Of a DNA stretch of 64,000 nucleotides, positions 1 to 64,000 are shown in pieces. Positions within the stretch are counted from its first letter, which is position 1; the number at the start of each line of letters is the position of its first letter. The notes under the pieces were generated by a model. It saw only the letters and a program-made list of their open reading frames with translations, was not told where the DNA came from and made no database searches. Location of the stretch: positions 2,464,001 through 2,528,000 of the forward strand of contig OX638340.1 of assembly GCA_951812955.1 (NCBI GenBank), in the 5' to 3' direction. The translations under genes and the position numbers were made by a program. This DNA is from an uncultured Gemmatimonadota bacterium (GTDB lineage: Bacteria > JAAXHH01).

Positions 1-15
1 GCCAGCGCCCAGAAG

Positions 16-1200
16 ATGCTGATCTTCATGGACCTGGAACAGCAGGACCATCTCAAGGCCTACGGCATAGCCTTTCAGGCGCTGGAGCAGGGCTATACCG
101 TTGAATGGCTGCTGAACTACCGCGGCGGATCCTTTATCATGGACCCCACGGCGGACCGGGTGCGGGCCTGTTACCTGCGCGGCGTGAGCTTCAAGGTGAT
201 CGACGGCGCGGAACTGTTCCGGATCTACGCCCACATCGACGAGAATAATATGGACCGGGTCCTGCTCGAAAAAGCGCCCGGTATCGCCGTGTACACCCGG
301 CCGGACCAACGGCCGTGGGACGACGCCGTGACCATGGCGCTCGAGTACGCGGAGGTGCCCTACGAGACGATCTTCGACGAGGAGGTCCTGACCGGCGCCT
401 TGAAGGAATACGACTGGCTGCACCTGCACCACGAGGATTTCACCGGGCAGTACAGCAAGTTCTACAGCTATCACCGCATGCCCTGGTACCAGCAACAGCA
501 GGCGACCGACGAAACACTGGCAAGGATCCTGGGGTATCCGACGGTAGCGGAGGCCAAGAAGGCCGTGGCGCAGGGCATCAGGTCCTACGTGGGAAACGGC
601 GGGTTTATCTTCGCCATGTGCGCGGCGACGGAAACCCTGGAGATCGCGCTGGCGTCGGCACACACCGACATCGTGGCGCAGGAGTACGACCATACGCCTG
701 TCGATCCCGATGCCCAGTCCAAGCTGGACTTCGGCCAGACGTTCGCCTTCGAGAACTTCACGCTGCAACTGAACCCGCTCGTCGGTTCCTTCTCCAACAT
801 CGACGTGAACCAGGTCAACGCCGGCAAGGTGCCGACCGGCCCCTTCACCCTCTTCGATTTCTCCGCCAAGTACGACCCGGTTCCCACCATGCTTACCCAG
901 AACCACGTGAATTACATCGCCGGGTTCTACGGCCTGTCCACGTCCTTTCACCGCGACGTGCTCAAGCGTACCGTGGTCGTCCTCGCCGAGGAAGCCGGAA
1001 CCGATCACGTCAAGTATCTCCACGGCAACTACGGACAGGGGACTTTCACCTTCTACGGAGGACACGATCCGGAGGACGAAGAGCACCTGGTGGGCGATCC
1101 GCCGACCGATCTCTCCCTCCACAAGAACTCCCCGGGCTACCGGCTCATCCTGAACAACGTCCTATTCCCCGCGGCTAAGAAGAAAAAGCGTAAAACCTGA
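16..1200 (+). CDS. hypothetical protein, probably 5'-truncated by the window edge; the GGFIFAMCAA segment resembles a class-I glutamine-amidotransferase-like nucleophile elbow
   Basis: 394-aa ORF with the reading frame open back to nt 1; no family confidently recognised; Lys-rich C-terminal tail KKKKRKT. Confidence 0.4.
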   Translation: MLIFMDLEQQDHLKAYGIAFQALEQGYTVEWLLNYRGGSFIMDPTADRVRACYLRGVSFKVIDGAELFRIYAHIDENNMDRVLLEKAPGIAVYTRPDQRPWDDAVTMALEYAEVPYETIFDEEVLTGALKEYDWLHLHHEDFTGQYSKFYSYHRMPWYQQQQATDETLARILGYPTVAEAKKAVAQGIRSYVGNGGFIFAMCAATETLEIALASAHTDIVAQEYDHTPVDPDAQSKLDFGQTFAFENFTLQLNPLVGSFSNIDVNQVNAGKVPTGPFTLFDFSAKYDPVPTMLTQNHVNYIAGFYGLSTSFHRDVLKRTVVVLAEEAGTDHVKYLHGNYGQGTFTFYGGHDPEDEEHLVGDPPTDLSLHKNSPGYRLILNNVLFPAAKKKKRKT

Positions 1201-1229
1201 CGGCAGATCCCGTGAAAAATCAAAAACAC

Positions 1230-1258
1230 TTGCCGGTCTGCGCCGTGTCGAGTATAAT
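1230..1258 (+). promoter_or_regulatory. sigma70-like promoter (TTGCCG, 17-nt spacer, TATAAT) followed by a ~280-nt leader before ecfT
   Basis: near-consensus -35/-10 hexamers with 17-nt spacing, read directly in an AT-richer intergenic stretch. Confidence 0.45.
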
Positions 1259-1537
1259 GTTTGTTACCTCACACAGGTTTCCAGCAAAGTCATTTTAAAA
1301 GAACCTTTGCTATAAAATAGGGAATCCTGCTCCGGGTATCGATGGCATGCCTCACCAGATTGGAGGACGTCAGAACTGCCCGGGGGGACAACCACTGTTC
1401 CGAACAGGTTCTCCTAAAAATACTTATGCTCGCCTGTGTGGGGTATTTTATTGCCCGGACGCGAAAGCACGGTGTGACGTTCCAGTCCATGCTCACGCCA
1501 CCTTCCGGTAAGTAAGCTACGATATAAGAATCCCCCC

Positions 1538-2359
1538 ATGCTCCAGAACCTGACGCTGGGACAGTACTATCCCGGCGAGTCTTCCATACACCGCCTGGAC
1601 CCGCGCACCAAGCTTTGCGGCGCCCTGGCGCTGATGGCGGTGCTGATCTGGGTAAAGACCCTGCCGCTGTTCTTTTTCATGCTGGCCGCGATCGCGGTCC
1701 TGGTCCGGATCTCCGGCGTTCCGCTCCGCCTGCCCCTGAACAACCTGAAGGCCTTCCGGCTGATCCTGATCATCACCTTCGCCGCCCACGCCTGCTTCAC
1801 GCCGGGTGAAGCGGTAATTATCGCGGGATACACCGTGCCGGGTCCCAGCTGGGAGGGGATGTTTCAGGGCGTGGTTTTCTCCCTGCGCCTGATGGTCATC
1901 ATGCTGATCGCGGCGCTCCTGATGCTGACCACGGCGCCGCTGGACATATCGGATGGTATAGAGCGGCTGCTCAAACCCCTTGAACGATTCGGGCTGCCGG
2001 CCCATGAACTGGCCATGATGATGGTCATCGCCCTGCGGTTCATCCCCACGCTGGTGGAGGAAGCCGATCGCCTGCAGAAGGCCCAGGCCGCACGGGGCGC
2101 CGACTTCACCGGCAATCCCATCCGGCGCGTAAGGAAAATGACGGCTCTGCTGGTGCCGCTCATGCTTTCGGCCTTCCGTCGGGCCGAAGACCTGGCCGTC
2201 GCCATGGAGTCCCGATGCTACCGGGGCGGTACCGGACGCACCCAGTTCCGCGTCATGGCCCTTGCCCGAAACGATTACGTGGCCATCGCCGCCGTGACGA
2301 CCCTGCTCTTCCTCAGCGCGGCCGCCAACAGTCTCGAGCACATCGGCGGCCTGTTCTGA
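1538..2359 (+). CDS. ecfT: energy-coupling factor transporter transmembrane component EcfT (CbiQ family)
   Basis: 273-aa polytopic membrane protein; N-terminus MLQNLTLGQYYPGESSIHRLDPRTKL is typical of EcfT/CbiQ. Confidence 0.8.
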   Translation: MLQNLTLGQYYPGESSIHRLDPRTKLCGALALMAVLIWVKTLPLFFFMLAAIAVLVRISGVPLRLPLNNLKAFRLILIITFAAHACFTPGEAVIIAGYTVPGPSWEGMFQGVVFSLRLMVIMLIAALLMLTTAPLDISDGIERLLKPLERFGLPAHELAMMMVIALRFIPTLVEEADRLQKAQAARGADFTGNPIRRVRKMTALLVPLMLSAFRRAEDLAVAMESRCYRGGTGRTQFRVMALARNDYVAIAAVTTLLFLSAAANSLEHIGGLF

Positions 2360-2390
2360 TCCGCTTCCATCCCAAACACGCCTCACCGTC

Positions 2391-3137
2391 ATGCGCACCC
2401 TGGTCCTGAAGATCGAATACGACGGCACCGGCTTCCTCGGCTGGCAGCTCCAGCCCGAAGGCCGCACCGTGCAGGGCGTCCTGGAGGAGGCGATGCGCAC
2501 CATTCTGCAGGCCGACCTCCGCGTGACCGCGGCCGGGCGTACAGACGCCGGCGTGCACGCCACCGGCCAGGTCGTCCACTTCAGGACGGATTCGGTCATG
2601 ATGGTGGATCGGCTGAAGAAAGGGTTGAACGGCGTCCTGCCTCCGGACGTGCGCGTCCTGGAGGCTACGCAGGCGGCCGATGATTTCCACGCCCGGTTCA
2701 GCGCGGTGGGACGCCGGTACGCCTATCGGATCATCCGGCGCCCGAGCGCTTTGCGCCGGCACCATGCCTGGCACGTAGCCTACCCGCTGGACGTCGACAC
2801 CATGCGCCGGGCCTGTGTTCCCCTGGTAGGCCAGCACGACTTCACGTCTTTCTGCCAGGCCACTTCGACGGCCGACGGCACGGAATGCGAGGTGCGGGAA
2901 CTGGACTGGATCGAAGAGAAGGACGAAATCCGCCTGCATATCGAGGCGAACCGTTTCCTCCACCACATGGTGCGGACCATCGTGGGCACGGCCGTGGACA
3001 TCGGCCGGGGCCGCTGGACGGAAAGCGTCATGTGGGATATGCTGAAGGCGAAAGACCGCCGGGTGGCGGGGCCAAATGCACCGGCCCATGGGCTCTGCCT
3101 GGAGGCGGTGCGCTATCCTCGCGAATTCGGGATCTGA
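2391..3137 (+). CDS. truA: tRNA pseudouridine(38-40) synthase TruA
   Basis: Begins MRTLVLKIEYDGTGFLGWQLQP and contains RTDAGVHATGQVVHF, both TruA motifs. Confidence 0.9.
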   Translation: MRTLVLKIEYDGTGFLGWQLQPEGRTVQGVLEEAMRTILQADLRVTAAGRTDAGVHATGQVVHFRTDSVMMVDRLKKGLNGVLPPDVRVLEATQAADDFHARFSAVGRRYAYRIIRRPSALRRHHAWHVAYPLDVDTMRRACVPLVGQHDFTSFCQATSTADGTECEVRELDWIEEKDEIRLHIEANRFLHHMVRTIVGTAVDIGRGRWTESVMWDMLKAKDRRVAGPNAPAHGLCLEAVRYPREFGI

Positions 3138-3156
3138 GGCCGAACAAATCCGGTGA

Positions 3157-3981
3157 TCAAGCCCCGCCGCCGCGACGATCCACGTACGCGTCGATCTCGT
3201 CGCATACCTTGTGCAATACGGCGATGTCTCGCTGTTCCAGCCTCAGGCTCCGTCGGAGGACGCGGCGGATAGACCGCAGGAAGGTCTCCTCACTCGGAAG
3301 GGACGTGAAACCGAGCCGGAGCAGCGTCTCGTGGACGCGGTGGGTAACGCGTTCCACTTCACTGTTTCCGGCAAGGCTTACCTCGGAGACCGGTGGCGCC
3401 TCTCCTCCGGTACGAAAAAGCTCGTACGCGCAGACCATGACCGACTGGGCGAGGTTCAGGGACGGATAGGTCATCGCCGCGGGGATCCGGGCGATGGCGT
3501 TGCAGCGTTGCAGTTCATCGTTCAGCAGGCCGCGGTCTTCCCGCCCGAAGAGGATTCCGGCGGGCTGGTTCCGCGCCACGGCGGTAAGTTCGGCGCAGGC
3601 CTGGTCGATGGGTTGGATGGGATTCATCCAGATGCCGCGCGTGCGGTTGGTCGTGCCGACGACAAGGGCGAGGTCTTTCACCCCATCGTCCAGCGTCGGG
3701 ACTACGCGGGCGTTATCCAGGATCTCCCCGGCGCCGTGGGCCATCCAGCGGGCCTCAGCCTCCTGGCGGAATTCGACCGGGTTGATCAGGACGAGGCGGG
3801 AAAGCCCCATGGTCGTCATGGCCCGGGCGACGGCCCCTATGTTGCCGGGCACCTTCGGTTCTACGAGTACGATGTGAATGCGCGAGAAATAGTCCGGCGC
3901 GATGCTTTCCGTTCGATCAGCCATTGGTATTTCCAGGTCTGTCGGGCCTTGACTGAACAACGCAGCCGTCCTCATGAGCAT
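3157..3981 (-). CDS. trmJ: SpoU/TrmJ-family tRNA/rRNA 2'-O-methyltransferase (the real start may be the internal Met near 3924)
   Basis: IVLVEPKVPGNIGAVARAMTTMGLSRLVLINP SpoU methylase motif. Confidence 0.7.
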   Translation of the reverse strand: MLMRTAALFSQGPTDLEIPMADRTESIAPDYFSRIHIVLVEPKVPGNIGAVARAMTTMGLSRLVLINPVEFRQEAEARWMAHGAGEILDNARVVPTLDDGVKDLALVVGTTNRTRGIWMNPIQPIDQACAELTAVARNQPAGILFGREDRGLLNDELQRCNAIARIPAAMTYPSLNLAQSVMVCAYELFRTGGEAPPVSEVSLAGNSEVERVTHRVHETLLRLGFTSLPSEETFLRSIRRVLRRSLRLEQRDIAVLHKVCDEIDAYVDRRGGGA

Positions 3982-4097
3982 GGGACGGCTGGAAAATAAC
4001 GTAAATTGCTAAATGCAGGCTGGAGCGTGGCACGCGATGCAGGCCGAAACAGGGCACGCGGCACGCGATACGGAATGGACGCGGCTCACGCCCGTTC

Positions 4098-4253
4098 CTA
4101 TTCCTTCGCTTCCAGCGCTTCCACGGCGGCCTTGAGTTCAGCGATCTCGGCCTCCAGCTTCTTTTCACGGCCTGCGATTGTGAAGAGGTACACGAACAGC
4201 CCGATCCAAATCAGCGTGTATGCGGAAAACAAGTACCAGAAGTTCTGATCCAC
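4098..4253 (-). CDS. ccmD: haem exporter protein CcmD (51 aa, GTG start); absent from the ORF track
   Basis: Translation VDQNFWYLFSAYTLIWIGLFVYLFTIAGREKKLEAEIAELKAAVEALEAKE has a single TM helix plus a charged tail; AAGGAG Shine-Dalgarno 10 nt upstream; sits immediately downstream of ccmC as in ccmABCD operons. Confidence 0.6.
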   Translation of the reverse strand: MDQNFWYLFSAYTLIWIGLFVYLFTIAGREKKLEAEIAELKAAVEALEAKE

Positions 4254-4376
4254 GGTTCAAACACTCCTTTCAATGCTCAAGCCCCGGCGCATCGCCGACG
4301 GTCTCCTGAAGGCACAACTCAGCGGACTGACCGACGGGTTTCCACGCGCCCGGTCAAACCGGCGGAAAGACTTGAA

Positions 4377-5105
4377 TCAAACGCCTACGCTGCCGGGATG
4401 CCGGTGCTCCACGCGCTCCCGCAGGTCCTCGGCCTCGTCGCGCAGGCGCTCCAGCGCCATACGCCGGCCCATGAGGTAGAAGAAGAGCAGGGTGAAGACG
4501 ACCGCCGACACACCCAGCGCGATGCGCATGTCGACTTCCATGCCCGCTCCCAGGCCCTCTTCCGTCATGACCAGGGAGTCGGGGTGCAGGCCCCGCCACC
4601 ACATGGTCGCGAAATGGATGAAGGGGATATCGATCGTGCCGAGGATGCCCAGTACCGCGAGGAAGGTCTTCACCTGCGGCATGTCGTCGCCGTACACGCG
4701 CAGCATCAGGTAGGCTACGTAGATGAGCCAGAGAATCATGGAGAAGGTGAGCCGGGGGTCCCAGGTCCACCACGTTCCCCACACCGGCTTGCCCCAGATC
4801 GGACCGGTGATCATCACGAAGCAGCAGAAAACGAAACCGATCTCAGCGGCGCTGTAGGCCACGATGTCCCACTTCCGCTCCCGCAGCCACAGGTAGATGA
4901 CGCTCGAAACGCCCACCAGGACAAAGGCGAACTCCGCGATCCAGGCGGATGCTACGTGGAAATACATGATCCGCTGCACGTCGCCCATGACCCGCTCCCG
5001 GGGCGCCCAGATCAGCGAAAGGTACAGCGTGGCGACCAGTCCCAGGAGGCAGATGAGGCCGAAGGGGGTGATGCGCAGGCGGGCGGCTATTCCAGCCATT
5101 TTCAT
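4377..5105 (-). CDS. ccmC: haem exporter protein CcmC
   Basis: WWD domain GTWWTWDPRL; polytopic membrane protein. Confidence 0.9.
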   Translation of the reverse strand: MKMAGIAARLRITPFGLICLLGLVATLYLSLIWAPRERVMGDVQRIMYFHVASAWIAEFAFVLVGVSSVIYLWLRERKWDIVAYSAAEIGFVFCCFVMITGPIWGKPVWGTWWTWDPRLTFSMILWLIYVAYLMLRVYGDDMPQVKTFLAVLGILGTIDIPFIHFATMWWRGLHPDSLVMTEEGLGAGMEVDMRIALGVSAVVFTLLFFYLMGRRMALERLRDEAEDLRERVEHRHPGSVGV

Positions 5106-5782
5106 TCCTCCATAATGTACTCGAACAGCATGACGGACGCGACCAGGAATACGACCGTGAACACCGAAAGCAGCCTGATCCAGTTGGCCATGTCCTGCCA
5201 GTCGCCTCCTTCGAAGGTGGTCCGCGTCGTTTCCACCAGCGCGATCAGGACGGGCGAGGCTACGGGCAGCAGCAAGACCGGCAGCATGACGTCCCGCATG
5301 CGCGTGTTGACGGCCACGGCGGCGAAAAGGGTGGCGACGGACGAGAATCCAACCGTTCCCAGAAAGAATATCACCAACAGTTTAGACAGATGGGGCAGGA
5401 TTGTCATGTTGAAAAACAGGACGAACAGCGGAAGCATCGCCAGCTGGACCAGGCCGATGAGCGTGACGTTGCCTAGCAACTTGCCCAGGAATATGGATCC
5501 GCGGTCGATGGGCGCGAGGAGCAGTCCATCGAGTGTTCCCCGGTCTTTTTCCGGCGAGAAGGACCGGCTGGCGCTCAACATGCCTGCGAAGGCGAAGGCT
5601 ACCCAGATCATGCCGGGCACCACGCGCTGCACCACGTCCGCCCCCGCGTTGAAGGCGAAGTTGAAGATGACCACGACGATCAGCGAAAAGACGAACATGG
5701 TCACGACCCGCTCGCGGGTCCGGTATTCAACGACCATGTCCTTGCGGTAGATCTGCCATGACTGGGCGAGTAAGGATCTCAT
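5102..5782 (-). CDS. ccmB: haem exporter permease CcmB
   Basis: 226-aa six-TM ABC permease with CcmB-like sequence; 4-nt overlap with ccmC. Confidence 0.85.
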   Translation of the reverse strand: MRSLLAQSWQIYRKDMVVEYRTRERVVTMFVFSLIVVVIFNFAFNAGADVVQRVVPGMIWVAFAFAGMLSASRSFSPEKDRGTLDGLLLAPIDRGSIFLGKLLGNVTLIGLVQLAMLPLFVLFFNMTILPHLSKLLVIFFLGTVGFSSVATLFAAVAVNTRMRDVMLPVLLLPVASPVLIALVETTRTTFEGGDWQDMANWIRLLSVFTVVFLVASVMLFEYIMEE

Positions 5783-5912
5783 GGGTTGCGGCTTCTCACG
5801 TTTCGTATCATCACCGGGTGATCCGGGCCGGAGCGCGCCGGTATGGGTTCCGGGCCGTAGAGCGAGTTCCGGGCCGTAGAGCGCCGGGCCACGGACCGTT
5901 TACCGGCCGATC

Positions 5913-6623
5913 CTACACAGCGTGGTCCCGGTAAGCCTGTTCGAAATCTACCCTGGACAGGTCGCGTGTCCCGGCTTCGAAAACCAGACGACCCCGGTTC
6001 AGGATGGCGACGCGGTCGGCGGATTCCAGTCCGCGGGCCAGATCGTGGGTCACCAGGAGGATCGTCTTGTTCCGAGCGGTCAGGATCGTTTTCAGCATGA
6101 CCAGCGCGTCCTGGTCCAGCCCCGAGTAGGGTTCGTCGAGTAGCAGGACGTCCGGGTCGTGCAGCAAGGCGCGGGCCAGCGCCACCCGCTGGCGCATGCC
6201 GCGCGAAAGCGTGCGCACCGGACTCCCCGCCCTGGCATCCATGCCCACCGTGCGCAGCAGCGCTTCGATCCGCTCCTCGCCGTTTTTGATTCCGTACAGT
6301 TTTCCGTAGAACCGCATGTTCTCCCGTACGGTCAATTCGTCGTAGAGATAGGTCTGGTAGGACAGCACGCCGATCCGTTCTCCCAGGGACTCGTCGCGGT
6401 CCCCGGTGATTTCGTCTCCGTCCAGCAACACCTGGCCACGGGACGGACGCACGAGCCCGGCGATGACGCCCAGGAGGGTCGATTTGCCCGCGCCGTTGGG
6501 ACCGAACAGCGCCAGGAAGGATCCCGGCGCTACTTCCATGTCCACCCGGTGCAGTGCCCGGAAGCGGCCATAGGTCTTGGTCAACTGGCGGATGCTGATG
6601 CCGGGCGCGGATCGATCACCCAT
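5913..6623 (-). CDS. ccmA: haem ABC exporter ATP-binding protein CcmA (start moved to the internal Met; the ORF-track N-terminal extension overlaps the upstream gene)
   Basis: Walker A GPNGAGKSTLL, signature LSRGMRQRVALARAL; the internal start MGDRSAPGISIRQL gives an 8-nt overlap with the upstream stop. Confidence 0.8.
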   Translation of the reverse strand: MGDRSAPGISIRQLTKTYGRFRALHRVDMEVAPGSFLALFGPNGAGKSTLLGVIAGLVRPSRGQVLLDGDEITGDRDESLGERIGVLSYQTYLYDELTVRENMRFYGKLYGIKNGEERIEALLRTVGMDARAGSPVRTLSRGMRQRVALARALLHDPDVLLLDEPYSGLDQDALVMLKTILTARNKTILLVTHDLARGLESADRVAILNRGRLVFEAGTRDLSRVDFEQAYRDHAV

Positions 6624-7803
6624 CTCCGCTCCCGGGTTGGCGCAGGCGGAGCGCCCTGGCTTTAAGGCTGTCACGACGTGCGCGATAGGCGTCCTCGCCA
6701 AGTCCTCCAGCCTCAAACTGGTCGTCCAACGTGGCCAGGGCCTGGATGATCGCGGCATACTTGCGCTCGTCTTCCGGCGAGAGATCGGCAGTGGCCGGGG
6801 GTTCGTCCGCCTGTTCGGGCTTGACGCGGATGCCCACGACGAGCCCGGCGGCGACGATGAGCACCACGAATCCCAGCATGCTCCACTTCATGACGTCCTG
6901 CCAGGCCAGTATGCGGGGAAAGGCGACCTCCACCGACATGCCCCGCCCCACGCCCACGCGGTTCGACAGCAGCAGGTATTCGTCTTCGGCGATCTGCTGC
7001 ACGCCGTCGTTGGTCAGGTTGGTGGCCGTCACGGTCTCACTGCTGGGTGAAACCAGTACCTGGACGCGGGCTACGCCATAGTCCATCTGCCGCGTGAACC
7101 GGTGATCGATGGATGCCCTGTCCAAGTCGTAGGCGTACACGATCCGGGCGACCCCGGGGGAAATGGGCGCCGAGAAAACCAGGCCGCGGTCGGTGTGCTG
7201 AAGCCCGTCCACCATCGGCTGAAGTCCAAAGGCTTCGGCGGGGAGGGTGTAGACAAGTCCCATCCCCAAGCTGGGCGGCGGCGCGAAGGTCAGGTTTCCC
7301 CGGTTCTCCACGACGATAATTTCCGTGATGGTCAGTACATCGGGATTGGCTTCGACGACCAGGTGGACCGCGCTGTGGACCAGGGCGCTCTCATCCGTCG
7401 TGATGTCGTACACCTGGAGCGGGACTTCCTGCCGTCCGGCGCCCGGTTCAAGGGGAATATGGCCTGTCAGGTAGGGCATCTCCAGGTACCGGGTGGCGAC
7501 CACATAGTGAGAGCCGTCAGCCGCCAGTCCGGTGAATTCGTACCGGCCATCGCGATCGGTGACCACCCTTGCCAGGGTTGCGTCCGGACCCTCTTCGCTG
7601 CTGTGATTCAGCAGGACCACCTCGTGTCCGGCCATCGGCAGGCCGGTGGTACCGTTTACGACGGTGAGGCCGATGCTGCCCGTTTCCTGGGCCTGCGCGG
7701 GTCGGGCTGGCCAGAACCCGCAGACCGTCAGGGAGACAAGGGCCACCAGGGCCGCATAATAAACAAAAAGCCCCGAAGGGCTGGCGTGAAGTTGATGTTT
7801 CAT
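6616..7803 (-). CDS. hypothetical signal-peptide protein with a carboxypeptidase-regulatory-like (transthyretin-fold) domain, a C-terminal TM helix and a SHOCT-like cytoplasmic tail
   Basis: N-terminal signal sequence; GSIGLTVVNGTTGLP...DRDGRYEF CarboxypepD_reg-like segment; TM WSMLGFVVLIVAAGLVVGI; tail LDDQFEAGGLGEDAYRARRDSL. Confidence 0.5.
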   Translation of the reverse strand: MKHQLHASPSGLFVYYAALVALVSLTVCGFWPARPAQAQETGSIGLTVVNGTTGLPMAGHEVVLLNHSSEEGPDATLARVVTDRDGRYEFTGLAADGSHYVVATRYLEMPYLTGHIPLEPGAGRQEVPLQVYDITTDESALVHSAVHLVVEANPDVLTITEIIVVENRGNLTFAPPPSLGMGLVYTLPAEAFGLQPMVDGLQHTDRGLVFSAPISPGVARIVYAYDLDRASIDHRFTRQMDYGVARVQVLVSPSSETVTATNLTNDGVQQIAEDEYLLLSNRVGVGRGMSVEVAFPRILAWQDVMKWSMLGFVVLIVAAGLVVGIRVKPEQADEPPATADLSPEDERKYAAIIQALATLDDQFEAGGLGEDAYRARRDSLKARALRLRQPGSGDG

Positions 7804-7807
7804 GGGA

Positions 7808-8434
7808 TCAGTTCGAGATCAGTATAGTGCCGCACTGCGCACAGAATTTAGCTGTGGCGGGGTTTTCCGTTCCGCAGCCTTCGCACGTTATGCGCGTCAG
7901 CGAAGCGCCACACTCGATGCAGAATTTCGCGGATTCCTCGTTGACTGTACCGCAGCCACCGCATGACTGGCCACTCACGGGCTGCACGGGCTGAGCGGGC
8001 TGCACGGGCTGCACGGGCTGAGCGGGCCGCTTCTCGGAGTTCTTAGTTGCTTCAACGGGCGCTTCAACGACGGCCGCCCCGGGTTCCCTGCGGCGGCGGA
8101 TCTCCAGCACCGCCTCTTCGATCTGTTCCTCTACAGGCAGATCGCTGCCGGCGGTCCGGTCCAGTTCGTCCAGCACGTCGGAGGCTTCATTCATGTACTC
8201 CTGCCGGAGCGCTTCATGATCCTCGGCGGCCAGCTTGCCCATGCTGTAATCGATGTTCAACTCGCGGATGGACGAATAGATGAAGTCCTTCTTCTTCTGC
8301 AGGTCGTCCCGTCGGGCCAAGGCGGCCCACGCGGACCGGGCGGACCAGGGGCGGCGGTCCGATCTTTCCAGCATTGGACTTATCATGTAGGCGAGTACGC
8401 CCAGTGCGAGCAGTCCGCACGCAAGCAGTGTCAT
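7808..8434 (-). CDS. membrane-anchored double zinc-ribbon protein with PAQPVQ repeats
   Basis: N-terminal TM; four CxxC pairs in the C-terminal 55 aa (CGGCG, CIECG, CEGCG, CAQCG); 9-nt tandem DNA repeats at 7981-8029. Confidence 0.5.
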   Translation of the reverse strand: MTLLACGLLALGVLAYMISPMLERSDRRPWSARSAWAALARRDDLQKKKDFIYSSIRELNIDYSMGKLAAEDHEALRQEYMNEASDVLDELDRTAGSDLPVEEQIEEAVLEIRRRREPGAAVVEAPVEATKNSEKRPAQPVQPVQPAQPVQPVSGQSCGGCGTVNEESAKFCIECGASLTRITCEGCGTENPATAKFCAQCGTILISN

Positions 8435-8488
8435 AGTCCGGACCGGCTCCCCTCGTACGCGCGCCGGCCAGACCGGTGCGACGGCTGG

Positions 8489-8962
8489 TCAGGACCGGGG
8501 AAGCGGTTCCGGCGACTTAGGCTCGGTCTGCTCATACTGACCGTATCCCCCCTCGGCCTCGTACTTGGACGGACACTTGGCGTACAGTGTATGGGCGTTG
8601 AAGGTCCCATCCCGGGCGTATTCGCCCTCCACGACCACTTCGGAATCGTCCCTGAACGTGTCGGGGACTACGCCGGTGTATACGACGGGGGCCTCGACAC
8701 CGCCCTCGCGGGCAATGAAACGGATGCGCATGGAGCCCACGTCTCCGCGCTGGATCGATCCGTTCACGACCTTGCCGTGCAGACGCATATTCTCATCGTA
8801 ATCCACCTCGCCGGTTTCTACGGCGGCCTTCAGTTCACTCACCGTCAGGTAGTACATGGTCGCATCGGTCGCTCCGGTATAGATCAGGTAGCCGATGGCG
8901 GCGATCACCAGTCCGAAGCCCACCAGGAATTTACGTTGCTTCTTCCGCTTGCGGTTTTCCAT
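8489..8962 (-). CDS. ccmE: cytochrome c-type biogenesis haem chaperone CcmE, CxxxY variant
   Basis: N-terminal basic stretch, TM and OB-fold as in CcmE; LYAKCPSKYEAE aligns with the canonical LAKHDENYTP, with Cys replacing the haem-binding His; start taken at the internal Met MENRKRKKQRKF. Confidence 0.75.
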   Translation of the reverse strand: MENRKRKKQRKFLVGFGLVIAAIGYLIYTGATDATMYYLTVSELKAAVETGEVDYDENMRLHGKVVNGSIQRGDVGSMRIRFIAREGGVEAPVVYTGVVPDTFRDDSEVVVEGEYARDGTFNAHTLYAKCPSKYEAEGGYGQYEQTEPKSPEPLPRS

Positions 8963-9266
8963 AGCTTTTCTCCATGAATGCCCTGTCCTGCGCGACCTCC
9001 GCAATATAGGCGATACGCCCGGTTCCGGCAAGCACTATTTGACCCGAAGAAGGCGCATGCAACTGCCCGTGAGCAGGGGTATTCGGGGCGAAAACACCCG
9101 CTTCTCGCACAGGCGCGCGCGCAGGCGAATGTGCTTGACACCCACCCTGGCCACGCCTACCTTACGCCGGAGTTAACCCCGAAATGAATCTCGACCAGGG
9201 ATCGTGACGCCTGCCCCGTAAAATCCTGATATCGCGCCCCGTTTCGTCTTACTCTTCAGGAGCATC

Positions 9267-10184
9267 ATGACCGCTTTCACGTCTGCCCACGATGTCATCC
9301 AGCGCTTCGAAGCCCAGGACTATATCTGCGGTCCCGACCTGGCTACGCCCGTCTTCCTCATGGAACGGCTCGAAAAGCCGTTGCTGGTCGAGGGGCCGCC
9401 GGGCGTGGGGAAGACGGAGATCGCCAAGATGCTGGCCGACGCGCTGGGACGCCGCCTGATCCGCCTGCAGTGCTACGAGGGACTGGACGAATCCAAAGCG
9501 CTCTATGAATGGGAATACACCAAGCAGCTGCTGTATACGCAGATGCTCAAGGACCGCATCGGCGAACTGTTGAAACAGACGGAAACGCTCGGCAACGCGG
9601 TGGAAGCGCTCAACCGGGAGGACAGCGCATTCTTCTCCAGGCAATTCCTGCTCCCGCGGCCCCTGCTGGAGGCGATTCTCGCGCCGGAACCCGTCGTCCT
9701 CCTGGTCGACGAGATAGACCGGTCGGACGATGAGTTCGAAAGCTTCCTCCTCGAGGTGCTGAGCGACTTCCAGGTCAGCATCCCGGAACTCGGCACGCTG
9801 ACCGCGGCGCAGCGCCCCCTCGTGGTGCTGACGAGTAACGCCAACCGGAACCTGTCCGAGGCGCTGAGACGGCGGTGCCTGTATCTCTACATCAATTACC
9901 CCACTCTCGAGCAGGAGGTCCGGATCGTCCTATGCAAGACGCCGGGCATCGACGAGGACCTGGCGAACCAGGTCGTCCGGTTCGTCCAGAAAATCAGAAC
10001 GCTCAACATGCGCAAGCCCCCGAGCATCGCCGAAACGATCGACTGGGCGCTGGCGCTGGTGGTCCTGAACGCGCGGCACCTTTCGCGAGACACCCTTTCC
10101 AGCTCGCTGAACGTCCTGATGAAGGACCGCGAGGATATCGAACGGATCATGCGGGACGGCTACCATGATCAAGCGGCTGGTTGA
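9267..10184 (+). CDS. MoxR-family AAA+ ATPase
   Basis: Walker A GPPGVGKTE; MoxR-like length (305 aa); followed by its VWA partner. Confidence 0.85.
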   Translation: MTAFTSAHDVIQRFEAQDYICGPDLATPVFLMERLEKPLLVEGPPGVGKTEIAKMLADALGRRLIRLQCYEGLDESKALYEWEYTKQLLYTQMLKDRIGELLKQTETLGNAVEALNREDSAFFSRQFLLPRPLLEAILAPEPVVLLVDEIDRSDDEFESFLLEVLSDFQVSIPELGTLTAAQRPLVVLTSNANRNLSEALRRRCLYLYINYPTLEQEVRIVLCKTPGIDEDLANQVVRFVQKIRTLNMRKPPSIAETIDWALALVVLNARHLSRDTLSSSLNVLMKDREDIERIMRDGYHDQAAG

Positions 10185-11370
10185 GTTCGCCAGGACACTG
10201 AGACAATCCGGAGTGCGCGTTTCCATGGCCGAGACCCTGGACGCCGCCGAGGTGTTGCGGCACGCGCCGGTCACCGAACGGCCGGCCTTCAAGGCGTCCC
10301 TGCGGACCACCCTGGTAAAGTCCCACGAGGACATCCCCGCCTTCGACGAGGCCTTCGAACGGTTTTTCCTCGTCCAGGTGGGTGGGGAGACCGAGGGTCC
10401 GCCCGACGGCCATCCCGACCTCGACGACATCCACGATGACGGGGAACAGGACATCCGGCGTTTCCAGGACGAGCAGGGAGAGGCCATGGCCGGGGAAGGG
10501 GAAGGGGAGCCCGCGGACGGCGACGAACCAGATGAATTGGAAGGTGAACTGGAGCGGATGCTCGCCCGCGTGCAGGTGGGTGAACAGGCGTCCGATGCGG
10601 TCACCGAGTCCGGCGCACAGCCGAACCAGCAGGCGGAAGACGTCGATCTCTACCAGGAACTGCCGCCGGGCGACGTCGATAACCTGTACGAGGCGGTGGA
10701 GGAACTCGCCCGGAATCTCGTGACGCGCAAATCGCTGCGATTCAGGAAATCGCGCCACGGCCGGGTCGATATCAAGAAGACGATCCAGCGGAGTTTTCGC
10801 ACGGGCAACCTGCCCTTTCACATCATCTACAAGCACCGCAAGATCAAGAAGAACGAACTGGTCGTGCTGTGCGACGTATCGGGATCGGTCTGGGAGGTCG
10901 CCCGGTTCTTCATCAAGCTGGTCCACGAGATGCAAAACCAGTTCAGCCGGGCCCGCAGTTTTCTATTCGTGGACCGGATCAACGAGGTGACGGACGAGTT
11001 CGACAGCAGGCCCTTCGAAGATACAGTCGAGAACCTGAAGGACGACCATGCCCTTAATTTCTTCGGACTGAGCGATTTCGGCAGGGCCTTCTACCAGTTC
11101 CACGACGAACACCTCCTTTCCCTCTCTGGGAACACGGTGCTCGTCATCCTTGGCGACGCGCGGACGAACTGGTTCGATCCCCAGGACTGGGTACTTGGAG
11201 AATTGAACACAAGGGTGCACCAGACGATCTGGCTGAACCCGGAACCTGTGCAGTACTGGGACACCGACGACTCCGTCATGTCCAAATACAGCCCGCACTG
11301 CGATCACGTGCTGGAATGCCGGAATCTGGTCCAACTTAAGGAGATCGGCGAACTGATCCTCAGGGCCTGA
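10165..11370 (+). CDS. VWA domain protein of the MoxR-associated CoxE-like family
   Basis: VVLCDVSGSVW MIDAS-like segment; acidic linker; overlaps the MoxR stop by 20 nt. Confidence 0.75.
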   Translation: MIKRLVEFARTLRQSGVRVSMAETLDAAEVLRHAPVTERPAFKASLRTTLVKSHEDIPAFDEAFERFFLVQVGGETEGPPDGHPDLDDIHDDGEQDIRRFQDEQGEAMAGEGEGEPADGDEPDELEGELERMLARVQVGEQASDAVTESGAQPNQQAEDVDLYQELPPGDVDNLYEAVEELARNLVTRKSLRFRKSRHGRVDIKKTIQRSFRTGNLPFHIIYKHRKIKKNELVVLCDVSGSVWEVARFFIKLVHEMQNQFSRARSFLFVDRINEVTDEFDSRPFEDTVENLKDDHALNFFGLSDFGRAFYQFHDEHLLSLSGNTVLVILGDARTNWFDPQDWVLGELNTRVHQTIWLNPEPVQYWDTDDSVMSKYSPHCDHVLECRNLVQLKEIGELILRA

Positions 11371-11386
11371 CACCGATCGGACGGGT

Positions 11387-12172
11387 ATGATGACACGTTT
11401 TAAAAACATGAATTGCGTCGTCCTTGCGGCGCTTTGCTGCCTGCTCGGCGTGGCGCTGTGGACGAATCGCGGCGCCGGTGATTCGGGCCACGACCTCTTC
11501 CTGCGCAACGACTTCACCTTTGGCCGGGTAGTATACCAGAATTTCGGGGGCTTCTACCGGGGTTTCGGTTTCGGGCGGTGGTCGGTGGATTTCCCGTCTG
11601 CGGATTCCAACGTGATCCGCGCCCTGCGGGCCACCACTTCTCTCAAGATCAACGAACCGCAATCCGTGGAACTTACCGATCCCGAACTGTTCGATATTCC
11701 CTTTCTGTATATCCTGGAAGTCGGATCCCTGCAGTTCAGTCCGGAGGAAGTGGACGCCCTGCGGGAGTACCTATTGCGCGGGGGGTTCCTTCTGGTGGAC
11801 GACTTCCACGGTTCGCGGCAGTGGGCGGTCTGGGAATCGCAGATCAAGCGGGTGTTTCCCGGGCGGGACATCGAGGAGATACCGGCCGACCACCCGATCC
11901 TGCACTGTTACTATGATTTCGACACCTACCCCCTGGTGCCCGGGATCGCGGCGCTGTGGAACATGAACCACTACGAAAGGGACGGCGCCCTGTACGGCCA
12001 CAGGCTGCGGGGGATATTCGACGACGGCGGAAGGCTCATGGTGCTGATGAACTGGAACGCAGACCTGGGCGACGGCTGGGAACACGCGGCCGATCCCGGG
12101 TATCCGCGGGAGTTTTCCGTAACCGCCTACCGCCTGGCCGTCAATTACGCCATCTACGCGATGACGCATTGA
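11387..12172 (+). CDS. DUF4159 domain protein
   Basis: signal-like N-terminus and DUF4159-type segments (FGGFYRGFGFGRW, PFLYILEVGSLQFSPEEVDALREYLLRGGFLLVDD). Confidence 0.65.
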   Translation: MMTRFKNMNCVVLAALCCLLGVALWTNRGAGDSGHDLFLRNDFTFGRVVYQNFGGFYRGFGFGRWSVDFPSADSNVIRALRATTSLKINEPQSVELTDPELFDIPFLYILEVGSLQFSPEEVDALREYLLRGGFLLVDDFHGSRQWAVWESQIKRVFPGRDIEEIPADHPILHCYYDFDTYPLVPGIAALWNMNHYERDGALYGHRLRGIFDDGGRLMVLMNWNADLGDGWEHAADPGYPREFSVTAYRLAVNYAIYAMTH

Positions 12173-12236
12173 TCCAGCCGGCAGGGATCTCCCCGGACCC
12201 GTCGAGTACCCGCGGTCTCATTCTTTATTCGTTGAA

Positions 12237-13289
12237 TCAATCGGCGGAGGACAGCTGCCTGAGCGCGGAGGTCATCACTTCGACGGACCGGAGATACTCG
12301 TCCAGTACGATGTGCTCGTCCGGCGTATGGTCCAGTCTTGAGTCTCCCGGACCGTAGGCCGCGATCGGGCACCCCCATGCCGGGCCGAGGATGCACATGT
12401 CCGACGTGCCCGTCTTCTTCTTGAAGGTGGGCCGGCCCCCAGCCTGCCGGATGGCCCGCAACAGCGAACGGATCATCGGGGTGTTCTTCGGCGCGACGAT
12501 TCCTACCAGCCGCCGGTCGCATTCGATCTCCGCGGGACCCGCCTGTTCCTTCACGAAGCCGATCAGGCCGTCTATGTCGTATTCCGGCGGCACGCGCATC
12601 GAGAAATAGGCGTCCACGCCTTCGGCCAATCCATGGTCGTAGGTATTGAATCGCCGCATTTCGAGCCGGGGAGACTCGAATTCGCTTTCGGTGGCGTGGG
12701 ATGCTGCGCGGGACCGCAGAGCGTTGTAAAGATCTACGGCCCGGTCCCCCGCCCGCCGATGGTCGCCGGCGTGATGGGCGTTGGGCTGTTCGAGCCGGTA
12801 GTCGAAACCTACGAAACCCTTGTACCCGATGGTGATGCTGTCCCAGCCGCTCGGCTCGCCGATGAATACGTAGCCCGGCCGCATGCGGTCCACCAGGTGG
12901 AAGGCGCCCTTCGACGTGGGGCACTCCTCTTCCACGGCGCCGACCAGGGTGATCCGGCCGTTTTCGAGTTCCGTCAAACGGGAAAGGGCGGCGGCGAAGG
13001 CGGCCAGTGGGCCCTTGGCGTCCACGGCGCCCCGGCCGTATAGGCGGCCGCTTTCTTCGCGTATCGGAACGACGCCCGGTACGGTGTCGATATGCCCGAC
13101 CAGTGCGATATGCGGTTCGCCGCGGCCGACTTCGCCCACGGCGTTTCCCGCCTCGTCCACGTGGGCACGGATCCCCCTCCGTTCCATCCACTCGATCAGG
13201 TAGGAGACCGCCTCGCTCTCCTGCGTTGAGGGACTGAACCGCTCGATAAGGCCCCGCAGCAGCGCGACGTCGTCGCGGGCGTCGCTCAT
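12237..13289 (-). CDS. lysK: [LysW]-lysine/ornithine hydrolase LysK (M20 peptidase, ArgE-like); start at the internal Met MSDARDD
   Basis: M20 motifs HIDTVPG, GAVDAKG; the ORF-track N-terminal extension overlaps lysJ; the chosen start makes an ATGA overlap with the lysJ stop at 13286-13289. Confidence 0.75.
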   Translation of the reverse strand: MSDARDDVALLRGLIERFSPSTQESEAVSYLIEWMERRGIRAHVDEAGNAVGEVGRGEPHIALVGHIDTVPGVVPIREESGRLYGRGAVDAKGPLAAFAAALSRLTELENGRITLVGAVEEECPTSKGAFHLVDRMRPGYVFIGEPSGWDSITIGYKGFVGFDYRLEQPNAHHAGDHRRAGDRAVDLYNALRSRAASHATESEFESPRLEMRRFNTYDHGLAEGVDAYFSMRVPPEYDIDGLIGFVKEQAGPAEIECDRRLVGIVAPKNTPMIRSLLRAIRQAGGRPTFKKKTGTSDMCILGPAWGCPIAAYGPGDSRLDHTPDEHIVLDEYLRSVEVMTSALRQLSSAD

Positions 13290-14554
13290 TTCCCCTCCCG
13301 GGCCGCGGTTCGGCCGCGGCCGGCGCGACGCCGATCCCGGCTGTTTCCTTCCCCGCGTCCCGGGCCGGACCGGCCGGACGACGGGTTTTCTCCAAGGGCG
13401 TCCAGTGCTTCGTGCGTTGCCGCCACAACCTGGTCGATTTCCTCCGTGGAGATCGACAGCGGCGGCAGGAACCGCAGCACGGTATTGCCCGCGGGCAGGG
13501 CTAGTACACCCCGTTCCATGAGCCCGCGCAGTACGGGCGTGACCCGGCTCTTCAGCTCGACGCCGATGATCAGGCCCATGCCCCGTATCTCCCGTACGGC
13601 GGGGTGGGCCAACGCCGCGAGGCCTTCCCGGAAATACCCGCCGGCCTCCCTGGCGTTCTCGACAAGGCCTTCCTCGTCCAGCACACGCAGAGTCGCCAGC
13701 CCCGCCGCGCAGATCACCGGGCTGCCGCCGAAGGTGTTTCCGTGGGACATGGACGGGACGCCCTGGACCGCGTCCCCGCAGAGCGCCGCGCCGACGGGGA
13801 GCCCTCCGGCCATGGCCTTGGCCAGGCAGAGGATGTCCGGCCGTATACCGTGGTGCTCGCAGGCAAACATGGCGCCCGTTCTGCCGAACCCGGTCTGCAC
13901 CTCGTCCACGATGAACAAAGCGCCCCGTTCCCTGCAAAGGGCCTCTACCCGCTTCAGGTACCCACCGTCGGCCACACGCACGCCGCCCTCTCCCTGCACG
14001 ACCTCGAGGATGACCGCGGCGGTCTCCTCGCCGATGGCTTCTTCCATGGCGGCGGGATCATTGTATCTGACGTGGGAGAATCCGGGCACGAGGGGTTCAA
14101 AGGGGGCGCGATACTTGGGGTTCCACGTCGCGCTCAATGCGCCGAAGGTGCGTCCGTGGAATCCGCGCTGGGCCGCGATCACGCCGGTTTTTCCCGTGAC
14201 GGCCCGGGCGAATTTCAACGCCGCTTCCACCGCCTCCGTACCGGAGTTGCACAGGAACAGCCGGTCGAGCCCCGCCGGGGCCGCCTCGACCAGGGCCGCG
14301 CCCAGTTCCGCACGCACATCGTTGTAGAAGGAGTCCGGGCATATCGTGAGGCGGTTCACCTGCCGCGTGACCGCTTCGGCCACGGCCGGGTGGCTGTGGC
14401 CAATGTTGGCCGTGCCGATCCCGCCGATGCAGTCGATGTATTCCTTACCGGCGGCGTCCCATACACGCGTGCCGCGGCCGCGGACGATCACCGCGTCGCG
14501 TTTCGGCAGGATGCCCATGGAAACGCCATTTTCCATTGTCTGGTAGTCTGTCAT
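13286..14554 (-). CDS. lysJ: acetylornithine/[LysW]-aminoadipate-semialdehyde aminotransferase (class III PLP)
   Basis: GIRPDILCLAKAMAGGLPVGA PLP-lysine region; ArgD/LysJ-like throughout. Confidence 0.85.
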   Translation of the reverse strand: MTDYQTMENGVSMGILPKRDAVIVRGRGTRVWDAAGKEYIDCIGGIGTANIGHSHPAVAEAVTRQVNRLTICPDSFYNDVRAELGAALVEAAPAGLDRLFLCNSGTEAVEAALKFARAVTGKTGVIAAQRGFHGRTFGALSATWNPKYRAPFEPLVPGFSHVRYNDPAAMEEAIGEETAAVILEVVQGEGGVRVADGGYLKRVEALCRERGALFIVDEVQTGFGRTGAMFACEHHGIRPDILCLAKAMAGGLPVGAALCGDAVQGVPSMSHGNTFGGSPVICAAGLATLRVLDEEGLVENAREAGGYFREGLAALAHPAVREIRGMGLIIGVELKSRVTPVLRGLMERGVLALPAGNTVLRFLPPLSISTEEIDQVVAATHEALDALGENPSSGRSGPGRGEGNSRDRRRAGRGRTAAREGK

Positions 14555-14576
14555 GTTCCCCGTACTCCTGTTTTCG

Positions 14577-15374
14577 TTACCCGATTACCGTGCCCTGTCC
14601 ACGCAGCGCAGCCGTGACGGGTCCGGGTATCCTCCCGTCGCCCAGGATCACCTTTCCCACCCCGACTTCCAGCGCCTCTTTCGCGCCGAGCAGCTTCTTC
14701 TTCATGCGGTCCCGGGCGTGGGTCGCGATCGCCTCGTCTATGTCCTCACGGGCGAGGCGGGGGATCAGCGTGTCTTCGTCCTCGGCGTCCTCGAGGAATC
14801 CAGGCGTGTTGGAAAGGATGACCAGCCTGTCCGCCCCGAGGGCGTCGGCGATCACGGCGGCCGCCCGGTCGCCGTCCACGTTGATGATCTCCCCCTCGTA
14901 GCTGATGGCCGGCGGCGTGATGACCGGCAGGTAACCCTGGTCCAGCAATGAGGTCAGCAGCGGTACGTTCGCCTTCTCGACCCGGCCTGTGTAATCGTTT
15001 CTCAGGACCTTCTTCCGGCCGTCCTCCACGATCCGGAGGGTGGGTTTCCGCCTGCCCTCGAGGAGGCGACCGTCGACCCCGCTCAGTCCTACGGCGTTGG
15101 CGCCGAGCTGCTGCAGTTTCTCCACGATGCGCTTGTTTCGCTTGCCGCAATACACCATGTTGAAGATATCCAGCGTCTCCGGATCGGTATATCGGCTCGT
15201 GTACCCGGAGGGCGACGTGACCATGCGGGGCGGCTTGCCCAGTTGTGTCGATACGGTGTTCAATTCGTCGGAACCGCCGTGCACCAGCACCAGCGGTTCG
15301 GTCTGCCGCGCGATGTCCTCCAGTACGTAGTCCAGGTTGATGCCCCTGCTGCCTCCGGTCTTCACCACGATCAT
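14577..15374 (-). CDS. lysZ: [LysW]-aminoadipate/glutamate kinase (amino-acid kinase family)
   Basis: MIVVKTGGS N-terminus and AAK fold; ATGA overlap with the hisS stop. Confidence 0.8.
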   Translation of the reverse strand: MIVVKTGGSRGINLDYVLEDIARQTEPLVLVHGGSDELNTVSTQLGKPPRMVTSPSGYTSRYTDPETLDIFNMVYCGKRNKRIVEKLQQLGANAVGLSGVDGRLLEGRRKPTLRIVEDGRKKVLRNDYTGRVEKANVPLLTSLLDQGYLPVITPPAISYEGEIINVDGDRAAAVIADALGADRLVILSNTPGFLEDAEDEDTLIPRLAREDIDEAIATHARDRMKKKLLGAKEALEVGVGKVILGDGRIPGPVTAALRGQGTVIG

Positions 15375-16636
15375 GCCGTGCCGCCTCCCTTAACCGCGTC
15401 CAGCACCTCCCACCTGGGAAGGGCCGTCTGCGTACTGTCCGCCATGCGCCGTACCATGACGACGCCGTTTTTCACCTCTTCTTCGCCGATGATCAGGGTG
15501 TATGCGGCACCGATCCGGTCGGCCTGCTTCATCTGGGCCTTCAGGCTGCGGTCCTCCCACAGGGCCGCCGCGCCCACGCCGGCCGAGCGAAGTTCCTGTG
15601 CCAGGACCACGGCGGCGTCCTTGGCCTCGGCGCCGAGATAGGCAACGAACACGGCAGGTTTCGGCACTTCCGGGGGTTCGATCCCCTCCTGCTTCATCGT
15701 GAGGATGATGCGCTCTATGCCCGACGCGAAGCCGATAGCCGGCGTTTCGGGTCCGCCCACCATTCCGATCAGTCCGTCGTACCGCCCGCCCCCGCACACC
15801 GCGTTCTGCGCGCCGATGCCCTCTGCCCAGACCTCGAACACCGTCTTCGTATAGTAGTCGAGTCCCCGCACCATGCGGTGGTTGACCTCGTAAGGGCGGC
15901 CCAGGGCGTCCAGGTACGACCTCAGCTGGACGAAGTGGTCATTGCATGCACCGCACAGGGATTTCGCGATCCGCGGCGCCCCCTCCGCTATCTTCCCGCA
16001 GGATTCCCGCTTGCAATCCAGAAGCCGCAGCGGGTTCTCGCCATAGCGGCGCCGGCAATCATCGCAGATCCCGTCCAGGTGCTGTTCGTACCAAGCCTTC
16101 AGCGTAGCGATGTATCCAGGCCGGCAAGCGGGACACCCCGTACTGTTCACCTGGAAGGACAGCCCCTTGATGCCGACGGCTTCGTAGATCTGCCAGGCGA
16201 CCTGCATCACCTCGAGGTCGATGGCCGGGTCCTGGCTGCCCAGTACCTCCACGTCGACCTGGTAGAACTGGCGGTATCTTCCCGCCTGCGGACGTTCGTA
16301 CCGGAAAGCCGGACCGATCGTATAGAGTCTCAGGGGCTGGGGCCTGCCATGGAGCTTGCGCTCGGCGTAGGCTCGGCAGATCCCCGCCGTGAATTCGGGC
16401 CGCAGCGTCATGCGCTCGTCACTCCGGTCGCGGAAGGTGTACATCTCCTTCTCCACGATGTCCGTGGTCTCGCCGACGCCCCGCTCGAAGAGGCCGGTCT
16501 GCTCGAAGACGGGCACGTCGATCCGCTCGTAGCCGTACAGTTCGCAGACCTGCCGGGTCATCTCGGTCACGAACCGCCAGTAGGCCTGGTCCTCCGGCAG
16601 GATGTCGTAGGTGCCTCTCGGTGCCTGGAATTTCAT
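15371..16636 (-). CDS. hisS: histidine--tRNA ligase
   Basis: MKFQAPRGTYDILPED..., class II aaRS motifs; start at the internal Met with AGGAAG upstream. Confidence 0.9.
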   Translation of the reverse strand: MKFQAPRGTYDILPEDQAYWRFVTEMTRQVCELYGYERIDVPVFEQTGLFERGVGETTDIVEKEMYTFRDRSDERMTLRPEFTAGICRAYAERKLHGRPQPLRLYTIGPAFRYERPQAGRYRQFYQVDVEVLGSQDPAIDLEVMQVAWQIYEAVGIKGLSFQVNSTGCPACRPGYIATLKAWYEQHLDGICDDCRRRYGENPLRLLDCKRESCGKIAEGAPRIAKSLCGACNDHFVQLRSYLDALGRPYEVNHRMVRGLDYYTKTVFEVWAEGIGAQNAVCGGGRYDGLIGMVGGPETPAIGFASGIERIILTMKQEGIEPPEVPKPAVFVAYLGAEAKDAAVVLAQELRSAGVGAAALWEDRSLKAQMKQADRIGAAYTLIIGEEEVKNGVVMVRRMADSTQTALPRWEVLDAVKGGGTA

Positions 16637-16668
16637 TTTGGTCTTCCTATACCGGTCTATACCGGTTC

Positions 16669-17712
16669 CTATACCGGATGCAGGCCCGGAAACTCGAGGC
16701 CCGTCCGTTCGTCCCACCCGTACATGATGTTGAGCGCCTGAACGGCCTGGCCGGCCGCGCCCTTGACCAGGTTGTCCAGCGCCCCCATGACCACGACGCG
16801 GTCGCTGTGCTCGTCCCGTTCGAACCCGACGTCGCAGAAGTTGGTGCCCGACAGGAACTTCGGATCGGGATAGCGGAACACGCCCTGCCGCTCCTTGATG
16901 ATGCGGATGAAGGGCTCCCGTCCATAGGCCTCCCGGTAGATACTCCAGATTTCCCGTTCTGACAGGCCGTCGTTCACGAAGGCGTGGGTCGTCATCAGGA
17001 TGCCGCGCACCAGTTCGATGGCCGTCGCGGAGAAATGGACCTGCGGCGCCTGTCCCCCGAAAGTCAGTTCCTGCACGATCTCTGCCGTATGGCGATGACC
17101 CGTAGGCTTGAAAGAGCGCACCGCGCCGCTTCGGTCGGGGTGGTGGGTGGACCGGTCGGCCCGGTTACCGGCAGCGGAGGACCCGATCTTGCCCTCCATG
17201 TAGAGACGCGAGGGGTCCACCGCGCCAGCCCGCACCAGGGGCGCCAGCGACAGGATCGCCGTGGCGGCCAGGCAACCGGTGCACGCGACGTGCTCGGCGT
17301 CCCGTATCTCGTCACGGTACAGTTCGGCCAGGCCGTACACGAAGCGGTCCAGCATCTCCGGGTGCGCGTGCTCGTGCCCGTACCACGTGGGATAGTCCGC
17401 CGCGTTCCGCAGGCGGAAGTCCGCGCTCAGGTCGATGATGCGGCCGCCCAGGCCCGAAAAGGCGTCCCATCGTTTCATGGCCTCCCCGTGGGGCAGGCAC
17501 AGGCACAATACGTCGCAGGGCTCCAGGTCGGCCATGGCGCTGAATTTCAGGTCCGTGACTCTGCGGAGGTTGGGATGGGCGCGTCCGACGGGCTTGCCGG
17601 CCTGCGATTCCGACGTCACCTGATGGATTTCTATTTCGGGGTGGAAGAGCAGCAGCCGAAGCAGTTCGCCGCCGCCGTACCCGGACGCTCCTGCGATCGA
17701 CACCTTGATCAT
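16669..17712 (-). CDS. lysY: [LysW]-aminoadipyl/glutamyl-phosphate reductase (ArgC/LysY)
   Basis: [24 protein letters not shown]-binding N-terminus; catalytic Cys region VACTGCLA. Confidence 0.85.
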
Positions 17713-18536
17713 GATCGGGCCACCTTTACCAGGTAGTCTATGATGCGCCCGGGAATGTCCACACCCGTTGGCCGGACGCTGTTACGGAATTCCATGGTGT
17801 AGTTCACCTCGTTGACCAGGATCCCCTCGGGAGATTCAAGCAGGTCGACCGCCACCACGCCGCCGCCCACCGCTTCCGCCGCGCGGGAGGACAGCGTCCC
17901 CACGTCCCCGTCGATGGGACAGTCCGCGGTCGTTCCCCCCAGGGCTGTGTTGGTCTTCCAGTGATCCGAATAGCGGTAGACGGCGCAGATGGTTTCGCCG
18001 TCGACCACGAAGGACCGGATATCCCGCCCGGGCTTCTCCACGTACTCCTGGATATAGAACACGGAGTGGTGATAGGACCCCAGGACCTCCTTGTGCTCCA
18101 GCACCGCTTCCGCCGCGTGGCGGTCGTTGATGCGGGCGATCAGCCGTCCCCACGATCCGATGGGCGGCTTGAGTACGACGGGGTAACCCATGGTTTCCAT
18201 CACCTCCAGCGCCGCTTCCGCCGTGAAGGCCACGCGCGCCTTCGGCGTCGGTACGCCGTGATCCACCAGCGCCATGGTCGTCAGGAACTTGTTCCCGCAC
18301 ACGCGGGCCACGTCGTAGGTGTTAACCGTCCTGATACCGCTGGCGTTCAGCATCTTGAGCGAGTAGAGCGCCCTGGAGTGGTTGACGCACCGCTCCAGGA
18401 TGACGTCGTGGTCGTACCGGTGGTTCTCCAGGTCGAAGATGATGCGCCGGTCGTCCATCCGGTCGAAGGCGACGCCCCGTTTCGCAGCCGCCTCGAAGAG
18501 CATCTTCTGTTCCGTGGATACAATGGAAAGTAGCAT
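17709..18536 (-). CDS. lysX: RimK-type ATP-grasp ligase, LysX/ArgX family (start at [10 protein letters not shown]; the ORF-track 510-aa form is an artefactual extension)
   Basis: ATP-grasp RimK-like sequence; 8-nt gap to the upstream paralog stop. Confidence 0.8.
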
Positions 18537-18544
18537 GCCGATCT

Positions 18545-19399
18545 TCACGATGCCCTGCCTCCCTTCGTCACCGTATCCGCTACGTAGTCCATGATTTTGC
18601 CCGGTATATTGACCCCGGTGGCGTCCGACGCGTCGGAAAGGCCGGACGGCGGGCCCATCTCCTGCACGTACCAGGCGTCCTTCGTGCGGACCATGTCCAC
18701 CACCGCGACGCCGCCGCCAATGGCCTCGACGGCAGAGACCGCCAGGCCGTTCAACTCCTCCGTTACGGGTTCGTTCTCCATCAGGCCGCCGGCGGCGATG
18801 GTCCCGATCCAGTGATGGGTCAGCACCGACACGGCGGCCACCGTCTCGCCACCCACCACGTACGCCCGTATGTCGTGACCAGGCGCATCGATATGTTTCT
18901 GCATGAAGAAGATGGAATGGTGATAAGCGCCGAGTATGCGTTTGTGCTCCAGGACCGTCGCCGCCGTATACTTGTCTCCTATGCGGGAAACGAGCTGGTC
19001 CTCGGGGCCCTCCGCGGGTCTCAATACGACCGGGTATCCCATGTCTTCCATTGCCTTGAGCGCCGAGTCCGGCGTATAGGCCAGGCGCATGTCCGGAACC
19101 GGGACGCCCCTCTCCCGCAACGCCAGGGTCGTCAGCAGCCGGTTTCCGTAGGTCTCCACCACGGACTGCCGATTCACCGTGGGTATGCCCCAGTGGTCGA
19201 ACACGGAGAGCGCGTATACGGCCCGGTGGTGATCGACGCACCGTTCCAGGACCACGTCCAGGTCCATGTGCCGGCGGTCGAGTTCGAAGACCTGCCGGGA
19301 ATTGTCGATCGTCGTCACGTCGAAACCGCGCAGACCCGCTTCGGCGATCAGCCGCTTTTCGTCCTTTCGGATCCGAGACAGCACAATGCCCATTTCCAT
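18545..19399 (-). CDS. second RimK-type ATP-grasp ligase, LysX/ArgX-family paralog
   Basis: 284 aa, colinear with the downstream paralog and visibly similar to it (for example GYPVVL[KR]P, HHS[VI]F); amino-acid identity not counted. Confidence 0.8.
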
Positions 19400-19430
19400 G
19401 GTTCCCGCACCTTCTTCCTGGTCATGCCAT

Positions 19431-19481
19431 ACAAAAAAAGGAGCCGGCCTCTTCGCTCAATCGGAAGAGGAACCTGGCTCC
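19431..19481 (-). terminator. intrinsic terminator between lysW and the lysX paralogs
   Basis: minus-strand RNA GGAGCCAGGUUCCUCUUC-loop-GAAGAGGCCGGCUCC followed by UUUUUUUGU. Confidence 0.6.
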
Positions 19482-19641
19482 TGTCAGTTCCCTTGGTCCG
19501 GTTATGCCCCGTAGGGGATCAACACGGACCGCGATGAGCGAACGAACGCAAATCACAATCATGGTATCCATGTTTATGTTTCATTCGTTTATTCATCGCC
19601 GTTTCCTGTTCTCGTTTGAACCCGCAATGCGGGTGAGGGGC

Positions 19642-19806
19642 CTATTCTCCCCAGTCTTCTTCTTCTTCCGGCGCCAACTCCAATTCCAGCGGACTGACGC
19701 TGATTACCTCGAGCTCCGCGCCGCATTCTTCACACTCCAGGATTTCGCCTTCAACGACATCATCGTCCACGTTGACAGCGGCGCCACACTCCGGGCAGGT
19801 TCCCAT
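19642..19806 (-). CDS. lysW: amino-group carrier protein LysW (54 aa; start at MGTCPECG)
   Basis: MGTCPECGAAVNV...ECEECGAELEVISVSPLELELAPEEEEDWGE, a zinc-ribbon with the characteristic C-terminal EDWGE. Confidence 0.85.
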   Translation of the reverse strand: MGTCPECGAAVNVDDDVVEGEILECEECGAELEVISVSPLELELAPEEEEDWGE

Positions 19807-19906
19807 GATATCCCCCGAATTACCTGGACATAGCCCAGTACTGAAACCCATTCCAGGGTCCTTTTACCCCATCGGGAAGGGCCCCGGTCCATGCTGGAAC
19901 GGTCGA

Positions 19907-19934
19907 AATATATGGCGCGGTTAAACCGTGTCAA
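19907..19934 (-). promoter_or_regulatory. candidate sigma70 promoter for lysW (TTGACA, 16 nt, TATATT)
   Basis: hexamers read on the minus strand about 95 nt upstream of the lysW start. Confidence 0.4.
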
Positions 19935-19940
19935 GCGCTT

Positions 19941-22439
19941 TTATGAAGGATTTTCGTCCGTCTCCCCGGTGGATTCGTCCGCTGCGGCCGACGCCGATTC
20001 GTCATCTTCCTCGCCGGGCGTAATCCTGGACACGTCGATCACCCGGTCCCCCTCGTCGAGGTTGATGAGCCGGACACCCTGGGTATTCCGGCCGATGGGT
20101 CGCAGGTCGCGGACAGGCAGGCGTATGATGAGGCCTTTCGTGGTGATAATCATCAGTTCGTCTTCGTCGGAGACGGCGTGAATCGACACGACGGGACCGT
20201 TGCGTTCGCTGGTGCGTATGTTGCTCACGCCCTTGCTGTGCCGGCGGGTCAGCCGGTAGCTCGCGATGTCCGTCCGCTTACCGTAGCCGTTTTCCGTCAC
20301 GGAAAGCAGCGTGGTGTCCCGTCCGGACGCCAGCATGCCCACGACCCGGTCGTCTTCGCCGAGGCGAATGCCACGCACTCCCTGTGCGCCGCGGCCCATC
20401 GTCCGGACATCGCTCTCGTGAAAACGGACGGCCTGGCCATTCCGGCTGGCGATGACGATGTCGTTGCCTCCATCGGTAAGCAGGGCCTCGATGAGGGCGT
20501 CGCCCTCGAGGATGTTCAGTGCAACGATGCCGTTCCGGCGGGGATTCCCATAAGCGGAAAGAACGGTCTTCTTCACGAGACCACCCCGCGTAACCATCAT
20601 GATGTAGTGGTCGTCGTCGAACGTCCTGATCGGCAGGAAGGCCGCAATACTCTCGCCCTGGCCGAGCTGCAGCAGGTTGACCACGGCCTTGCCACGGGCC
20701 GTGCGTCCGGCTTCGGGGATCTCCCACACCTTGAGCCAGTAACACTTACCTCGGTTCGTGAAGAACAGGATATAGGAATGGGTCGAGGCGGAGAAGAGGT
20801 GCTCCACGAAGTCCTCTTCACGGGTCTTCATGCCGGTGATCCCCTTGCCGCCGCGGTTCTGGCTGCGATAGGTGTCCATGGGCAGGCGCTTGACGTAGCC
20901 GGCGTGGGAGATGGTGATGACCATTTCCTCGTCGGCGATCAGGTCCTCGATGCTGAGATCGCCTTCGATGTCGATCAACTCGGTCCGTCTTTCATCGCCG
21001 TAGCGTTCCTTCAGGTCGAGCATCTCTTCCTTGATGATCTGCATCCGGCGATCCAGGCGTGAGAGGATATCCCGGAAATCGGCGATCCGGGCGACCAGTT
21101 CGTTGTATTCTTCCTCGAGCTTGTCCCTTTCCAGTCCGGTCAGGCGCTGCAGGCGCATGTCCAGGATGGCCTCGACCTGGGCACGGGACAGTCCGAACTC
21201 GTCCACCAGGATCTCCATGGCCTCCTCGCCGGTACGCGACCCGCGGAGGATTTCGATCACGCGGTCCACGTTGTCCAGCGCGATGCGCAGACCTTCCACG
21301 ATGTGGGCCCGTTGCTCGGCCTTCTCGAGGTCGAAGGTGGTCCGGCGCACCAGCACCTCGTGACGGTGGTCGATGAAGTGCTGAATGCATTCCTTGATGT
21401 TCAGGACGCGGGGACGTCCGTCCACGAGCGCCAGCATGGTGACGCCGATGGTGGTCTCGAGCGACGTCATCTTGAAGAGGTGGTTCAGTACGATTGTGCC
21501 CGGGATATCCCGCCGCACGTCGATGGCGATGCGCAGACCCGACCGGTCGGACTCGTCCCGTATATCGGTAATGCCCAGTATCTGCTTTTCACGGACGAGG
21601 TCGGCGATCTTCTCGATCAGGCTGGCCTTGTTGACCTTGTACGGGATTTCCGTGATGACGATGGTTTCCTTCTCGCTTTGCTCATGAAGCTCGATCTCCG
21701 TGCGGGCGCGCACCTTGATCTTGCCGCGGCCGGTGTGGAAATACTCTTTAATCGCGTTGCGGCCGTATATGATCGCGCCGGTGGCAAGATCGGGACCCTG
21801 GATGTGTCCGGCGATCTCATCGATCGTGATTTCCGGGTTCTCGATCACCGCCACCATCCCATCCACCACCTCGCTGAGGTTATGGGAAGGCAGGTTGGAT
21901 GCCATGCCCACGCCAATACCGAGCGACCCGTTGCAAAGCAGGTTGGGGAACTTGCCCGGAAGCACCGTCGGCTCGTCTTTCGACTCGTCGTAGTTGGGCA
22001 TGAAATCGACGGTGTTCTTGTCGATATCCTCCATCATCTCGATGGCCAGGCGGGACATCCTCGATTCGGTGTACCGCATGGCGCCCGGGGGATCGCCGTC
22101 TATGGAACCGAAATTCCCCTGTCCGAAGACCATGGGGTAACGCATGCTGAACGGCTGGGCCATCCGCGCGAGGGTGTCGTATACGGCCAGGTCTCCGTGG
22201 GGATGGTAATCACCGATCGTCTGGCCGACGATCTTGGCGCATTTCCGCGTGGGCCGTCCCGGTGTGAGGTTCAGGTCGCGCATCGCCACGAGTATGCGTC
22301 GCTGGGACGGTTTGAACCCGTCGCGGACGTCCGGAATCGCCCGTGACAGATTCACACTCATGGAGAAGTCGAGATAGGAACTCTTCATCTCGTCTTCGAT
22401 GAAGATGGGCTGAATATTGTCGTGTTGTTCTACCGCCAT
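19941..22439 (-). CDS. gyrA: DNA gyrase subunit A
   Basis: 832 aa; active-site region AMRYTE; GyrA box. Confidence 0.95.
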   Translation of the reverse strand: MAVEQHDNIQPIFIEDEMKSSYLDFSMSVNLSRAIPDVRDGFKPSQRRILVAMRDLNLTPGRPTRKCAKIVGQTIGDYHPHGDLAVYDTLARMAQPFSMRYPMVFGQGNFGSIDGDPPGAMRYTESRMSRLAIEMMEDIDKNTVDFMPNYDESKDEPTVLPGKFPNLLCNGSLGIGVGMASNLPSHNLSEVVDGMVAVIENPEITIDEIAGHIQGPDLATGAIIYGRNAIKEYFHTGRGKIKVRARTEIELHEQSEKETIVITEIPYKVNKASLIEKIADLVREKQILGITDIRDESDRSGLRIAIDVRRDIPGTIVLNHLFKMTSLETTIGVTMLALVDGRPRVLNIKECIQHFIDHRHEVLVRRTTFDLEKAEQRAHIVEGLRIALDNVDRVIEILRGSRTGEEAMEILVDEFGLSRAQVEAILDMRLQRLTGLERDKLEEEYNELVARIADFRDILSRLDRRMQIIKEEMLDLKERYGDERRTELIDIEGDLSIEDLIADEEMVITISHAGYVKRLPMDTYRSQNRGGKGITGMKTREEDFVEHLFSASTHSYILFFTNRGKCYWLKVWEIPEAGRTARGKAVVNLLQLGQGESIAAFLPIRTFDDDHYIMMVTRGGLVKKTVLSAYGNPRRNGIVALNILEGDALIEALLTDGGNDIVIASRNGQAVRFHESDVRTMGRGAQGVRGIRLGEDDRVVGMLASGRDTTLLSVTENGYGKRTDIASYRLTRRHSKGVSNIRTSERNGPVVSIHAVSDEDELMIITTKGLIIRLPVRDLRPIGRNTQGVRLINLDEGDRVIDVSRITPGEEDDESASAAADESTGETDENPS

Positions 22440-22495
22440 GCTTTCCCCTTGAACTTGTTATCCCGCGTTCCGGGCGTGCCAGGCAAGCGCCGGTA

Positions 22496-25185
<2,690 letters not shown>

Positions 25186-25194
25186 GCCCGAGTC

Positions 25195-26304
25195 TCAGTC
25201 ATAAGGCGTCACCGCGCCTTCGTGGACGCGGAAACGGGTAATCCCGCGCCGGTAGTCCCCGATATCGCTTTCTTTGGCCGTCGTAATGAAGGTCTGGCCG
25301 TACGTGGGAACCATTTCCATCAGGCGGCCCGTCCTGGCAGCGTCGATCTCCGCGAAGATGTCATCGAGAAGCAGCAGCGGGGGGGCCTGCAACTGGCGCC
25401 AGAGAAAGCGGGCTTCCGCCAGCTTCAGGGCCGTCGCCGCCGTCTTGTGCTGCCCCTGCGATCCAAATGTCTGCAGCGACACCCCGTTCATCCGGATGGA
25501 CAGGTCGTCCCGGTGCGGCCCCACCTCCGTCATGCCCCGCGCCCGTTCCCGGGACGCGGCACGGTCCAGCGCCTCCTCGAAGGCGGCCTCGATATCGGCC
25601 AGGGCCTCGAAATCGAAGGATGGCGCATAGCCGATCTCCAGTCGCTCCGCGTCTTCACTGACGGAGGCGTGAATACCCGACGCTTCATCCTTCAGGTCCG
25701 CGATCACTTCCACCCGTTTCCTCATGATGCGGCTGCCAAGCTCGACAAGCGGCACGTTCCATACTTCGAGGTCTCCCATCCTTCCCGGGTTCTCCTGTAA
25801 CGCACGCAAGGCCTCGTTGCGTTGGCGGACCACCCGTCTGTACTCCTGCAGGGCGGAAAGATACGCCGCGTTGGACTGCGAGATCGCAATGTCCAGAAAA
25901 CGCCGGCGTGAACTCGGCGAGCCCTGGACGAGCCTCCGGTCGTCCGGTGAAATCACCACGGCTGCCAGGATGCCGTACAGATCCGACAGGTTCCGCCGGG
26001 GAGACTCGTTTACGAATACCTTCTTTCCCGCCTGGCGGGCGTACCTGATCTGCACCTCGACCTCCCTGCCCTCCGCCGACCGCCCCGTTCCCTGTATCAG
26101 GAAATGGTCCGATCCCATGCGCACGAGATCCCGGTCCTGTGACTCGCGGCAGGAACGGGCCACGCATAGGTAGTAAATCGCCTCCAGGAGGTTGGTCTTG
26201 CCCTGGCCGTTCGTTCCGATAAAAACATTTGTCTGTAAATCACAGGCCAGCGACAGGTCCGTGTAATTCCTGAAATGGCGGAGGTCCAGCCCTTGCAGGT
26301 GCAC
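25195..26304 (-). CDS. recF: DNA replication and repair protein RecF
   Basis: Walker A GTNGQGKTNLLEA; SMC-like. Confidence 0.9.
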   Translation of the reverse strand: MHLQGLDLRHFRNYTDLSLACDLQTNVFIGTNGQGKTNLLEAIYYLCVARSCRESQDRDLVRMGSDHFLIQGTGRSAEGREVEVQIRYARQAGKKVFVNESPRRNLSDLYGILAAVVISPDDRRLVQGSPSSRRRFLDIAISQSNAAYLSALQEYRRVVRQRNEALRALQENPGRMGDLEVWNVPLVELGSRIMRKRVEVIADLKDEASGIHASVSEDAERLEIGYAPSFDFEALADIEAAFEEALDRAASRERARGMTEVGPHRDDLSIRMNGVSLQTFGSQGQHKTAATALKLAEARFLWRQLQAPPLLLLDDIFAEIDAARTGRLMEMVPTYGQTFITTAKESDIGDYRRGITRFRVHEGAVTPYD

Positions 26305-26306
26305 CT

Positions 26307-27437
26307 TTAACTTTCCGGTTCGGTCGTTCTAAAGGGCATGATCAGGCACTGGTAGTCCTCGCCCTCCGCTTCTTCTTTGGAAGGGGTGATGATCCCCGCG
26401 CTGACGGGTGAATCGAGTTTGAAAACCACTTCGTCGCTCTCGATCCGTTCCACGACATCGAGCAGATACCGGAAGTCGTAGGTCGTATCCATGGCTTCAC
26501 CTTCGTATTCGGCCGGCACTTCCTCCCGGGCTTCTCCGCCGATGTCATGGCTGGACGAACTCAATTCGACGAACCCCGGCCGGAACGAATACCGAATCTG
26601 CCGGGTGGAGGGGTTGGACAGGACGGACACCCGACGGACGGCGCTTTCCAGTTCTTCGCGGTTCACCTTGACCACCTTGTCGTTCCCCGTGGGAATAACC
26701 CGTTCGTAATCCGGATAGGTCGCTTCGATCAGCCTGGCGAACAGCTGGGCGTTCTCGAGTTCGAAATGGACGTGGTTCTGGCCGATCGTGATGCGGGACG
26801 GCGTATCCGATTCTCCGATGAGGCGCGAGAGGTTGTTCAGCGCTTTTGGCGGCACGATGATCCCCTCCGTGCCCTCATCGGAAACATCACAGGGGAGGGT
26901 CGTCTTGGCCAGGCGGTGCCCATCGGTTGCCACCATCCGGACGGCGCCTCTGCCTATGCGCAGGAAAGCGCCCCACAGACTCGGGTGTATCTCGTCCTTC
27001 GATACCGCATACACTGTCTTGCGGATCAACCGCTGCAACGAAGACGCCGGCAGGGAAATGGTCTGATCCGAAGGCAGATCGGGCATCGCCGGGTACTCTT
27101 CCTTGCTGATGCCCACCAGGCGGAACACCCCCCTGTCGCACCTGACCGTCACCTTGACCCCGTCCACCTCGATATCCACGGGCGCATCTGGTAACTCGCG
27201 CACCATCTCCGCGAATTTCCTTCCGGGCACCGTGATAGAGCCTCCCTCCGTTATCTGGGCGGGTATCTTCGTCACGATGAATATATCCAGATCGGTGGCC
27301 CCTATCGTCAGGTGGCCATCTTCGGTCTCGAGCAGCAAGTTGGACAGGATGGGCAGGGTGGACTTCGGTGGGACGACATTCAGGACGGTCTGTATACCGC
27401 TCATCAGCGTGGAACTGGCCGGTATGGTGATCTTCAC
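26307..27437 (-). CDS. dnaN: DNA polymerase III beta sliding clamp (GTG start with AAGGAG SD; the upstream ATG of the ORF track is rejected)
   Basis: VKITIPASS...TLPILSNLLLE is typical of DnaN; AAGGAG 7 nt upstream of the GTG. Confidence 0.9.
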   Translation of the reverse strand: MKITIPASSTLMSGIQTVLNVVPPKSTLPILSNLLLETEDGHLTIGATDLDIFIVTKIPAQITEGGSITVPGRKFAEMVRELPDAPVDIEVDGVKVTVRCDRGVFRLVGISKEEYPAMPDLPSDQTISLPASSLQRLIRKTVYAVSKDEIHPSLWGAFLRIGRGAVRMVATDGHRLAKTTLPCDVSDEGTEGIIVPPKALNNLSRLIGESDTPSRITIGQNHVHFELENAQLFARLIEATYPDYERVIPTGNDKVVKVNREELESAVRRVSVLSNPSTRQIRYSFRPGFVELSSSSHDIGGEAREEVPAEYEGEAMDTTYDFRYLLDVVERIESDEVVFKLDSPVSAGIITPSKEEAEGEDYQCLIMPFRTTEPES

Positions 27438-27599
27438 AGAGGTACTCCTTTGGGCAATCGTCGCCGGTTGCCTTGTTCGATGCACTCGGCATGGAATGAA
27501 CAAAGGCCGCAATTTGTACAGTAACCTTTTACCACTATTGAATATTATAAAGAAAACAGGAGGCAGTACGCAAGGGATTTGTGAGGCAAATCCTACTTC

Positions 27600-28140
27600 A
27601 TGTTGTATAACGGCGTGGGTAGTCCACTGAAAAAGTACAATATATTGTGTATATGTATTAATATAGTATGAGTATATAAGAAAGACATAATACTAATAAA
27701 GGATGTGGATATGTGCATAAGTGCGTCATATGGATGATAACCACCAATTAAATCAGTTAATTACGTAAAAAACACCATGTGGAAAAAGTAGCACCTAAAC
27801 AGATGTTTATCCACACTTATCCACACACTAAAGACCAGGTACGGCAAAAACACCCGTTTATACACATTGCATCGACAATTCCTATACCCTTATCCCCCGG
27901 GTTATCCACATTAAATACAGCCCCGAATGGGCCTGTTGCGTACATGAACTGACCCGCACCGCTACGTGGCCGTTCCGTCCGGATCGGAAGCCTATCCACA
28001 TCGAGGTCGGATTCCCGTAGTGGATAGGTGTGGAAACTTCGGAAACACAGCGAGTAAACTCTTGTCGGAGAGGAGGTTATGATAGTCTTATATTGTCAAC
28101 AAAATGTGGATAACCACCAACTTATCCACATCGTGGTGGG
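27600..28140. promoter_or_regulatory. oriC: oriC: DnaA-box cluster plus AT-rich DNA unwinding element between dnaA and dnaN
   Basis: perfect TTATCCACA at 27807-15, 27817-25, 27902-10 and 28122-30; TGTGGATAA at 28105-13; one-mismatch boxes at 27704-12, 27982-90 and 28019-27; about 70 bp of near-pure A/T at 27636-27700. Confidence 0.7.
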
Positions 28141-28180
28141 GGAATTGCCTGGTTGGAGAGGGTGTTGAACGGCAGGCGGG

Positions 28181-29542
<1,362 letters not shown>

Positions 29543-29796
29543 TGCGTATTACCTTGTGGACCGAAGGAAATGGAATGCCCGTGAACGGACCGGTGGAATC
29601 CCGGTCCGAAAACATACTCGTACGCTCGCATGTTACATGCTAAATTGTTGTAATTACTACATTTAAGGTGGTGTTTGGTACTACAACAAATCCACGGCAG
29701 GCGGAAACGTTGCGGGTAGTATCTGAACAATAGTATGTAACGCGAAGCGGGTGCTGTCAAGATTAATATCGAAAAGATTTGCGCCTTCTCGATTAC

Positions 29797-29825
29797 CAAA
29801 AACAACTTGACAAAATCGCGATCGC
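29797..29825 (+). promoter_or_regulatory. sigma70 promoter for rpmH (TTGACA, 17 nt, TATTAT)
   Basis: hexamers read directly about 60 nt upstream of the rpmH start. Confidence 0.5.
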
Positions 29826-29884
29826 CCGGTATTATCGAGGGCTGTTATTTTTAAGAAAAAAGCAGGAAATACCGGGAGTAAACG

Positions 29885-30019
29885 ATGAAGCGGACCTTTC
29901 AACCGAGCAATCTCAAGCGGCACCGCAGGCACGGCTTTCGTCGAAGGATGAGCACCAAGGCGGGACGGCTGATTCTGAATCGCCGCCGCGCCAAGGGAAG
30001 GACCCGCGTTGCCGTTTAG
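29885..30019 (+). CDS. rpmH: 50S ribosomal protein L34 (44 aa); absent from the ORF track
   Basis: [44 protein letters not shown]. Confidence 0.85.
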
Positions 30020-30090
30020 GCGCCGCCCGAGTGCGGCAGGACCGATGTGCCATGGCCGCCGGTTCCCGACGTTTCCCCCAAGACGAACGC

Positions 30091-30423
30091 ATGAGACACC
30101 GGTGGGAGTTCGAACGAGTCAGGAAGAGCGGGCAGACCGTCCGGGGACGTTCAATGATCCTGTCCCTGGCCCCCTGCCCGGACCGGCTTGAACGCCGGGT
30201 CGGATTCGTCGTGACCAGGCGCTACCGCGGAGCGGTCAAGCGTAATCTGGTCCGCCGGAGAATGCGAGAGATCTACCGGCTGAACAGAAGCCGTCTGAAG
30301 AGGGGGATGCATCTGGTGCTCATCGCCCGAAGTCCCGGGCAGGAAGCAACGTACCGCCAGATGAACGAAGAGTTCCTGTCCCTCTACCGTACCGCGGTGA
30401 CACGCATATGTGGAAAAGGCTGA
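30091..30423 (+). CDS. rnpA: ribonuclease P protein component (start [10 protein letters not shown]; the ORF-track 214-aa form is an upstream artefact)
   Basis: RnpA-like basic protein in the conserved rpmH-rnpA-yidD-yidC position. Confidence 0.8.
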
Positions 30424-30662
30424 CCACGGCAATCACGACCACGCTCGTCTGGGGTGTCCGCGGATACCAACTCGCCGTATCCCCGCTCCTTCCGCCAAGT
30501 TGCAGGTTTACCCCCACCTGTTCAAAGTACGCCATCGAAGCGCTGGAACGAAAGGGCCCGTTCAACGGAACCTGGCTGGCCGTGCGAAGACTGCTGCGTT
30601 GCCATCCCTTTCACCCGGGCGGTTTCGATCCGGTTGATCGACCGGGTGAACCAGGTGGTTGA
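30408..30662 (+). CDS. yidD: membrane protein insertion efficiency factor YidD
   Basis: [29 protein letters not shown] is the YidD signature. Confidence 0.8.
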
Positions 30663-30773
30663 GGTGGTAGAATCGAACCGGACGGCTGAAGCGGTTGAAG
30701 CGGCCCAGGCGGCTTAGGCGGACCACTCGATTAGCCGCAGGCCACGGCTTGAAACCCTGGAATCACATCGACA

Positions 30774-32540
30774 ATGGAAAAACGGGTACTCGGCGCATTC
30801 GGGCTCATCATACTGACCTGGATCGGTTATTACTACATTATATATCCCATGTACGCGCCCGATCTTCCTCCTCCGGTCGACCGGACGATTACGCAGGAGC
30901 AGCCGGGAGACTTTGCGACTGGGGATGGACCGGTGGGAGACTTTCCCGCTGGAGAGACCGAGGTACCGGCATTTGACGCCCCGGCGGACGCCGCAAGGCA
31001 GGAGCCGGTGCGGACGCCGTCCGCCCGTAACACATCCACCCCTCGACCCGAACAGGCCGCGGAAAGCTGGGACCGTTCGGAGCGCGTGCTGTATCTCCCC
31101 TCTGCCGAAAACGCCGCCGAACCCCGTGAAATTGTCGTAGAGAACCAGTACTACCGCGGTGTGATCAGCACGGTGGGAGGCGTCATAACCAGTTGGAAAC
31201 TAAAGGGATATAGAGGAATCGGCGGGGACGACGTGGAACTCATCCCACCCGATCGCGAAACCGGCCCCGATATCGTGCTCACCACGGAGCGGGGACCTCG
31301 CAGCACCCGCGCCCTTCGCTTCACCGCGGACCGCGACGCGGTCGTGCTGGGTCCCGGGCAGGCCTCGGGATCGCTCACGCTCACGGCCGATACGCCTGGA
31401 GGGCTCTCCGTTACCAAGGTATTCGTGATCAACCGGGACGACTACGCCGTGGACCTCCAGGTGAAGCTAAGCGGCGGGGAGAACCTGCTCCTGGGCAGCA
31501 AGTACTATCTCCGGTGGGGCGGCGGAATCAGCGTGACGGAGAAGGACTGGGACCAGGACCTTTACGCCTTTCGGGGTTTCGCTTCGCTCAACGACACGGT
31601 GATCGATGAAGACCTCGGTAGCGAGCTGGAAGACCCCAGGCCCGAGACCACGGGCGAGACCCACTGGGTCGGCGTCCGTAGCAAGTATTTCTTCACCGCC
31701 ATGGTGCCCGTGGACCGGAAGGCCAGGGGCTACCGGCTGAACGGCCGGCCCGTGCAGCGCCCGCAATACGACGACCGGCAGATCGCCGCGGAGCTGTCCA
31801 TGGGGCTTGCGTCTCCGCTTGTGGACAACTTCCTCCTCTACCTCGGACCGGTTCACTACGATACCCTGGAACAGTACGGATACGGCCTCGAGGGCGCCGT
31901 CGACCTCGGATGGGCGATCATTCAGCCCATCAGCCGGATCACGCTCATTTCGCTGGTCTGGCTGCACCAGTTCATTACCAATTACGGCGTCGTCATCATG
32001 GTGCTGTCCTTCATCGTGAAGCTCCTGCTCTTCCCGCTGACCCACAAGAGCATGAAGGCCACCCAGGGCATGGCCGCGCTTCAACCGAAAATGGAATCCC
32101 TCAAGGAGAAGTTCAAGAACGATTCGACCAAGCTGAACCAGGAGATGATGAAGCTGTACCGGGAAGCGGGGGTGAACCCCCTGGGCGGCTGCCTGCCCCT
32201 GCTGCTGCAGATGCCGATCCTCATTGCGCTCTATACCATCTTCAACAGCACGATAGAACTGAGGGACGCGCCTTTCGTGGGGTGGATCCAGGATCTGTCC
32301 CTGATGGATCCGTACTACGTGCTGCCTGTCCTCATGGCGGCCACGATGCTGCTGCAGTCCAAGATGACGATGAAGGACCCCCGGCAGGCCATGTTCGTCT
32401 ACATCATGCCCGCGGTGCTGTTTTTCATCATGATGAACCTGCCTTCCGGCCTGATCCTGTACTGGACCATGATCAACGTGCTGACCATCGCGCAGCAGGC
32501 GATACAGAACCGGTTCTTCCCGGTTCAACCCGCGAAATGA
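30774..32540 (+). CDS. yidC: membrane protein insertase YidC
   Basis: 588 aa; periplasmic domain plus a 60-kDa inner membrane insertase C-terminal core. Confidence 0.9.
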   Translation: MEKRVLGAFGLIILTWIGYYYIIYPMYAPDLPPPVDRTITQEQPGDFATGDGPVGDFPAGETEVPAFDAPADAARQEPVRTPSARNTSTPRPEQAAESWDRSERVLYLPSAENAAEPREIVVENQYYRGVISTVGGVITSWKLKGYRGIGGDDVELIPPDRETGPDIVLTTERGPRSTRALRFTADRDAVVLGPGQASGSLTLTADTPGGLSVTKVFVINRDDYAVDLQVKLSGGENLLLGSKYYLRWGGGISVTEKDWDQDLYAFRGFASLNDTVIDEDLGSELEDPRPETTGETHWVGVRSKYFFTAMVPVDRKARGYRLNGRPVQRPQYDDRQIAAELSMGLASPLVDNFLLYLGPVHYDTLEQYGYGLEGAVDLGWAIIQPISRITLISLVWLHQFITNYGVVIMVLSFIVKLLLFPLTHKSMKATQGMAALQPKMESLKEKFKNDSTKLNQEMMKLYREAGVNPLGGCLPLLLQMPILIALYTIFNSTIELRDAPFVGWIQDLSLMDPYYVLPVLMAATMLLQSKMTMKDPRQAMFVYIMPAVLFFIMMNLPSGLILYWTMINVLTIAQQAIQNRFFPVQPAK

Positions 32541-32590
32541 CGCGCCCGCAATGCACTGGGCGCCTGGGTGCGGCACGCCCCGATAATCCC

Positions 32591-33973
32591 ATGGACTCGC
32601 AGGCCCCGAACGATACGATTGCCGCGATAGGCACGCCGCCCGGCGAGGGCGGTCTGTGCGTGGTGCGCATGAGCGGCCCCGACGCTTTCTCCATTGCCGA
32701 CAGGGTGTTCGGCGGTGCCACCCGGCCTTCCGCGTGCGTGACGCACACCATACATCACGGACACGTCGTCGACCCCGGTACCCGCGAATGGGTCGATGAA
32801 GTGCTTATGTCCGTGTTCAGGGCGCCTCGCACCTACACGCGGGAGGACCTGGTAGAATTCAGCGGTCACGGCGGCATGGTGCCAGGAAGTATGATCCTGG
32901 ATGTGCTGATCCGCTCGGGCGCCAGGCTGGCGGAACCTGGCGAGTTTACAAAACGCGCCTTTCTCAACGGGAGGATCGACCTGCTGCAGGCGGAAGCGGT
33001 GGGCGAGTTAATCAGGGCGCGGACCGATGCCTGTGCGCGGGCGGCACTCAGGCAGTTGAACGGGACCTGCTCGCAACAGATCGACGGATTCAGGATAGAA
33101 CTGATTCAAATAATTGCAAATATTGAAGTAACACTTGATTTCACCGAAGAGGGACTCCCCGAAATGTCGCCGCGGACCTTCGTGGAACAGCTGCGACCCG
33201 TCAAGGTAGCGCTGGACCGCCTCATCAGGTCATCCCGCGAGACGCGCGTACTGCGCGACGGGATCCGGATCGCGTTACTCGGCAGACCCAACGTGGGCAA
33301 GTCCAGCCTGCTCAACATGCTGACGTCGCGGGACCGGGCGATCGTACATCCCGAATCCGGGACGACGCGGGATACCATCGAGGAAAACGTCGATATCCAA
33401 GGTGTGCCCGTCGTTTTCGTGGATACGGCAGGCATCCGGATTACGTCTGATATGGTAGAACAGCAGGGCGTTACACGGTCGCAAAGGGAACTGGAGCAGG
33501 CCGACATTCCCGTTTTGGTCTTCGACGCTTCGTTTCCACCGGATGACGATGACCGGCGACTGGCAGCGCAGTTGTCCGGGCGGACGGGTGTGTTTATATT
33601 GAATAAGTGCGATCTGGATTCTTACGATCCGGACGCCTATGCAGGATTACTGTCGGGTGGCCGATCGGTCCGGACCTCAGCGTTAAACGGAGCAGGCCTG
33701 GAAGACCTGTTGGAGGCGATATTCGAGATTGCGCAATTCGATCCCTCCAGCTTCGAGTCGGGACTCGTAGTCAATGCCCGTCAGGGTGAGTTGCTTGACC
33801 GGGCAAAAGCCAGCCTCGAACGAGGTATCGAAGTCCTGGAAGAAGGATCAGGTGCTGAAATGGCCGCCGTCGATTTGCGAGAATGCGTGCATCAGCTTGG
33901 TGTGCTCGTGGGCAAAGAAATCGGCGATGCGGTTTTGGACCATGTATTCTCCAGGTTCTGCATCGGTAAATAA
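32591..33973 (+). CDS. mnmE: tRNA modification GTPase MnmE (start MDSQAPNDTIAAIGTPPGEG)
   Basis: G-domain motifs; C-terminal CIGK. Confidence 0.9.
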   Translation: MDSQAPNDTIAAIGTPPGEGGLCVVRMSGPDAFSIADRVFGGATRPSACVTHTIHHGHVVDPGTREWVDEVLMSVFRAPRTYTREDLVEFSGHGGMVPGSMILDVLIRSGARLAEPGEFTKRAFLNGRIDLLQAEAVGELIRARTDACARAALRQLNGTCSQQIDGFRIELIQIIANIEVTLDFTEEGLPEMSPRTFVEQLRPVKVALDRLIRSSRETRVLRDGIRIALLGRPNVGKSSLLNMLTSRDRAIVHPESGTTRDTIEENVDIQGVPVVFVDTAGIRITSDMVEQQGVTRSQRELEQADIPVLVFDASFPPDDDDRRLAAQLSGRTGVFILNKCDLDSYDPDAYAGLLSGGRSVRTSALNGAGLEDLLEAIFEIAQFDPSSFESGLVVNARQGELLDRAKASLERGIEVLEEGSGAEMAAVDLRECVHQLGVLVGKEIGDAVLDHVFSRFCIGK

Positions 33974-34000
33974 TGTTCCACGTGAAACAGGGGCCATGCA

Positions 34001-35923
34001 GTGGGTGGAATTGATCAGCTGACAAAGGTCGAAGTCCTCGTCATCGGCGGCGGTCACGCGGGATGTGAAGCCGCGCTGGCGTCGGCCAGAATGGGCGTGG
34101 AAACTGCGCTCGTTACGCTCGACGCCTCGAAGATCGGACAGATGTCCTGCAATCCCTCCATCGGCGGCCTGGGCAAGGGCCAACTGGTGCGGGAGGTGGA
34201 CGCGCTCGGAGGGGAGATGGGCAAGGCCGCGGACGCGACGGCCGTTCAGGTCAAGATGCTGAACACGCGCAAGGGACCGGCCGTCCAATCCCTGAGATCA
34301 CAGAATGACCGGGTCGCTTACAGGGATTACATGCAGCGGGTCATTGGGGAGACGCAAAACCTGACGGTAGTGGAAGGTGAGGTATCGCAGCTGGAAGTCA
34401 ACCGAAGCCGCATTGCGGGAGTCTGGACTAGCGACGGCCGTAGCATCTCATGCCGGGCCGTAATCGTCGCTTCCGGCACATTTCTGAACGGGGTCATGCA
34501 TCGGGGTGCGAGCAACGCGCCCGGAGGACGCCTGGGTGAAAAAGCGGCAACCGAACTGTCGGATTCCCTGCGCGACCTCGGGTTCAATATCGGCAGGCTG
34601 AAGACCGGAACACCACCTAGAATTGATGGTAACACCATAGATTACAGCAAGTTGGATATAATACCAGGCGACGAGTTCCCCGAACATTTCTCCCAGGAAA
34701 GACTTTCACCTGCCGATGAACAACTGCCGTGTTACCAGACGTTTACGAACGTCCGAACCCACGAAATAATCCGGTCCGCCCTGGATCAGTCTCCCATGTT
34801 CTCTGGACGGATAACTGGCCGCGGTCCCAGGTACTGTCCGTCGGTAGAGGACAAGATCGTGCGCTTCCCGGACAGGGATAGTCACCAGATCATACTGGAA
34901 CCTGAGGGATGGAACACCGACGAGGTATATGTAAACGGATTCTCCACCAGCCTGCCGGAACCGATCCAGGATCTCGCGCTGCACACGGTAAAAGGCCTGG
35001 AAAAGGCGGAGATCGTCCAGTTCGGATACGCCGTAGAATACGATTTCATTCCACCGGAAAACCTGACCCGGACTCTTGAAACGCGCCAGGTCGCCGGCCT
35101 GTTCCTTGCGGGACAGATCAATGGAACAACGGGATATGAAGAAGCCGCGGCACAAGGGATTTTCGCTGGCATTAACGCCGCATTGGCGGTACGGAAACGT
35201 CCCGGGTTTACCCTTGACAGGGGTGAGGCTTATATCGGTGTGATGATAGACGATCTCATCACAAAAGGTGCGGACGAACCCTACCGGATGTTCACTTCAC
35301 GTGCCGAATACCGGTTGCTGCTGAGGCATGACAACGCGGACATGCGATTATCGGATCGTGCTTTCGAAGTCGGAGTGATCTCAAAAGAACGTCACGAAAC
35401 CACGGTCCGCCGGAGACGGTTGGTGGAAGGGGAAACAGAACGGCTGAAACGGATATTTGTAGCCCCGGACGCCATAAACGGCATACTGAAGGCCAGGTCC
35501 TCGATGCCGGTCACGGAACCGATGTCGTTGCACAAGCTATTGTCCCGCCCCGAGATACAATACACGGATCTGTATCCCGTGGACCCTGCACCAATGGACC
35601 ACGAGCCATCGGTCATCGGGCAGATACAGACTGCGGTCAAATACGCGGGGTACCTGGACCGCCAGAAAAAAGAGATTGAACGCATGCGGACCTGGGAATC
35701 CCGTGGGATCCCTTCTGACTTTGATTACGCATCGATCCGGGCCATGTCACACGAGGCGCGAGAAAAACTGACTGAAATCAGACCAGCAAACGTGGGACAG
35801 GCGTCTAGAATACCTGGCGTGACGCCGGCTGATCTGTCCATTCTTGTTGTGCATCTGGAACGCCGAAATTCAGTTCGCCGCAATGAAAAACAGGTGTTCC
35901 ACGTGGAACAATCGAAAACATGA
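34001..35923 (+). CDS. mnmG: tRNA uridine 5-carboxymethylaminomethyl modification enzyme MnmG (GidA)
   Basis: FAD motif [17 protein letters not shown]; 640 aa. Confidence 0.9.
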
Positions 35924-35924
35924 A

Positions 35925-36581
35925 ATGGAAACACTCGAGCCATTTGCGCTGCGCATCGAAGAGTTGGGACATCGCCTGGACGCCCGTCAAATAGAGGCAT
36001 TCGAACGGTACCTGGCAGAGATTCGGCGCGTAAACAGTCAGCTCAATCTCGTATCCCATAACGATCTGCAACGGATTCCGACAAGACACTTCCTCGATTC
36101 GGTCATACCCTCCCTGAAGGGCATCTTGCCCCTGGATGATACGATCATCGACATAGGTAGCGGAGGTGGTTTTCCAGGGATTCCTCTTGGCATCCTACTT
36201 CCGGACACATCCTTCTTGCTGGTCGAATCGAATCAGAAAAAGAGTACTTTTCTTCGACAGGTGAGGCGCGTTCTCTCGCTGAATAATGTCAACGTGTGCA
36301 ACGCCCGCATAGAAAATCTGCCGGAATTCGTTAAAGATAGATTGTATGACGGCGCGGTAGCGAGGGCCGTTGGTTCAATAGGTCAACTGGCAGGATGGTG
36401 CGGAGGCGTGCTGAAACCGGGTGGAAAGCTGATTTGTTACAAGGGTCCAGATCCGGAAGTAGAGATCGAGTCAGCCGGGAACGTCTTGGAAGCGGAGGGT
36501 ATGGTCTGGGAAGGAACACATTCATACGACGAAAGTCGCCGTGATTCGCCTACCCTCGTCGTGTTGAGAAAAACAGAATAA
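35925..36581 (+). CDS. rsmG: 16S rRNA (guanine527-N7)-methyltransferase RsmG (GidB)
   Basis: SAM motif IIDIGSGGGFPGIPL; start ATG 1 nt after the mnmG stop. Confidence 0.85.
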   Translation: METLEPFALRIEELGHRLDARQIEAFERYLAEIRRVNSQLNLVSHNDLQRIPTRHFLDSVIPSLKGILPLDDTIIDIGSGGGFPGIPLGILLPDTSFLLVESNQKKSTFLRQVRRVLSLNNVNVCNARIENLPEFVKDRLYDGAVARAVGSIGQLAGWCGGVLKPGGKLICYKGPDPEVEIESAGNVLEAEGMVWEGTHSYDESRRDSPTLVVLRKTE

Positions 36582-36762
36582 AGGTTGATCGTTAGTCAGG
36601 GCAACATCTGGTGAAGTCAAAAACCAGCCGTAAGGTGATAATTACCACCGATTAAACAGCCTACCTCACTGCCGATTGGGCAGCGGTGACAAAAAACGCG
36701 TATACATAATAATATACGGGCTTTCGGCAGTGTTTCATACAACAATATAACTAAGTGTAATA

Positions 36763-38004
36763 TCAGTAGTTACGATCAGTAAACAACCCGCTGTAACCAC
36801 CGAGCAACATGACCTCTATTTCCTGGCCTGTCTTCATGTATTCCTGGTCTTCATGGCTGACGGCCAATCCATCCGCAATGGACATGGACCTTAGAATGCC
36901 TGAGCCCTGCGCACCGGTACGCGAAGCGAAATAAATGTCGCCTCGCTTACGGAGGGTAACGCGTATGAACTGCTTTCGTCCAAGCGATTTAGTGATGTCT
37001 TCCAACAATCGGGCCTTGATTGTGGGACGATAGATGTGGGTGTAGCCTTGCATCTTGAGCAGGGCGGGTCGCATGAACAGTTCGAAAGTGACCATGGAAG
37101 CTACGGGGTTGCCCGGCAGGCCGAATACTATGGTATCTTCGATCGCGCCGAAGGCGAGTGGTCGCCCCGGCGTCATGGATACCTTCCAGAATGCCATGGA
37201 GGTGCCGACGGCCTCGAGGGCGGCCTTGACGTAGTCGTATTCTCCCACGGAAACCCCGCCCGAAGTAATGATCGCGTCCGCCACGAGTCCGTCGCGCAGT
37301 ACCCGTTCAAGCTCTTCCTGTGTATCCGGACAGATACCCAAACGCAAGGGGATGCCGCCGGCATCCGCCACCAGTGCGGAAAGGGCGTATCCGTTGCTGT
37401 CCACGATCTTGCCGTCTTCGAGCGGTTCATCCACGTCGACGATCTCATCGCCGGTGGATAGCACGGCGACCCTGGGGCGGCGGTAGACCGACACGTGGGA
37501 GCGATTGGTAGAGGCGAACAGACCGACCTCGGCCGGCCGGATCAGCATCCCGGAAGGGATGATGAGGTCTCCTTCGCGGATGTCTTCGCCTATCCTGCGG
37601 AGATCCGTTCCGGATTCCACGGGCTGGAGAATGCGCACGCGCCGCTCATCGATCCGTAATGTGCGCTCGGCGCGAACGATGGTATCCGCGCCATCGGGCA
37701 CCGGCGCGCCGGTCATGATATGTATGGCCTGTCCCGGTCCGACGGTGTGTTTCGCCACGTATCCGGCGGGCAGATCCTCAACGATCTCCAGTTCCGCCGG
37801 GGAATCCGGCGACGCGGGCACCGTATCCGCGGCCCGGACCGCGTAGCCGTCCATGGCCGAATTGTCCCAGGGTGGCTGGTTCCTCGTGGCGTGGACGTCT
37901 TCGGCAAGCACCCGGCCGAGGCCCGACGCGATATCGACTCTCTCCGCGCCGAGGGGCCGGATCCGGTTCAGTATGGCATCGCGGGCTTCGATCACTGAGA
38001 TCAT
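36763..38004 (-). CDS. moeA: molybdopterin molybdotransferase MoeA
   Basis: MoeA N, MoCF-biosynthesis and C-terminal domains. Confidence 0.85.
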   Translation of the reverse strand: MISVIEARDAILNRIRPLGAERVDIASGLGRVLAEDVHATRNQPPWDNSAMDGYAVRAADTVPASPDSPAELEIVEDLPAGYVAKHTVGPGQAIHIMTGAPVPDGADTIVRAERTLRIDERRVRILQPVESGTDLRRIGEDIREGDLIIPSGMLIRPAEVGLFASTNRSHVSVYRRPRVAVLSTGDEIVDVDEPLEDGKIVDSNGYALSALVADAGGIPLRLGICPDTQEELERVLRDGLVADAIITSGGVSVGEYDYVKAALEAVGTSMAFWKVSMTPGRPLAFGAIEDTIVFGLPGNPVASMVTFELFMRPALLKMQGYTHIYRPTIKARLLEDITKSLGRKQFIRVTLRKRGDIYFASRTGAQGSGILRSMSIADGLAVSHEDQEYMKTGQEIEVMLLGGYSGLFTDRNY

Positions 38005-38014
38005 CGCGGATTCC

Positions 38015-39277
38015 TCACGATACGGCCTGGTCAGCCGCGCCCATCAGCAGCACGGAAACCTCGGCTCCTCGTGAAATGGACGTCACGCCCGTTTCCACGA
38101 TGACGAGCCCGTTGGTCCCGGTCATGGAACTGAGCATGCCCGAGCCCTGGCCCGCGACTGTCGAGGCGTGAAACCGGCCGCCGGTACAGGAGATCCTGGC
38201 GCGGAGATAGTGCCGCCGGTCCCCGCCTGCCGTCAGGTCGTTCTCGAGTTCCGCCTGAACCGTAGGCAAGCGCCAGTCATGGGGGCCATAGCCCATCATC
38301 TTGCGCATGGCAGGCCGTGCGAAAAGGAGGAAAGAGACCATGCACGAAACGGGATTTCCCGGCAGGCCGAAAAACGGTTTCCCTTGAAGCAGCCCATAGG
38401 CCAGGGGCTTCCCTGGCTTCATCTTCACCCGCCAGAACCTCATATCCGCGCCGAGGTCTTCCAGTACTTTCTTCACGTAATCGTAGTCACCTACGGATAC
38501 GCCGCCGGTCGAAAGGACCACATCCGCGCTCAGGGCAGACCGTATGGCCGCTGCGATCTCTGACTCGCTGTCCCCGGCGATGCCCAGGTTGACGGGCATG
38601 CCGTTGCATTCCCGCACGAGCGCGGACAGGGAATAGCTGTTGCTGTTGACGATCTTTCCCGGTTCGAGCCGTTCGTCGATTTCGACCACCTCGTCGCCCG
38701 TGGAAAGCACGGCCACGACCGGGCGCCTGCGAACCGAGACCTGGGACCTTTGGAAGGCCGCCAGGAGACCGATCTCGCCGGGGCCGATTTCAGCGCCGTC
38801 GAACAGGACTCGCTGCCCCTGCCTTACGTCTTCACCCCGGTAGCGTACGTTCTGGCCCGGCCTGACCGCCTTGAGCACCTCGACACCTTCCTCGTTCTGC
38901 CTGGTGTTCTCCACCATGACGACGGCGTCTGCGCCTTCGGGGAGGAAGGCGCCGGTCATGATGCGCGAAGCTTTGCCGGGACCTATCCGTACGGCGGGTA
39001 CGGTTCCGGCCGGAATCTCTTCGAGGACCTCGAGATGGCAGGGGGTATCCGCTGATGACCCGGTCGTGTCCGCGGCCCATACGGCATAGCCGTCGACGGA
39101 AGAATTGTCGTGGGGCGGCACGTCGAACCTCGGCGCAACGTCCTCGGCGAGCACACGGCCCTGACTCTCGGACAGTGGTACGCGTTCGATTCCCGAGACG
39201 GAGACCGAGTCCAGCACGATCTCCTGGGCTTCCTCCACCGTAAGCATCCGATCCGCAGTCATGAATCCATCCTTCAA
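38015..39277 (-). CDS. molybdopterin molybdotransferase MoeA paralog
   Basis: second full-length MoeA-family protein 10 nt upstream of the first. Confidence 0.85.
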   Translation of the reverse strand: MKDGFMTADRMLTVEEAQEIVLDSVSVSGIERVPLSESQGRVLAEDVAPRFDVPPHDNSSVDGYAVWAADTTGSSADTPCHLEVLEEIPAGTVPAVRIGPGKASRIMTGAFLPEGADAVVMVENTRQNEEGVEVLKAVRPGQNVRYRGEDVRQGQRVLFDGAEIGPGEIGLLAAFQRSQVSVRRRPVVAVLSTGDEVVEIDERLEPGKIVNSNSYSLSALVRECNGMPVNLGIAGDSESEIAAAIRSALSADVVLSTGGVSVGDYDYVKKVLEDLGADMRFWRVKMKPGKPLAYGLLQGKPFFGLPGNPVSCMVSFLLFARPAMRKMMGYGPHDWRLPTVQAELENDLTAGGDRRHYLRARISCTGGRFHASTVAGQGSGMLSSMTGTNGLVIVETGVTSISRGAEVSVLLMGAADQAVS

Positions 39278-39292
39278 GGTCTGCAGTACGAC

Positions 39293-41002
39293 TTACCTGC
39301 CGCTGGTTCTCGCCATGAACGCTTCGATGTCTTCGATCGACCTGGGTACGCCGTCCGACAGTACCCGGTGTCCGTCTTCGGTCACCAGCACGTCGTCTTC
39401 GATGCGCACGCCGATATTCCTGTATCGCTCGAAAGCGGGGCGGATCGCCTCGATCAGCGCGTTATTCCGGGGGGTGTCTTCAAGGTTTTCGAGCGTGTCC
39501 TCCCGGATGTAGATGCCGGGTTCCACCGTGATAACCATGCCTGGCCTGAAGGGCATGTCCCTTCCGCCGACGTCATGGACGTCCAGGCCCAGCCAGTGGC
39601 TGGTGCCGTGCATGAACCACATGCGATACTGGTTTCCCGACGCATCTTTAATCAGGCCCAGCTTCAGGAGCCCGTCCGCGACCGCCTTCCGCGCCGTTTC
39701 ATGCACCCTTCGTATGGTCATGCCGGGCCGGACCGCGGCCATGGCGCGGGCATGGGCATCGAGAACGACATCGTACACTTCACGCTGCGCTTCCGTGAAG
39801 ACCCCGCCGACCGGAAACGTCCGGGTGACGTCGGCCGTGTAGTTTCCAACGGCCGCGCCGATATCGGCCAGGACGAGCTCGCCCTTCGTGATTTCACGGT
39901 TGTTCTCTTCGTAGTGTAACGTCGTCGCGTTGGGACCCGAGGCCACGATGGATGGAAATCCCCAGCGCGCGCCGTGACCGCGATAGGTTGCAAGAATGAT
40001 GCCGTCGAGTACGGATTCGTTCAGCGGTTCCGCGGTGCTGGCCGCCTTGCGCATGATGGCCCGTTGCGCCAGGCAGGTAATGTCGATGGCCCGTTGCAGC
40101 CGCCGGAGTTCCCAGGGCGACTTGACGACGCGCTGGTCCCGGAAGAGGCCGGACGCCAACCGCACCTGTACGGCGGGAAATCGAGCGGCTTCCGAGGCGA
40201 ATTGCACGGCCTGGGGATACCGGGTCCCGAACCTGGACTGCGCGTCGGCCAGCAACCAGACTTGCACGGGTTTACCGCGCTCGATGGATTCGGACGTGAC
40301 CTGGTAATCACGCGCGTCGCCGGAGGGACGTTTTTCATACGTGGATCCGCCGAGGATGGCCTCGACAAAGGCTTCGAATTCTTCAATCGGCCATACATGC
40401 TCGATCCCGGTCATGCGCCGGGCTTCATCTACGCCGATCATGTGGCCGGTCCAGATTTCCCGCGCGGGGTCGCGCCTGGGGAGAAAGAGGATTTCCTTCT
40501 GGCTTCTATTATCGGGCAGCAGTACGAGCGCGGCGCCGGGCTGGCTGATGCCGGTCAGGTAGAACAGGTTGCTTTCCTGGCGGTAGGGATAGTTGACGTC
40601 GTTGCTGAATACCTTGGGTTCCGTCCCGAACAGGATCATGATCCCGCTGCCCATACCCTTGAGTATCCGGGCCCGCCGTTCCGCCAGTTCCTCCGCCGGC
40701 GCCGGTCCGGCGTCCTCCGTGATCGACACGGTCTCCAGCTGGGCTGCGGCCGGGGAAGCCGGCGCTGCTCCATAGAGGACCGCGATCCAGAGTGCGGCGG
40801 AAAAGGCCGCGCGAAAAGCGGTGGAAAAGGCCATCCGCATGGAAAAGACCGCGCGAAAAGCGGCAGAAGAGGCCATCCAGGTCGTAGCGGAAAAGTCCGC
40901 GCACCACGCGGTGGCGGCCGTGAAATAACCCGTCGCACTTCGTCGCTTCATGGGTCGTCGTCCTGTGGAATCGTTTGTGTCGTACGCGTCGTATGTGTTC
41001 AA
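39293..41002 (-). CDS. pepP: Xaa-Pro aminopeptidase (M24B, PepP-like) with a long repeat-containing N-terminal leader (alternative start MKRRSATGY at 40951)
   Basis: M24 metal ligands (HGTSHWLGLDVHD...); AMP_N domain; ATGA overlap with the argJ stop if the start is at 41002. Confidence 0.75.
   Translation of the reverse strand: MNTYDAYDTNDSTGRRPMKRRSATGYFTAATAWCADFSATTWMASSAAFRAVFSMRMAFSTAFRAAFSAALWIAVLYGAAPASPAAAQLETVSITEDAGPAPAEELAERRARILKGMGSGIMILFGTEPKVFSNDVNYPYRQESNLFYLTGISQPGAALVLLPDNRSQKEILFLPRRDPAREIWTGHMIGVDEARRMTGIEHVWPIEEFEAFVEAILGGSTYEKRPSGDARDYQVTSESIERGKPVQVWLLADAQSRFGTRYPQAVQFASEAARFPAVQVRLASGLFRDQRVVKSPWELRRLQRAIDITCLAQRAIMRKAASTAEPLNESVLDGIILATYRGHGARWGFPSIVASGPNATTLHYEENNREITKGELVLADIGAAVGNYTADVTRTFPVGGVFTEAQREVYDVVLDAHARAMAAVRPGMTIRRVHETARKAVADGLLKLGLIKDASGNQYRMWFMHGTSHWLGLDVHDVGGRDMPFRPGMVITVEPGIYIREDTLENLEDTPRNNALIEAIRPAFERYRNIGVRIEDDVLVTEDGHRVLSDGVPRSIEDIEAFMARTSGR
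40799..40919. repeat. 42-nt (2x21-nt) tandem repeat, about 2.9 copies, encoding AFRAAFS-type heptads in the pepP N-terminus
   Basis: ggaaaaggccgcgcgaaaagcggtggaaaaggccatccgcat followed by ggaaaagaccgcgcgaaaagcggcagaagaggccatccaggt and a partial third unit. Confidence 0.55.
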
Positions 41003-42216
41003 GTGGTGTATTCCGCGTTCACGGTCACGTATTCATGGGACATGTCGCAGGTCCATACCGTGGCCGCGCCGTCTCCCAGTTTGAGATCGATTTCGACCGG
41101 AATTTCCCCGGCGGAGAGCGCTTCCCGCATGGCCGGTTCGTCGAGGGTGAGCCCCCGGCCATCCTGCGTCAGCTGGTGACCGCACAGGAACAGGTCGATG
41201 GCGTCGGGGTCCGTTTCGGCGTCCGCGTAGCCGACGGCGCAGAGGATCCTGCCCCAGTTCGGATCGTGGCCGTAAATGGCTGTCTTCACGAGCGCGGAGT
41301 TCGCCACGCTCATGCCGATCGTCCGGGCGTCCTCGTCCGTCCGGGCTCCCTGCACGCGTATCTCCACGAGTTTCGTCGCCCCTTCGCCGTCCCGCGCGAT
41401 CTTCTTGGCCAGGTCGGTGCAGACGTGCTCCAGCGCTTCGGCGAACCGCTCGTAGGCGTCCCCGTCGGGCCGCGTGATTACCGGGTTTTCCGCGGCGCCG
41501 TTGGCCAGGATGAACACGGTGTCGTTCGTGCTCATGTCGCCGTCGACGGTGATGCAGTTGAAGGACTTCCCGGCGGCCCGGCGCAGGGCCGACTGGAGGG
41601 CCCCCGGCGCGATGGCGGCGTCCGTCGTGATCAACCCGATCATCGTGGCCATGTTCGGGCAGATCATGCCCGCGCCCTTGGCGATTCCGCCGACCACCAC
41701 GGCCGACCCTTCGAGATCGCACCACACCGCGCAGGATTTGGGGACCGTGTCAGTCGTCATGATTGAATCGGCGGCGTCCCGGTCCGAACCCAGCCGTTGC
41801 CGGTCCAGCGCTTCCCGGATGCCGTCGCGGATTATGTCCATGGGCAGGGGACGTCCGATCACCCCGGTGGAGGCGACGAGGATCTCGCTTGCGGGCACGG
41901 ACAGACCGCCGGCGACCAGGCCGGCCATCTCCCGGGCGTCCGCCATGCCGGCCTCCCCGTTGCACGCGTTCGCGTTGCCGCTGTTTGCCACTACGGCCCG
42001 CGCCATGCCGGTCTGCAGATGGTCCCTGGACAGGATCACCGGCGCGGCCTGCACCCGGTTCGTGGTAAATACGCCCGCCGCGGAGGCGGTACCGCCCGCG
42101 TCGATCAAAACCAGGTCCTTGCGGCTGCCCTTCGGACTGTTGATGCCGCAACTCGCTGTGTTGGCCAGGAATCCCTTCGGCGCCAGCACGCCCCCGTCTA
42201 CCGTTTGCATAGTCAA
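40999..42216 (-). CDS. argJ: bifunctional glutamate N-acetyltransferase / amino-acid acetyltransferase ArgJ
   Basis: ArgJ family throughout; autoprocessing region present; C-terminus VNAEYTT. Confidence 0.9.
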
Positions 42217-45200
42217 GCCCTCGCTTCTCTCAATATCTCATGCCATTCCTGCAGGCTCTTCACGGAAATCTCGCTGCCCTCGTTCTTGAGCGCCTGGATG
42301 GCCTTGACCGCGGACCAGGCCCCCGATAGTGTGGTGATGCACGGGATGTTCTGCTCGATGGCGGCGCGTCGGATCATGTAGTCGTCGTCCCGCGCGCTTT
42401 TGCCCAGGGGCGTGTTGATGATGAGCTGGATGTCATTGCGGCGGATGTGGTCCACGATGTGCGGTTCGCCCTCCCAGACCTTGTTGACCTGGATGACTGT
42501 CAGGCCGGCGTCTTCCAGTGTCTGTCCGGTCCCGCTCGTCGCCATGATCGTGAAACCCAGGCCGGCGAGTTCGCGGGCGATATCGATAACGTTCTCATGA
42601 TCGAAGGCGTTGACGCTGACCAGGACGGTGCCGGACAGGGGCAGGGAGCCGCCCGCCGCGCTCTGTCCCTTTGCGAAGGCGATGCCCGGTTCCTCGTAGA
42701 TGCCCATTACCTCGCCGGTGGACTTCATCTCGGGCCCGAGCAGGCTGTCCGATCCCGCGAATTTGACGAAGGGCAGCACGACCTCCTTCACCGAGGCGTA
42801 GGGCGGGATGATCTCGTCGGTGAAGCCGAGTTCGCGCAATGTCTTCCCGGCCATGACCCGCGCCGCGAGCTGGGCCAGCGGGACGCCGATGGCCTTGGAC
42901 ACGAAAGGAATCGTCCGCGATGCGCGCGGATTGACTTCCAGCACGTAGACTACGTCGTTCTTGATGGCGTATTGCACGTTTATCAGGCCGACGACCTTGA
43001 GGCTTCGGGCCAGTGCGTGGGTGTAGGATCTCATCGTGTCGATGTGCATCGGCTTGACCATGTAGGGCGGAAGCACGCAGGCGCTGTCCCCGGAATGGAT
43101 GCCCGCTTCTTCGATGTGTTCCATGATCCCGCCCAGGACGACGTCCGTACCGTCGGAGATGGCGTCCACGTCGTATTCGAAGGCGTCCTCGAGGAACTTG
43201 TCGATGAGGATGGGATGTTCGGGGGACACGTGAACGGCGGTCCGCATGTAGTTCTTCAGGGAGTCGTCGTCGTAGACCAGGGCCATGTTGCGGCCACCGA
43301 GGACGTAGGAAGGCCGCACCAGCACCGGGTATCCGATCTCGCTCGCCACCCCGAGGGCCTCTTCGAATGAAAAGACCGTGCCGTGGGGCGGATGGGGGAT
43401 GCCCAGCTCCGTCGTCAGGGCGCCGAACCGCTTGCGGTCCTCGGCCAGGTCGATGCTGTCCGGCGAGGTGCCGATGACCGGGACGCCCGCGCGCTCCAGC
43501 GGCAGGGCCAGCTTGAGGGGCGTTTGTCCGCCGAACTGGACGATCACGCCGTCCGGTTTTTCGGTTTCGATTACGTTCATCACGTCTTCGAAGGTCAGGG
43601 GCTCGAAGAACAGCCGGTCCGAGATGTCGTAATCGGTGCTCACAGTCTCCGGATTGCTGTTGACCATGATCGTTTCGTACCCGTCCTCCTTCAGCGCCAT
43701 GACCGCCTGCACGCAACAGTAGTCGAACTCGATCCCCTGGCCGATGCGGTTTGGCCCGCCGCCCAGGATCATGATCGTCTTCCGCGTCTTAGGCCGGGTC
43801 TCGTTCTCGGTCTCGTAGGTCGAATAGTAGTAGGGCGTCATGGCCTCGAACTCGGCCGCGCAGGTGTCCACGGTCTTGAACACCGCGTCCACGCGCGCCT
43901 CCATGCGAAGGTTCCGTACCGCCCGTTCGTCGCTGCCGGTCAGGTAAGCGATCTGCACGTCGGAGAACCCGGCCTGCTTGGCCTTGTACAGCAGGTTCCG
44001 CGGCATGGATCCGTTCCGGTGCGCGCCGATTTCGCCCTCGAGTTCGACGATGTCCAGCAGGTTGTGGAGAAACCAGGGATCGACCCCCGTCAACCCATAG
44101 ATCTCTTCGATGGGCATGCCGAGCTGGAGGGCGGTCCTGATCTGGAAGATGCGCTCCGCCGTGGGCCGGGACATCTGTTCCCTGAGGTCGTTCAGCATGC
44201 CGTCCGCACGCCCCGCGGCCAGGCCGCCGGCGTCAACCTCGTCCTTCCCGTCCGCGCCGAGGCCGTGGCGGTCTATCTCCAGGCCACGGAGACCTTTCTG
44301 GACCGCTTCCTTGAACGTCCTGCCGATGGCCATGGTCTCGCCCACCGACTTCATCTGCGTACCGAGCTGTGTATCGGCGTTGGGGAATTTCTCGAAGGCC
44401 CAGCGCGGGATCTTCACCACCACGTAGTCGATCGTGGGTTCGAACGAAGCCGGCGTCTCCCGGGTGATGTCGTTGGGTATTTCGTCCAACGTGTACCCGA
44501 CGGCAAGCTTAGCGGCGATCTTGGCGATTGGGAAGCCCGTGGCCTTGGAAGCCAGGGCCGAACTGCGGGACACGCGGGGGTTCATTTCGATGGCCAGGAT
44601 GCGGCCGTTTTCGGGGCTGACGGCGAACTGGATGTTCGATCCGCCCGTCTCCACGCCGATTTCCCGGATCACCTTGATCGAGGCGTCCCGGAGCTCCTGG
44701 TATTCCTTGTCCGTGAGCGTCTGCGCGGGCGCGACCGTGATGCTGTCGCCGGTGTGTACGCCCATGGGGTCGAAGTTCTCGATGGAGCAGATGATCACCA
44801 CGTTGTCGGCTAGGTCCCGCATGACCTCGAGTTCGTATTCCTTCCAGCCGATGACCGATTCCTCGATCAGCACCTCGGTGATGGGGCTGGTGGACAGTCC
44901 CCATTCGACGGCCTCGGCGTATTCCGACTCGCTGCGGGCGATGCTTCCGCCCGCGCCGCCCAGGGTGAAGGCCGGACGGATGATGGCGGGGAACCCCGTG
45001 TCCTTCACCAGTTCCCACGCCTCGTCGACGGTCCGCGCGAAGCCTCCCCGGGGAACCTCCAGGCCGATGCGCCCCATGGCCTCCTGGAACAGCTCCCGGT
45101 CCTCCGCCATCTTGATGGCCTCGAGCTTGGCGCCGATTAGTTCGACTCCGTGGCGTTCCAGGACGCCCGATTCGGCGAGTTCGACGGCGACGTTAAGCGC

Positions 45201-45482
45201 CGTCTGCCCACCCAGCGTAGGCAACAGTACGTCGGGCCGCTCGCGCCGGATGATCTTTTCTACGTATTCCGCGGTGATGGGCTCGACGTAGGTCCGGTCC
45301 GCCATGTCCGGGTCCGTCATGATCGTGGCCGGATTGCTGTTGATCAGCACGACCCGGTAGCCCTCTTCCCGGAGCGCCCGGCAGGCCTGGGTGCCGGAAT
45401 AGTCGAATTCGCAGGCCTGTCCGATTACGATCGGACCGGAGCCGATGATCAGGATGGATTCGATGTCGGTGCGTTTAGGCAA
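42213..45482 (-). CDS. carB: carbamoyl-phosphate synthase large subunit
   Basis: 1089 aa; duplicated ATP-grasp halves plus an MGS-like domain. Confidence 0.95.
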
Positions 45483-45628
45483 GATGGCCCTCGCGGGCGG
45501 CCGCGTCGCGGCTCGGGGATTTCATGTTTAAACAGTCAATGCAAATCGTTAGAATATATACGCGGGGAGCCGGCCCTGCAACGTTAAAACGGGAATGGGG
45601 CGCGCGTTTCAAGACGCCCCGCGGCATC

Positions 45629-48337
45629 TCATTCCAGCGACCGGAGCAGGACGTCCTGGGCGGCTTCGAAACCGGGCGCGATCTCCAGGGCTTTCAGCGC
45701 GGCCTTCCTGGCGTCGTCCTTCCTTCCCGCCGCCAGGTACGCACGAGCCAGGTCGTATTGCGCCTGAACCCTGTCGGTGGTTTCAACCGCCAGTACCGCT
45801 TCGTAATCCGGAACGGCGAGATGAGGCCTCCCGTCCCCTTCGAACAAGCTGCCGCGCAGTTTCCGGACCTCCCCGTCAAAGGGATCGATCATGACGGCGC
45901 GTTCCAGAATTCGGAGTGCGTCCCCGCGCCTGCCTTGACGGGCATACAGCCGGGCCAGCGTCTTGCAGGACGCGATATCGTCCTCATCCACGGCCGTAAT
46001 CGCCTCGAGTACCTCCATCGCCGCTTCGGTGTTGTCCAGCTCGAGGTAGATTTCCGCCAGCAGTTCGTGAGGATTGCCGGGGTGCGTGTAATGCCCGTAG
46101 AGGGCCCGGGCGCGTTCGAGCGGCGACACGGCTTCTTCGAAACGCGCCTGTGCGTGCAATGCCTGGCCCAGCATAAGGTGGGCGTAGAAACTCTCCGGGT
46201 GGCCGTCGGCCATCTCCTCCAGTGCAGCCAGGGACAGCTTCTCGTTCCCCGGCGGCTTGAATCGAAGTACGCGCCGGAGTCCGGCGCTCCGCTTCCCGGC
46301 ATAGTCCGCGAAAGCCCGGTCGAGGTCGCCCATGGACACTCCCAGCACCTCGCGAACGATTTCAGCGGTGGTTCGATTCTCGTTGTACAGGTTCAGCATG
46401 CCCCGGACCGCGTCGAATCCAAAGGCGTCCACGATGTATTCCACGACGATCGAGGCCTGGTAGTAGGAAAGGACGACCTGGCCACGGGATTTAGGCCGGG
46501 TGAAACCCCGGTTCAGCTCGCTGACGGCGAGCAATTCGCCCTGGACCGCCGCCTCCGCAAATTCCGCCTCCAGGTCCATGTCCCACTCAGGTCGGGCGAG
46601 ACGGGTCTCGTAGACGGCGATGCCCTCCGCCAGCCAGCGGGGGATGCGGTTGCGCGTCTGCTGCAGATGGATGACGTGGACGTACTCGTGCCAGAGCGTC
46701 TGGCCCCAGTTGAACGTCCCCTTTTCCCGGGCGCGGGGTGAATTCGCTACCACTACCTCCCCGAAACAGACCCCGAGCAGGCCGCCGGTCCCCGGCACGC
46801 CGGCGATACGCACCATGAAGTCGTCGTTGTCCGGCAGGATCTCGACGAGCACGGGTTCATCCGGCACGAAGCCGTATCGCGGCGCGATCGTCCGGTGGGC
46901 TTCTTCGAGCAGGCCAAGGGCCATTTTACCGTAAACGGCATCTTCGTCGCGATGAAGCTTCAGCGTGAAACGGTCGCTGGTCCGGGTCTCGAAATCTTCG
47001 AAGGAATCGAGTAGCTCCAGCGTATTGTACGTGCGGGTATTGAAGGAGTCTTTGTCGAACGCCTGTTCAAGCATTCGCCGGCCTTCCGCCATCTCGCCGA
47101 CACGGGTCAGGTTGATCCCCAGCCCGGCATAGGCCGACCAGAGAGCGGGGTCGGTTTCGATCGCCCTGCGGCCCATTTCCACGGCCTCCCGGAACCGGTA
47201 GCGCCGCGTAAGTAGGTCGGCGATGACCTCATAGAGCCGGCCATAGGAAGGATTGATCCCGAGAACGCGCCTGCGCGCCGCTTCGTATTCGGCCTCGCGG
47301 CCCTGGCCATGATAGGCGGCGGCCAGCAGGGCATGGGTCTCCGGTGATTCCGGGTTGACAACCAGGGTTTGATTCAACTGGCCGATCGCATCGTCATAGG
47401 CTTCGTCCGTCAGGTGGAGTTCCGCGAGGAAATGGCGTCCCTCCATTAACGCTGGGTTGATCGCGAGCGCCTTCCGCACCGCGGCCTCCGCCTGTACCGC
47501 CTGTTTCTCCGCAAGCGCTTCGGCGAGTCCGATCAGGGCCGGTGGATAGTCGGGGTCGATTTTCAGTGCGTCTTCGAAGACGGAAACCGCCTCCGCCCGG
47601 TTGTGCTTGTCGAGGAAGAGGCGGCCCCACGCTACGTAGGCATCGATTAATTCGCTGTCGACACGGGTCGCCGCCGTCAGAAAGGTGTTGGCCTCGTGAA
47701 CCAGCTCAAGGTACTTCGCGGCGAGTCCCGCGGCCATCAGGTCCGGTGCGTTCGGCAGCCCATCCGTTCTGCTGCCTTTCAGTATGTCGCGGCACAGCTC
47801 GAGGGCTTCCGCCGTCCTGCCCGTCGTGAAATACACCTCCGCGAACCGGAGGGTGGCCAGGGAAGGCCTCCCCCGGGTAAACCGCCTGGCGTCCAGCGCA
47901 GACTCCGCTTCGTCGTACCTCCCCAGGCGCAGGTACAGGCTACCCAGCAACTCGCGCATCTCGTTCGTTGCGCCCGCGACCCCCGCCTCGCTCGAGGCAT
48001 CCGCCTTCCCCACCTCGCCCGTCAGAAGTTCGACGGCCTGCCCATACTGGCCGACAGACGCGTGAAGCCGGGCCAGCGCCAGGGTCATTTCAATACGGCG
48101 CGTCTCCTCCCCGCGGTCACGGGCTTCGGCGGTGAACAAGCGGGCATTCCGCCTCGAAATCTCCGATCGGAGTCCATCGATCCGGTCCACGTAGCGCTGG
48201 CGCGCCGCGCGTCCTTCTTCAAACGCTTCTTCGAAGGCGGCGCCGTCCTGGGCGGATGCTCGGGGACCGATTCCCGCCACGGTGAGCAGGAGTAAAACCG
48301 GGAGCAAATGGACGGATCGTATCATGACGGAACGCAC
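45629..48337 (-). CDS. secreted TPR-repeat protein with an embedded HExxH (HEYVH) metallopeptidase-like segment
   Basis: signal peptide; multiple TPR-like repeats; WHEYVHVIHL motif. Confidence 0.6.
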   Translation of the reverse strand: MRSVMIRSVHLLPVLLLLTVAGIGPRASAQDGAAFEEAFEEGRAARQRYVDRIDGLRSEISRRNARLFTAEARDRGEETRRIEMTLALARLHASVGQYGQAVELLTGEVGKADASSEAGVAGATNEMRELLGSLYLRLGRYDEAESALDARRFTRGRPSLATLRFAEVYFTTGRTAEALELCRDILKGSRTDGLPNAPDLMAAGLAAKYLELVHEANTFLTAATRVDSELIDAYVAWGRLFLDKHNRAEAVSVFEDALKIDPDYPPALIGLAEALAEKQAVQAEAAVRKALAINPALMEGRHFLAELHLTDEAYDDAIGQLNQTLVVNPESPETHALLAAAYHGQGREAEYEAARRRVLGINPSYGRLYEVIADLLTRRYRFREAVEMGRRAIETDPALWSAYAGLGINLTRVGEMAEGRRMLEQAFDKDSFNTRTYNTLELLDSFEDFETRTSDRFTLKLHRDEDAVYGKMALGLLEEAHRTIAPRYGFVPDEPVLVEILPDNDDFMVRIAGVPGTGGLLGVCFGEVVVANSPRAREKGTFNWGQTLWHEYVHVIHLQQTRNRIPRWLAEGIAVYETRLARPEWDMDLEAEFAEAAVQGELLAVSELNRGFTRPKSRGQVVLSYYQASIVVEYIVDAFGFDAVRGMLNLYNENRTTAEIVREVLGVSMGDLDRAFADYAGKRSAGLRRVLRFKPPGNEKLSLAALEEMADGHPESFYAHLMLGQALHAQARFEEAVSPLERARALYGHYTHPGNPHELLAEIYLELDNTEAAMEVLEAITAVDEDDIASCKTLARLYARQGRRGDALRILERAVMIDPFDGEVRKLRGSLFEGDGRPHLAVPDYEAVLAVETTDRVQAQYDLARAYLAAGRKDDARKAALKALEIAPGFEAAQDVLLRSLE

Positions 48338-48383
48338 AGTTAGTATGGAGTTAAATATATTATTGATAACGACTTATGGCGTA

Positions 48384-50951
48384 TTATCGAAATATAGACA
48401 GACGGGAATTTCCTGTCAAGAGAAAGCCATCCAGCACTTGCCTGGGTGAAGGACCGAGGGGTTCCGGCGGAGCGAAGTTATAAAGATCCCAGGACCGGCC
48501 GTTGGTGCGAATGACGACCGCGCCGCCCAGGTCCGTTCTGTACACTTCCGCTCCCCGCCGCCTGTATCGCTCGATGATCTGGGGCGAGGGGTGTCGGAAG
48601 CGGTTGTACATGCCGGCGGAAACGGCCACGGCCTCCGGGTCGACGGCGTTCAGGAAGGCGAAGCTGCTCGACGTGTTGCTCCCGTGATGGGGCGATTTGA
48701 GCACCGTACTTTTCAGTGTGGACGGCCAACGGCCGGTCGCGGCCTCCGCCCTTTCCTCGATGTCACCGGTCAGCAGCATGCTGAATTTACCGTAGAACAG
48801 GCGCAGGACCACAGACACCTCGTTGGCATGGTTTTTCGCGGCACCGGTCAGGAATAGGGGGTCGGGATGGAGAAATAGGCCGCGCACGTCGCCCAGAGCC
48901 GCCAGGGTGTCTCCCTTTACAACTGTACGGTACGGAATGCCGTGCAGGTCGACGGTCTCCCGCCATGCCCGGTAGGATCCGGACTCCGACGGCACGCCGC
49001 TCGAGACGACCTCGCCCACTTCCACGGACTCCACCACGGCCGAAAGTCCACCGTAGTGGTCCAGGTGTGGGTGGGTTACGATCATCGTATCCACGCGCCG
49101 GTAGCCCCCGGCGCGCAGGAAAGGCACGATGACGCGGGCGCCTGCGTCCCAGGTGGGCGACCTGGGACCGCCGTCGACCAGCAGGGTGCGCCCGTTGGGA
49201 CAGGCAATGAAGATGGCGTCGCCCTGTCCGACGTCGAGGACGGTGATCTCAAGCGACCGTTCGGGCAGCAGGCTGTAGCAGAAGAGCAGGATGGAAAGGG
49301 CCACCAGTCCCAGCCGTGCCCGGCGCTCCCGGGGAGCGCCGGGGTTCCAGAGCAGCAGCAGGCCGGCGGCATAAAACGACGCGAAAAAAAGGCCGGAAGG
49401 CGCCGGTACTTTTACCAGTGCGGTTGGCACGCTGGACAAGAACTTCGAGAGATGGATCATGACAAACAGGACCAGGGCGTTTGCGGCGCTGAACAGACGG
49501 GCTATTTCGAAGAAAAGGGGACCGGTCAGGGCGGTGAGAACGCCGAAGGTCGTATTCAGAAAGACCAGCGGCCCGATAAAGAGATTTGCGACCGCCGACA
49601 TCCAGGAAACCTGGTAGAACGTGCCCGCCACCACGGGCAGCGTGCCCAGCTGCGCCGCGATCGAGACCAGCAACCCGTCCCGCAGCCATCGGGACCACCA
49701 CTTCTCCGACCGGGAAAGCCGTTCGGGCAGCAGCTCTTTCATCCTGGGATAACCCGAGATGATGGCGTAGGTCGCGAGAAAAGAAAGCTGGAAGCTCAGG
49801 TCGAAAAGCGCCGAGGGCCAGATCAGGAGTATGACGACGGCCGCCACGGCCAGGATGTTGACGGTGTCGGTCTGCCGATCCAGCTGACGGCCTGCCAGAA
49901 AGAGCGCCGCCATGATCGTGGCCCGGATGACCGAAGGCGTCAGGTTGGTGATGAAGGCGTACAGCACCAGGACGCCCAGCGTGCCGGCTACGACGATGTG
50001 CCGCGGGAGTCTGAGGACGAAAAGCAGCGTATGGATCACCAGGGTGATCAGGCCGACGTGCAGTCCGGAAACGGCCAGGATATGGGCCAGGCCGATCGTC
50101 TTGAAGGTGTCGAGCAGCTCTTCGGGCAGCTGGCGCCGCGCGCCGAGGAGAATGCCTTTCAGCAGGGCGGCGGAATCACCCCGCATGGTCCGGTCGATTG
50201 ATCGCTCGATGCTGTTTCGGAGCGGGTCTATGACGCCGGTCTGCCAGGTGAACGACCGGTTGCGCCGCGTCACGCGATAGCTTGCGGGATCGCGCACGCT
50301 CACGAGCGCGTGGATTCCCCGGCTCTCGTAGTAGGTGCGCGCGTCGAAGCCGCCGGGATTCCGGGCAGGTTGCGGACGGCGCAGGCGGCCCGAAACGAGG
50401 ACCCGGTCGCCGTACCGGCCGGGGTCGATACCGTTGGTCAGGCGAACCTGAAGGCGTCCCGCTACCGGCGAATTACGGCCAGCCGCGGATTCCGACCCGG
50501 CCCGATCAGCCGGAAACCGTCCGGCGGCCGAAAATCGCCCGGTGGCCGGCGACATGCCACGGGATACCTCTGGAGTCCGCCCGGCAACACCAAGGGAGAT
50601 GGAATCAGCGTCCAGGGTGACGACCGTGAATCGGGATCTGACCTCGGGCGTGCGGACGATCGTGCCCGTCAGGGTGTGGCGCTCCCGCTGGTCGCTGAGT
50701 CGCCGGATGTCGTTAGACGGCACGACCCGCATCTGCGCCGCGTACCAGAAAGCGCCCGCGAACACGAGGCACAGGGCCATGCAGATCCGTGGGGATATAG
50801 CGGCGGGACCACGGGTGCGGTAGAGCACGTAACCGGACGCGATAGCCGCCATAGAACACAGCGCGAAAAGCATCGGAGATACGGCGACGCGATGACCCAG
50901 CAGGATACCGAGTACGTAGCAGACCGCGATGAACAGGGCCGGGCGCCGCAT
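48384..50951 (-). CDS. comEC: DNA internalization competence protein ComEC/Rec2
   Basis: polytopic competence domain plus a C-terminal metallo-beta-lactamase segment (VTHPHLDHYGG). Confidence 0.85.
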   Translation of the reverse strand: MRRPALFIAVCYVLGILLGHRVAVSPMLFALCSMAAIASGYVLYRTRGPAAISPRICMALCLVFAGAFWYAAQMRVVPSNDIRRLSDQRERHTLTGTIVRTPEVRSRFTVVTLDADSISLGVAGRTPEVSRGMSPATGRFSAAGRFPADRAGSESAAGRNSPVAGRLQVRLTNGIDPGRYGDRVLVSGRLRRPQPARNPGGFDARTYYESRGIHALVSVRDPASYRVTRRNRSFTWQTGVIDPLRNSIERSIDRTMRGDSAALLKGILLGARRQLPEELLDTFKTIGLAHILAVSGLHVGLITLVIHTLLFVLRLPRHIVVAGTLGVLVLYAFITNLTPSVIRATIMAALFLAGRQLDRQTDTVNILAVAAVVILLIWPSALFDLSFQLSFLATYAIISGYPRMKELLPERLSRSEKWWSRWLRDGLLVSIAAQLGTLPVVAGTFYQVSWMSAVANLFIGPLVFLNTTFGVLTALTGPLFFEIARLFSAANALVLFVMIHLSKFLSSVPTALVKVPAPSGLFFASFYAAGLLLLWNPGAPRERRARLGLVALSILLFCYSLLPERSLEITVLDVGQGDAIFIACPNGRTLLVDGGPRSPTWDAGARVIVPFLRAGGYRRVDTMIVTHPHLDHYGGLSAVVESVEVGEVVSSGVPSESGSYRAWRETVDLHGIPYRTVVKGDTLAALGDVRGLFLHPDPLFLTGAAKNHANEVSVVLRLFYGKFSMLLTGDIEERAEAATGRWPSTLKSTVLKSPHHGSNTSSSFAFLNAVDPEAVAVSAGMYNRFRHPSPQIIERYRRRGAEVYRTDLGGAVVIRTNGRSWDLYNFAPPEPLGPSPRQVLDGFLLTGNSRLSIFR

Positions 50952-51076
50952 GAGCTGCTGTTTCTCTCCATAAAGTGAAGGCGGTCGACAGGATGAGAGG
51001 CTGAATCCGGTGATATGGGTTTTCCACCAGGATTACCTGCTTACTAAGCCATTTCGCTCACCGGTTGCGATATCCT

Positions 51077-51769
51077 TTAGTCCCCCACGATCTTCCCGTC
51101 ACGCAGTCGCAGGATCCGGTCGCAGTGCCTGGCGACGTGCTCTTCATGGGTCACCAGCACGATCGTATGTCCGTCCCCGTTCAGGCGATCGAATATCGCC
51201 ATGACCTCCTCCCCGGTCCCGCTGTCCAGGTTTCCGGTGGGTTCGTCCGCCAGAATGATGGACGGTTCGTTGACCAGCGCACGGGCGATGGCCACACGCT
51301 GGCGTTGTCCGCCGGACATCTCGTTGGGCCGGTGGCGGGCCCGGTCGGCGACACCCACCGCGTCCAGGGCCTCCATGGATCGTCGACTCCTTTCCATTCT
51401 GTTCATCCCACGGTAGAGGAGCGGCAATTCCACATTGCGCAGGGCGTCCATTCTCGGAAGCAAGTTGAAAGCCTGGAACACGAACCCGATCTTGCGGTTC
51501 CGGATGAAAGCCTGTTCATCGTCCGAAAGGTCTCCAACCGGTCTGCCGTCAAGTTCGTAGCTGCCCGCCGTCGGCGTATCCAGGCAACCCAGGATGTTCA
51601 TCAGGGTGGATTTCCCGGAACCCGACTGCCCCATCACAGCTACGTACTCACCCCGGTCTATGGTGGCGGAGACGCCCCGGAGCGCGGTAATGCGGTCGCC
51701 TCCCATGGGGAAGGACTTATGCAGGTTTACGATGGAGATAAGGGACGAGGAACGGATGGATCGATGCAC
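51077..51769 (-). CDS. ABC transporter ATP-binding protein (MacB/LolD type), GTG start
   Basis: Walker [10 protein letters not shown], signature [15 protein letters not shown]; AGGAAG SD before the GTG. Confidence 0.85.
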
Positions 51770-51812
51770 GACGGCTTCCTGTGACCGGGTGTGTGATTCG
51801 GTTCTATACAGG

Positions 51813-51843
51813 TATAGTCGTGGTTAAATGGGAAATCTCGTAC
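51813..51843. repeat. copy 1 of a conserved ~30-nt element (TATAGTCGTGGTTAAATGGGAAATCTCGTAC), 44 nt upstream of the ABC ATPase start
   Basis: three near-identical copies in the window (see also 53613-53644 and 58476-58506). Confidence 0.6.
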
Positions 51844-51913
51844 GGGTTGCTGAATTGACAGGGTGTTCTCAATACCTGGAGTATGTTGTCAATACAAATG
51901 GTAACCAGTTGGG

Positions 51914-52597
51914 TTGACGGGACGTTTGCATCTCTATACCATAGTCGTTGCCCCTAATCATGAAATTGCCCCTGACCAAGGAACCAGTGACATGTCCGCT
52001 CCCGCCTCACGCATGAATGCCCGGCTATTTCTTTACGCAGCTGTCGCAGCCCTCGTCGCATTTAGCATCACCCTCTTCTGGCGCAATTATCAACAAAATC
52101 AAGACCTTCAGATTCTGCAGCATGGGCTATACAACGCCCAGGTAGAAATCCGCGTGCTGCAGGCGACCAATATGTTCGGGGCGCCCTTTATCACCCCCTT
52201 CCCCATGGTCGACCAGCACGGCCAACCTGCTGCATTACCGAATTTCGGTAATGGTCACCTGCTCCTCCTGTTTTTTAATGCGACGCATAGTCCATTTCGC
52301 CTCGACCTGATGTCTACATTTGGGTCGGTGATCGGAGACAATGTCCCGGTTATCGGCATTCTCCAGGCAGAATCGGCCGAGGAGATCTCGCCGATCGTGG
52401 ATCAATTCAGGTACAGCTTTCCGGTGTATCTGGCCGTCGATTCGCCCTTTGATCTGCCGTTTACACCCTACTGCGTGCTGATCGATGGATCCGGCAACGT
52501 GGTACACCTGTCACCCATCGCACCCGTCGGGTCCGCCGATACCCGATCGGTGGAGGCACTTATTTCGGAATTTGCGCAGTTGCTAGAGGGCGGGTAA
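51914..52597 (+). CDS. membrane-anchored TlpA-like thioredoxin-fold protein lacking the CxxC motif (probable start at the internal Met about 51992)
   Basis: TM helix then a redoxin-like fold with LLLLFFNATHSPF in the position of the WCxxC active site. Confidence 0.45.
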   Translation: MTGRLHLYTIVVAPNHEIAPDQGTSDMSAPASRMNARLFLYAAVAALVAFSITLFWRNYQQNQDLQILQHGLYNAQVEIRVLQATNMFGAPFITPFPMVDQHGQPAALPNFGNGHLLLLFFNATHSPFRLDLMSTFGSVIGDNVPVIGILQAESAEEISPIVDQFRYSFPVYLAVDSPFDLPFTPYCVLIDGSGNVVHLSPIAPVGSADTRSVEALISEFAQLLEGG

Positions 52598-52681
52598 GCC
52601 TTTTGCGCAACCTGGTGTGAAGTATCACCGGGCACCCGAAATGACGAATATGTACAATGTAAAACAAGGAGTAGCCTGATC

Positions 52682-53176
52682 ATGATCACTATTCACAAGG
52701 TGTTAATGGTATTATTGGTCCTGTCTGTAACCGCTTGTGGCGATGATGGTCAACCGAAGCAGGCAGGTCAATCGCAAATGGCTGGCCAACCGGACCAGGT
52801 TGGTCAAACGCCAACGGCAAGCCGACCGGACCCTGTGGCCGACCAGAAAGCTGGTATTTATCGGCCCACTACGGTGGACACGAAAGCTGAGATTGTTTAT
52901 TTTCCCCCTGTTCCCACCGACGTCGTCGATCTCGAATTCGATGGCCTCACAGTGATACAACTCGTTGTTGGTACTAATGGCAATGTAGACACGGCATTCG
53001 TCGAAAGATCGTCAGATCGCGTTTCTGTGGACTCTCTGATGCTGGACGTGGCTAAAAAAATGGTCTGGACGCCGGCAGTACATGACGGTGCCCGGGTAAA
53101 GATGCGAACCTCGATCCCGTTTATGTTCAAGATACCCACTCCAACCCCTGGCGAGGAGACCGTCACCGAGGAATAA
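52682..53176 (+). CDS. lipoprotein with a TonB C-terminal-like domain
   Basis: lipobox LSVTAC; Pro/Gln-rich linker; C-terminal about 90 aa TonB_C-like. Confidence 0.5.
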   Translation: MITIHKVLMVLLVLSVTACGDDGQPKQAGQSQMAGQPDQVGQTPTASRPDPVADQKAGIYRPTTVDTKAEIVYFPPVPTDVVDLEFDGLTVIQLVVGTNGNVDTAFVERSSDRVSVDSLMLDVAKKMVWTPAVHDGARVKMRTSIPFMFKIPTPTPGEETVTEE

Positions 53177-53534
53177 GGATCAACGTGAGATACCCCGCAG
53201 ATCGACCGTGAATGCCCTCGTCTTATCAAACCTGCTGTTTCGTTTCGAAGGAGTTACATATCCGGGCGAAGGCCCAAGCAGGCCTTCTATCCGGGAATTA
53301 CGCACGCCCAGGTGCGCAATCCGTTTTTCAATCTACGAAACCCGCTCATCAAGGTGGGCGATACGGTCGCCCAGGCGTATATCGAGTTGAGATATGCGGG
53401 TATCGAGGCTGCGCCAGACAAAGAGCAGGATCCCGATTGCGACGACATTGCTTATGACGTTTGTGGCGTCCACGATCATCTCTTGACTATGTTATTTAAA
53501 AAGTTCCAGCTTCGACATCCTTCGATCTACCTGG

Positions 53535-53612
53535 TTCTGCCAGAACCGGATTGGCCCGAAACGGCCACGTATTCGCCCCGGTTAATGGTGGCGTATACAC
53601 CCCGCAACGCGG
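53535..53612 (-). pseudogene. 5'-deleted fragment of an ABC ATPase gene paralogous to 51077-51769
   Basis: about 75% nt identity to 51640-51700 (codons 26-58 of the intact ATPase) with frame-breaking indels; joined directly to element copy 2, implying a ~115-nt deletion that removed the start codon. Confidence 0.5.
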
Positions 53613-53644
53613 TATAGTCGTGGTTTGGTGGGAAATCTCGTAAC
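53613..53644. repeat. copy 2 of the conserved ~30-nt element
   Basis: TATAGTCGTGGTTTGGTGGGAAATCTCGTAAC. Confidence 0.6.
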
Positions 53645-53793
53645 AAAAGGCTTTGACAAGGAAAGTGTAAGTGTCGTTCGAATGAAAGAGCATTGTACTG
53701 TGGTCAGGAGGTAATTACTTACCATAGACCCGAACGGCTGAAGCAAATGGTGCTAAGAAACAACCACAATCAGAAGTGTTACTTGCTACTGCC

Positions 53794-56193
53794 TTATTCT
53801 GCTTTGAGTGCATCAGCAGGATTCGCCGTCGCGGCTTTCAGCGCATGGTATCCGACCGTAAACCAAGTGATCGTAAGCGCGGCGAGCCCCGTGAGAATGA
53901 ACATCCACAAACCTATTTCGATACGGTACGGAAAACCTTCCAGCCACCCCTGCATGATGTAGTAACTGATAGGTACGCCAAGAACGAGAGCGATCAGGAT
54001 CAGCCAGGTAAAGTCCTTCGACAACAGCAGGATGACGTTCGAAACCGTCGCACCGACTGCCTTGCGAACGCCGATCTCCCTGGTCCGCTGTTCGGCCATG
54101 TAGGACGCCAGTCCCAACAAGCCCAGACAGGCGATCAGAATGGAAAGCGTCGCTCCGGCGATGAAGACGGACCCCAGCCGTTGTTCGGCGGCGTACTTTT
54201 GCTCGAGATCCTGGTCGAGGAAGTAGAATTCCATGGCGGGATGGTTCGGATAGGTTTCGCGCCACTGGTCCTGCAGTATTTCAAGTCCCTGGGTAAGGCT
54301 CTGGCTGCGCAGCCTGGCTACCATCGTATTGCCACCTTCCCAAAACAGAATCAAAAGCGGTTCAATGCGTTGGTGTAGCGTATGGTAGTGGAAATCCGCC
54401 ATGACGCCGACAACGTGCATTGGAGGATAGTCGGGTGTATGGGTATAGGTAAACGTCTTACCAATCGGGTCTTCCCATCCAAAAGACCTGGCAGCCGTTT
54501 CGTTGATAAGAACTGAGTAGTTGTCCGAAGCGACTGCGCGAGAAAACGTACGTCCCGATATTATCTCGATGCCCATTGTTTCTACGAAGTCGAAACCGGT
54601 CCAGATTGTGGGGATGAGCGGGGTATCCTCCACGATATATCCTTCCGGCTGAATGAAACTGGTAGCAGTTAGTCTGCCGGGCACGCTGGTTGTTGTGCTC
54701 AGGTTTACGATTTCAGGATACTGCATCACCTTGTTCCGGAAGGCCGGGAAACCCTGGACGGTCTCATAATCAGGCAGTCGTATAACTACCACGTGCTCTT
54801 TATCGAATCCCAGTTTCTTGTTTCCGATGTACTCCAGTTGCTCCAGTATAACCAACATTCCGACGATCATGATGATCGAGACGACGAACTGGAAGGTGAT
54901 CAGCGCTTTTCTGATAAGCGACGGTGAAACTCCCGTCTTCAACGCTCCGCTAAGTACGACAGCCGGCCTGAAAGAGGAAAGTACGAGGGCTGGGTATCCT
55001 CCGGCGATAATCCCGGTACAAAGTGCGATGGCCGCCAGGGCCGGCATCAGCCACGTGGATTGATAATCCATCTCCAGTGCCTTTCCCGAAAACCGGCTGA
55101 ACTCGGGCAGGAGCAGGTGTACCAGTGCCAGCGCCACGGCCAGGGCGATGAAGGCGAAGAAAACCGACTCGCCGATGAATTGCCCGATCAACTGGACCCG
55201 CTGGGCGCCCAGCACTTTCCGAATACCGACCTCCTGCGCCCGTCGTGCCGAACGGGCCGTGGATAGGTTCATGAAGTTCACGCAGGCGATCAGCAACATG
55301 AATATAGCCACCGAGGTGAAGATGTAGACATATCGAATGTCGCTGTTCGCTTTTATCTCAAGTTTGAAATTGGAGTGCAGATGGATATCGGTGAGCGGCT
55401 GCAGATAGGGTCTGAATTCCATGCCCAGCGTCTCCAGTCGTTCACCGAGGTGCCTTACCGGAAACTGGGGAAGTTTGTCTTCCAGGTCTTCCGGCGCGTA
55501 TCCCTCTTGAATCAGGAGATAGGTATACAGGGTTCTGTCCATGTTCTGGATCGTGGTCGGCTCGTTGTATATCCCGCTCGCCGAGAGAGTGGAAAACGAA
55601 GCAAGAAAGTCGGCGCGAAAATGCGAGTTCTTTGGCATATCGCGCATGATGCCCGTGACGGTAAACATGTAGATTTCGTCTGCGGAAATCACTTTCCCAA
55701 TCGGGTTCTCATTCCCGAAAATCATCTCCGCCATGGTTTCGGAAACGACAACGGTATGGGGTTTAGTCAGGGCCGTCTGGGGATTGCCCTGAACCAGAGG
55801 GAAGGTGAAAATGTCAAATACGGTTGAATCCGCAAAAATGAAGTATTTCTCCTCATAACTTTTTTCTTCGTAACCAATGAGCCAACTGGAATCCGGCGGC
55901 TTCCACCGGGTGAACTGCTCAATTTCTGGATACTCCTCCTTCAGGACCGGACCCCACGCTGATGGCGTCCTCGCCCATTCGTCCGTTCTGCCTTCCGCGG
56001 TACCAGATACCACTATTCGGTAAATCCGGTCTTTGCGCTCGTGGTGCTGATCGTAACTGAGCTCGTCCTCCACGTAGAGCAGGATCAGAATGCAGGAAGT
56101 CAGACCGATGGCCAGACCCAGGACATTAATCGTGGAATAGCCCCTGTGCCTGAACAGGTGCCTCAAAATGACGGTAACGTAGTTTCTGAACAT
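53794..56193 (-). CDS. ABC transporter permease with two FtsX domains (MacB-like, about 800 aa)
   Basis: MacB_PCD-like N-terminus and two four-TM FtsX modules. Confidence 0.85.
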   Translation of the reverse strand: MFRNYVTVILRHLFRHRGYSTINVLGLAIGLTSCILILLYVEDELSYDQHHERKDRIYRIVVSGTAEGRTDEWARTPSAWGPVLKEEYPEIEQFTRWKPPDSSWLIGYEEKSYEEKYFIFADSTVFDIFTFPLVQGNPQTALTKPHTVVVSETMAEMIFGNENPIGKVISADEIYMFTVTGIMRDMPKNSHFRADFLASFSTLSASGIYNEPTTIQNMDRTLYTYLLIQEGYAPEDLEDKLPQFPVRHLGERLETLGMEFRPYLQPLTDIHLHSNFKLEIKANSDIRYVYIFTSVAIFMLLIACVNFMNLSTARSARRAQEVGIRKVLGAQRVQLIGQFIGESVFFAFIALAVALALVHLLLPEFSRFSGKALEMDYQSTWLMPALAAIALCTGIIAGGYPALVLSSFRPAVVLSGALKTGVSPSLIRKALITFQFVVSIIMIVGMLVILEQLEYIGNKKLGFDKEHVVVIRLPDYETVQGFPAFRNKVMQYPEIVNLSTTTSVPGRLTATSFIQPEGYIVEDTPLIPTIWTGFDFVETMGIEIISGRTFSRAVASDNYSVLINETAARSFGWEDPIGKTFTYTHTPDYPPMHVVGVMADFHYHTLHQRIEPLLILFWEGGNTMVARLRSQSLTQGLEILQDQWRETYPNHPAMEFYFLDQDLEQKYAAEQRLGSVFIAGATLSILIACLGLLGLASYMAEQRTREIGVRKAVGATVSNVILLLSKDFTWLILIALVLGVPISYYIMQGWLEGFPYRIEIGLWMFILTGLAALTITWFTVGYHALKAATANPADALKAE

Positions 56194-56323
56194 GACGTAT
56201 TATCAGTGCCGATTTATGGACGATCGTAGAGATCGCTTAATAGCGTGCTCGACTATGTTCAGAGTGCTTTCCACGTGCAAAGTGCTTCGGTTTTCGTAAT
56301 CTGGATGCCCCGTCCATCGTCGG

Positions 56324-58198
56324 TCAACCATGTTCAGAGTCCTTCAGCACTTCAATTTTGGTCTGTCCGCTTTCCGTAGCGATTACGACATCGGTATTCC
56401 CATATTCATAGGTTGTCCCTAACGACATTCTAATGTTATTACTCGACCATGCATTGAGAGGCATCAATTCCTTTACCTCTTCATACTTCAGTACACCGCA
56501 ACGGGTATGCATAACCAAGCTGGTAGTTTTCGCTGCTTTTTCGCTTAACGCCAGTATCAGGTTGCCGGAAACGGTACGGAGGTTGCACCTGCCCCTTCGA
56601 ATACCGTCAGTGTAGCACAGCCGAGTGGTGCCATAGCGGTTGAAAATGGAAACATCTCCATTTAGATCACGTGCATCCAACACAGTACGACCGACTTCCA
56701 TATCCACACCGCCACTGATTGACTCGATCTTTCCTTCCCACTGATCTGGGCGTGCTAACATGTCGTGATCCAAGCTGCTTCCCCCACAGCCGTACATACG
56801 CTGATATACCAATCCGCTTACCTGTCGTATTTTGGAGAACTCGCTGTTGAAAAGATAGACATCTCCTGTGATTCCCTGTATATGGCAGGAATAGCAGGAA
56901 TACATTAAAAGTGAACCTTTCAAACCATCCACATTGACCTTATTGGATCTGAAAACCGACATTCTCATCCCGGCGGGAACCGAAATCGACATATGGCAAT
57001 ACGTGGCATGGCCGAATAGATTCGTTTCGTCGGTACAAACAGCTTCGAAAATATCCTCGACATTGCCTGACACGGTCGCTCTCGGCAATTCTATGGGTCG
57101 TACATTCGAAGTGTGAACAGTGATACGTAGTGATTTCCCCAGACTGTTTCCCACAGGTTTCGGCAGGGGCAGAAATCCGTCGACTTCATGCTTCAAATCT
57201 GGAAACATGTCGACCGTTCTTACACCGCCGACATTATCCTCCAGCACGCGGTCATTAATCAGATCACTTCTCCAGAATTTACTGATTGGCGACGTAGCGG
57301 CTACGTAATCAGATCCATAAGGGTTGCTGGTACCAAGAAACAACGCCCCTTCGTGGGGGCCTGTTTCCAGGTAGTTGGCGACCTGGTCATGAGATATATG
57401 AAAGCCGCTGAGGTTGCTTCGCGATTCTTCTTCCGTCAGACCCAACGCGATCTTCGAACCTTCAACAATAACCTGTTTTCCCTGTGCCTGCTTAATATCG
57501 ACCTCCGTATTCACGCCGCAGTAGAGGACAATGTTTTTCGTGTCTCCCATGTCTATGGTTTCACTGAAATCTTCTCTGGCGATCTTGCAGACCACATCCT
57601 GTACTTCATCGGTCACATCGATCTGGCTCATGGCGATGGTCTCCTTTTCCTGAGGCGACAGTGCTGCTCTCAGCCGGATCCGGGACTGGAATAGCCGTCC
57701 TTTCACCGTCGATTCGGGAATGTCCAGAAACGAGGCGATTTCCTTCAGTGAAAAACCGGTGTAGTAGTACAAATTGACGATCTGGCGATAGTGTTCGGGC
57801 AGTCTCTCGACTTCATCCCAAAGCTCGAGACACTCGAGGTATTCCCGATGGATCTGGTCCGCCAGGGGGAATTCGTCGCGCATATGTTCAGCATCCGGAT
57901 CGACTCGGACCAGACGATCAACCTTCTTCCGACGGCGCGATTCCTTGCATCGGTTGACGACGATTCTGTGAAACCAACTACCGAAAACGGCCGGGTCCTT
58001 CAATTGCGACAACTTGCAGTAAGCGGCAACGAATGCATCCTGTACCACGTCCTCCGCGTCTGTTCGATCCCGAAGGAATCCCAGCGCTACGGCGAAAGCG
58101 GCGTTCTGGTACCGCCGGACCAGCGGCTCGAAGGCGTCGGCGTTTCCCTGCAGGCACTGCAGGATGCTGTAAGTGTCGTCGTGTGTTGTTTTCGCCAT
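56324..58198 (-). CDS. ECF sigma factor (about 185 aa, regions 2 and 4) fused to a ~430-aa C-terminal extension of unknown function
   Basis: sigma-2 DAEDVVQDAFVAAY...FGSWFHRIVVNRC and sigma-4 LYYYTGFSLKEIASFLDIPESTVKGRL; no TM; conserved Cys cluster YCHMSI...CYSCH. Confidence 0.75.
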   Translation of the reverse strand: MAKTTHDDTYSILQCLQGNADAFEPLVRRYQNAAFAVALGFLRDRTDAEDVVQDAFVAAYCKLSQLKDPAVFGSWFHRIVVNRCKESRRRKKVDRLVRVDPDAEHMRDEFPLADQIHREYLECLELWDEVERLPEHYRQIVNLYYYTGFSLKEIASFLDIPESTVKGRLFQSRIRLRAALSPQEKETIAMSQIDVTDEVQDVVCKIAREDFSETIDMGDTKNIVLYCGVNTEVDIKQAQGKQVIVEGSKIALGLTEEESRSNLSGFHISHDQVANYLETGPHEGALFLGTSNPYGSDYVAATSPISKFWRSDLINDRVLEDNVGGVRTVDMFPDLKHEVDGFLPLPKPVGNSLGKSLRITVHTSNVRPIELPRATVSGNVEDIFEAVCTDETNLFGHATYCHMSISVPAGMRMSVFRSNKVNVDGLKGSLLMYSCYSCHIQGITGDVYLFNSEFSKIRQVSGLVYQRMYGCGGSSLDHDMLARPDQWEGKIESISGGVDMEVGRTVLDARDLNGDVSIFNRYGTTRLCYTDGIRRGRCNLRTVSGNLILALSEKAAKTTSLVMHTRCGVLKYEEVKELMPLNAWSSNNIRMSLGTTYEYGNTDVVIATESGQTKIEVLKDSEHG

Positions 58199-58475
58199 AG
58201 GGTAGTTGTCGTCTTAAGGGTTTCGTACAAAATCAGATAATAAGGAAGCGTTACATAGAATAAGATGACCTTGCGGCCTCAACGGTTAAAAACAAAATCG
58301 TGTATATGGTGGCGGTCAGGTCTCGAAGAGTTGAAATACGGCCTATCCCCTCATGGAATGACCTTTCGAGACCGACAACGCAGATTTTGGGGTCGATTCG
58401 TATCGGTAGGTTCAGATTCAAAAGGATGCACGACTCATGACCGGTATCGGAAGCGTATTCAACTTCCTATCACGC

Positions 58476-58506
58476 ATAGTCGTGGTTTGGTGGGCAATTT
58501 CGAACG
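58476..58506. repeat. copy 3 of the conserved ~30-nt element, between the two sigma-fusion paralogs
   Basis: ATAGTCGTGGTTTGGTGGGCAATTTCGAAC. Confidence 0.6.
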
Positions 58507-58537
58507 TACAGTTACCTGCGGGGTTCGAGACTTAAAC

Positions 58538-60412
58538 TCACTTCATCGCGTCGGGGCCATCTGACAACTCGACTTCGGCGGTGCCACTTTCTGTAAGGAG
58601 CAGATAGTCCGCGTGCGTTGTATCATACGTAGTTCCGGCCGTGATGCGATGCCCGTCGTTATATGTCGAATAGAGCCGCATCACGTCCTTTGCCTGACCC
58701 AATTTCAAGACGCCACAACGCGTATACATCACAACGCTGACCGTCTTTGCGAGTCTTTCATCCAGAACCAGCTTTGCCTCGCCAGAGACGGTCCTGAGGT
58801 TACAACGAGTTCCGGATTCCCGGGATGACTGGTACAAGCGGGTTGTACCGAATCGGTTGTAAATGGATACGTCACCCTCCAGGTCCTGCGCGTCCAGCAC
58901 GAAACGGCCGACATCGATATCCACACTGCCCTTTATATTGGATAGTTTTCCTTCCCACACATCCGTGTTGCGTATCATTCCGTCAAGGTAGCTCGCGGCG
59001 CCGTATTCATACATTCGCTGACAGAACACACCGCCTACTTCATGTATATCCGAAAACATGCTGTTGAACAGGTACACATCCTTCGAGATACCGGTTATCT
59101 GGCAGGAATGGCAGGCATACACCATCAAGGAACCGTTCAATCCCTCCGCGTTGATCCGCTTCGCCTTGAACACCGAAATGTTCTTTCCGGCCGGGACCTC
59201 AATAGAAACATGACAGTACGAGGCCGGTCCGAAAACCTTGGAATCATCGGACCAGTAAACCTGGAAAACATCCTTGATGCTTTCCGTCATGGCGGAGTTC
59301 GGTACATGAATCGGCCGTACTTCCATCGTGTGAACCGAAATCCGTATTGATTTGCTCAAGCTCGCACGCGCCGGTTTTGGCAGCGGAGGAAACGTATCGA
59401 TATCGTCTTTAAGATCCGGGTACAGATCGACCAATCTCACCCCGTTACAAACTTCGTCCAGCATCCAGTCGTTCATCAGATCCCGTCTCCAGTGGTCGCT
59501 GATCCGTTTGGTCATAGCTGCGTTTTCGCCACTGGTTGAATCTACACCGACAAAAAGCTCACCTTCATGGGGACCGGCTTTATAGAAATCATCGACCGTA
59601 TCGTGGGAAACGGCAAATCCGCCAAGGTTGAGGGTTGCCTCTTCTTCGCTAAAACCAAGCGCGATCTTCGAACCTCTCACAACAACCTGTTCTCCTTGCG
59701 CCTGCTTAATCTCAACCTCCGTACTCACGCCGCAATAGAGGACGATGTTCTCTACGTCGCCCATGTCGATCGTTTCTACAAAATCCTCCTTGGCGATCCG
59801 GCAGACAACATCCTGGACCTCTTCGGTTACGTCGATCTGGCTCATGGCAATGGTCTCCTTTTCCTGTGGGGACAACGCCTCTCTCAGCCGGATTCTGGAC
59901 TGATAGAGGCGTCCCCGCGCCGTGGATTGCGGAATGTCCAGAAAGGCAGCGATTTCTTTCAGTGAGAAGCCGGTGTAGTAGTACAACGTGACGACCTGGC
60001 GATAAAGTTCCGGGAGCTGCTCGACTTCATCCCAGATTTCGAGACGCTCGATGTATTTTTGATGGATACGATCCGACATAGCGAATTCATCGCGAGATTC
60101 TCCAGAAACCGTATCGACGCGGACTTGACGACCGATTCTGCTTCGTCGGACCAGCTCCTTGCAACGGTTGACAACGATTCGGTGAAACCAACTGCCGAAA
60201 ACGGCCGGGTCCTTCAACTGCGACAGCTTGCAGTAGGCGGCCACAAAAGCATCCTGTACCACGTCCTCCGCGTCTGTTCGATCCCGAAGGTAACCCAGAG
60301 CCACGGCGAAAGCGGCATTCTGGTACCGCCGGACCAGCGGCTCGAAGGCGTTGGCGTTTCCCTGCAGGCACTGGCGGATGTTATAGGTATCGTCGTGTAT
60401 GAGAGTGGTCAT
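58538..60412 (-). CDS. paralogous ECF sigma factor fused to a ~430-aa C-terminal extension
   Basis: same architecture and length (624 aa) as 56324-58198; N-terminal 185 aa nearly identical. Confidence 0.75.
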   Translation of the reverse strand: MTTLIHDDTYNIRQCLQGNANAFEPLVRRYQNAAFAVALGYLRDRTDAEDVVQDAFVAAYCKLSQLKDPAVFGSWFHRIVVNRCKELVRRSRIGRQVRVDTVSGESRDEFAMSDRIHQKYIERLEIWDEVEQLPELYRQVVTLYYYTGFSLKEIAAFLDIPQSTARGRLYQSRIRLREALSPQEKETIAMSQIDVTEEVQDVVCRIAKEDFVETIDMGDVENIVLYCGVSTEVEIKQAQGEQVVVRGSKIALGFSEEEATLNLGGFAVSHDTVDDFYKAGPHEGELFVGVDSTSGENAAMTKRISDHWRRDLMNDWMLDEVCNGVRLVDLYPDLKDDIDTFPPLPKPARASLSKSIRISVHTMEVRPIHVPNSAMTESIKDVFQVYWSDDSKVFGPASYCHVSIEVPAGKNISVFKAKRINAEGLNGSLMVYACHSCQITGISKDVYLFNSMFSDIHEVGGVFCQRMYEYGAASYLDGMIRNTDVWEGKLSNIKGSVDIDVGRFVLDAQDLEGDVSIYNRFGTTRLYQSSRESGTRCNLRTVSGEAKLVLDERLAKTVSVVMYTRCGVLKLGQAKDVMRLYSTYNDGHRITAGTTYDTTHADYLLLTESGTAEVELSDGPDAMK

Positions 60413-60442
60413 GTTGAATCAAATCGAAGTCTGAATGCAGTT

Positions 60443-61441
60443 TTAGTCGAGATATGCATCAAAAGCCGCCAGCAGTGAAGGATAGTAATCTTCGAAGGTC
60501 ATATCTTGAATATGATGCTGCTCGAAATCCTCAAGTGCTCGAATAAGGGCGGGGAGGTAGTGAAACCCCTTTTCTATATCTCGCACGAGTAAACGATCAC
60601 CGTGTTTTGGACCCGTTTCTCTATGAAACAATCGAGACGTAATGGCGCGTATCAAATGTTCGTTCAAGCATATCTCCCAAGCCCCATAGCCACCCGCCTT
60701 AGCCATTTTATCTAGTATCGGGTCCAACAATGAGGCGTACTTCCCGATGTCAGGGCGATGTCGTTCAGTAACGGGATTAACGAACGAATGGCCGAACTCA
60801 TGCCAGATGAGTTCCAGCAATTCGTCTCTTGTTCCATACACCGGAATACCTTCAACCGATCCGACAGGCCCTATCACGCTGAATATGGACAGCCTGTTAT
60901 CAGGATGTCGGACTCGAGGTCCGATCCCACCGTGTTGAAACAAGGGGCTCAAAACCAGGTTGTAGTCACGATGTCGCATTCCATAGTATTGTTCCAAGAC
61001 GTCGATCAAATTCTCACTGCCCAGTGTTTGAAAAACTGTGTCAATTAAGGATTTGTAGTACGTGGTTTGGCTTTCAAAAAAAGTACCAAAGTCCGATTGG
61101 ATCGCAAAATCACTCAGTAGTTTGTAGAATGTTCGAAACCGGGTTTCGCCTTGAAATGCTCGAATGTAGTATTCGTAGTTTTCGTACGGGAATATAGGTG
61201 TGAGTCCCGGCAGTTCCGACAGCGACAACACCGGACCCAGGTAGGCGTCCGAGTAAGTACCATTCTCTGTGATTTTCCTAAACAGCTTGACTGCCTCATG
61301 CGTTTTGAATGGCGAAAAGTAATCCCGCATGTACTGGGAATACGCCACATCGTACCTGGTTAGTCCTTCATAGTCGCACAGCAACTTTATAGTGATGACA
61401 AGTTCAATTCTGGGATCTACGTCGATGCTCAGCCTGGTCAT
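60443..61441 (-). CDS. HExxH-motif (WHEFGH) putative zinc metallopeptidase-like protein, cytoplasmic
   Basis: 332 aa; no signal peptide; ELLELIWHEFGHSF. Confidence 0.5.
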   Translation of the reverse strand: MTRLSIDVDPRIELVITIKLLCDYEGLTRYDVAYSQYMRDYFSPFKTHEAVKLFRKITENGTYSDAYLGPVLSLSELPGLTPIFPYENYEYYIRAFQGETRFRTFYKLLSDFAIQSDFGTFFESQTTYYKSLIDTVFQTLGSENLIDVLEQYYGMRHRDYNLVLSPLFQHGGIGPRVRHPDNRLSIFSVIGPVGSVEGIPVYGTRDELLELIWHEFGHSFVNPVTERHRPDIGKYASLLDPILDKMAKAGGYGAWEICLNEHLIRAITSRLFHRETGPKHGDRLLVRDIEKGFHYLPALIRALEDFEQHHIQDMTFEDYYPSLLAAFDAYLD

Positions 61442-61503
61442 CTCTATTTCTCCGTGCTCGGCGAAAGGAGTCGGTATATCTCGACCGAGGATACCGAATG
61501 CAC

Positions 61504-62394
61504 TTACCGTCCGTACCCGCTTTCTTTAAAAAAACGTAGCGCATCGGGGCCGTCCTTTATGGCCAGAATGTCCTCAATAGCCGCCTTTTTATCAGCCCTC
61601 TTCTCGTAGTATGCTTCACATATCTTGTACCCTACGTAGTATCCAAGGTCAGCAGGCCTTGCTCCCGTGCCGCTGCCGCCGTTGTAGAGCCATTTGCTCA
61701 TATCGGTTTGTAACATTTCATTCGAGAACGATTCCCACAATTCAGTTTCGTGCGCCTCTCCATACACGTGCAAATGAGGGTTGATGTGTTTTCCAGTTGC
61801 TAACTCTCCAAGGAAATCGGCAGCACCTTCGAGTATGGAGTGACCCAGTAGTGTGTTTTCTCCAAAATCATAGGCCTGTTGAGTGTGTATAAGTTCGTGG
61901 ATAACGATAAATGGAATCTCTTCTACCGGTTTGAGGACTTCAAGATACCATTCGTTCAGTTCGTCCGAAGGAAGATCGTCCGTCCGGCACCAAATTTCGG
62001 TCCCGATCAGCAGCCCATTGCTCGACGTTGTTCCGCCGGAGGTCATTTTGCCAATCATAAAGTACACATCTGGAAAATCTGCCTTACTGTATAGTTGCTT
62101 CCAGTTGTGCATATACCCACGGATCTGATCGGTCAAATCCAACACACGGTTTGAACTCTCTCTTATAGAAGCGTAATACCTCGGTCGGGCTTCGATTACC
62201 TTGACCAACTCATCCGCACTCTCGATTCTGGATTCGATGAAATCTTTTAAACCGATACTGCCCTTTGCGAAGTACTCCGATTCGAAGATGTTTATCATTT
62301 CTTCTGTAGTCTTGCCTTCTGACAGGTCGTACGCCAGCCAGAAACGATCGATATCGGAAGTAACCAACCGGACGTCGTCGGGATCGTTACTCAT
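61504..62394 (-). CDS. HExxH-motif (IHELIH) putative zinc-dependent protease-like protein (DUF2268-like)
   Basis: 296 aa; no signal peptide; FIVIHELIHTQQ...GENTLL; GGGAGG SD. Confidence 0.5.
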   Translation of the reverse strand: MSNDPDDVRLVTSDIDRFWLAYDLSEGKTTEEMINIFESEYFAKGSIGLKDFIESRIESADELVKVIEARPRYYASIRESSNRVLDLTDQIRGYMHNWKQLYSKADFPDVYFMIGKMTSGGTTSSNGLLIGTEIWCRTDDLPSDELNEWYLEVLKPVEEIPFIVIHELIHTQQAYDFGENTLLGHSILEGAADFLGELATGKHINPHLHVYGEAHETELWESFSNEMLQTDMSKWLYNGGSGTGARPADLGYYVGYKICEAYYEKRADKKAAIEDILAIKDGPDALRFFKESGYGR

Positions 62395-62796
62395 TGAGGA
62401 AAACCTCCCTGTTTGCTGAGCATAGGCTATTGCGAAACTCGTACCAGCAGAAATACCAACAAAGGACCATGCACGTCTCGAATCTCGTTGAGTTCATAAC
62501 AGACATGATCATGGGTCTAGTTTTCCTTTGCCAGTCTGCACCCTGTGAAGAAGTCTGAATCGGTCGACCGTATGTTGACCGTACATGGTTTACAGGTGTT
62601 GATTGCCCGATGAGGGACATAACCCTCTGATAGTTTAGACGCTTCAGTACTCCAATTGATCAAAATCGAATTTGTTGGTTCTGTGAATTTGCAAATGAGA
62701 AGTCCACACACGATCATAAGAGGGACATTTACACATCGTACGTTTTGTCCTCAATTTCGTGGTCTGGTTGTTCACTGTATACACCCCACCGCATCA

Positions 62797-62824
62797 TTGA
62801 CACCGGCACCGATTCCCTTATATT
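62797..62824 (+). promoter_or_regulatory. sigma70-like promoter (TTGACA, 16 nt, TATATT) for the redoxin gene
   Basis: read directly in the AT-rich intergenic region. Confidence 0.4.
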
Positions 62825-62908
62825 CTATATATAGGTATTACTACATATAAAAAGGATCACGAGAGCAGGCTGAATACCATTAGCATTTCAAACTGAACAG
62901 GAGTAGTC

Positions 62909-63403
62909 ATGGCGTTCCTGGAAGCCGGGGTCGCGGCCCCGGAAGTCACCCTGGAAGACGCGGACGGACAATCGACGTCGCTGGCCGACCTGACTAACGG
63001 CGGCTGGTTGCTGGCCGTCTTTTACAAGGTGGGCTGCGGGACCTGCAAGTTCAGCGCCCCCTATTTCGAGAAGATCCACCAGGCTTACGGCGGCAAGCAG
63101 GGATTCCGGGTGCTCGGTGTCTCGCAGGACACGCCGGAGGACACCCGCGCTTTCATGGACGAACACGGCGCTTCCTTCGAGAACGTGTACGACGCCACCC
63201 ACTGGGCCTCCGCGGATTTCGGCCTGACGAACGTGCCGACGTGGTTTCTCATGGACGAAAACGGCGGCATACTGGACAGCAACACGGGCTTCTGCCGGAC
63301 CGACCTCAACGAGTTGTCGGTGACCGTCGCGGCCCATCTCGGCGAAGAGGCCGTTGTCATTTCGCCGGGGGACGACGGCGCGCCCGAACTGAAGCCTGGA
63401 TGA
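62909..63403 (+). CDS. thioredoxin-fold thiol-disulfide oxidoreductase (TlpA/redoxin family) with a CxxC motif
   Basis: WLLAVFYKVGCGTCKF. Confidence 0.65.
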   Translation: MAFLEAGVAAPEVTLEDADGQSTSLADLTNGGWLLAVFYKVGCGTCKFSAPYFEKIHQAYGGKQGFRVLGVSQDTPEDTRAFMDEHGASFENVYDATHWASADFGLTNVPTWFLMDENGGILDSNTGFCRTDLNELSVTVAAHLGEEAVVISPGDDGAPELKPG

Positions 63404-63644
63404 GGCTCCAAACAACCGGTCGGGCCTCGACCGTAACCCGGACATAAGAAAACGAAACCTGGAAGGCGGCCGCTTCGGCCCGGATCGAATGTTCCCGGCG
63501 CCGGAGGGTCGCTTTTTGTTCCTGTAGAGCGCAAATGATGCCGGTAAATCTGACGTCATGCCGGCCACGGTAGCGCTGAACCATACGAATCTTCACGCGT
63601 CGACCTCAGGATCACGTGCATCACAGCGGGAACATCAAGGAACC

Positions 63645-64000
63645 ATGAGCGAATCGACTACATCCCACGTCCCCAAGCCCCCGTGGCTCAAGGTACGCCT
63701 GAAGCAGGGGCCGAACTTTCGGGAACTGAAGCGCCTGGTCGGAGACAACCGGCTTCACACCATCTGCGAGAGTGCCCAGTGCCCGAATATCTGGGAATGC
63801 TGGGAGCAGCGGACCGCCACCTTCATGATTCTGGGAGATATTTGCACGCGAAGCTGCGGGTTCTGTGCGGTGAAGACGGGCCGGCCGGACAAGGGGCTGG
63901 ACTGGGACGAGCCCGAGCGCGTGGCCGGGGCCGTGGAGAAGCTGGGCCTGCGGTTCGCCGTGATCACCTCGGTCAACCGGGACGAGCGGACCGACGGCGG
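63645..64000 (+). CDS. lipA: lipoyl synthase, 3'-truncated by the window end
   Basis: PKPPWLKVRL...CESAQCPNIWECW...CTRSCGFCAV radical-SAM and auxiliary cluster motifs. Confidence 0.85.
   Translation, partial: MSESTTSHVPKPPWLKVRLKQGPNFRELKRLVGDNRLHTICESAQCPNIWECWEQRTATFMILGDICTRSCGFCAVKTGRPDKGLDWDEPERVAGAVEKLGLRFAVITSVNRDERTDG

Follow-up and report, generated by a model that had tools for sequence, protein, structure and literature searches.

The window (the whole 64-kb stretch of DNA that was analysed) carries a cytochrome c maturation (ccm) cluster of seven co-directional, tightly spaced or overlapping genes: ccmE, a gene for a 208-aa protein, a gene for a 395-aa protein, ccmA, ccmB, ccmC, and ccmD. 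ccmE is the first gene of the operon. The seven-gene order recurs in eight genomes of the window's clade and at two further loci (L087 and L088). The features of the cluster are as follows.

8489–8962, minus strand: ccmE of the Cys type (CcmE*), 157 aa; identified by PF03100, PDB alignments, and an AlphaFold2 model with a fold search
8561–8575, minus strand: codons of Cys130-Pro-Ser-Lys-Tyr134 (TGT CCG TCC AAG TAC), the predicted haem-binding motif CxxxY
9003–9031, minus strand: sigma-70-like promoter match upstream of ccmE (TTGCCG-17-TATATT, 9/12 matches); weak, a consensus match only
7808–8434, minus strand: 208-aa protein with an N-terminal transmembrane (TM) helix, a conserved cytoplasmic motif resembling the CcmI N-terminus (IRELNIDYSMGKLAAEDH...), and two C-terminal zinc ribbons
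6616–7803, minus strand: 395-aa type-I membrane protein with a signal peptide, a periplasmic part made up of a CarboxypepD_reg-like beta domain and another beta region, a TM helix at about residues 301–326, and a cytoplasmic helical hairpin
5913–6623, minus strand: ccmA (ABC ATPase), 236 aa; PF00005, E 2.6e-36; TIGR01189, 129 bits against a cut-off of 131.6
5102–5782, minus strand: ccmB (haem exporter permease), 226 aa; PF03379, E 2.2e-35; TIGR01190, E 1.1e-19
4377–5105, minus strand: ccmC, 242 aa; PF01578, E 1.9e-27
4098–4253, minus strand: ccmD (alternative CcmD family), 51 aa; TIGR04391 (CcmD_alt_fam), 41.7 bits against a cut-off of 24, E 8.1e-11

The ccmE reading frame (8489–8962, minus strand) consists of 157 codons without an internal stop, and its translation ends with ...AHTLYAKCPSKYEAEGGYGQYEQTEPKSPEPLPRS. 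A GGAG can be read in the nucleotide sequence 9 nt 5' of the ATG at 8962. A longer frame with a TTG start (8489–9031) was rejected, since this is not the start used by relatives and the closest CcmE homologues are all 157 aa long. The protein matched Pfam PF03100 with 92.7 bits (gathering cut-off 24.6, E 1.9e-26) over profile positions 2–98 of 99, and it scored below the individual cut-offs of all NCBIfam CcmE equivalog models (best 76 bits versus 126). An AlphaFold2 model, calculated from an alignment of 27 homologues, had a mean pLDDT of 81.7 and showed a helix at residues 3–34 and a beta-barrel at residues 37–128, followed by a tail that loses confidence at about residue 130. The predicted layout is accordingly a membrane anchor at approximately residues 12–33, an OB-fold barrel at residues 37–128, and a flexible tail from residue 129. 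A Foldseek search of the PDB with this model returned CcmE structures at ranks 1–4 (8ce8_E, 1sr3, 1j6q, and 1lm0), and D. vulgaris CcmE (2kct) at rank 10. Both the domain score and the architecture of anchor, OB fold, and tail are those of the CcmE family.

The residue at the haem-binding position is encoded by TGT (8575–8573), and the Tyr of the motif by TAC (8563–8561). In a phmmer search against the PDB, the stretch 'lyakcpsky' (residues 126–134) aligned without gaps with 'vlakhdeny' of E. coli CcmE (8ce8_E and 1sr3_A), and likewise with Shewanella CcmE (1j6q). The alignment places Cys130 on E. coli His130 and Tyr134 on Tyr134, KCPSKY of the window corresponding to KHDENY of E. coli residue for residue, and the same search placed 'kcp' of the Cys-type CcmE from D. 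vulgaris (2kct) on 'kcp' of the window protein. The window CcmE lacks the His of the canonical HxxxY type at the position of E. coli His130 and possesses the CxxxY of the Cys type. CPSKY was found at the motif site in 114 of the 120 best database homologues, while five of the remaining six have CPSKF and one is frameshifted. C130, P131, and S132 are invariant in the 27-sequence alignment, whose members go down to 38% identity. To judge from the sequences, Cys130 is clearly under selection.

That the Cys is instead an alignment or sequencing artefact, or belongs to a decaying gene copy whose true haem ligand is a His elsewhere, has a negligible probability and is refuted by the gapless alignments to four solved CcmE proteins that put the Cys on His130, by the invariance of the motif across phyla, and by the occurrence of the identical CcmE protein on at least five independent contigs; H62 and H124 do exist in the protein, but the model places both in the region of the barrel and neither in the tail. 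The identity and the fold of the protein follow from the PF03100 score, the motif alignment, the conserved CPSKY, and the match of the model to CcmE structures. Our main reading, to which we give a probability of about 0.85, is that the window gene encodes a functional Cys-type CcmE (CcmE*), a periplasmic haem chaperone with one N-terminal membrane helix. The first-pass annotation had taken the gene for a ccmE whose product carries Cys at the site of the His that normally binds haem covalently, and had named alignment with reference CcmE sequences as the way to check it; the domain match, the ungapped PDB alignments, and the 114 CPSKY sequences bear this out, and the residue at the haem-binding position is Cys and not His.

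The protein resembles canonical E. coli CcmE (H130xxxY134; 1SR3 and 8CE8) in its length, membrane anchor, OB fold, flexible tail, Tyr134, and CcmABCD partners. It differs in having Cys for His130 and AKCPSKYE in place of AKHDENYTP, in an identity of 27–30%, and in falling below the NCBIfam equivalog cut-offs. Two variations of the motif were seen elsewhere. The CPSKF subgroup (P0075, P0077, P0078, P0085, and P0089) has Phe where the others have the Tyr that presumably serves as haem-iron ligand. In Actinomycete and Ktedonobacter loci, a second, tandem CcmE paralogue lies just upstream of the CPSKY copy (L062:9455-9946, L077:9470-9931, and L082:51-485); it also has Cys at the motif site, followed by a different tail (CPDKL or CPHRY).

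The haem-delivery module of System I is complete, CcmA, CcmB, CcmC, and CcmD being encoded together with CcmE, intact and with their catalytic motifs present. The start of ccmA overlaps the stop of the preceding 395-aa gene, and the 236-aa gene call is identical in relatives. CcmC aligned with E. coli CcmC (7f02_C) at E 9.6e-24, and both the WWD motif (WGTWWTWDPRLT) and the equivalents of the two haem-ligand His residues (MYFHVA and WWRGLHP) are kept. A small ORF is called at the position of ccmD in relatives too.

The two genes between ccmE and ccmA encode membrane proteins with a common element. The cytoplasmic motif conserved in the family of the 208-aa protein is IRELxxDYRMGKLxxxDY, and the zinc ribbons (Pfam DZR and Zn_Ribbon_1) are optional in this family, numbering none, one, or two by lineage, with two in the window protein. 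The match of the 208-aa protein to TIGR03142 (CcmI) is weak (E 0.005–0.011, 16–17 bits against a cut-off of 29.3), and the same model matched 44 of 55 homologues at E<=0.05 (best 1e-6), all under the cut-off. Identity as CcmI was rejected on the basis of the sub-threshold TIGR03142 scores, the lack of a second TM helix and of TPRs, and the presence of the zinc ribbons. By its sequence, the 208-aa protein is best described as CcmI-N-like, with a resemblance that is consistent but sub-threshold. In the Cys-type ccm clusters of a wide range of phyla, a homologue is encoded at this same place, with either ccmA or the gene of the large protein immediately downstream of it.

The 395-aa protein scored 30.7 bits against PF13620, slightly under the cut-off of 32.3, and its cytoplasmic hairpin contains a CcmI-like motif, IADLDDxYExGxLxExxYRxRR. 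In loci of Latescibacterota, Acidobacteriota, Eisenbacteria, and Ktedonobacter, its homologues follow the small protein and precede ccmA, and the large periplasmic protein was found in 18 of 55 related ccm clusters (about a third). Alignment of the 395-aa and 208-aa proteins with hhalign gave a probability of 96% and E 2e-9 over the TM helix and the motif. The iterative HMMs of the small and the large proteins recruited each other's members; contamination was rejected as the cause, in favour of a real shared module (hhalign E 2e-9). On these profile alignments, the TM-plus-motif modules of the two proteins are judged to be homologous. In an AlphaFold2 model of the 395-aa protein from a single sequence, only the TM and cytoplasmic helices were confident, the periplasmic part having a pLDDT of about 30. 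A full-text literature search found no paper linking CcmI with 'zinc ribbon' and cytochrome c maturation. As two conserved cluster genes for which no description was found, they are candidates for new Ccm components.

The remainder of the window contains genes of other systems. Three genes that are syntenic with ccmE in all loci of the clade and its sister clade lie divergent from it at 9267–12172 on the plus strand. The first encodes a MadB-like AAA ATPase (NF047784, 349.6 bits, under the cut-off of 475), the second a MadC-like VWA protein, and the third a DUF4159 protein; the AAA/VWA pair is unrelated to ccm. A cluster for LysW-type (AAA pathway) lysine/arginine biosynthesis follows at 12237–19241 on the minus strand, with hisS inserted; it comprises genes for [LysW]-lysine hydrolase, an aminotransferase, an amino-acid kinase, and a semialdehyde dehydrogenase, and two LysX-like ATP-grasp genes. 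The neighbourhood of the chromosomal replication origin lies at 22496–36581, with dnaA (28181–29542), dnaN, recF, gyrB, and gyrA on the minus strand and rnpA, yidC, mnmE, mnmG, and rsmG on the plus strand. A 902-aa TPR protein at 45629–48337 was considered as CcmI and rejected (PF23914, 34.7 bits against a cut-off of 42; generic TPR matches; a peptidase domain). The segment at 52000–64000 has a lower GC content (0.49–0.55, versus about 0.62 elsewhere) and contains a MacB/FtsX-type permease and a pair of paralogous proteins of 624 aa (56324–58198 and 58538–60412), each with an ECF sigma-factor domain at the N-terminus. The segment may be a strain-variable island, because the proteins at the two window ends had no exact match in the contig collection. 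No unambiguous gene for a c-type cytochrome was found in the 64-kb window; its sole CxxCH is in one of the two sigma-factor fusion proteins.

The distribution of the Cys form was examined in a collection with one genome per species, by a search that was seeded with 12 closer CcmE sequences and relied mainly on the octapeptide AKCPSKYE. More than 599 matching stretches were obtained, and at least 581 species genomes from many phyla were confirmed. The labels among the 80 best loci were Acidobacteriota (the majority), Latescibacterota, Gemmatimonadota, Zixibacteria, and Eisenbacteria, and further Deferribacteraceae, Dehalococcoidia, Aerophobetes, Actinomycetes, Verrucomicrobiia, and Ktedonobacter. 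The nearest relatives of the window are uncultured MAGs with inconsistent labels (Gemmatimonadetes or Latescibacterota), for example L005 (99% identical) and L007 (92%); an identical CcmE is encoded on one 3.85-Mb contig. The CxxxY, or 'System I*', type of CcmE is a known one (Allen 2006, Goddard 2010, Gupta 2022), and the variant has been on record since 2006. The CxxxY form corresponds to the 'System I*' type of the literature (review PMC3601427; PMC9084895). The window CcmE is correctly recognised but ordinary, one more member of an already known Cys form that is common in many uncultured phyla. The earlier description of CxxxY as known from archaea and a few bacteria stands in so far as System I* is a known variant, while the restriction to a few bacteria does not hold in view of the at least 581 species genomes with AKCPSKYE.

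The gene content of the cluster is less ordinary. A Pfam scan of every substantial ORF found no ccmF, ccmH, or ccmG in the 64-kb window, and tblastn and HMM searches of the window with the CcmF and CcmH of relatives matched only the WWD region of ccmC. The clade of the window was defined by the loci L002, L005–L011, L087, and L088, whose CcmE is at least 73% identical to that of the window. In these loci a small protein is encoded within about 55 bp after ccmE, with no ccmH; ccmF and ccmH are missing from the cluster in all ten clade loci examined, and the rest of the cluster is strictly conserved. In the related clade genomes, no ccmF, ccmH, or ccmG was found within 10 kb of ccmE. The sister clade (L012, L085, and L086), with CcmE 65–70% identical to that of the window, is syntenic and has the order ccmE, ccmH, small protein, large protein, ccmABCD, ccmF being already outside the cluster.

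Outside the clade of the window, ccmE is as a rule followed by ccmF, then by a CcmH-family gene, the gene of a small CcmI-N-like protein, in some cases that of the large periplasmic protein, and finally ccmABCD. Among the 58 related loci with at least 3.5 kb of sequence downstream of ccmE, ccmF directly follows ccmE in 56 and a CcmH-family gene is present in 42. The CcmF of related loci is about 660 aa long and has WGGYWxWD; the example from L013 carries PF16327 and PF01578. The Cys-type clusters of Acidobacteriota, Latescibacterota, and others (L013–L084) resemble that of the window in their CPSKY CcmE, the CcmI-N-like small protein, and ccmABCD, and in many cases also in the large periplasmic protein. 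They differ from it by ccmF and, in most cases, a five-Cys CcmH-family gene that come directly after ccmE, neither of which is present in the cluster of the window's clade. The assignment of the CcmH-like ORFs was supported by matches to PF03918 at E<=0.001 in all 48 that were scanned (best 1.1e-23), with 52.4 and 67.6 bits against a 25-bit cut-off for two that were scored singly, and a profile of these ORFs matched the solved CcmH structures 2kw0 (E 2.6e-8) and 2hl7 (E 8.8e-8). The CcmH-family (PF03918) genes of Cys-type clusters (L013–L086, for example L042:12345-13016 and L085:10458-10937) encode five invariant cysteines (CxCGxC...CxCG); canonical CcmH has a single LRCxxC pair, with which two of the five cysteines align.

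Because Cys-type CcmE and CcmH normally coexist and ccmE and ccmH are adjacent in the sister clade, the absence of ccmH is a recent loss in the window's clade, at least as far as the cluster is concerned, and does not follow from the presence of the Cys. The truly unusual point about the window is that its cluster contains neither half of the CcmF/H synthase. The first-pass annotation was right that the gene content of this ccm cluster is atypical, ccmF, ccmH, and ccmG being absent from the 64 kb and two extra genes preceding ccmA. Its statement that the Cys form usually goes with a missing CcmH fails for the related clusters, given the CcmH-family gene in 42 of 58 loci and the ccmE-ccmH pair of the sister clade.

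The Desulfovibrio and archaeal systems provide the closest points of reference. Window CcmE resembles the System I* CcmE of Desulfovibrio desulfuricans and D. vulgaris (CxxxY; 2KCT) in its OB fold and in having Cys at the His130 position followed by Pro, with 36% identity over the fold. In both systems ccmD is present, and no ccmH or ccmG lies beside window ccmE. The Desulfovibrio operon reportedly (Goddard 2010) carries ccmF together with ccmE, in the order ccmEFABCD. In contrast, the window cluster has no ccmF, and it has the genes for the CcmI-N-like zinc-ribbon protein and the 395-aa periplasmic protein between ccmE and ccmA. The archaeal CcmE of Methanosarcina acetivorans (C120xxxY) likewise has CxxxY; its Cys is indispensable for attaching haem, and the streamlined machinery to which it belongs does without CcmH (PMC9084895). 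Unlike the window, which has CcmD-family and CcmI-N-like genes, archaea lack CcmD and CcmI. Archaeal CcmF is split, and the window cluster encodes no CcmF.

In the mechanism that we propose, CcmC would hold haem on its WWD domain between the two His ligands and present it to CcmE. Cys130, in place of His130, would bind a haem vinyl group, presumably as a thioether, with Tyr134 as the axial ligand. CcmAB would use ATP hydrolysis to release holo-CcmE, with CcmD taking part, and holo-CcmE would then hand the haem to a CcmF-type synthase encoded elsewhere, for attachment to CxxCH apocytochromes. This last half of the pathway, the CcmF step, is a proposal here because neither the window nor the 10 kb next to ccmE in relatives yielded a ccmF, ccmH, or ccmG. 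We infer the covalent Cys-haem chemistry of window CcmE by analogy with the CcmE proteins of D. desulfuricans and M. acetivorans. [quoted passage not shown] Haem binding that is covalent or depends on the Cys is known only from the CcmE proteins of D. desulfuricans, D. vulgaris, and M. acetivorans. The nature of the Cys-haem bond is unsettled even in the reference systems, because D. vulgaris CcmE is reported to bind haem through its Cys in a non-covalent manner (PMC3884852).

Taking the gene as a functional Cys-type CcmE, we considered three views of the system to which it belongs. The first, which we rate at somewhat under even odds, takes System I* in the strict sense: the Cys form goes with CcmH-less machinery, the Cys chemistry makes CcmH dispensable, and the genome truly lacks CcmH. 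The literature defines System I* as CcmH-less (PMC3601427), and the 64-kb window contains no CcmH-family gene. A search with the CcmH of the sister clade yielded 19 proteins, all on contigs of the sister type and none on the multi-Mb contigs with a CcmE of the window's clade; this search detected nothing below 38% identity, so that a divergent ccmH beside a relocated ccmF would be missed. The CcmH-family gene in the cluster of 42 of the 58 loci of the wider CPSKY clade, and its place next to ccmE in the nearest sister clade, speak against the strict view.

We hold it to be possible, but rather unlikely, that the bacterial Cys-type Ccm is a distinct and widespread variant of System I that is not CcmH-less and that employs a five-Cys CcmH-family protein together with two CcmI-motif proteins, the clade of the window being a further reduced form without CcmH and possibly without CcmF. 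Of the two accessory proteins, which share the CcmI-like TM-plus-cytoplasmic motif, one may be characterised by the optional zinc ribbons and the other by a periplasmic beta-sandwich ectodomain.

It is improbable that CcmABCDE* and the two CcmI-motif proteins act without CcmF and CcmH as a haem module that, instead of maturing cytochromes c, may serve to export haem, to buffer it, or to pass it to some other acceptor. The loss of ccmF and ccmH from an otherwise strictly conserved cluster in ten of ten clade loci, and the lack of a cytochrome c gene in the 64 kb, would fit such a role. A protein search with the CcmF of L013 (the nearest locus having ccmF) was uninformative on this point, none of the 120 matches listed being on a contig of a length known from the clade. 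However, the window covers no more than 64 kb out of a genome of about 3.85 Mb. In the sister clade, ccmH, whose product is a partner of CcmF, is retained although ccmF lies outside the cluster there too, and ccmF can therefore simply be located elsewhere. The CcmI-like gene is also retained; in known systems CcmI acts with CcmF and CcmH.

The identification of window ccmE as a Cys-type CcmE adds one more member to this form, and annotation pipelines already label such genes CcmE. In a broader context, several large and for the most part uncultured phyla have the Cys form as their standard CcmE, and the usual coexistence of this form with a CcmH-family protein weakens the textbook equation of 'Cys-CcmE' with 'no CcmH'. 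The clade of the window and its sister clade constitute a natural pair, without and with ccmH in otherwise syntenic operons, which could be used to study the role of CcmH when a cysteine carries the haem. If the Cys-type systems of bacteria do form a distinct variant of System I, the two CcmI-motif proteins may substitute for functions of CcmH and CcmI, for example in the handling of apocytochromes or in coupling to CcmF.

Follow-up and report, generated by a model that had tools for sequence, protein, structure and literature searches.

On the minus strand of the window (the whole stretch of 64,000 nt that was analysed), positions 12237-19806 carry lysW, two RimK/LysX-type ligase genes (here ligA and ligB, encoding ligase A and ligase B), lysY, hisS, lysZ, lysJ and lysK, with a G+C content of 0.60-0.67. 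The cluster is located just downstream of dnaA-dnaN-recF-dciA-gyrB-gyrA, and the near-origin placement proposed in an earlier sequence-only reading holds, with dnaA at 28181-29542 followed by the five other genes in the window. That reading had also called a complete LysW cluster, tightly packed with 4-nt overlaps, in a genome that carries argJ and carB. Each of these points was borne out: profile scores recovered every named gene on the minus strand within the limits given, the overlaps are ATGA at ligB/lysY, hisS/lysZ and lysJ/lysK and GTGA at ligA/ligB, and both arginine-related genes lie in the window. The coding features are:

19642-19806, minus strand: lysW, amino-group carrier protein (54 aa, zinc ribbon CxxC...CxxC, C-terminal EDWGE)
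18545-19399, minus strand: ligase A, LysX-fold paralog (284 aa, altered nucleotide pocket)
17709-18548, minus strand: ligase B, by its motifs a canonical LysX ([LysW]--L-2-aminoadipate ligase; 279 aa, GTG start)
16669-17712, minus strand: lysY, [LysW]-aminoadipate-6-phosphate reductase, ArgC family (TIGR01850, 388 bits; LysY chosen over ArgC from context)
15371-16636, minus strand: hisS, full-length histidine--tRNA ligase (TIGR00442, 492 bits, cutoff 287; anticodon-binding domain present)
14577-15374, minus strand: lysZ, [LysW]-aminoadipate kinase (NF010659, 388 bits, cutoff 223)
13286-14554, minus strand: lysJ, aminotransferase class III, ArgD/LysJ family (TIGR00707, argD subfamily, 445 bits, cutoff 410)
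12237-13289, minus strand: lysK, [LysW]-lysine hydrolase (NF003367, 397 bits, cutoff 363)
40999-42216: argJ, in an operon with carB, apart from the lys cluster
42213-45482: carB, in an operon with argJ

LysW scores 66 bits with TIGR01206 (cutoff 53), Pfam Zn_ribbon_LysW is recorded for an identical protein, and 20 relatives all end in the same EDWGE. LysZ also passes the bifunctional model NF010662 (212 bits, cutoff 194), and LysJ stays under the cutoff of LysJ_Th_th (451 bits, cutoff 700). The lysJ product ends in a 35-aa Arg/Gly-rich tail. The identical gene order was found at 20 genome loci and on more than ten metagenome contigs, so the arrangement did not arise by chance; hisS lies between lysY and lysZ in all relatives examined. 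Lineage labels among the records are uncultured Gemmatimonadota/Latescibacterota. The view that LysW is best known from Thermus and archaea stands for the biochemistry, but not as a statement of bacterial rarity: metagenomes gave 2408 LysW/LysX matches at E<=1e-20, with source names including Acidobacteriota, Terriglobia, Chloroflexi and Dehalococcoidales, and Acidobacteriota and Chloroflexi metagenomes commonly contain a canonical LysX. As LysW/LysX clusters are this widespread, finding one in a bacterium is unsurprising.

Judged by sequence, ligase B is the only canonical aminoadipate-type LysX of the two ligases. It scores 338 bits with LysX_arch (cutoff 276) and 301 bits against Thermus LysX 3vpd, its ATP-grasp motifs are all intact, and its specificity motif F-V-T-NS is of the same type as that of P0093, a LysX adjoining hcs-aconitase-HICDH; published motifs of the family include F-I-T-NS for Thermus LysX and I-Y-V-GF for ArgX (PMC12998189). 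Ligase A is 42% identical to ligase B, remains under the LysX_arch cutoff (236 bits against 276), and carries the motif Y-V-I-DA, which falls outside the three published types. Most of the residues that contact ATP in RimK/LysX are changed, including positions invariant in LysX, ArgX, TkLysX and RimK (K129 to R, the GSWGR loop to GPEDQ, E170 to K, N202 to T and N251 to G). Four of the six ADP-contacting side chains defined in RimK differ, the E-to-K reversal occurs throughout the clade, and the Mg ligand Asn251 is missing in nearly all members, while D237, E249 and R180 are retained. The clade is discrete, and its 38 clusters all show GPxxQ / QK / G[HY]D, as opposed to GSWGR / QE / GRD in canonical LysX (n=82). 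Whether the clade as a whole has lost ATP binding is uncertain, since its basal members retain Lys129 and a GxxG loop. The gene is under strong purifying selection (dN/dS 0.09-0.19), the AlphaFold model (pLDDT 85.8) superimposes on Thermus LysX 3vpd with a TM of 0.90, and the protein retains the Arg responsible for binding the acidic C-terminus. Ligase A is thus most likely a non-catalytic partner of LysW/LysX, a candidate role suggested by its residues; as a LysW-binding subunit it might also have been re-purposed. Reading the two ligases as a LysX/ArgX pair was not supported, with ligase B of the aminoadipate type and ligase A carrying Y-V-I-DA and lacking most ATP contacts.

Upstream of the enzymes, the following elements were annotated:

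19907-19934, minus strand: sigma-70-type promoter preceding lysW, TTGACA-N16-TATATT (11 of 12 positions match the consensus)
19620-19634, minus strand: short conserved hairpin directly past the lysW stop codon (ACCCGCAUUGCGGGU)
19519-19596, minus strand: leader ORF of 25 codons plus stop (MNKRMKHKHGYHDCDLRSFAHRGPC; starts MNKRMKHKH)
19534-19596, minus strand: predicted hairpin H1 (regions 1:2), codons 3-10 with codons 12-19, outer AUGA/UCAU stem
19495-19530, minus strand: predicted hairpin H2, with the leader stop codon in its span (-19.1 kcal/mol)
19452-19542, minus strand: proposed antiterminator, UUCGCUCAUCG (19542-19532, leader codons 19-22) with CGAUUGAGCGAA (19463-19452)
19433-19482, minus strand: intrinsic terminator, GGAGCC...GGCUCC stem-loop (19482-19440) followed by U7 (19439-19433)

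The promoter hexamers are both invariant in 25 of 25 relatives, 86-131 nt upstream of lysW and separated by a variable spacer. A promoter scan of 12000-20100 on either strand gave no second promoter-like site, and ligase A starts only 33 nt past the T-run, which argues for a single promoter, with no room for another. Most relatives have an aligned counterpart of the hairpin at 19620-19634, with different stem sequences. The intrinsic terminator noted past lysW in the sequence-only reading is indeed a strong hairpin (-23.4 kcal/mol; 94.6% of cells paired in 20 relatives) followed by T7, although its bulges and long loop kept a simple consensus scan from detecting it. The interpretation of this hairpin is extended here: it is probably the terminator arm at the end of a Lys/His leader-peptide attenuator.

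The leader ORF follows an AGGAAA Shine-Dalgarno-like motif (about 19607-19602) and has its Lys, Arg and His regulatory codons at positions 3-12 (19590-19561). It has the same length at 20 of 20 genome loci and recurs on about ten metagenome contigs (L030, L032, L033, L036, L038-L043); the position of the stop codon is fixed while its type varies (TGA, TAG or TAA). Codons 1-12 are nucleotide-invariant, against a dS of 0.4-0.6 in the adjoining genes, and synonymous changes are found at Arg22 and Pro24. Minor codons are used, AAA accounting for 25% of Lys, CAT for 28% of His and CGA for 6% of Arg codons. Besides the subgroup of the window (M[SN]KR[MIV]KHKH...), a sequence-divergent one (MNRRxKFK[HPQ]KH...; L033, L038, L040 and L041) was found, in which L040 and L041 have Pro or Gln in place of one His codon; Arg4, Lys6, Lys8 and the stop position are retained in all full-length copies. 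The presence of hisS in the operon of every relative matches the His codons. An Rfam search of the leader region matched no family, and no description of a Lys plus His (plus Arg) codon mix in leader peptides was found in the literature.

The leader region folds with a z of -5.2 against shuffles. H1 is part of the minimum free energy structure (-19.5 kcal/mol; 93-99% of cells paired over 20 relatives). Within the proposed antiterminator (duplex -14.7 kcal/mol, 83% of cells paired) lie H2 and a GGGAAC/GUUCC hairpin (19494-19465), the latter tying up the 5' arm of the terminator. The distal antiterminator strand CGAUUGAGCGAA comprises the terminator loop and stem top; this loop is sequence-invariant, which is unusual in a plain terminator, and complementary to leader codons 19-22. 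For transcripts ending before the terminator 3' arm, the antiterminator is the minimum free energy fold whether or not a ribosome mask is applied (window, L007, L009, L010 and L012). Being weaker (a duplex of about -15 kcal/mol plus a small hairpin) than the terminator (-23 kcal/mol), it must win kinetically. Compensatory changes were found only in H2 (4 pairs); in 20 relatives the H1, antiterminator and terminator pairings gave no covariation support and shuffle controls were unimpressive, covariation being silent there because the paired segments are nearly invariant. The alternative structures are less clean in the second leader subgroup.

The sequence-only reading had left ornithine, lysine or both as the purpose of LysW. 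Lysine is favoured and is the likely product, based on the LysX motif of ligase B, the invariant leader Lys codons, the Lys-specific equivalog models matched by lysZ and lysK, and the separate argJ-carB operon. An argJ gene in an operon with carB implies an N-acetyl route to ornithine.

As best explanation of the whole, to which we assign a probability of roughly two in three (0.68), the cluster would be a single transcription unit that encodes the second half of aminoadipate (AAA) lysine synthesis on LysW, controlled by a Lys/His attenuator and including a non-catalytic ligase A. Transcription of lysW would start from the conserved promoter at 19934-19907, after which RNA polymerase would meet the 25-codon ORF, with AAA, CAU and CGA in its first 12 codons, and then the terminator. 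With ample charging of Lys-tRNA and His-tRNA, the ribosome would reach the leader stop codon and cover UUCGCUCAUCG, or a re-formed H1 would sequester it; the terminator would form, and lysW alone would be expressed. When charging of either tRNA is low, the ribosome would stall at codons 3-12 and open H1, so that the freed UUCGCUCAUCG could pair with the terminator loop while the 5' arm of the terminator goes into the GGGAAC/GUUCC hairpin, allowing read-through into ligA-lysX-lysY-hisS-lysZ-lysJ-lysK, whose ATGA/GTGA overlaps may couple translation of the downstream genes. LysX (ligase B) would put AAA onto the C-terminal Glu of LysW, LysZ, LysY and LysJ would convert the bound AAA, and LysK would release lysine, with ligase A acting as a non-catalytic partner of LysW/LysX. 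Co-regulation of HisRS with the lysine genes would account for the leader His codons.

That ligase A is an active ATP-grasp enzyme with another chemistry or substrate (e.g. RimK-like attachment of residues to the tail of LysW, or a different nucleotide or amino acid) is unlikely but deserves weight: the intact fold, the purifying selection, the retained D237, E249 and R180 and the basal members with K129 and a GxxG loop would fit, as would an E-x-x-x-P-x-G-L segment that presumably resembles RimK rather than LysX; the changed ADP contacts, with their clade-universal charge reversal, and the nearly general loss of Asn251 speak against it. We consider it slightly less probable that ligase A loads glutamate as in Sulfolobus, with the same LysW, LysZ, LysY, LysJ and LysK making both lysine and ornithine. 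One LysW does serve two adjoining LysX-family ligases; the ligase A pocket is nearer to glutamate-accepting types than to strict LysX, sharing Y182 and, at 258/259, x-A with the bifunctional type and having Ile203 where ArgX has the similar Val203; Arg codon 4 is present in every full-length leader; and LysZ passes the bifunctional kinase model, Thermus LysZ and LysY being known to accept LysW-Glu (PMC12998189). However, ligase A lacks both the ArgX motif and the residues invariant across LysX, ArgX, TkLysX and RimK, both ligases match ArgX less well than the other LysX-family PDB entries, and argJ-carB implies an N-acetyl route to ornithine.

Concerning regulation, the terminator might involve no amino-acid sensing and simply leak, keeping lysW at a high ratio to the enzymes; the ORF would then be incidental to a conserved RNA or encode a small basic protein. 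In relatives at greater distance (ligase A 58-64% identical; L025, L027, L029 and L045-47), a terminator follows lysW without a Lys/His leader ORF, so that constitutive partial read-through is a viable ancestral state; the missing covariation support is compatible with this, and an RNA element, instead of a coding function, might explain the nucleotide invariance. We nevertheless regard it as rather improbable for the window, considering the fixed ORF length and stop position with changing stop type, the synonymous changes, the Lys-x-Lys (plus His) core kept in a subgroup of different nucleotide sequence, the minor codons, a codon content that mirrors the operon (hisS and the Lys pathway), the complementarity between the invariant terminator loop and the 3' part of the leader, and the lack of any Rfam match. 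Actinomycetes use amino-group carrier protein systems for non-proteinogenic amino acids, but a Streptomyces-type secondary metabolite cluster is very improbable here: the present cluster has five core enzymes only, the 64 kb window contains neither tailoring genes nor NRPS or PKS genes, and the cluster lies among origin housekeeping genes in synteny over the whole lineage and has Lys codons in its leader.

Under the preferred reading of an attenuated lysine operon, the closest counterpart is the LysW pathway of Thermus thermophilus and Deinococcus, whose six components (lysW, lysX, lysZ, lysY, lysJ and lysK) are all present. The zinc ribbon and EDWGE tail are shared with Thermus, as is a separate ArgJ, and ligase B shares 54% identity with TtLysX, as well as the motif type and every ATP-grasp residue. 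In contrast to these systems, the gene order differs, a probable attenuator parts lysW from the enzymes, there is an additional LysX-fold paralog whose ATP pocket is altered, hisS lies inside the operon, and the aminoadipate-forming genes are not adjacent. Like Sulfolobus with LysX and ArgX, the cluster has two LysX-family ligase genes per carrier protein; the second ligase, however, has Y-V-I-DA instead of I-Y-V-GF and lacks ATP/Mg-binding residues conserved in ArgX, LysX and RimK. The two ligase genes also adjoin, with a GTGA overlap, an arrangement that points to a complex more than to two entry enzymes working in parallel. Metagenome LysW clusters (L034, Acidobacteriota, and L035, ordered hcs-aconitase-HICDH-lysW-lysX-lysK) likewise have lysW followed by a canonical lysX and other lys genes, but with one ligase and without hisS.

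The leader resembles the E. coli thrL (Thr/Ile), hisL and pheM-pheST attenuators in its short ORF rich in codons for the regulated amino acids, and ribosome-mediated attenuators in general in its predicted exclusive 1:2, 2:3 and 3:4 pairings followed by a U-run. As in thrL, two or three amino acids are mixed. A Lys leader peptide was reportedly described for the Thermus lysine cluster by Tsubouchi et al. (J Biol Chem 2005). The proposed control of an aminoacyl-tRNA synthetase gene has parallels in pheM and in the Bacillus His leader peptides upstream of the hisS paralogs hisS*/hisZ (PMC2965389). Unlike these attenuators, the proposed one is located inside the operon, after the carrier gene instead of at the 5' end; it occurs in an uncultured Gemmatimonadota/Latescibacterota-labelled lineage and has no Rfam family. 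Set against these systems, three features are undescribed, namely the likely Lys/His leader switch, hisS within the operon and the LysX copy with altered ATP-binding residues; the remainder of the cluster matches an ordinary LysW lysine-synthesis operon.

The LysW cluster of the window consists of eight genes, all on the minus strand, which were called by ORF listing, translation and NCBIfam scans, and which the sequence-only reading had named correctly. They are listed here from upstream to downstream, followed by the operon that carries argJ and carB.

19806-19642, minus: lysW, 54 aa, zinc ribbon C4/C7/C25/C28, C-terminal EDWGE; TIGR01206 above cutoff
19399-18545, minus: ligase A (ligA), RimK family; LysX_arch 236 bits, below the cutoff of 276
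18548-17709, minus: ligase B (ligB); LysX_arch (TIGR02144) 338 bits, above cutoff
17712-16669, minus: lysY, ArgC family; ArgC-family model above cutoff
16636-15371, minus: hisS, full length including the anticodon-binding domain; TIGR00442 492 bits
15374-14577, minus: lysZ; [LysW]-aminoadipate kinase model NF010659, 388 bits, above cutoff
14554-13286, minus: lysJ, ArgD/LysJ family; ArgD model above cutoff, narrow Thermus LysJ model below cutoff
13289-12237, minus: lysK; [LysW]-lysine hydrolase model NF003367, 397 bits, above cutoff
39293-45482: carB-argJ-pepP operon

The LysW carrier, LysX, LysZ, LysY, LysJ and LysK of the Thermus-type LysW lysine pathway are thus all present in one unit. The EDWGE ending of LysW was seen in the translation together with its four cysteines. 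The tight packing described earlier is borne out by 4-nt overlaps at four junctions (ATGA at three, GTGA at one), and the stop codon of ligase A overlaps the start of ligase B, the LysX of the cluster. The placement near the origin is confirmed by dnaA, dnaN, recF, dciA, gyrB and gyrA, which lie upstream on the same strand; the presence of argJ and carB, and that of an intrinsic terminator after lysW, likewise hold. No tRNA gene was found in the 64-kb window.

Several smaller features accompany the cluster. At the lysY-hisS junction (16647-16677, minus), the final codons of lysY including its stop (CCGGTATAG) stand in three tandem copies, and in relatives a longer unit occupies the junction, in numbers from one to many, with gaps of 87 nt in L007 and 311 nt in L010 (L numbers denote related loci and contigs compared with the window); the repeat is a small variable-number repeat. 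Long lysY-hisS gaps (L025 12747-12957, L027 12741-12937, L033 4122-4309) share the motif GCGAATGGG ... CCGTTCGTAYCCAT, which can form a long hairpin, overlaps small ORFs ending ..[VI]R[TI]H.. and, in L033, matches no Rfam family; the window lineage may have lost what was a separate regulator of hisS. The C-terminal tail of LysJ (13289-13393, minus), 35 Arg/Gly-rich residues (GENPSSGRSGPGRGEGNSRDRRRAGRGRTAAREGK), runs into the lysK start; LysJ orthologs measure 388-422 aa, and the tail is therefore variable; it may have arisen when an earlier stop was lost and translation ran on. Elsewhere in the window, two full-length moeA (molybdopterin molybdenumtransferase) paralogs stand in tandem at 36763-39277 (minus). 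Over 52000-64000 the GC content falls from about 0.62 to 0.49-0.55, and this part of the window may have been acquired or may evolve fast; two paralogs of 624 aa, almost identical at the N-terminus and ECF-sigma-like by eye, are encoded there at 56324-58198 and 58538-60412.

A scan of species-representative genomes gave 20 loci with ligase A 85-100% identical, all from MAGs labelled Gemmatimonadetes, Candidatus Latescibacterota or only 'bacterium'. Further relatives, with identities as low as 58%, came from metagenomes, and a protein identical to ligase A is encoded on a 2.25 Mb metagenome contig (ERZ24894576 ctg49669l). Complete chromosomes among the close relatives include OY762445.1, whose ligase A is 98% identical, OZ241920.1 and OZ253560.1. 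The order lysW, gap, ligA, ligB, lysY, hisS, lysZ, lysJ, lysK, downstream of gyrB-gyrA, is found in every relative. Canonical LysX proteins of other bacterial phyla account for 2408 matches at E<=1e-20, with Acidobacteriota, Terriglobia, Chloroflexi and Dehalococcoidales among the source names. Because canonical LysX is so abundant across these phyla, bacterial LysW clusters are ordinary: the cluster singled out by the sequence-only reading is real, but its mere presence in a bacterium is not unusual, and by itself it adds one more bacterial lineage to a known pathway. Two loci with canonical LysX from other phyla lack hisS and carry one ligase only; by this comparison, the extra ligase and hisS are specific to the present lineage. 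In L035, genes for homocitrate synthase, aconitase subunits and an isocitrate/homoisocitrate-type dehydrogenase lie directly upstream of lysW-lysX-lysK. Three things here are conserved and appear undescribed: hisS inside the operon, a paralog with the LysX fold whose nucleotide pocket has been rebuilt, and a candidate leader-peptide attenuator for Lys/His(/Arg) that lies within the operon.

The two ligases differ in their likeness to known enzymes. Thermus LysX is matched by ligase B with 301 bits and by ligase A with 193 bits, and ArgX (3vpb) is the weakest LysX-family structure match for both. Specificity in this family has been assigned to a five-residue motif at TtLysX positions 182/192/203/258-259, which reads F-I-T-NS in LysX, I-Y-V-GF in ArgX and Y-I-T-NA in bifunctional enzymes (Shi et al. 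2025, PMC12998189). Ligase B, with F-V-T-NS and all nucleotide and Mg residues present, is of the LysX type. Ligase A has Y-V-I-DA, which is none of the three types and follows a clade pattern [YF]-x-I-[DEQ]A; a Sulfolobus-type ArgX was rejected on this motif and on the PDB ranking.

The product of the cluster is likely lysine. The ligase B motif is of the LysX type, as is that of the L035 LysX encoded beside homocitrate synthase, aconitase and homoisocitrate dehydrogenase genes; lysZ and lysK pass lysine-specific equivalog models; and the leader peptide described below has invariant Lys codons. Furthermore, argJ is co-transcribed with carB, which indicates an N-acetyl cycle for ornithine like that of Thermus. 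Some role of the cluster in arginine synthesis may nevertheless exist, to which point the invariant Arg4 codon of the leader, the match of lysZ to the bifunctional model as well, the pocket of ligase A, which resembles glutamate-accepting types, and the known promiscuity of Thermus LysZ and LysY (PMC12998189). Genes for homocitrate synthase, homoaconitase, homoisocitrate dehydrogenase, LysN and the DAP route were absent from the 64-kb window.

The gap of 242 nt between lysW and ligase A (19641-19400) contains an ORF of 25 codons (19596-19519, minus) that begins ATG AAT AAA CGA ATG AAA CAT AAA CAT GGA TAC CAT ... and ends in TGA, encodes MNKRMKHKHGYHDCDLRSFAHRGPC and is preceded by an SD-like AGGAAA motif. 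It comprises three Lys, four His (three within the first 12 codons) and three Arg codons (one within the first 12), and uses minor synonymous codons by the standard of the 12,776 window codons (AAA 25% of Lys, CAT 28% of His, CGA 6% of Arg). A 25-codon ORF of the form M[SN]KR[MIV]KHKH[GE]xH... is present in 20/20 genome relatives, where the stop is fixed in position and variable in type (TGA, TAG, TAA) and changes at Arg22 and Pro24 are synonymous. The first 12 codons are invariant at the nucleotide level in 20 sequences, while neighbouring genes stand at dS 0.4-0.6. The ORF is also complete in the more distant contigs L030, L032, L036 and L043 (L037 ends at the contig end), and a second subgroup (L033, L038, L040, L041, L042) has, in a different nucleotide sequence, again 25 codons that read MNRRxKFK[HPQ]KH.... 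Length and stop position are thereby kept in about 30 loci, and Arg4, Lys6 and Lys8 are unchanged across both subgroups. The Lys/His leader ORF is absent from L025, L027, L029 and L045-47 (58-64% identity), which still have the terminator.

The same gap is strongly structured. Folded from the leader start to the U-run, the RNA reaches -65.6 kcal/mol (z = -5.2), a value equalled by 0 of 200 shuffles. In the predicted fold, a first hairpin pairs codons 3-10 with codons 12-19 and a second spans the leader stop codon; the third is the conserved terminator hairpin (19482-19440, -23.4 kcal/mol), followed by U7 and located 33 nt before ligase A. Alternative folds were computed for transcripts truncated before the 3' arm of the terminator, with or without the first 42 nt masked so as to mimic a stalled ribosome. 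Masked or not, UUCGCUCAUCG (leader codons 19-22) is predicted to pair with CGAUUGAGCGAA (terminator loop and stem top), enclosing the second hairpin together with another, GGGAAC/GUUCC, in which the 5' arm of the terminator is tied up. Across relatives the sequence of the terminator loop does not change, which fits a pairing role. In the window's subgroup these alternative pairings have the expected geometry; in the second subgroup they are less clear-cut. They come without covariation support, as the paired segments of the terminator/antiterminator models are too uniform for covariation to be informative.

A promoter, TTGACA-N16-TATATT (19934-19907, minus), is the only promoter-like site in 12000-20100 and recurs in 25/25 relatives, where its spacer varies; a second promoter between lysW and ligase A was not found. 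Given this single promoter and a U-run that ends just 33 nt short of ligase A, the seven genes that follow can be expressed only by read-through. The gap after lysW is a candidate leader-peptide attenuator. A ribosome stalled on codons 3-12 would free region 2, one that has reached the leader stop codon would cover it, and in untranslated RNA the first hairpin would sequester it. Rfam 15 gave no match in the whole window at gathering score and nothing relevant at E<=10 in 19380-19960 or in L033; the described cis-regulatory RNAs considered (Lysine riboswitch, T-box, and His, Thr, Leu and Trp leaders) are without a covariance-model match. A literature search returned no Lys/His leader. Upstream of carB-argJ an Arg leader was looked for, and only a short ORF lacking an Arg run was seen.

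Two further hairpins flank lysW. Its 5' UTR of ~95 nt (19807-19906, minus) has a strong GGGGG Shine-Dalgarno motif and a hairpin of GGCCTTCC-CGGAAGGGTGAAAGGACC type that is conserved in relatives. Directly 3' of the lysW stop lies a short GC hairpin (19620-19634, minus), which most relatives also have, with stems of other sequence; it may serve the stability or processing of an RNA that carries lysW alone.

Ligase A departs from residues that are invariant in LysX, ArgX, TkLysX and RimK: VVLKP is replaced by VVLRP, the GSWGR loop by GPEDQ, QEY by QKH, TNT by GTI and NEVN by QEMG. The core ADP contacts of Pseudomonas RimK are K141, E178, I180, F210, S212 and N213 (PMC10092738), and at these six positions ligase A has R, K, I, W, G and T; judged by its residues, it does not provide the conserved nucleotide and Mg contacts of competent LysX/ArgX/RimK ligases. 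It keeps the Arg of DIR, equivalent to the Arg that contacts the acidic C-terminus in RimK (R189) and TkLysX (R173) (PMC10375531). Among the matches listed, the ligase A clade (58-100% identity) shows GPxxQ / QK / G[HY]D in 38/38 clusters, and the rest, canonical LysX, GSWGR / QE / GRD in 82/82. A decaying pseudogene is ruled out by this clade conservation and by a dN/dS of 0.09-0.19, which indicates purifying selection like that on the neighbouring genes. The Pfam domains on record are LysX_preATP_grasp and RimK, and the AlphaFold model (pLDDT 85.8; TM 0.90 to 3vpd) predicts that the LysX fold is kept; its confidence is lowest in the ATP-loop region and immediately beyond it.

We read ligase A as a putative non-catalytic or re-purposed partner of LysW or LysX; no LysX pseudo-paralog was described in the literature searched. 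It may alternatively be an active enzyme with an unorthodox pocket: the basal members of its clade retain Lys129 and a GxxG loop. Two clade proteins among the LysX-family matches, P0009 and P0036, are named '[lysine-biosynthesis-protein LysW]--L-2-aminoadipate ligase' by their sources despite the changed nucleotide-binding residues. This name is probably an over-annotation when applied to the ligase A clade, which calls for caution in the annotation of LysX-family proteins. If non-catalytic, ligase A would offer a concrete lead on how carrier-protein pathways recruit such partners.

Taken together, the cluster could hold two undescribed devices at once, an internal multivalent attenuator and an ATP-blind LysX paralog, a tentative reading to which we give a probability of roughly 0.3. 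The attenuator would read the charging of Lys, His and perhaps Arg tRNA, linking the synthesis of an amino acid to a non-cognate aminoacyl-tRNA synthetase, and would leave expression of the carrier protein constitutive. Ligase A would be the first pseudo-enzyme of a carrier-protein pathway, translationally coupled to LysX; it might hetero-oligomerise with LysX or chaperone LysW, and would be needed for loading or feedback control.

The stably embedded hisS is an example of the capture of aminoacyl-tRNA synthetase genes by a biosynthetic regulon, and the gap after lysW offers a clean candidate case of ribosome-mediated attenuation in phyla other than the classical ones. In its mix of Lys and His (and Arg) codons the leader matches an operon that is itself of mixed content, which provides sequence-level evidence on the amino acid that the pathway serves. 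The predicted leader arrangement corresponds to the trp or thr attenuator, and in E. coli thrL, Thr and Ile codons are likewise mixed in one leader. A Lys leader peptide reportedly occurs in the Thermus lysine cluster. A further precedent is a His leader peptide located upstream of Bacillus hisS paralogs (Naville and Gautheret, PMC2965389).

What the first reader, a model, noticed from the sequence alone, without database searches (positions are those of the whole stretch)
17709..19399. Two tandem LysX-like ATP-grasp paralogs
In Sulfolobus, separate LysX and ArgX load aminoadipate and glutamate onto LysW. Thermus has a single LysX. Two adjacent paralogs in a bacterium, diverged from one another though visibly related, suggest substrate specialisation. 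One carrier protein may then be used for both lysine and ornithine/arginine.
Basis: partly seen in the sequence, partly recalled or inferred. Interest (0 to 1): 0.5.

Follow-up and report, generated by a model that had tools for sequence, protein, structure and literature searches.

The report
Orthodox LysX plus remodelled LysX paralogue
Two adjacent LysX-like genes really sit in a lysine-biosynthesis operon, but only the second looks like a working LysX ligase; the first is a conserved, fast-evolved copy that has lost the motifs LysX and ArgX use to grip the carrier protein and do chemistry, so it is probably an accessory partner, not an arginine-pathway twin.

Summary
Two LysX-like ATP-grasp genes overlap by 4 nt on the minus strand and are 42% identical: Xa (18545-19399) and Xb (17709-18548). 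They lie in the operon lysW-Xa-Xb-lysY-hisS-lysZ-lysJ-lysK.

The Sulfolobus-style LysX/ArgX reading is not supported.
- Xb is LysX-type, with signature F-V-T-NS and GSWGR, ExN and TNT motifs intact.
- Xa keeps the LysX fold (TM 0.92 to Thermus LysX). It has replaced GSWGR, the motif reported to recognise the LysW EDWGE tail, and lost the ExN asparagine, N202, R137, R177, R194 and the E255-F256 pocket wall. Its signature Y-V-I-DA matches no characterised type.
- Real ArgX-like second paralogues in three other bacterial loci differ from LysX only at the signature positions.
- ArgJ is encoded 21 kb away, which points to an acetyl-cycle arginine route.

Xa is not decaying: dN/dS is 0.116, against 0.110 for Xb. 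It forms one narrow family (26 genomes labelled Latescibacterota, Gemmatimonadota or Zixibacteria) and always sits next to Xb. Xb has in turn lost R10 and E13, which Xa keeps.

Best reading (about 0.5): Xb is the ligase and Xa a non-ligase accessory subunit. This is a new variant of a known kind, of moderate interest.

The parts
18545..19399 (-). Xa: a diverged LysX-like ATP-grasp paralogue (284 aa). It keeps the LysX fold, but the carrier-recognition, phosphate/Mg and amino-acid-pocket motifs are replaced.
   Evidence: TIGR02144 LysX scores 235.7 bits, below the 275.6 cutoff; the RimK family model scores 206.7, above its cutoff. The AF2 model has pLDDT 88.3. The top Foldseek match is 3vpd_A, TM 0.92. 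Motif losses are shown. dN/dS is 0.116.
17709..18548 (-). Xb: a LysX-type LysW:alpha-aminoadipate ligase (279 aa). Its catalytic motifs are intact, but it carries clade-specific changes: R10S, E13Q, G185D, I200K, R205L.
   Evidence: TIGR02144 scores 338.2 bits, above the 275.6 cutoff. It is 53% identical to Thermus LysX. Its signature is F-V-T-NS. Its deviations are listed. dN/dS is 0.110.
19642..19806 (-). lysW: the amino-group carrier protein (54 aa, zinc ribbon, C-terminal EDWGE).
   Evidence: TIGR01206 lysW scores 64.9 bits, above the 53.2 cutoff. The sequence is given. EDWGE is conserved in all 26 related loci.
19907..19934 (-). A sigma-70-like promoter match (TTGACA-16-TATATT, 11 of 12) upstream of lysW.
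   Evidence: This is a consensus match only.
19519..19596 (-). A conserved 25-codon leader ORF (MNKRMKHKHGYHDCDLRSFAHRGPC), rich in Lys and His, lying inside a long hairpin between lysW and Xa.
   Evidence: The reading frame and the KHKH run are kept in 22 related loci.
19433..19481 (-). A GC-rich hairpin followed by a T-run (intrinsic-terminator-like), ending 33 nt upstream of the Xa start codon.
   Evidence: Folding gives z = -4.68. The hairpin is conserved in 12 of 12 aligned loci.
16669..17712 (-). lysY (ArgC family reductase). Its start overlaps the Xb stop.
   Evidence: TIGR01850 scores 387.8 bits; ORF.
15371..16636 (-). hisS: a full-length histidyl-tRNA synthetase embedded in the operon.
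   Evidence: Pfam tRNA-synt_His plus the HGTP_anticodon domain. Present at this position in L001-L025 (L026 ends inside Xb).
14577..15374 (-). lysZ: [LysW]-aminoadipate kinase.
   Evidence: NF010659 scores 388.3 bits, above the 223 cutoff.
13286..14554 (-). lysJ: an ArgD-family aminotransferase.
   Evidence: TIGR00707 scores 444.9 bits; the LysJ_Th_th model scores 450.8, below its cutoff.
12237..13289 (-). lysK: [LysW]-lysine hydrolase.
   Evidence: NF003367 scores 397.4 bits, above the 363 cutoff.
40999..42216 (-). argJ (context, not part of the operon): bifunctional ornithine acetyltransferase, immediately after carB (42213-45482).
   Evidence: NF003802 scores 510.4 bits, above the 351 cutoff. 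CarB NF003671 scores 1690 bits.

Best explanation
The operon is a Thermus-type LysW-mediated lysine pathway. Xb is the working LysX: it uses ATP to activate the gamma-carboxyl of the C-terminal Glu of LysW and ligates alpha-aminoadipate to it.

Xa arose by duplication of a bacterial LysX, evolved rapidly, and has since been held under strong purifying selection. It keeps the LysX fold, the N-domain residues R10 and E13, and R55, R180, D237 and E249. It has lost the GSWGR motif that grips the EDWGE tail of LysW, the ExN asparagine, several active-site arginines, and the LysX/ArgX amino-acid pocket. I therefore infer that Xa no longer ligates an amino acid to LysW.

Xb has reciprocally lost R10 and E13, and Xa is never found without Xb. 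The two genes are also translationally coupled. The most likely role for Xa is a non-catalytic accessory (structural or regulatory) subunit working with Xb, following the duplication-degeneration-complementation pattern.

Shown: gene structure, motif losses, selection, co-occurrence and phylogenetic restriction. Inferred: loss of ligase activity, physical association with Xb, and any regulatory role.
For: Xb matches the LysX equivalog above its cutoff; Xa falls below it.

Xa has the LysX fold: AF2 pLDDT 88.3, TM 0.92 to 3vpd.

Of 113 columns that are at least 95% conserved in 54 single-copy bacterial LysX, Xa deviates at 28 (plus 2 shared with Xb) and Xb at 7 (plus 2 shared).

Xa's losses include S134, W135 and R137 of GSWGR, K89R, R177H, R194V, N202, R205, N251, E255 and F256. 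Each is 77-97% conserved in 90 family representatives, except R205 at 61%, and every one except R205 is invariant in the three characterised enzymes (R205 is Leu in Sulfolobus ArgX).

GSWGR is reported to recognise EDWGE (PMC10433800), and EDWGE is intact in 26 of 26 LysW. ExN, the loop and the lysines are superfamily-defining features (PMC4431377).

Xa's replacement motifs are themselves conserved: EGPxxQL[IV]S, HWIxPI, GLxEAS. dN/dS is 0.116 for Xa against 0.110 for Xb.

Gene order is the same in all 26 Xa genomes as far as each contig extends, and Xa never occurs without Xb. The association is complete: Xb has S/T10 plus Q13 in 25 of 25 Xa genomes, and LysX has R10 plus E13 in 54 of 54 genomes without Xa.

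Xa is monophyletic on a long stem. Its root-to-tip distance is 0.66-0.72, against 0.20 for single-copy LysX.

The family is one 50%-identity cluster among 1.84 billion representatives: 538 bits, with the next hit at 307 bits.
Against: No biochemical or interaction data exist. Loss of activity is inferred from motifs alone.

Basal family members still have K129 and a G-x-x-G loop (KPxEGPxGQL), plus D237, E249 and R180. ATP binding, and some ATP-grasp chemistry, could therefore survive. The ExN asparagine is occasionally replaced in active ATP-grasp enzymes (PMC4431377).

The active-site cleft of Xa is highly conserved within the family. This fits a ligand-binding or catalytic role at least as well as a purely structural one.

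Translational coupling and a fixed gene order are also seen for the other operon genes, so they do not prove a complex. I could not run a multimer prediction. I also could not establish whether R10 and E13 can act in trans.

Xa and Xb are not sisters in the NJ tree (0 of 100 bootstraps), so the origin of Xa (local duplication or transfer) is unresolved.
Confidence: 0.5

Rival explanations
1. Xa is a bacterial ArgX analogue. It loads glutamate onto the same LysW, so that LysZ, LysY, LysJ and LysK make both lysine and ornithine.
For: The paralogues differ at all the specificity positions. Xa has a beta-branched hydrophobic residue at 203, like ArgX (V), and Y at 182 and A at 259, like the bifunctional Thermococcus enzyme. 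Thermus LysZ and LysY can process LysW-Glu (PMC12998189), so downstream promiscuity is plausible. Only one ArgB/ArgC/ArgD-type gene set is visible in the window. Xa keeps R10, E13, R55 and R180.
Against: GSWGR, the reported EDWGE-recognition motif, is gone and partly replaced by acidic residues (EGPEDQ). N251, N202, R137, R177 and R194 are lost, although Sulfolobus ArgX and Thermococcus LysX/ArgX keep them all. An acidic D or E at 258 would sit where I assume the substrate's distal carboxylate binds. ArgJ is present, which points to the acetyl cycle. Bacterial ArgX-like paralogues in L062, L067 and L069 look quite different from Xa. The leader peptide is rich in Lys and His, not Arg.
Confidence: 0.1
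2. Xa is still an active ATP-grasp ligase but has been retargeted. It would use a different amine substrate (for example a cationic or neutral amino acid), a different acceptor than the canonical EDWGE tail, or both.
For: Selection is strong and the replacement motifs within the cleft are family-specific and conserved. Basal members keep K129, the G-x-x-G loop, D237, E249 and R180. The cleft has shifted from basic to acidic: R137Q, R177H, R194V, W135E, G136D, N258D/E. That suggests a different, possibly cationic, ligand. Other LysX-like lineages with altered loops (GxGGQL) exist in AmCP/arginine gene clusters, for example P0143 in L081.
Against: No additional carrier gene or tailoring enzyme is found in the operon in any of 26 genomes. 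The ExN asparagine is missing in 37 of 37 members, and a basic residue at 200/205 is missing in most. The crown group also has K129R and has lost the second loop glycine.
Confidence: 0.25
3. Xa is a redundant duplicate that is decaying, in effect a pseudogene in the making.
For: Xa has many substitutions at otherwise invariant positions, and its branch is long.
Against: The ORF is intact in 25 of 26 genomes spanning 59-100% identity. dN/dS is 0.116, the same as Xb. About 70 columns are invariant within the family, including the replacement motifs. Position and coupling are conserved.
Confidence: 0.02

Closest known systems
Thermus thermophilus LysX (PDB 3VPD/1UC8): LysW:alpha-aminoadipate ligase of the AmCP lysine pathway
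   Same: Xb is 53% identical to it, with the same GSWGR, TNT, ExN and EF(K/R)NS motifs, a LysX-type signature, and the same operon partners (LysW with EDWGE, LysY, LysZ, LysJ, LysK). ArgJ is present alongside, as expected for a Thermus-like split into a LysW route for lysine and an acetyl route for arginine (Thermus is described that way in PMC12998189). Xa shares the fold (TM 0.92) and is 38% identical.
   Different: Thermus has one LysX. Here a second, remodelled copy sits between lysW and lysX. Xb itself lacks R10, E13 and R205 and has K200. hisS and a leader/terminator element are embedded in the operon.
Sulfolobus LysX/ArgX pair (ArgX PDB 3VPB) sharing one LysW
   Same: Two LysX-family paralogues and a single LysW carrier are present. 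The paralogues differ at the five signature positions.
   Different: Both Sulfolobus enzymes keep all catalytic and LysW-recognition motifs and differ mainly in the pocket. Xa lacks those motifs. Xa is only 28% identical to ArgX and belongs to the bacterial LysX radiation. In the NJ tree rooted on Sulfolobus ArgX, Xa sat inside a clade made up of bacterial LysX sequences and family representatives; its exact position was unstable in bootstraps.
Bacterial LysX plus ArgX-like pairs found here in KSB1 and unclassified MAGs (L062, L067, L069)
   Same: A second LysX-family gene sits inside a lysW-lysX-lysY-...-lysZ cluster in uncultured bacteria, one of them labelled candidate division KSB1.
   Different: Those second copies keep R10, E13, GSWGR, N202, R194, ExN and EF, and change only the signature (I-A/S-A-GC in L062 and L067). 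This is what a substrate-specialised twin looks like. Xa changes 13 of the 22 non-signature key positions tabulated.
Non-catalytic paralogue subunits of amino-acid pathway enzymes (for example HisZ, the HisRS-derived regulatory subunit of ATP-phosphoribosyltransferase); this comparison is from my own knowledge
   Same: A duplicated enzyme loses catalytic residues, stays under selection and is encoded next to the pathway it serves.
   Different: No interaction or regulation has been shown for Xa. This is an analogy, not a membership claim.
RimK (ribosomal protein S6 poly-glutamate ligase)
   Same: NCBI's pipeline names an Xa orthologue (MBT5871800.1) 'RimK family alpha-L-glutamate ligase'. Structural similarity is TM about 0.86. 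The Xa loop EGPxGQL and the xPxGLxEAS segment superficially resemble RimK's EGTQGIG and SPGLEGIE; the RimK sequence is recalled from memory, so this is a lead, not a test.
   Different: Xa is much closer to LysX (38-50% identical) than to RimK (22-25% in the structural alignments). It lacks the ExN asparagine, and it sits in a lysW operon.

Membership tests
ATP-grasp superfamily (both proteins) | Three-domain ATP-grasp fold with a pre-ATP-grasp N-domain | tested here: met
   Precomputed Pfam domains PF22626 (listed as LysX_preATP_grasp) and PF08443 (RimK) on the Xa family proteins. The Xa AF2 model matches LysX, ArgX and RimK structures with TM 0.86-0.92. Xb matches 3vpd at E = 9e-89.
ATP-grasp superfamily, catalytic core (Xa) | [quoted passage not shown] | tested here: not met
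   D237, E249 and R180 are kept. K89 becomes R in 34 of 37 members. K129 becomes R in 20 of 37. The loop is GP(x)(G/D/E)Q instead of GSWGR. The N of ExN is absent in 37 of 37 (G25, S7, A3, T1).
ATP-grasp superfamily, catalytic core (Xb) | Same features as for Xa | tested here: met
   K89, K129, GSWGR, D237, E249, N251 and R180 are present in 25 of 25 Xb sequences.
LysX/ArgX AmCP ligases (Xa) | GSWGR motif that recognises the EDWGE tail of LysW/ArgW (PMC10433800) | tested here: not met
   In Xa the motif reads GPEDQ, and G-P-x-[GDE]-Q across the family. S134 becomes P in 36 of 37 members. W135 is lost in 37 of 37. R137 becomes Q in 36 of 37.
LysX/ArgX AmCP ligases (Xa) | Five-residue specificity signature of a characterised type, plus conserved substrate-recognition residues | tested here: not met
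   The Xa signature is Y-V-I-DA ([YF]-[VIL]-[IV]-[DE]A across the family). The known types are F-I-T-NS, I-Y-V-GF and Y-I-T-NA, and the haloarchaeal ArgX ends in Ala-Leu. R194 becomes V; N202 and R205 are lost.
LysX/ArgX AmCP ligases (Xa) | Encoded next to a LysW carrier and LysZ/Y/J/K-type genes | tested here: met
   The order lysW-Xa-Xb-lysY-hisS-lysZ-lysJ-lysK holds in all 26 genomes as far as each contig extends.
LysX/ArgX AmCP ligases (Xa) | ATP-dependent ligation of an amino acid to the C-terminal Glu of LysW | not testable with these tools
   This needs an enzyme assay with LC-MS.
LysX, aminoadipate-specific (Xb) | LysX equivalog score, GSWGR, and a LysX-type signature F-I-T-NS | tested here: met
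   TIGR02144 scores 338.2, above the 275.6 cutoff. The signature is F-V-T-NS, with a conservative I192V change. Caveat: R10S, E13Q, G185D, I200K and R205L depart from every single-copy LysX examined.
ArgX, glutamate-specific (either protein) | ArgX-type pocket (I182, Y192, V203, G258-F259, or the haloarchaeal variant) on an otherwise intact LysX/ArgX scaffold | tested here: not met
   Neither copy has it. The comparator ArgX-like proteins in L062 and L067 do (I-A/S-A-GC, all other motifs intact).
Leader-peptide transcription attenuator (the lysW-Xa spacer) | Short ORF with regulatory codons, a terminator hairpin with a T-run, and a mutually exclusive antiterminator | tested here: inconclusive
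   The leader ORF with a KHKH run is conserved in 22 loci. The terminator-like hairpin is conserved. No antiterminator emerged when the 5' arm was removed.

The most novel reading that the evidence does not exclude
Xa and Xb form an obligate heteromeric 'split' LysX. A ligase-dead paralogue supplies N-domain residues that Xb has lost (R10, E13), and acts as a regulatory or carrier-handling subunit. One possibility is that it senses a cationic end product such as lysine through its remodelled, acidified cleft. This would be the first pseudoenzyme subunit described in amino-group-carrier-protein pathways, and a clean natural case of duplication-degeneration-complementation in an ATP-grasp enzyme.
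Probability: 0.3. Interest if true: 0.65.

Novelty: new variant of a known kind. Interest (0 to 1): 0.45.

Why it matters
LysW/AmCP pathways serve as a model for how lysine and arginine biosynthesis diverged from a promiscuous ancestor. The known outcomes of LysX duplication are substrate-specialised twins (LysX and ArgX).

This locus shows a different outcome. One copy keeps the chemistry. The other is rebuilt at the carrier-recognition and catalytic sites yet stays under strong selection, and the catalytic copy has complementary losses.

If the two act together, this adds a regulatory or structural layer to AmCP pathways. It also warns against annotating every second LysX-like gene as ArgX, or as 'RimK family glutamate ligase'.

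In practice, metabolic reconstructions of these uncultured lineages, many of them MAGs whose isolate names suggest sponge or coral hosts, should not infer LysW-dependent arginine synthesis from this gene pair.

Tried and rejected
1. Rfam scan of 12000-20200 at E <= 1: no hits, so there is no known riboswitch or leader.
2. An apparent Xa-Xb fusion in L019 was an artefact of my ORF extension; a TAG stop is present.
3. The NJ phylogeny could not place Xa. Its sister group is unstable, and Xa plus Xb group together in 0 of 100 bootstraps. Local duplication and transfer therefore cannot be told apart.
4. Search for an antiterminator in the lysW-Xa spacer: the terminator still dominates when the 5' arm of the leader hairpin is removed. 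The alifold alignment is too conserved to show much covariation.
5. The primary structural paper on Thermococcus LysX (PMC5076833) is not held. Residue roles therefore come from secondary descriptions.
6. A whole-genome check for argB, argC, argD and the aminoadipate-forming genes was not possible. Only the 64-kb window could be searched, and it yielded argJ and carB.
7. I considered an AF2 run on a linked Xa-Xb fusion.
8. I considered that the basic leader peptide might be a graspetide-like substrate of Xa. I set this aside because its nucleotide-level conservation, the hairpin and the terminator fit an RNA or leader element better, and Xa lacks the catalytic residues.
Full report
**1. What is at the coordinates**

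The interval 17709-19399 holds two complete minus-strand genes.
- The upstream one, here called Xa, runs 19399 to 18545 (284 aa, ATG start).
- The downstream one, Xb, runs 18548 to 17709 (279 aa). It starts at a GTG whose last base is the first base of the Xa stop codon (GTGA overlap), behind a GGGAGG ribosome-binding site.
- The Xb stop in turn overlaps the start of the next gene.

The two proteins align without gaps over 273 residues at 42% identity (E = 4e-85).

**2. Context**

The genes belong to a minus-strand operon: lysW (19642-19806), Xa, Xb, lysY (16669-17712), hisS (15371-16636), lysZ (14577-15374), lysJ (13286-14554), lysK (12237-13289).
- LysW is a 54-aa zinc-ribbon carrier ending in EDWGE.
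- LysZ, LysK and LysW exceed the curated NCBIfam cutoffs for the LysW-pathway models.
- Upstream lie gyrA, gyrB, recF, dnaN and dnaA, so this is the replication-origin region.
- The best genome match is a MAG labelled Gemmatimonadetes (JAPOOT010000364, 100% Xa identity).
- Close relatives are MAGs labelled Latescibacterota, Gemmatimonadota or Zixibacteria. The isolate names of several of them suggest sponge or coral hosts (my reading of the names).

**3. Xb is an orthodox LysX**

- Xb scores 338 bits on the LysX equivalog TIGR02144 (cutoff 275.6).
- It is 53% identical to Thermus LysX and 35% to Sulfolobus ArgX.
- The specificity signature defined for this family (Thermus positions 182/192/203/258-259) has three described types: LysX F-I-T-NS, ArgX I-Y-V-GF, and bifunctional Y-I-T-NA (PMC12998189).
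- Xb reads F-V-T-NS, which is LysX type. It keeps K89, K129, GSWGR, R177, R180, R194, N202, D237, E249-x-N251 and E255-F256.

**4. Xa is not an ArgX**

- Xa falls below the LysX cutoff (235.7 bits) and passes only the generic RimK-family model. NCBI names an orthologue 'RimK family alpha-L-glutamate ligase', while Xb orthologues are named LysX.
- The fold is intact. The AF2 model has pLDDT 88.3 and superposes on Thermus LysX with TM 0.92, on Thermococcus LysX/ArgX with 0.89, and on Sulfolobus ArgX with 0.88.
- The functional motifs are not intact. PVVLKPxxGSWGRLLS becomes [26 protein letters not shown] becomes [23 protein letters not shown] becomes [13 protein letters not shown].
- Thermus LysX, Thermococcus LysX/ArgX and Sulfolobus ArgX all keep the canonical versions.
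- GSWGR is described as the element that recognises the EDWGE tail of LysW/ArgW (PMC10433800). EDWGE is retained by LysW in all 26 related loci.
- ExN, the glycine-rich loop and the two lysines are superfamily-defining ATP-grasp features (PMC4431377).
- The Xa signature, Y-V-I-DA, matches no characterised type. It places an acidic residue at position 258, where LysX has Asn.

**5. Quantifying the asymmetry**

I aligned 37 Xa-family sequences, 25 Xb, 54 single-copy bacterial LysX from the genome scan, 90 family representatives at 50% clustering or below, and the three structural references.

Of 113 columns at least 95% conserved in single-copy LysX, Xa deviates at 28 and Xb at 7, with 2 more shared.

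| Position (Thermus numbering) | Change in Xa |
|---|---|
| K89 | R |
| S134 | P |
| W135 | E/S/P |
| R137 | Q |
| K174 | A |
| R177 | H |
| R194 | V |
| N202 | T/P/S |
| T203 | I |
| E240 | R |
| N251 | G/S/A |
| E255 | G |
| F256 | L |
| N258 | D/E |
| S259 | A |

The net effect is to turn a basic cleft, built for ATP, a dicarboxylate and an acidic tail, into a neutral-to-acidic one.

**6. Xa is a maintained, coherent, narrow family**

- Database hits at 58-99% identity all carry the same replacement motifs: EGPxxQL[IV]S, HWIx[PT]I, GLx[ED]A[SA].
- At 50% identity and below, the hits switch abruptly to canonical LysX.
- In a profile search of 1.84 billion representatives, the family is a single 50% cluster (538 bits). 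The next hit scores 307 bits.
- Pairwise dN/dS is 0.116 for Xa and 0.110 for Xb (148 genome pairs). Decay is therefore excluded.
- In an NJ tree, Xa is monophyletic (100 of 100 bootstraps) on a long stem (0.34). Its root-to-tip distance is 0.66-0.72, against 0.20 for single-copy LysX and 0.32 for Xb. Its exact sister is unresolved, and it is never sister to Xb.

**7. Co-occurrence and complementary change**

- All 26 genomes with Xa show the same order as far as their contigs extend: lysW-Xa-Xb-lysY-hisS-lysZ-lysJ-lysK. Three contigs end early (L006 after hisS, L026 inside Xb), and gyrA is seen upstream in 24 of the 26. Xa never occurs without Xb.
- Xb in these genomes has itself lost R10 (to S/T), E13 (to Q), G185 (to D) and R205 (to L), and has gained K200.
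- R10, E13 and G185 are invariant in the three characterised enzymes and at least 80% conserved in the representatives. Xa keeps all three.
- The association is complete. S/T10 plus Q13 occur in 25 of 25 Xb from Xa genomes. R10 plus E13 occur in 54 of 54 LysX from genomes without Xa.
- This reciprocal pattern is what duplication-degeneration-complementation predicts. It is my main reason to favour a functional partnership.
- Whether R10 and E13 can act across a subunit interface is not known. The RimK literature notes that N-terminal loops contact the neighbouring subunit's ATP-binding domain (PMC10092738). That is only suggestive.

**8. What a genuine bacterial ArgX-like twin looks like**

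Three other loci from the same scan carry a second LysX-family gene after lysY: L067 (KSB1), L062 and L069. It keeps the GSWGR, DIR, TNxxRGG and ExN/EF motifs in all three, and in L062 and L067 also R10, E13 and R194. It differs from LysX essentially at the signature positions (I-A/S-A-GC in L062 and L067). Xa is qualitatively different.

**9. The arginine route**

The window encodes ArgJ (40999-42216; 510 bits, cutoff 351) directly after carB. ArgJ recycles the acetyl group of N-acetylornithine. This implies an acetyl-cycle arginine pathway, as in Thermus, and removes the need for LysW-Glu. This is an inference. I could not inspect the rest of the genome for argB, argC and argD.

**10. Mechanistic conclusion**

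- Shown: Xb has everything expected of a LysW:aminoadipate ligase. Xa has the fold but lacks the carrier-tail recognition motif, part of the Mg/phosphate machinery and the LysX/ArgX pocket. It is under selection, confined to one clade, and always paired with a reciprocally altered Xb.
- Inferred (confidence about 0.5): Xa no longer ligates amino acids to LysW and serves as an accessory structural or regulatory partner of Xb.
- Rival, about 0.25: Xa is a retargeted active ATP-grasp ligase. Basal members keep K129, a G-x-x-G loop, D237, E249 and R180, and the cleft is conserved.
- Rival, about 0.1: Xa is an ArgX analogue.
- Rival, about 0.02: Xa is a decaying duplicate.

**11. Comparison with known systems, and novelty**

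- The operon is a Thermus-type AmCP lysine pathway.
- The pair resembles Sulfolobus LysX/ArgX only in being two paralogues with one carrier.
- I found no description of a motif-degenerate LysX paralogue in the searchable literature.
- Other altered-loop LysX-like lineages do exist, for example P0143 in an argG-argH-lysW-X-M20-X cluster (L081). LysX-family diversification is therefore broader than the LysX/ArgX dichotomy.
- I rate this a new variant of a known kind, of moderate interest.

**12. A side observation**

The 242-nt lysW-Xa spacer is conserved in 22 loci.
- It contains a 25-codon ORF, M[SN]KR[MI]KHKH..., rich in Lys and His.
- The ORF lies inside a long hairpin and is followed by a GC-rich hairpin with a T-run, ending 33 nt upstream of the Xa start codon.
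- This looks like a leader-peptide attenuator for an operon that makes lysine and contains hisS. No antiterminator was identified.

Noticed in passing
window 19433-19596 (minus strand), between lysW and Xa: This is a conserved attenuator-like element. It has a 25-codon Lys/His-rich leader ORF (MNKRMKHKHGYHDCDLRSFAHRGPC; the KHKH run is kept in 22 loci) inside a long hairpin, followed by a GC-rich hairpin plus T-run ending 33 nt upstream of the Xa start codon. Folding gives z = -4.68. There is no Rfam match, and no antiterminator was found.
   Followed up: partly
window 15371-16636 (minus strand): A full-length hisS (with anticodon-binding domain) sits between lysY and lysZ in L001-L025 (L026 ends inside Xb). 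Its identity to the window copy drops to 31-38% in L020 and L023-L025 while its neighbours stay at 62-84%, which hints at replacement or much faster evolution. The Lys/His leader may explain the linkage.
   Followed up: partly
window 40999-45482 (minus strand): carB and argJ overlap start to stop, and are followed by a Xaa-Pro aminopeptidase-like gene. ArgJ implies an acetyl-cycle arginine route. argB, argC and argD were not found in the window.
   Followed up: partly
L062:2587-3513, L067:5772-6644, L069:3503-4486: MAGs from KSB1 (L067) and unclassified bacteria (L062, L069) carry lysW-lysX-lysY followed by a second, catalytically intact LysX-family gene. Its signature is ArgX-like (I-A/S-A-GC in L062 and L067; L069 ends in SC).
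   Followed up: partly
L081:5081-10864: The cluster reads argG-argH-lysW-like, then a LysX-like gene with an altered loop (P0143: GTGGQL, TNTARGG lost, ExN kept), then an M20 peptidase, then a second LysX-like gene with canonical catalytic motifs. This is another uncharacterised two-paralogue AmCP arrangement. Other altered-loop representatives (P0136, P0138, P0147, P0125) were seen, but their contexts were not examined.
   Followed up: partly
L034, L043, L059, L061 (downstream of the lys cluster): Loci from Anaerolineae, a Chloroflexi MAG and Melioribacteraceae carry a second, distant ArgC/ArgB set (ArgD too in all but L061; 22-40% identical to LysY/Z/J) right after the lys genes. In these genomes the LysW lysine genes and canonical arginine genes sit side by side.
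   Followed up: no
L003:10830-10939: The Xa C-terminal tail is expanded by a short tandem peptide repeat (DTVS/DAVT units). The tail beyond residue ~275 is variable across the family.
   Followed up: no
window 36763-39277 (minus strand): Two adjacent MoeA/Glp-type molybdopterin molybdotransferase paralogues (413 and 420 aa).
   Followed up: no
window 56324-58198 and 58538-60412 (minus strand): Two adjacent 624-aa ORFs have near-identical N-termini (M..T.HDDTY.I.QCLQGNA.AFEPLVRRYQNAAFAVALG). They lie in a lower-GC stretch (about 0.50-0.55, against 0.60-0.65 elsewhere). They were not characterised.
   Followed up: no
window 9267-11370 (plus strand): An AAA ATPase and a VWA-domain protein give sub-cutoff matches to the MadB and MadC families (349.6 bits against a 475 cutoff; 180.4 against 600).
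   Followed up: no

Follow-up and report, generated by a model that had tools for sequence, protein, structure and literature searches.

A probable DnaA-dependent chromosomal origin between dnaA and dnaN in an uncultured bacterium labelled Gemmatimonadota

Gene setting and relatives

The window, by which we mean the whole 64-kb stretch of DNA that was analysed, carries dnaA and dnaN as neighbouring genes on the minus strand, separated by a non-coding spacer of 743 bp (27438-28180). The minus-strand genes run in the order dnaA-dnaN-recF-dciA-gyrB-gyrA, and a plus-strand series consisting of rpmH (29885-30019), rnpA, yidC, mnmE, gidA and gidB diverges from dnaA. Gene orientation switches at 29.5-29.9 kb, and both flanks are transcribed away from the locus. 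This arrangement, rpmH-rnpA-yidC-mnmE-gidA-gidB on one side and dnaA-dnaN-recF-dciA-gyrB-gyrA on the other, is the ancestral, classical neighbourhood of an origin. The genes referred to most often below are as follows:

28181-29542, minus strand: dnaA, replication initiator of 453 aa (Pfam DnaA_N, Bac_DnaA and Bac_DnaA_C)
26307-27437, minus strand: dnaN, beta sliding clamp (Pfam, three DNA_pol3_beta domains)
24880-25185, minus strand: dciA-family gene, candidate helicase operator (Pfam DciA, E 1.4e-23)

The dciA-family gene belongs to an operon-like cluster with dnaN. The true start of dnaN is the GTG at 27437, giving a product of 376 aa as called in relatives; the ribosome-binding site AAAGGAG stands just before it, in a block with 10 of 11 columns invariant in the close-clade alignment. 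Two reading frames called within the spacer, a 60-aa ORF at 27817-27999 and a 49-aa gene in one relative (L084), were set aside as spurious, since both lie across the box array and a spacer with many indels; the former is also unconserved in relatives. Neither Rfam at its gathering threshold nor an ARAGORN scan for tRNAs returned a match in the whole 64-kb window. A permissive Rfam search of 27300-29950 gave a hit to AsdA inside the dnaA coding sequence, scoring 29.1 bits where the gathering cutoff is 52. Because AsdA is antisense to Salmonella dnaA, this match was read as conservation of the dnaA coding sequence and dismissed.

Among the matches listed in a pattern-based scan of GTDB representative genomes, the best identity to the window's DnaA was 49%, and among matches listed for other phyla identity was about 41-49%. 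A large protein collection yielded closer relatives: a close clade with DnaA 88-93% identical, from MAGs labelled Gemmatimonadetes or Gemmatimonadota by NCBI, and a sister clade with DnaA 59-67% identical. We compared ten close-clade loci (L081-L090) and four sister-clade loci (L091-L094). All 14 share an identical gene order and have a dnaA-dnaN spacer of 520-790 bp. For footprinting, eight close-clade spacers were aligned and column identity was summed up for each element.

By its motifs, the window encodes a canonical DnaA. Among solved structures its closest relative is the B. subtilis protein in complex with the basal unwinding system (BUS; 8BTG, E 6e-114); the domain IV motif RDHTTVIHA is intact in an alignment to 8BTG, 1J1V and 2HCB, as are the Walker A and arginine-finger regions, which fits use of the standard box. 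Where B. subtilis has Arg202, the residue in contact with the trio guanine, the window's DnaA has Ala, and the loop carrying Lys222/Glu223 has a two-residue insertion. Both differences are common to the sister clade, whatever the trio sequence there. A co-variation between trio type and the Arg202 site was rejected, given that the residue is Ala, Asp or Ser across both clades regardless of the trios.

The DnaA-box array

The spacer holds a dense array of DnaA boxes, listed here from the dnaA side towards dnaN:

28122-28130, plus strand: perfect box TTATCCACA, 9 of 9 columns invariant (8 relatives)
28105-28113, minus strand: perfect box, 8 of 9 columns invariant
28019-28037, minus strand: two adjacent two-mismatch boxes, GTTTCCACA and CTATCCACT, block identity 0.92 with flanks at 0.65-0.73
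27992-28000, plus strand: one-mismatch box CTATCCACA, identity 0.94
27912-27991, no strand: variable G+C-rich spacer between the array halves, identity 0.66, with large indels
27902-27910, plus strand: perfect box, 9 of 9 columns invariant
27890-27898, plus strand: two-mismatch box TTATCCCCC, identity 0.96
27858-27866, plus strand: one-mismatch box TTATACACA, identity 0.94
27807-27815 and 27817-27825, plus strand: head-to-tail tandem pair of perfect boxes with 1 nt between, 15 of 19 columns invariant
27778-27786, minus strand: one-mismatch box TTTTCCACA, facing the predicted DNA unwinding element (DUE), identity 0.93

Exactly five perfect boxes occur in the 64 kb, all within the 324 bp from 27807 to 28130. 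Chance would supply 0.21 (mean of shuffles), and five were reached in none of 100 shuffles. The earlier note had counted at least five, and the closely set tandem pair that it described at 27807-27825 is real. Its figure of three one-mismatch boxes was an undercount, as the spacer has five: 27704-27712(-), 27712-27720(-), 27778-27786(-), 27858-27866(+) and 27992-28000(+). With at most one mismatch allowed, 10 of the window's 18 boxes fall in the 743-bp spacer. No second cluster was found elsewhere in the 64 kb, the regions upstream of dnaA and around gidA/gidB included.

The array is organised as two groups that are partly opposite-facing. The dnaA-side group (28105-28130 and 27992-28037) includes an inverted pair of perfect boxes 8 nt apart (28105-28113 and 28122-28130). 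On the dnaN side, five boxes reading TGTGGATAA toward dnaN (27807-27910), in which 27890-27898 and 27902-27910 are co-oriented at a 12-nt spacing, are followed by three that face the DUE.

Across the eight close-clade loci, DnaA boxes have a column identity of 0.92-1.00 against 0.50-0.79 for the stretches between them, and three boxes are invariant in 8 or 9 of their 9 columns. By this measure the boxes stand out as conserved footprints amid diverged spacers. The two-mismatch boxes at 27890-27898, 28019-28027 and 28029-28037 are kept in relatives as well as the perfect ones, and the functional array would therefore comprise at least 13 sites. Moreover, the sister-clade dnaA-dnaN spacers have 5-7 perfect boxes each. 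The elements themselves, and their order, spacing, orientation and conservation, are read directly from the DNA.

The A+T-rich tract and the unwinding module

Next to the array, towards dnaN, lies an A+T-rich tract with a set of smaller elements at its border:

27704-27720, minus strand: DUE-proximal overlapping tandem boxes, TTATGCACA/tATCCACA, start-to-start distance 8 nt, 12 of 17 columns invariant
27700-27703, minus strand: C-rich 4-nt spacer from boxes to trios, TCCT
27688-27699, plus strand: DnaA-trio array, 3'-AAT AAT CAT AAT-5' (minus strand TTA TTA GTA TTA)
27631-27700, no strand: predicted DUE, A+T-rich tract, lowest in duplex stability of all 70-mers in the 64 kb

By nearest-neighbour free energy, 27631-27700 comes to -69.4 kcal/mol, 5.3 sd from the mean of the window's 70-mers (-105.3, sd 6.8). 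The tract is the duplex-stability minimum of the window at 30, 50, 70 and 100 bp, and the most A+T-rich 60-mer of the window falls in it. An A/T tract had been noticed before at 27636-27700; its place on the dnaN side of the spacer and its DUE-like stability minimum are borne out, whereas the description "almost pure" overstates a 65-bp segment that is 83% A+T.

The BUS, described for B. subtilis and shown to function for several phyla, opens with one or two co-oriented boxes, continues through a short spacer into three or more consecutive 3'-NAN-5' DnaA-trios and leads on to A+T-rich DNA (PMC6669920, PMC8287927, PMC10721633). The trio consensus is 3'-GAT-5'. A box lies within 16 bp of the trios (PMC8287927), and box orientation relative to them is essential in B. 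subtilis (PMC6669920). In the window, co-oriented boxes lie within 16 bp of the trios, at least three consecutive 3'-NAN-5' triplets are present, and the orientation is the functional one. Read from dnaA to dnaN, the module is TTATGCACAtATCCACA-TCCT-TTA TTA GTA TTA. The boxes at 27704-27720 are, by position and orientation, the predicted BUS loading boxes: TTATGCACA and ATATCCACA share 1 nt, and the proximal box stands 4 nt and the distal box 12 nt from the first trio. Loci of the sister clade and of Bacillales/Clostridia show the same overlap of two boxes.

Taken by itself, a run of four NTN triplets is insignificant where the DNA is A+T-rich, and the trios carry evidential weight because their register is conserved. 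In 10 of 12 loci from the two clades the NTN run, of 4-8 triplets, has its first nucleotide exactly five positions past the box; in each of those 10 loci this +5 offset outperformed the eight others tried. The intervening spacer in these 10 of 12 is always 4 nt and [TG][TC]C[CT]-like. Among close relatives the trio block has an identity of 0.95, against 0.72 for the A+T tract behind it. The window's trios have A or C at the first position instead of the preferred G. An array made up entirely of 3'-AA-5' trios is functional yet sub-optimal in B. subtilis (PMC10721633).

Control elements and chromosomal signals around the spacer

At the dnaN-side end of the DUE and beyond it, the alignment revealed further conserved blocks:

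27635-27652, no strand: near-palindrome ACACAATATATTGTAC, on the far side of the DUE from the boxes, 15 of 18 columns invariant
27544-27592, minus strand: candidate dnaN control region, made up of conserved blocks

The near-palindrome ACACAATATATTGTAC occurs once in the window and recurs unchanged in seven close-clade loci. The second region has an inverted repeat, GGATTTG-N5-CAAATCC, at 27574-27592, whose symmetry survives a double change in relatives (GGTTTTG...CAAAACC). Adjoining it are TTGCGT (27568-27573), 18 nt and TATAAT (27544-27549), also conserved. TTGCGT-18-TATAAT may be the dnaN promoter, to judge by its conservation; a sigma-70 consensus scan of the spacer did not find a dnaN promoter. 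Both ACACAATATATTGTAC and the inverted repeat could serve lineage-specific control. For the dnaN leader, a structured RNA was considered and found unconvincing, with an RNAalifold energy of -9.6 kcal/mol of which the covariation term is only -0.34.

Two parS-like sites lie 6-8 kb rightward of the proposed origin, where 0.09 would be expected by chance:

33974-33989, no strand: parS-like site TGTTCCACGTGAAACA, 1 mismatch to consensus, at the relatives' mnmE/gidA junction
35895-35910, no strand: parS-like palindrome TGTTCCACGTGGAACA of perfect symmetry, 2 mismatches, with syntenic copies in L081 and L082

Sites of this kind recur in both clades at syntenic positions, the mnmE/gidA and gidA/gidB junctions.

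Within the 64-kb window, GC skew is -0.029 left of the spacer and +0.013 over 28-51 kb. The cumulative G-C curve descends from the left end as far as 27249, where it has a local minimum (-517), and then climbs to about 38 kb. Past 52 kb, in a segment where G+C is lower and genes lie on the minus strand, it drops once more, so that the minimum is equalled at the window's right end (-519). Because of this equal end minimum, and because the transcription direction of the flanks is a confounder, we rate the skew as consistent with an origin here but not decisive.

The spacer has 1 GATC in 743 bp, compared with 7.7 per kb in the window. GATC is therefore depleted rather than enriched, which makes sequestration of the Dam/SeqA type unlikely. 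No CtrA sites were found in the spacer. Its single IHF consensus match (27751-27763) is poorly conserved in the alignment, and we make no claim for it.

Comparison with known origins

The closest likeness is to incC of B. subtilis and the Firmicute BUS, which share with the window the position between dnaA and dnaN and two co-oriented DUE-adjacent boxes (PMC6669920, PMC8287927, PMC10721633). Further points in common are the 4-nt spacer, trios on the strand with its 5' end away from the boxes, and the A+T-rich tract. In the Bacillales, Enterococcaceae and Clostridium loci the module reads TTATCCACAtATCCACA, 4 nt and CTA CTA CTA TTA CTA, and its direction relative to dnaA and dnaN is identical to that in the window. 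The trios differ, being TTA TTA GTA TTA here, with the first captured base A or C and not G. Compared with B. subtilis, the present origin is without a box cluster of the incA/incB type upstream of dnaA, and its spacer is longer (743 bp) and richer in perfect boxes. The candidate helicase operator is DciA-type here, from Pfam searches of the 64-kb window, in contrast to DnaD/DnaB/DnaI in B. subtilis.

In Actinobacteria such as Mycobacterium and Streptomyces, oriC is single, 0.5-1 kb long and situated in the dnaA-dnaN spacer, with many boxes in a G+C-rich genome. The gene order there is dnaA-dnaN-recF-gyrB-gyrA, as here. The actinobacterial box consensus is of the TTGTCCACA type, whereas the perfect boxes here have the E. 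coli consensus TTATCCACA.

In the epsilonproteobacteria Helicobacter pylori, Arcobacter, Wolinella and Sulfurimonas, the DUE of oriC2 is on the downstream side of dnaA, and one or two DUE-proximal boxes stand some two helical turns from the unstable region (PMC5043019); a DUE so placed, with boxes close by, is shared with the window. However, these origins are bipartite, with oriC1 upstream and oriC2 downstream of dnaA, and have a divergent box core, TTCAC; Helicobacteraceae are the exception to the ruvC-dnaA-dnaN arrangement, and in them a gene other than dnaN stands downstream (PMC5043019). None of the bipartite layout, the TTCAC core and the non-dnaN downstream neighbour applies to the window. 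The earlier note had labelled the layout Actinobacteria/Helicobacter-type: the first half is apt, and the second is imprecise, H. pylori having a bipartite origin and a divergent box (PMC5043019).

The oriC of E. coli is similar in having perfect TTATCCACA boxes and box groups in opposite orientation. Its R1 box has the same orientation relative to the DUE as the DUE-proximal box here. Unlike that of E. coli, the present origin has not moved away from dnaA, is depleted in GATC and has a lone, poorly conserved IHF match.

A crude count of layouts was made over 72 diverse dnaA loci; a side of dnaA was scored when some 700-800 bp of it contained three or more boxes, each with one mismatch at most. 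Boxes were present on both sides of dnaA in 23, downstream only in 9, upstream only in 16 and on neither side in 24. The dnaA-dnaN spacer ranks among the commonest positions, with at least three downstream boxes in 32 of the 72.

Assignment of the origin and its alternatives

We consider that 27631-28130 is very probably the DnaA-dependent chromosomal oriC of this uncultured, Gemmatimonadota-labelled bacterium. The earlier proposal of an oriC between dnaA and dnaN is upheld by the box cluster, the DUE, the unwinding module, the conservation, the canonical DnaA, the nearby parS-like sites and the gene neighbourhood. On present reading the origin is of a textbook type, apparently built to the plan of well-studied origins with a Firmicute-like unwinding module.

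From these elements we infer that DnaA binds here, that the duplex is opened at this place and that the helicase is loaded. DnaA would fill the five perfect boxes and, cooperatively, about eight weaker conserved boxes over about 430 bp. The overlapping co-oriented boxes at 27704-27720 would nucleate a filament of ATP-DnaA, which would cross the 4-nt spacer onto the plus-strand trios (27688-27699), stretching and opening the DUE (27631-27700). The replicative helicase would be loaded next, presumably with the DciA encoded 2.5 kb away. A leftward fork would then pass through dnaN-recF-dciA-gyrB-gyrA and a rightward fork through dnaA and rpmH-rnpA-yidC-mnmE-gidA.

The same boxes could instead be purely regulatory, controlling the dnaN promoter or titrating DnaA in the manner of datA of E. 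coli or the DnaA-box clusters of B. subtilis, with replication starting elsewhere on the chromosome. DnaA-box clusters are indeed known outside origins (PMC5043019); in addition, a candidate dnaN promoter and operator-like repeats stand just past the DUE, and the skew signal in the window is weak. We nevertheless regard a titration or operator role as very unlikely to be the whole explanation, as such a site needs neither a DUE nor a phased box/spacer/trio module, and both are present here and conserved. There is no alternative box cluster within the 64 kb, and the locus has parS-like sites as well as the gene neighbourhood of the ancestral origin.

Assuming that the spacer is an origin, it might still be half of a bipartite one, as in B. 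subtilis or H. pylori, with a second DnaA-binding sub-origin upstream of dnaA and dnaA looped out. The sister clade, in which the 190 nt before dnaA contain 3-4 perfect boxes besides the cluster downstream, lends this some colour, as do the 23 of 72 diverse loci with boxes on both sides. In the window, however, the 500 nt upstream of dnaA, the 342-bp dnaA-rpmH spacer included, contain no box at up to two mismatches. Seven close relatives have no box upstream of dnaA at up to one mismatch, and L083, L084 and L089 have one to three two-mismatch matches there. The region is thus box-free in the window and most of the close clade, and the two box groups within the downstream spacer could supply any looping partner. 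We think a second sub-origin very unlikely; with the dnaA upstream region free of boxes, the origin appears monopartite, unlike that of the sister clade.

A joint reading of these differences would be that an ancestral bipartite origin gave way to a single enlarged one, that autoregulation of dnaA through boxes was lost, and that the lineage has a regulator of its own and a DnaA filament tuned to AA trios. As a whole we regard this scenario as unlikely. If it were true, the regulator would bind the 16-nt near-palindrome ACACAATATATTGTAC within the DUE and/or the neighbouring GGATTTG-N5-CAAATCC, and the two-residue insertion, in the trio-strand loop at the fork, may tune the filament to 3'-AA-5' trios.

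Implications

The assignment of a single DnaA-dependent oriC in the dnaA-dnaN spacer leaves the concept of how origins work unchanged. A fixed origin would help when MAG assemblies are rotated and checked, and in coverage-based estimates of growth rate (peak-to-trough ratios). Moreover, this origin adds a lineage outside the Firmicutes to the evidence that the box/spacer/trio module may be ancestral and has been kept to single-nucleotide spacing.

Elements within and beside the proposed origin

Several further elements lie between dnaA and dnaN:

27544-27592, minus strand: inverted repeat GGATTTG-CCTCA-CAAATCC with a candidate promoter
27635-27652: 16-nt near-palindrome ACACAATATATTGTAC, at the dnaN-side edge of the A+T-rich unwinding tract (DUE)
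27751-27763, plus strand: sequence that fits the IHF consensus WATCARNNNNTTR, located between the DUE-proximal DnaA boxes and the next box

The near-palindrome has a perfect 12-mer core (27637-27648) and occurs once in the window. Alignment of eight relatives showed that 15 of its 18 columns are invariant and that its flanks have diverged; the sister clade lacks it. Its role within the origin could be that of an operator or a promoter element. The inverted repeat reads GGTTTTG...CAAAACC in relatives, a double change that keeps the symmetry, and the repeat is immediately followed by the conserved motif TTGCGT-18 nt-TATAAT, which could act as promoter of dnaN. The repeat itself may serve as a protein operator or fold into a hairpin, for which RNAalifold gives weak support. 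The IHF consensus has three matches across the whole window; the single one at 27751-27763 is only partially conserved in relatives.

Features of dnaA and its product

28181-29542: dnaA, with DnaA residues ~208 and ~228-236
29027-29077, plus strand: AsdA match below the Rfam gathering threshold, within the coding sequence of dnaA

By alignment, the DnaA of the window has Ala where Bacillus subtilis has Arg202, which contacts the trio guanine, and its loop FFCKGHKDRTQEE carries a two-residue insertion adjoining the equivalents of Lys222 and Glu223. Both features are common to the close and sister clades and absent in more distant homologues. AsdA is an antisense RNA of Salmonella dnaA; the match to it scored 29.1 bits against a gathering score of 52, and the simplest explanation is that the coding sequence of dnaA is conserved.

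Other sites in the window

33974-33989: parS-like site TGTTCCACGTGAAACA, at the mnmE/gidA junction
35895-35910: parS-like site TGTTCCACGTGGAACA, at the gidA/gidB overlap
56324-58198 and 58538-60412: two 624-aa paralogues with ECF-sigma-like N-termini
61884-61904, minus strand: two DnaA boxes with one mismatch each, TTATCCACG and TTATACACA, separated by 3 nt

Both parS-like sites are kept at syntenic positions in the close and sister clades, and neither parA nor parB was identified among the window ORFs scanned. The paralogues, together with a MacB/FtsX-type permease, are encoded in a segment (51000-64000) whose G+C is 0.47-0.55 against about 0.62 and whose skew is reversed; it may be acquired DNA. 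This segment also blurs the local skew curve. The paired boxes at 61884-61904 fall within a GldB-like/DUF2268 ORF, ~900 bp from a tract (62818-62880) that ranks second in the window for A+T content, and we roughly estimate the chance of such a pair at ~0.02.

Variation in origin architecture

The dnaA-rpmH spacer (29543-29884) contains no DnaA box, even allowing two mismatches, and close relatives likewise lack a box upstream of dnaA at ≤1 mismatch, whereas in the sister clade (L091-L094) this region carries 3-4 perfect boxes. The difference implies that an upstream box cluster was lost (or gained) between the two clades, and with it, possibly, dnaA autoregulation. Among the loci listed, many, namely a Gemmatimonadaceae MAG (L053) and 23 others, do not reach three consensus boxes on either flank of dnaA. 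Therefore, the origin architecture of the window is not common to all genomes labelled Gemmatimonadota.
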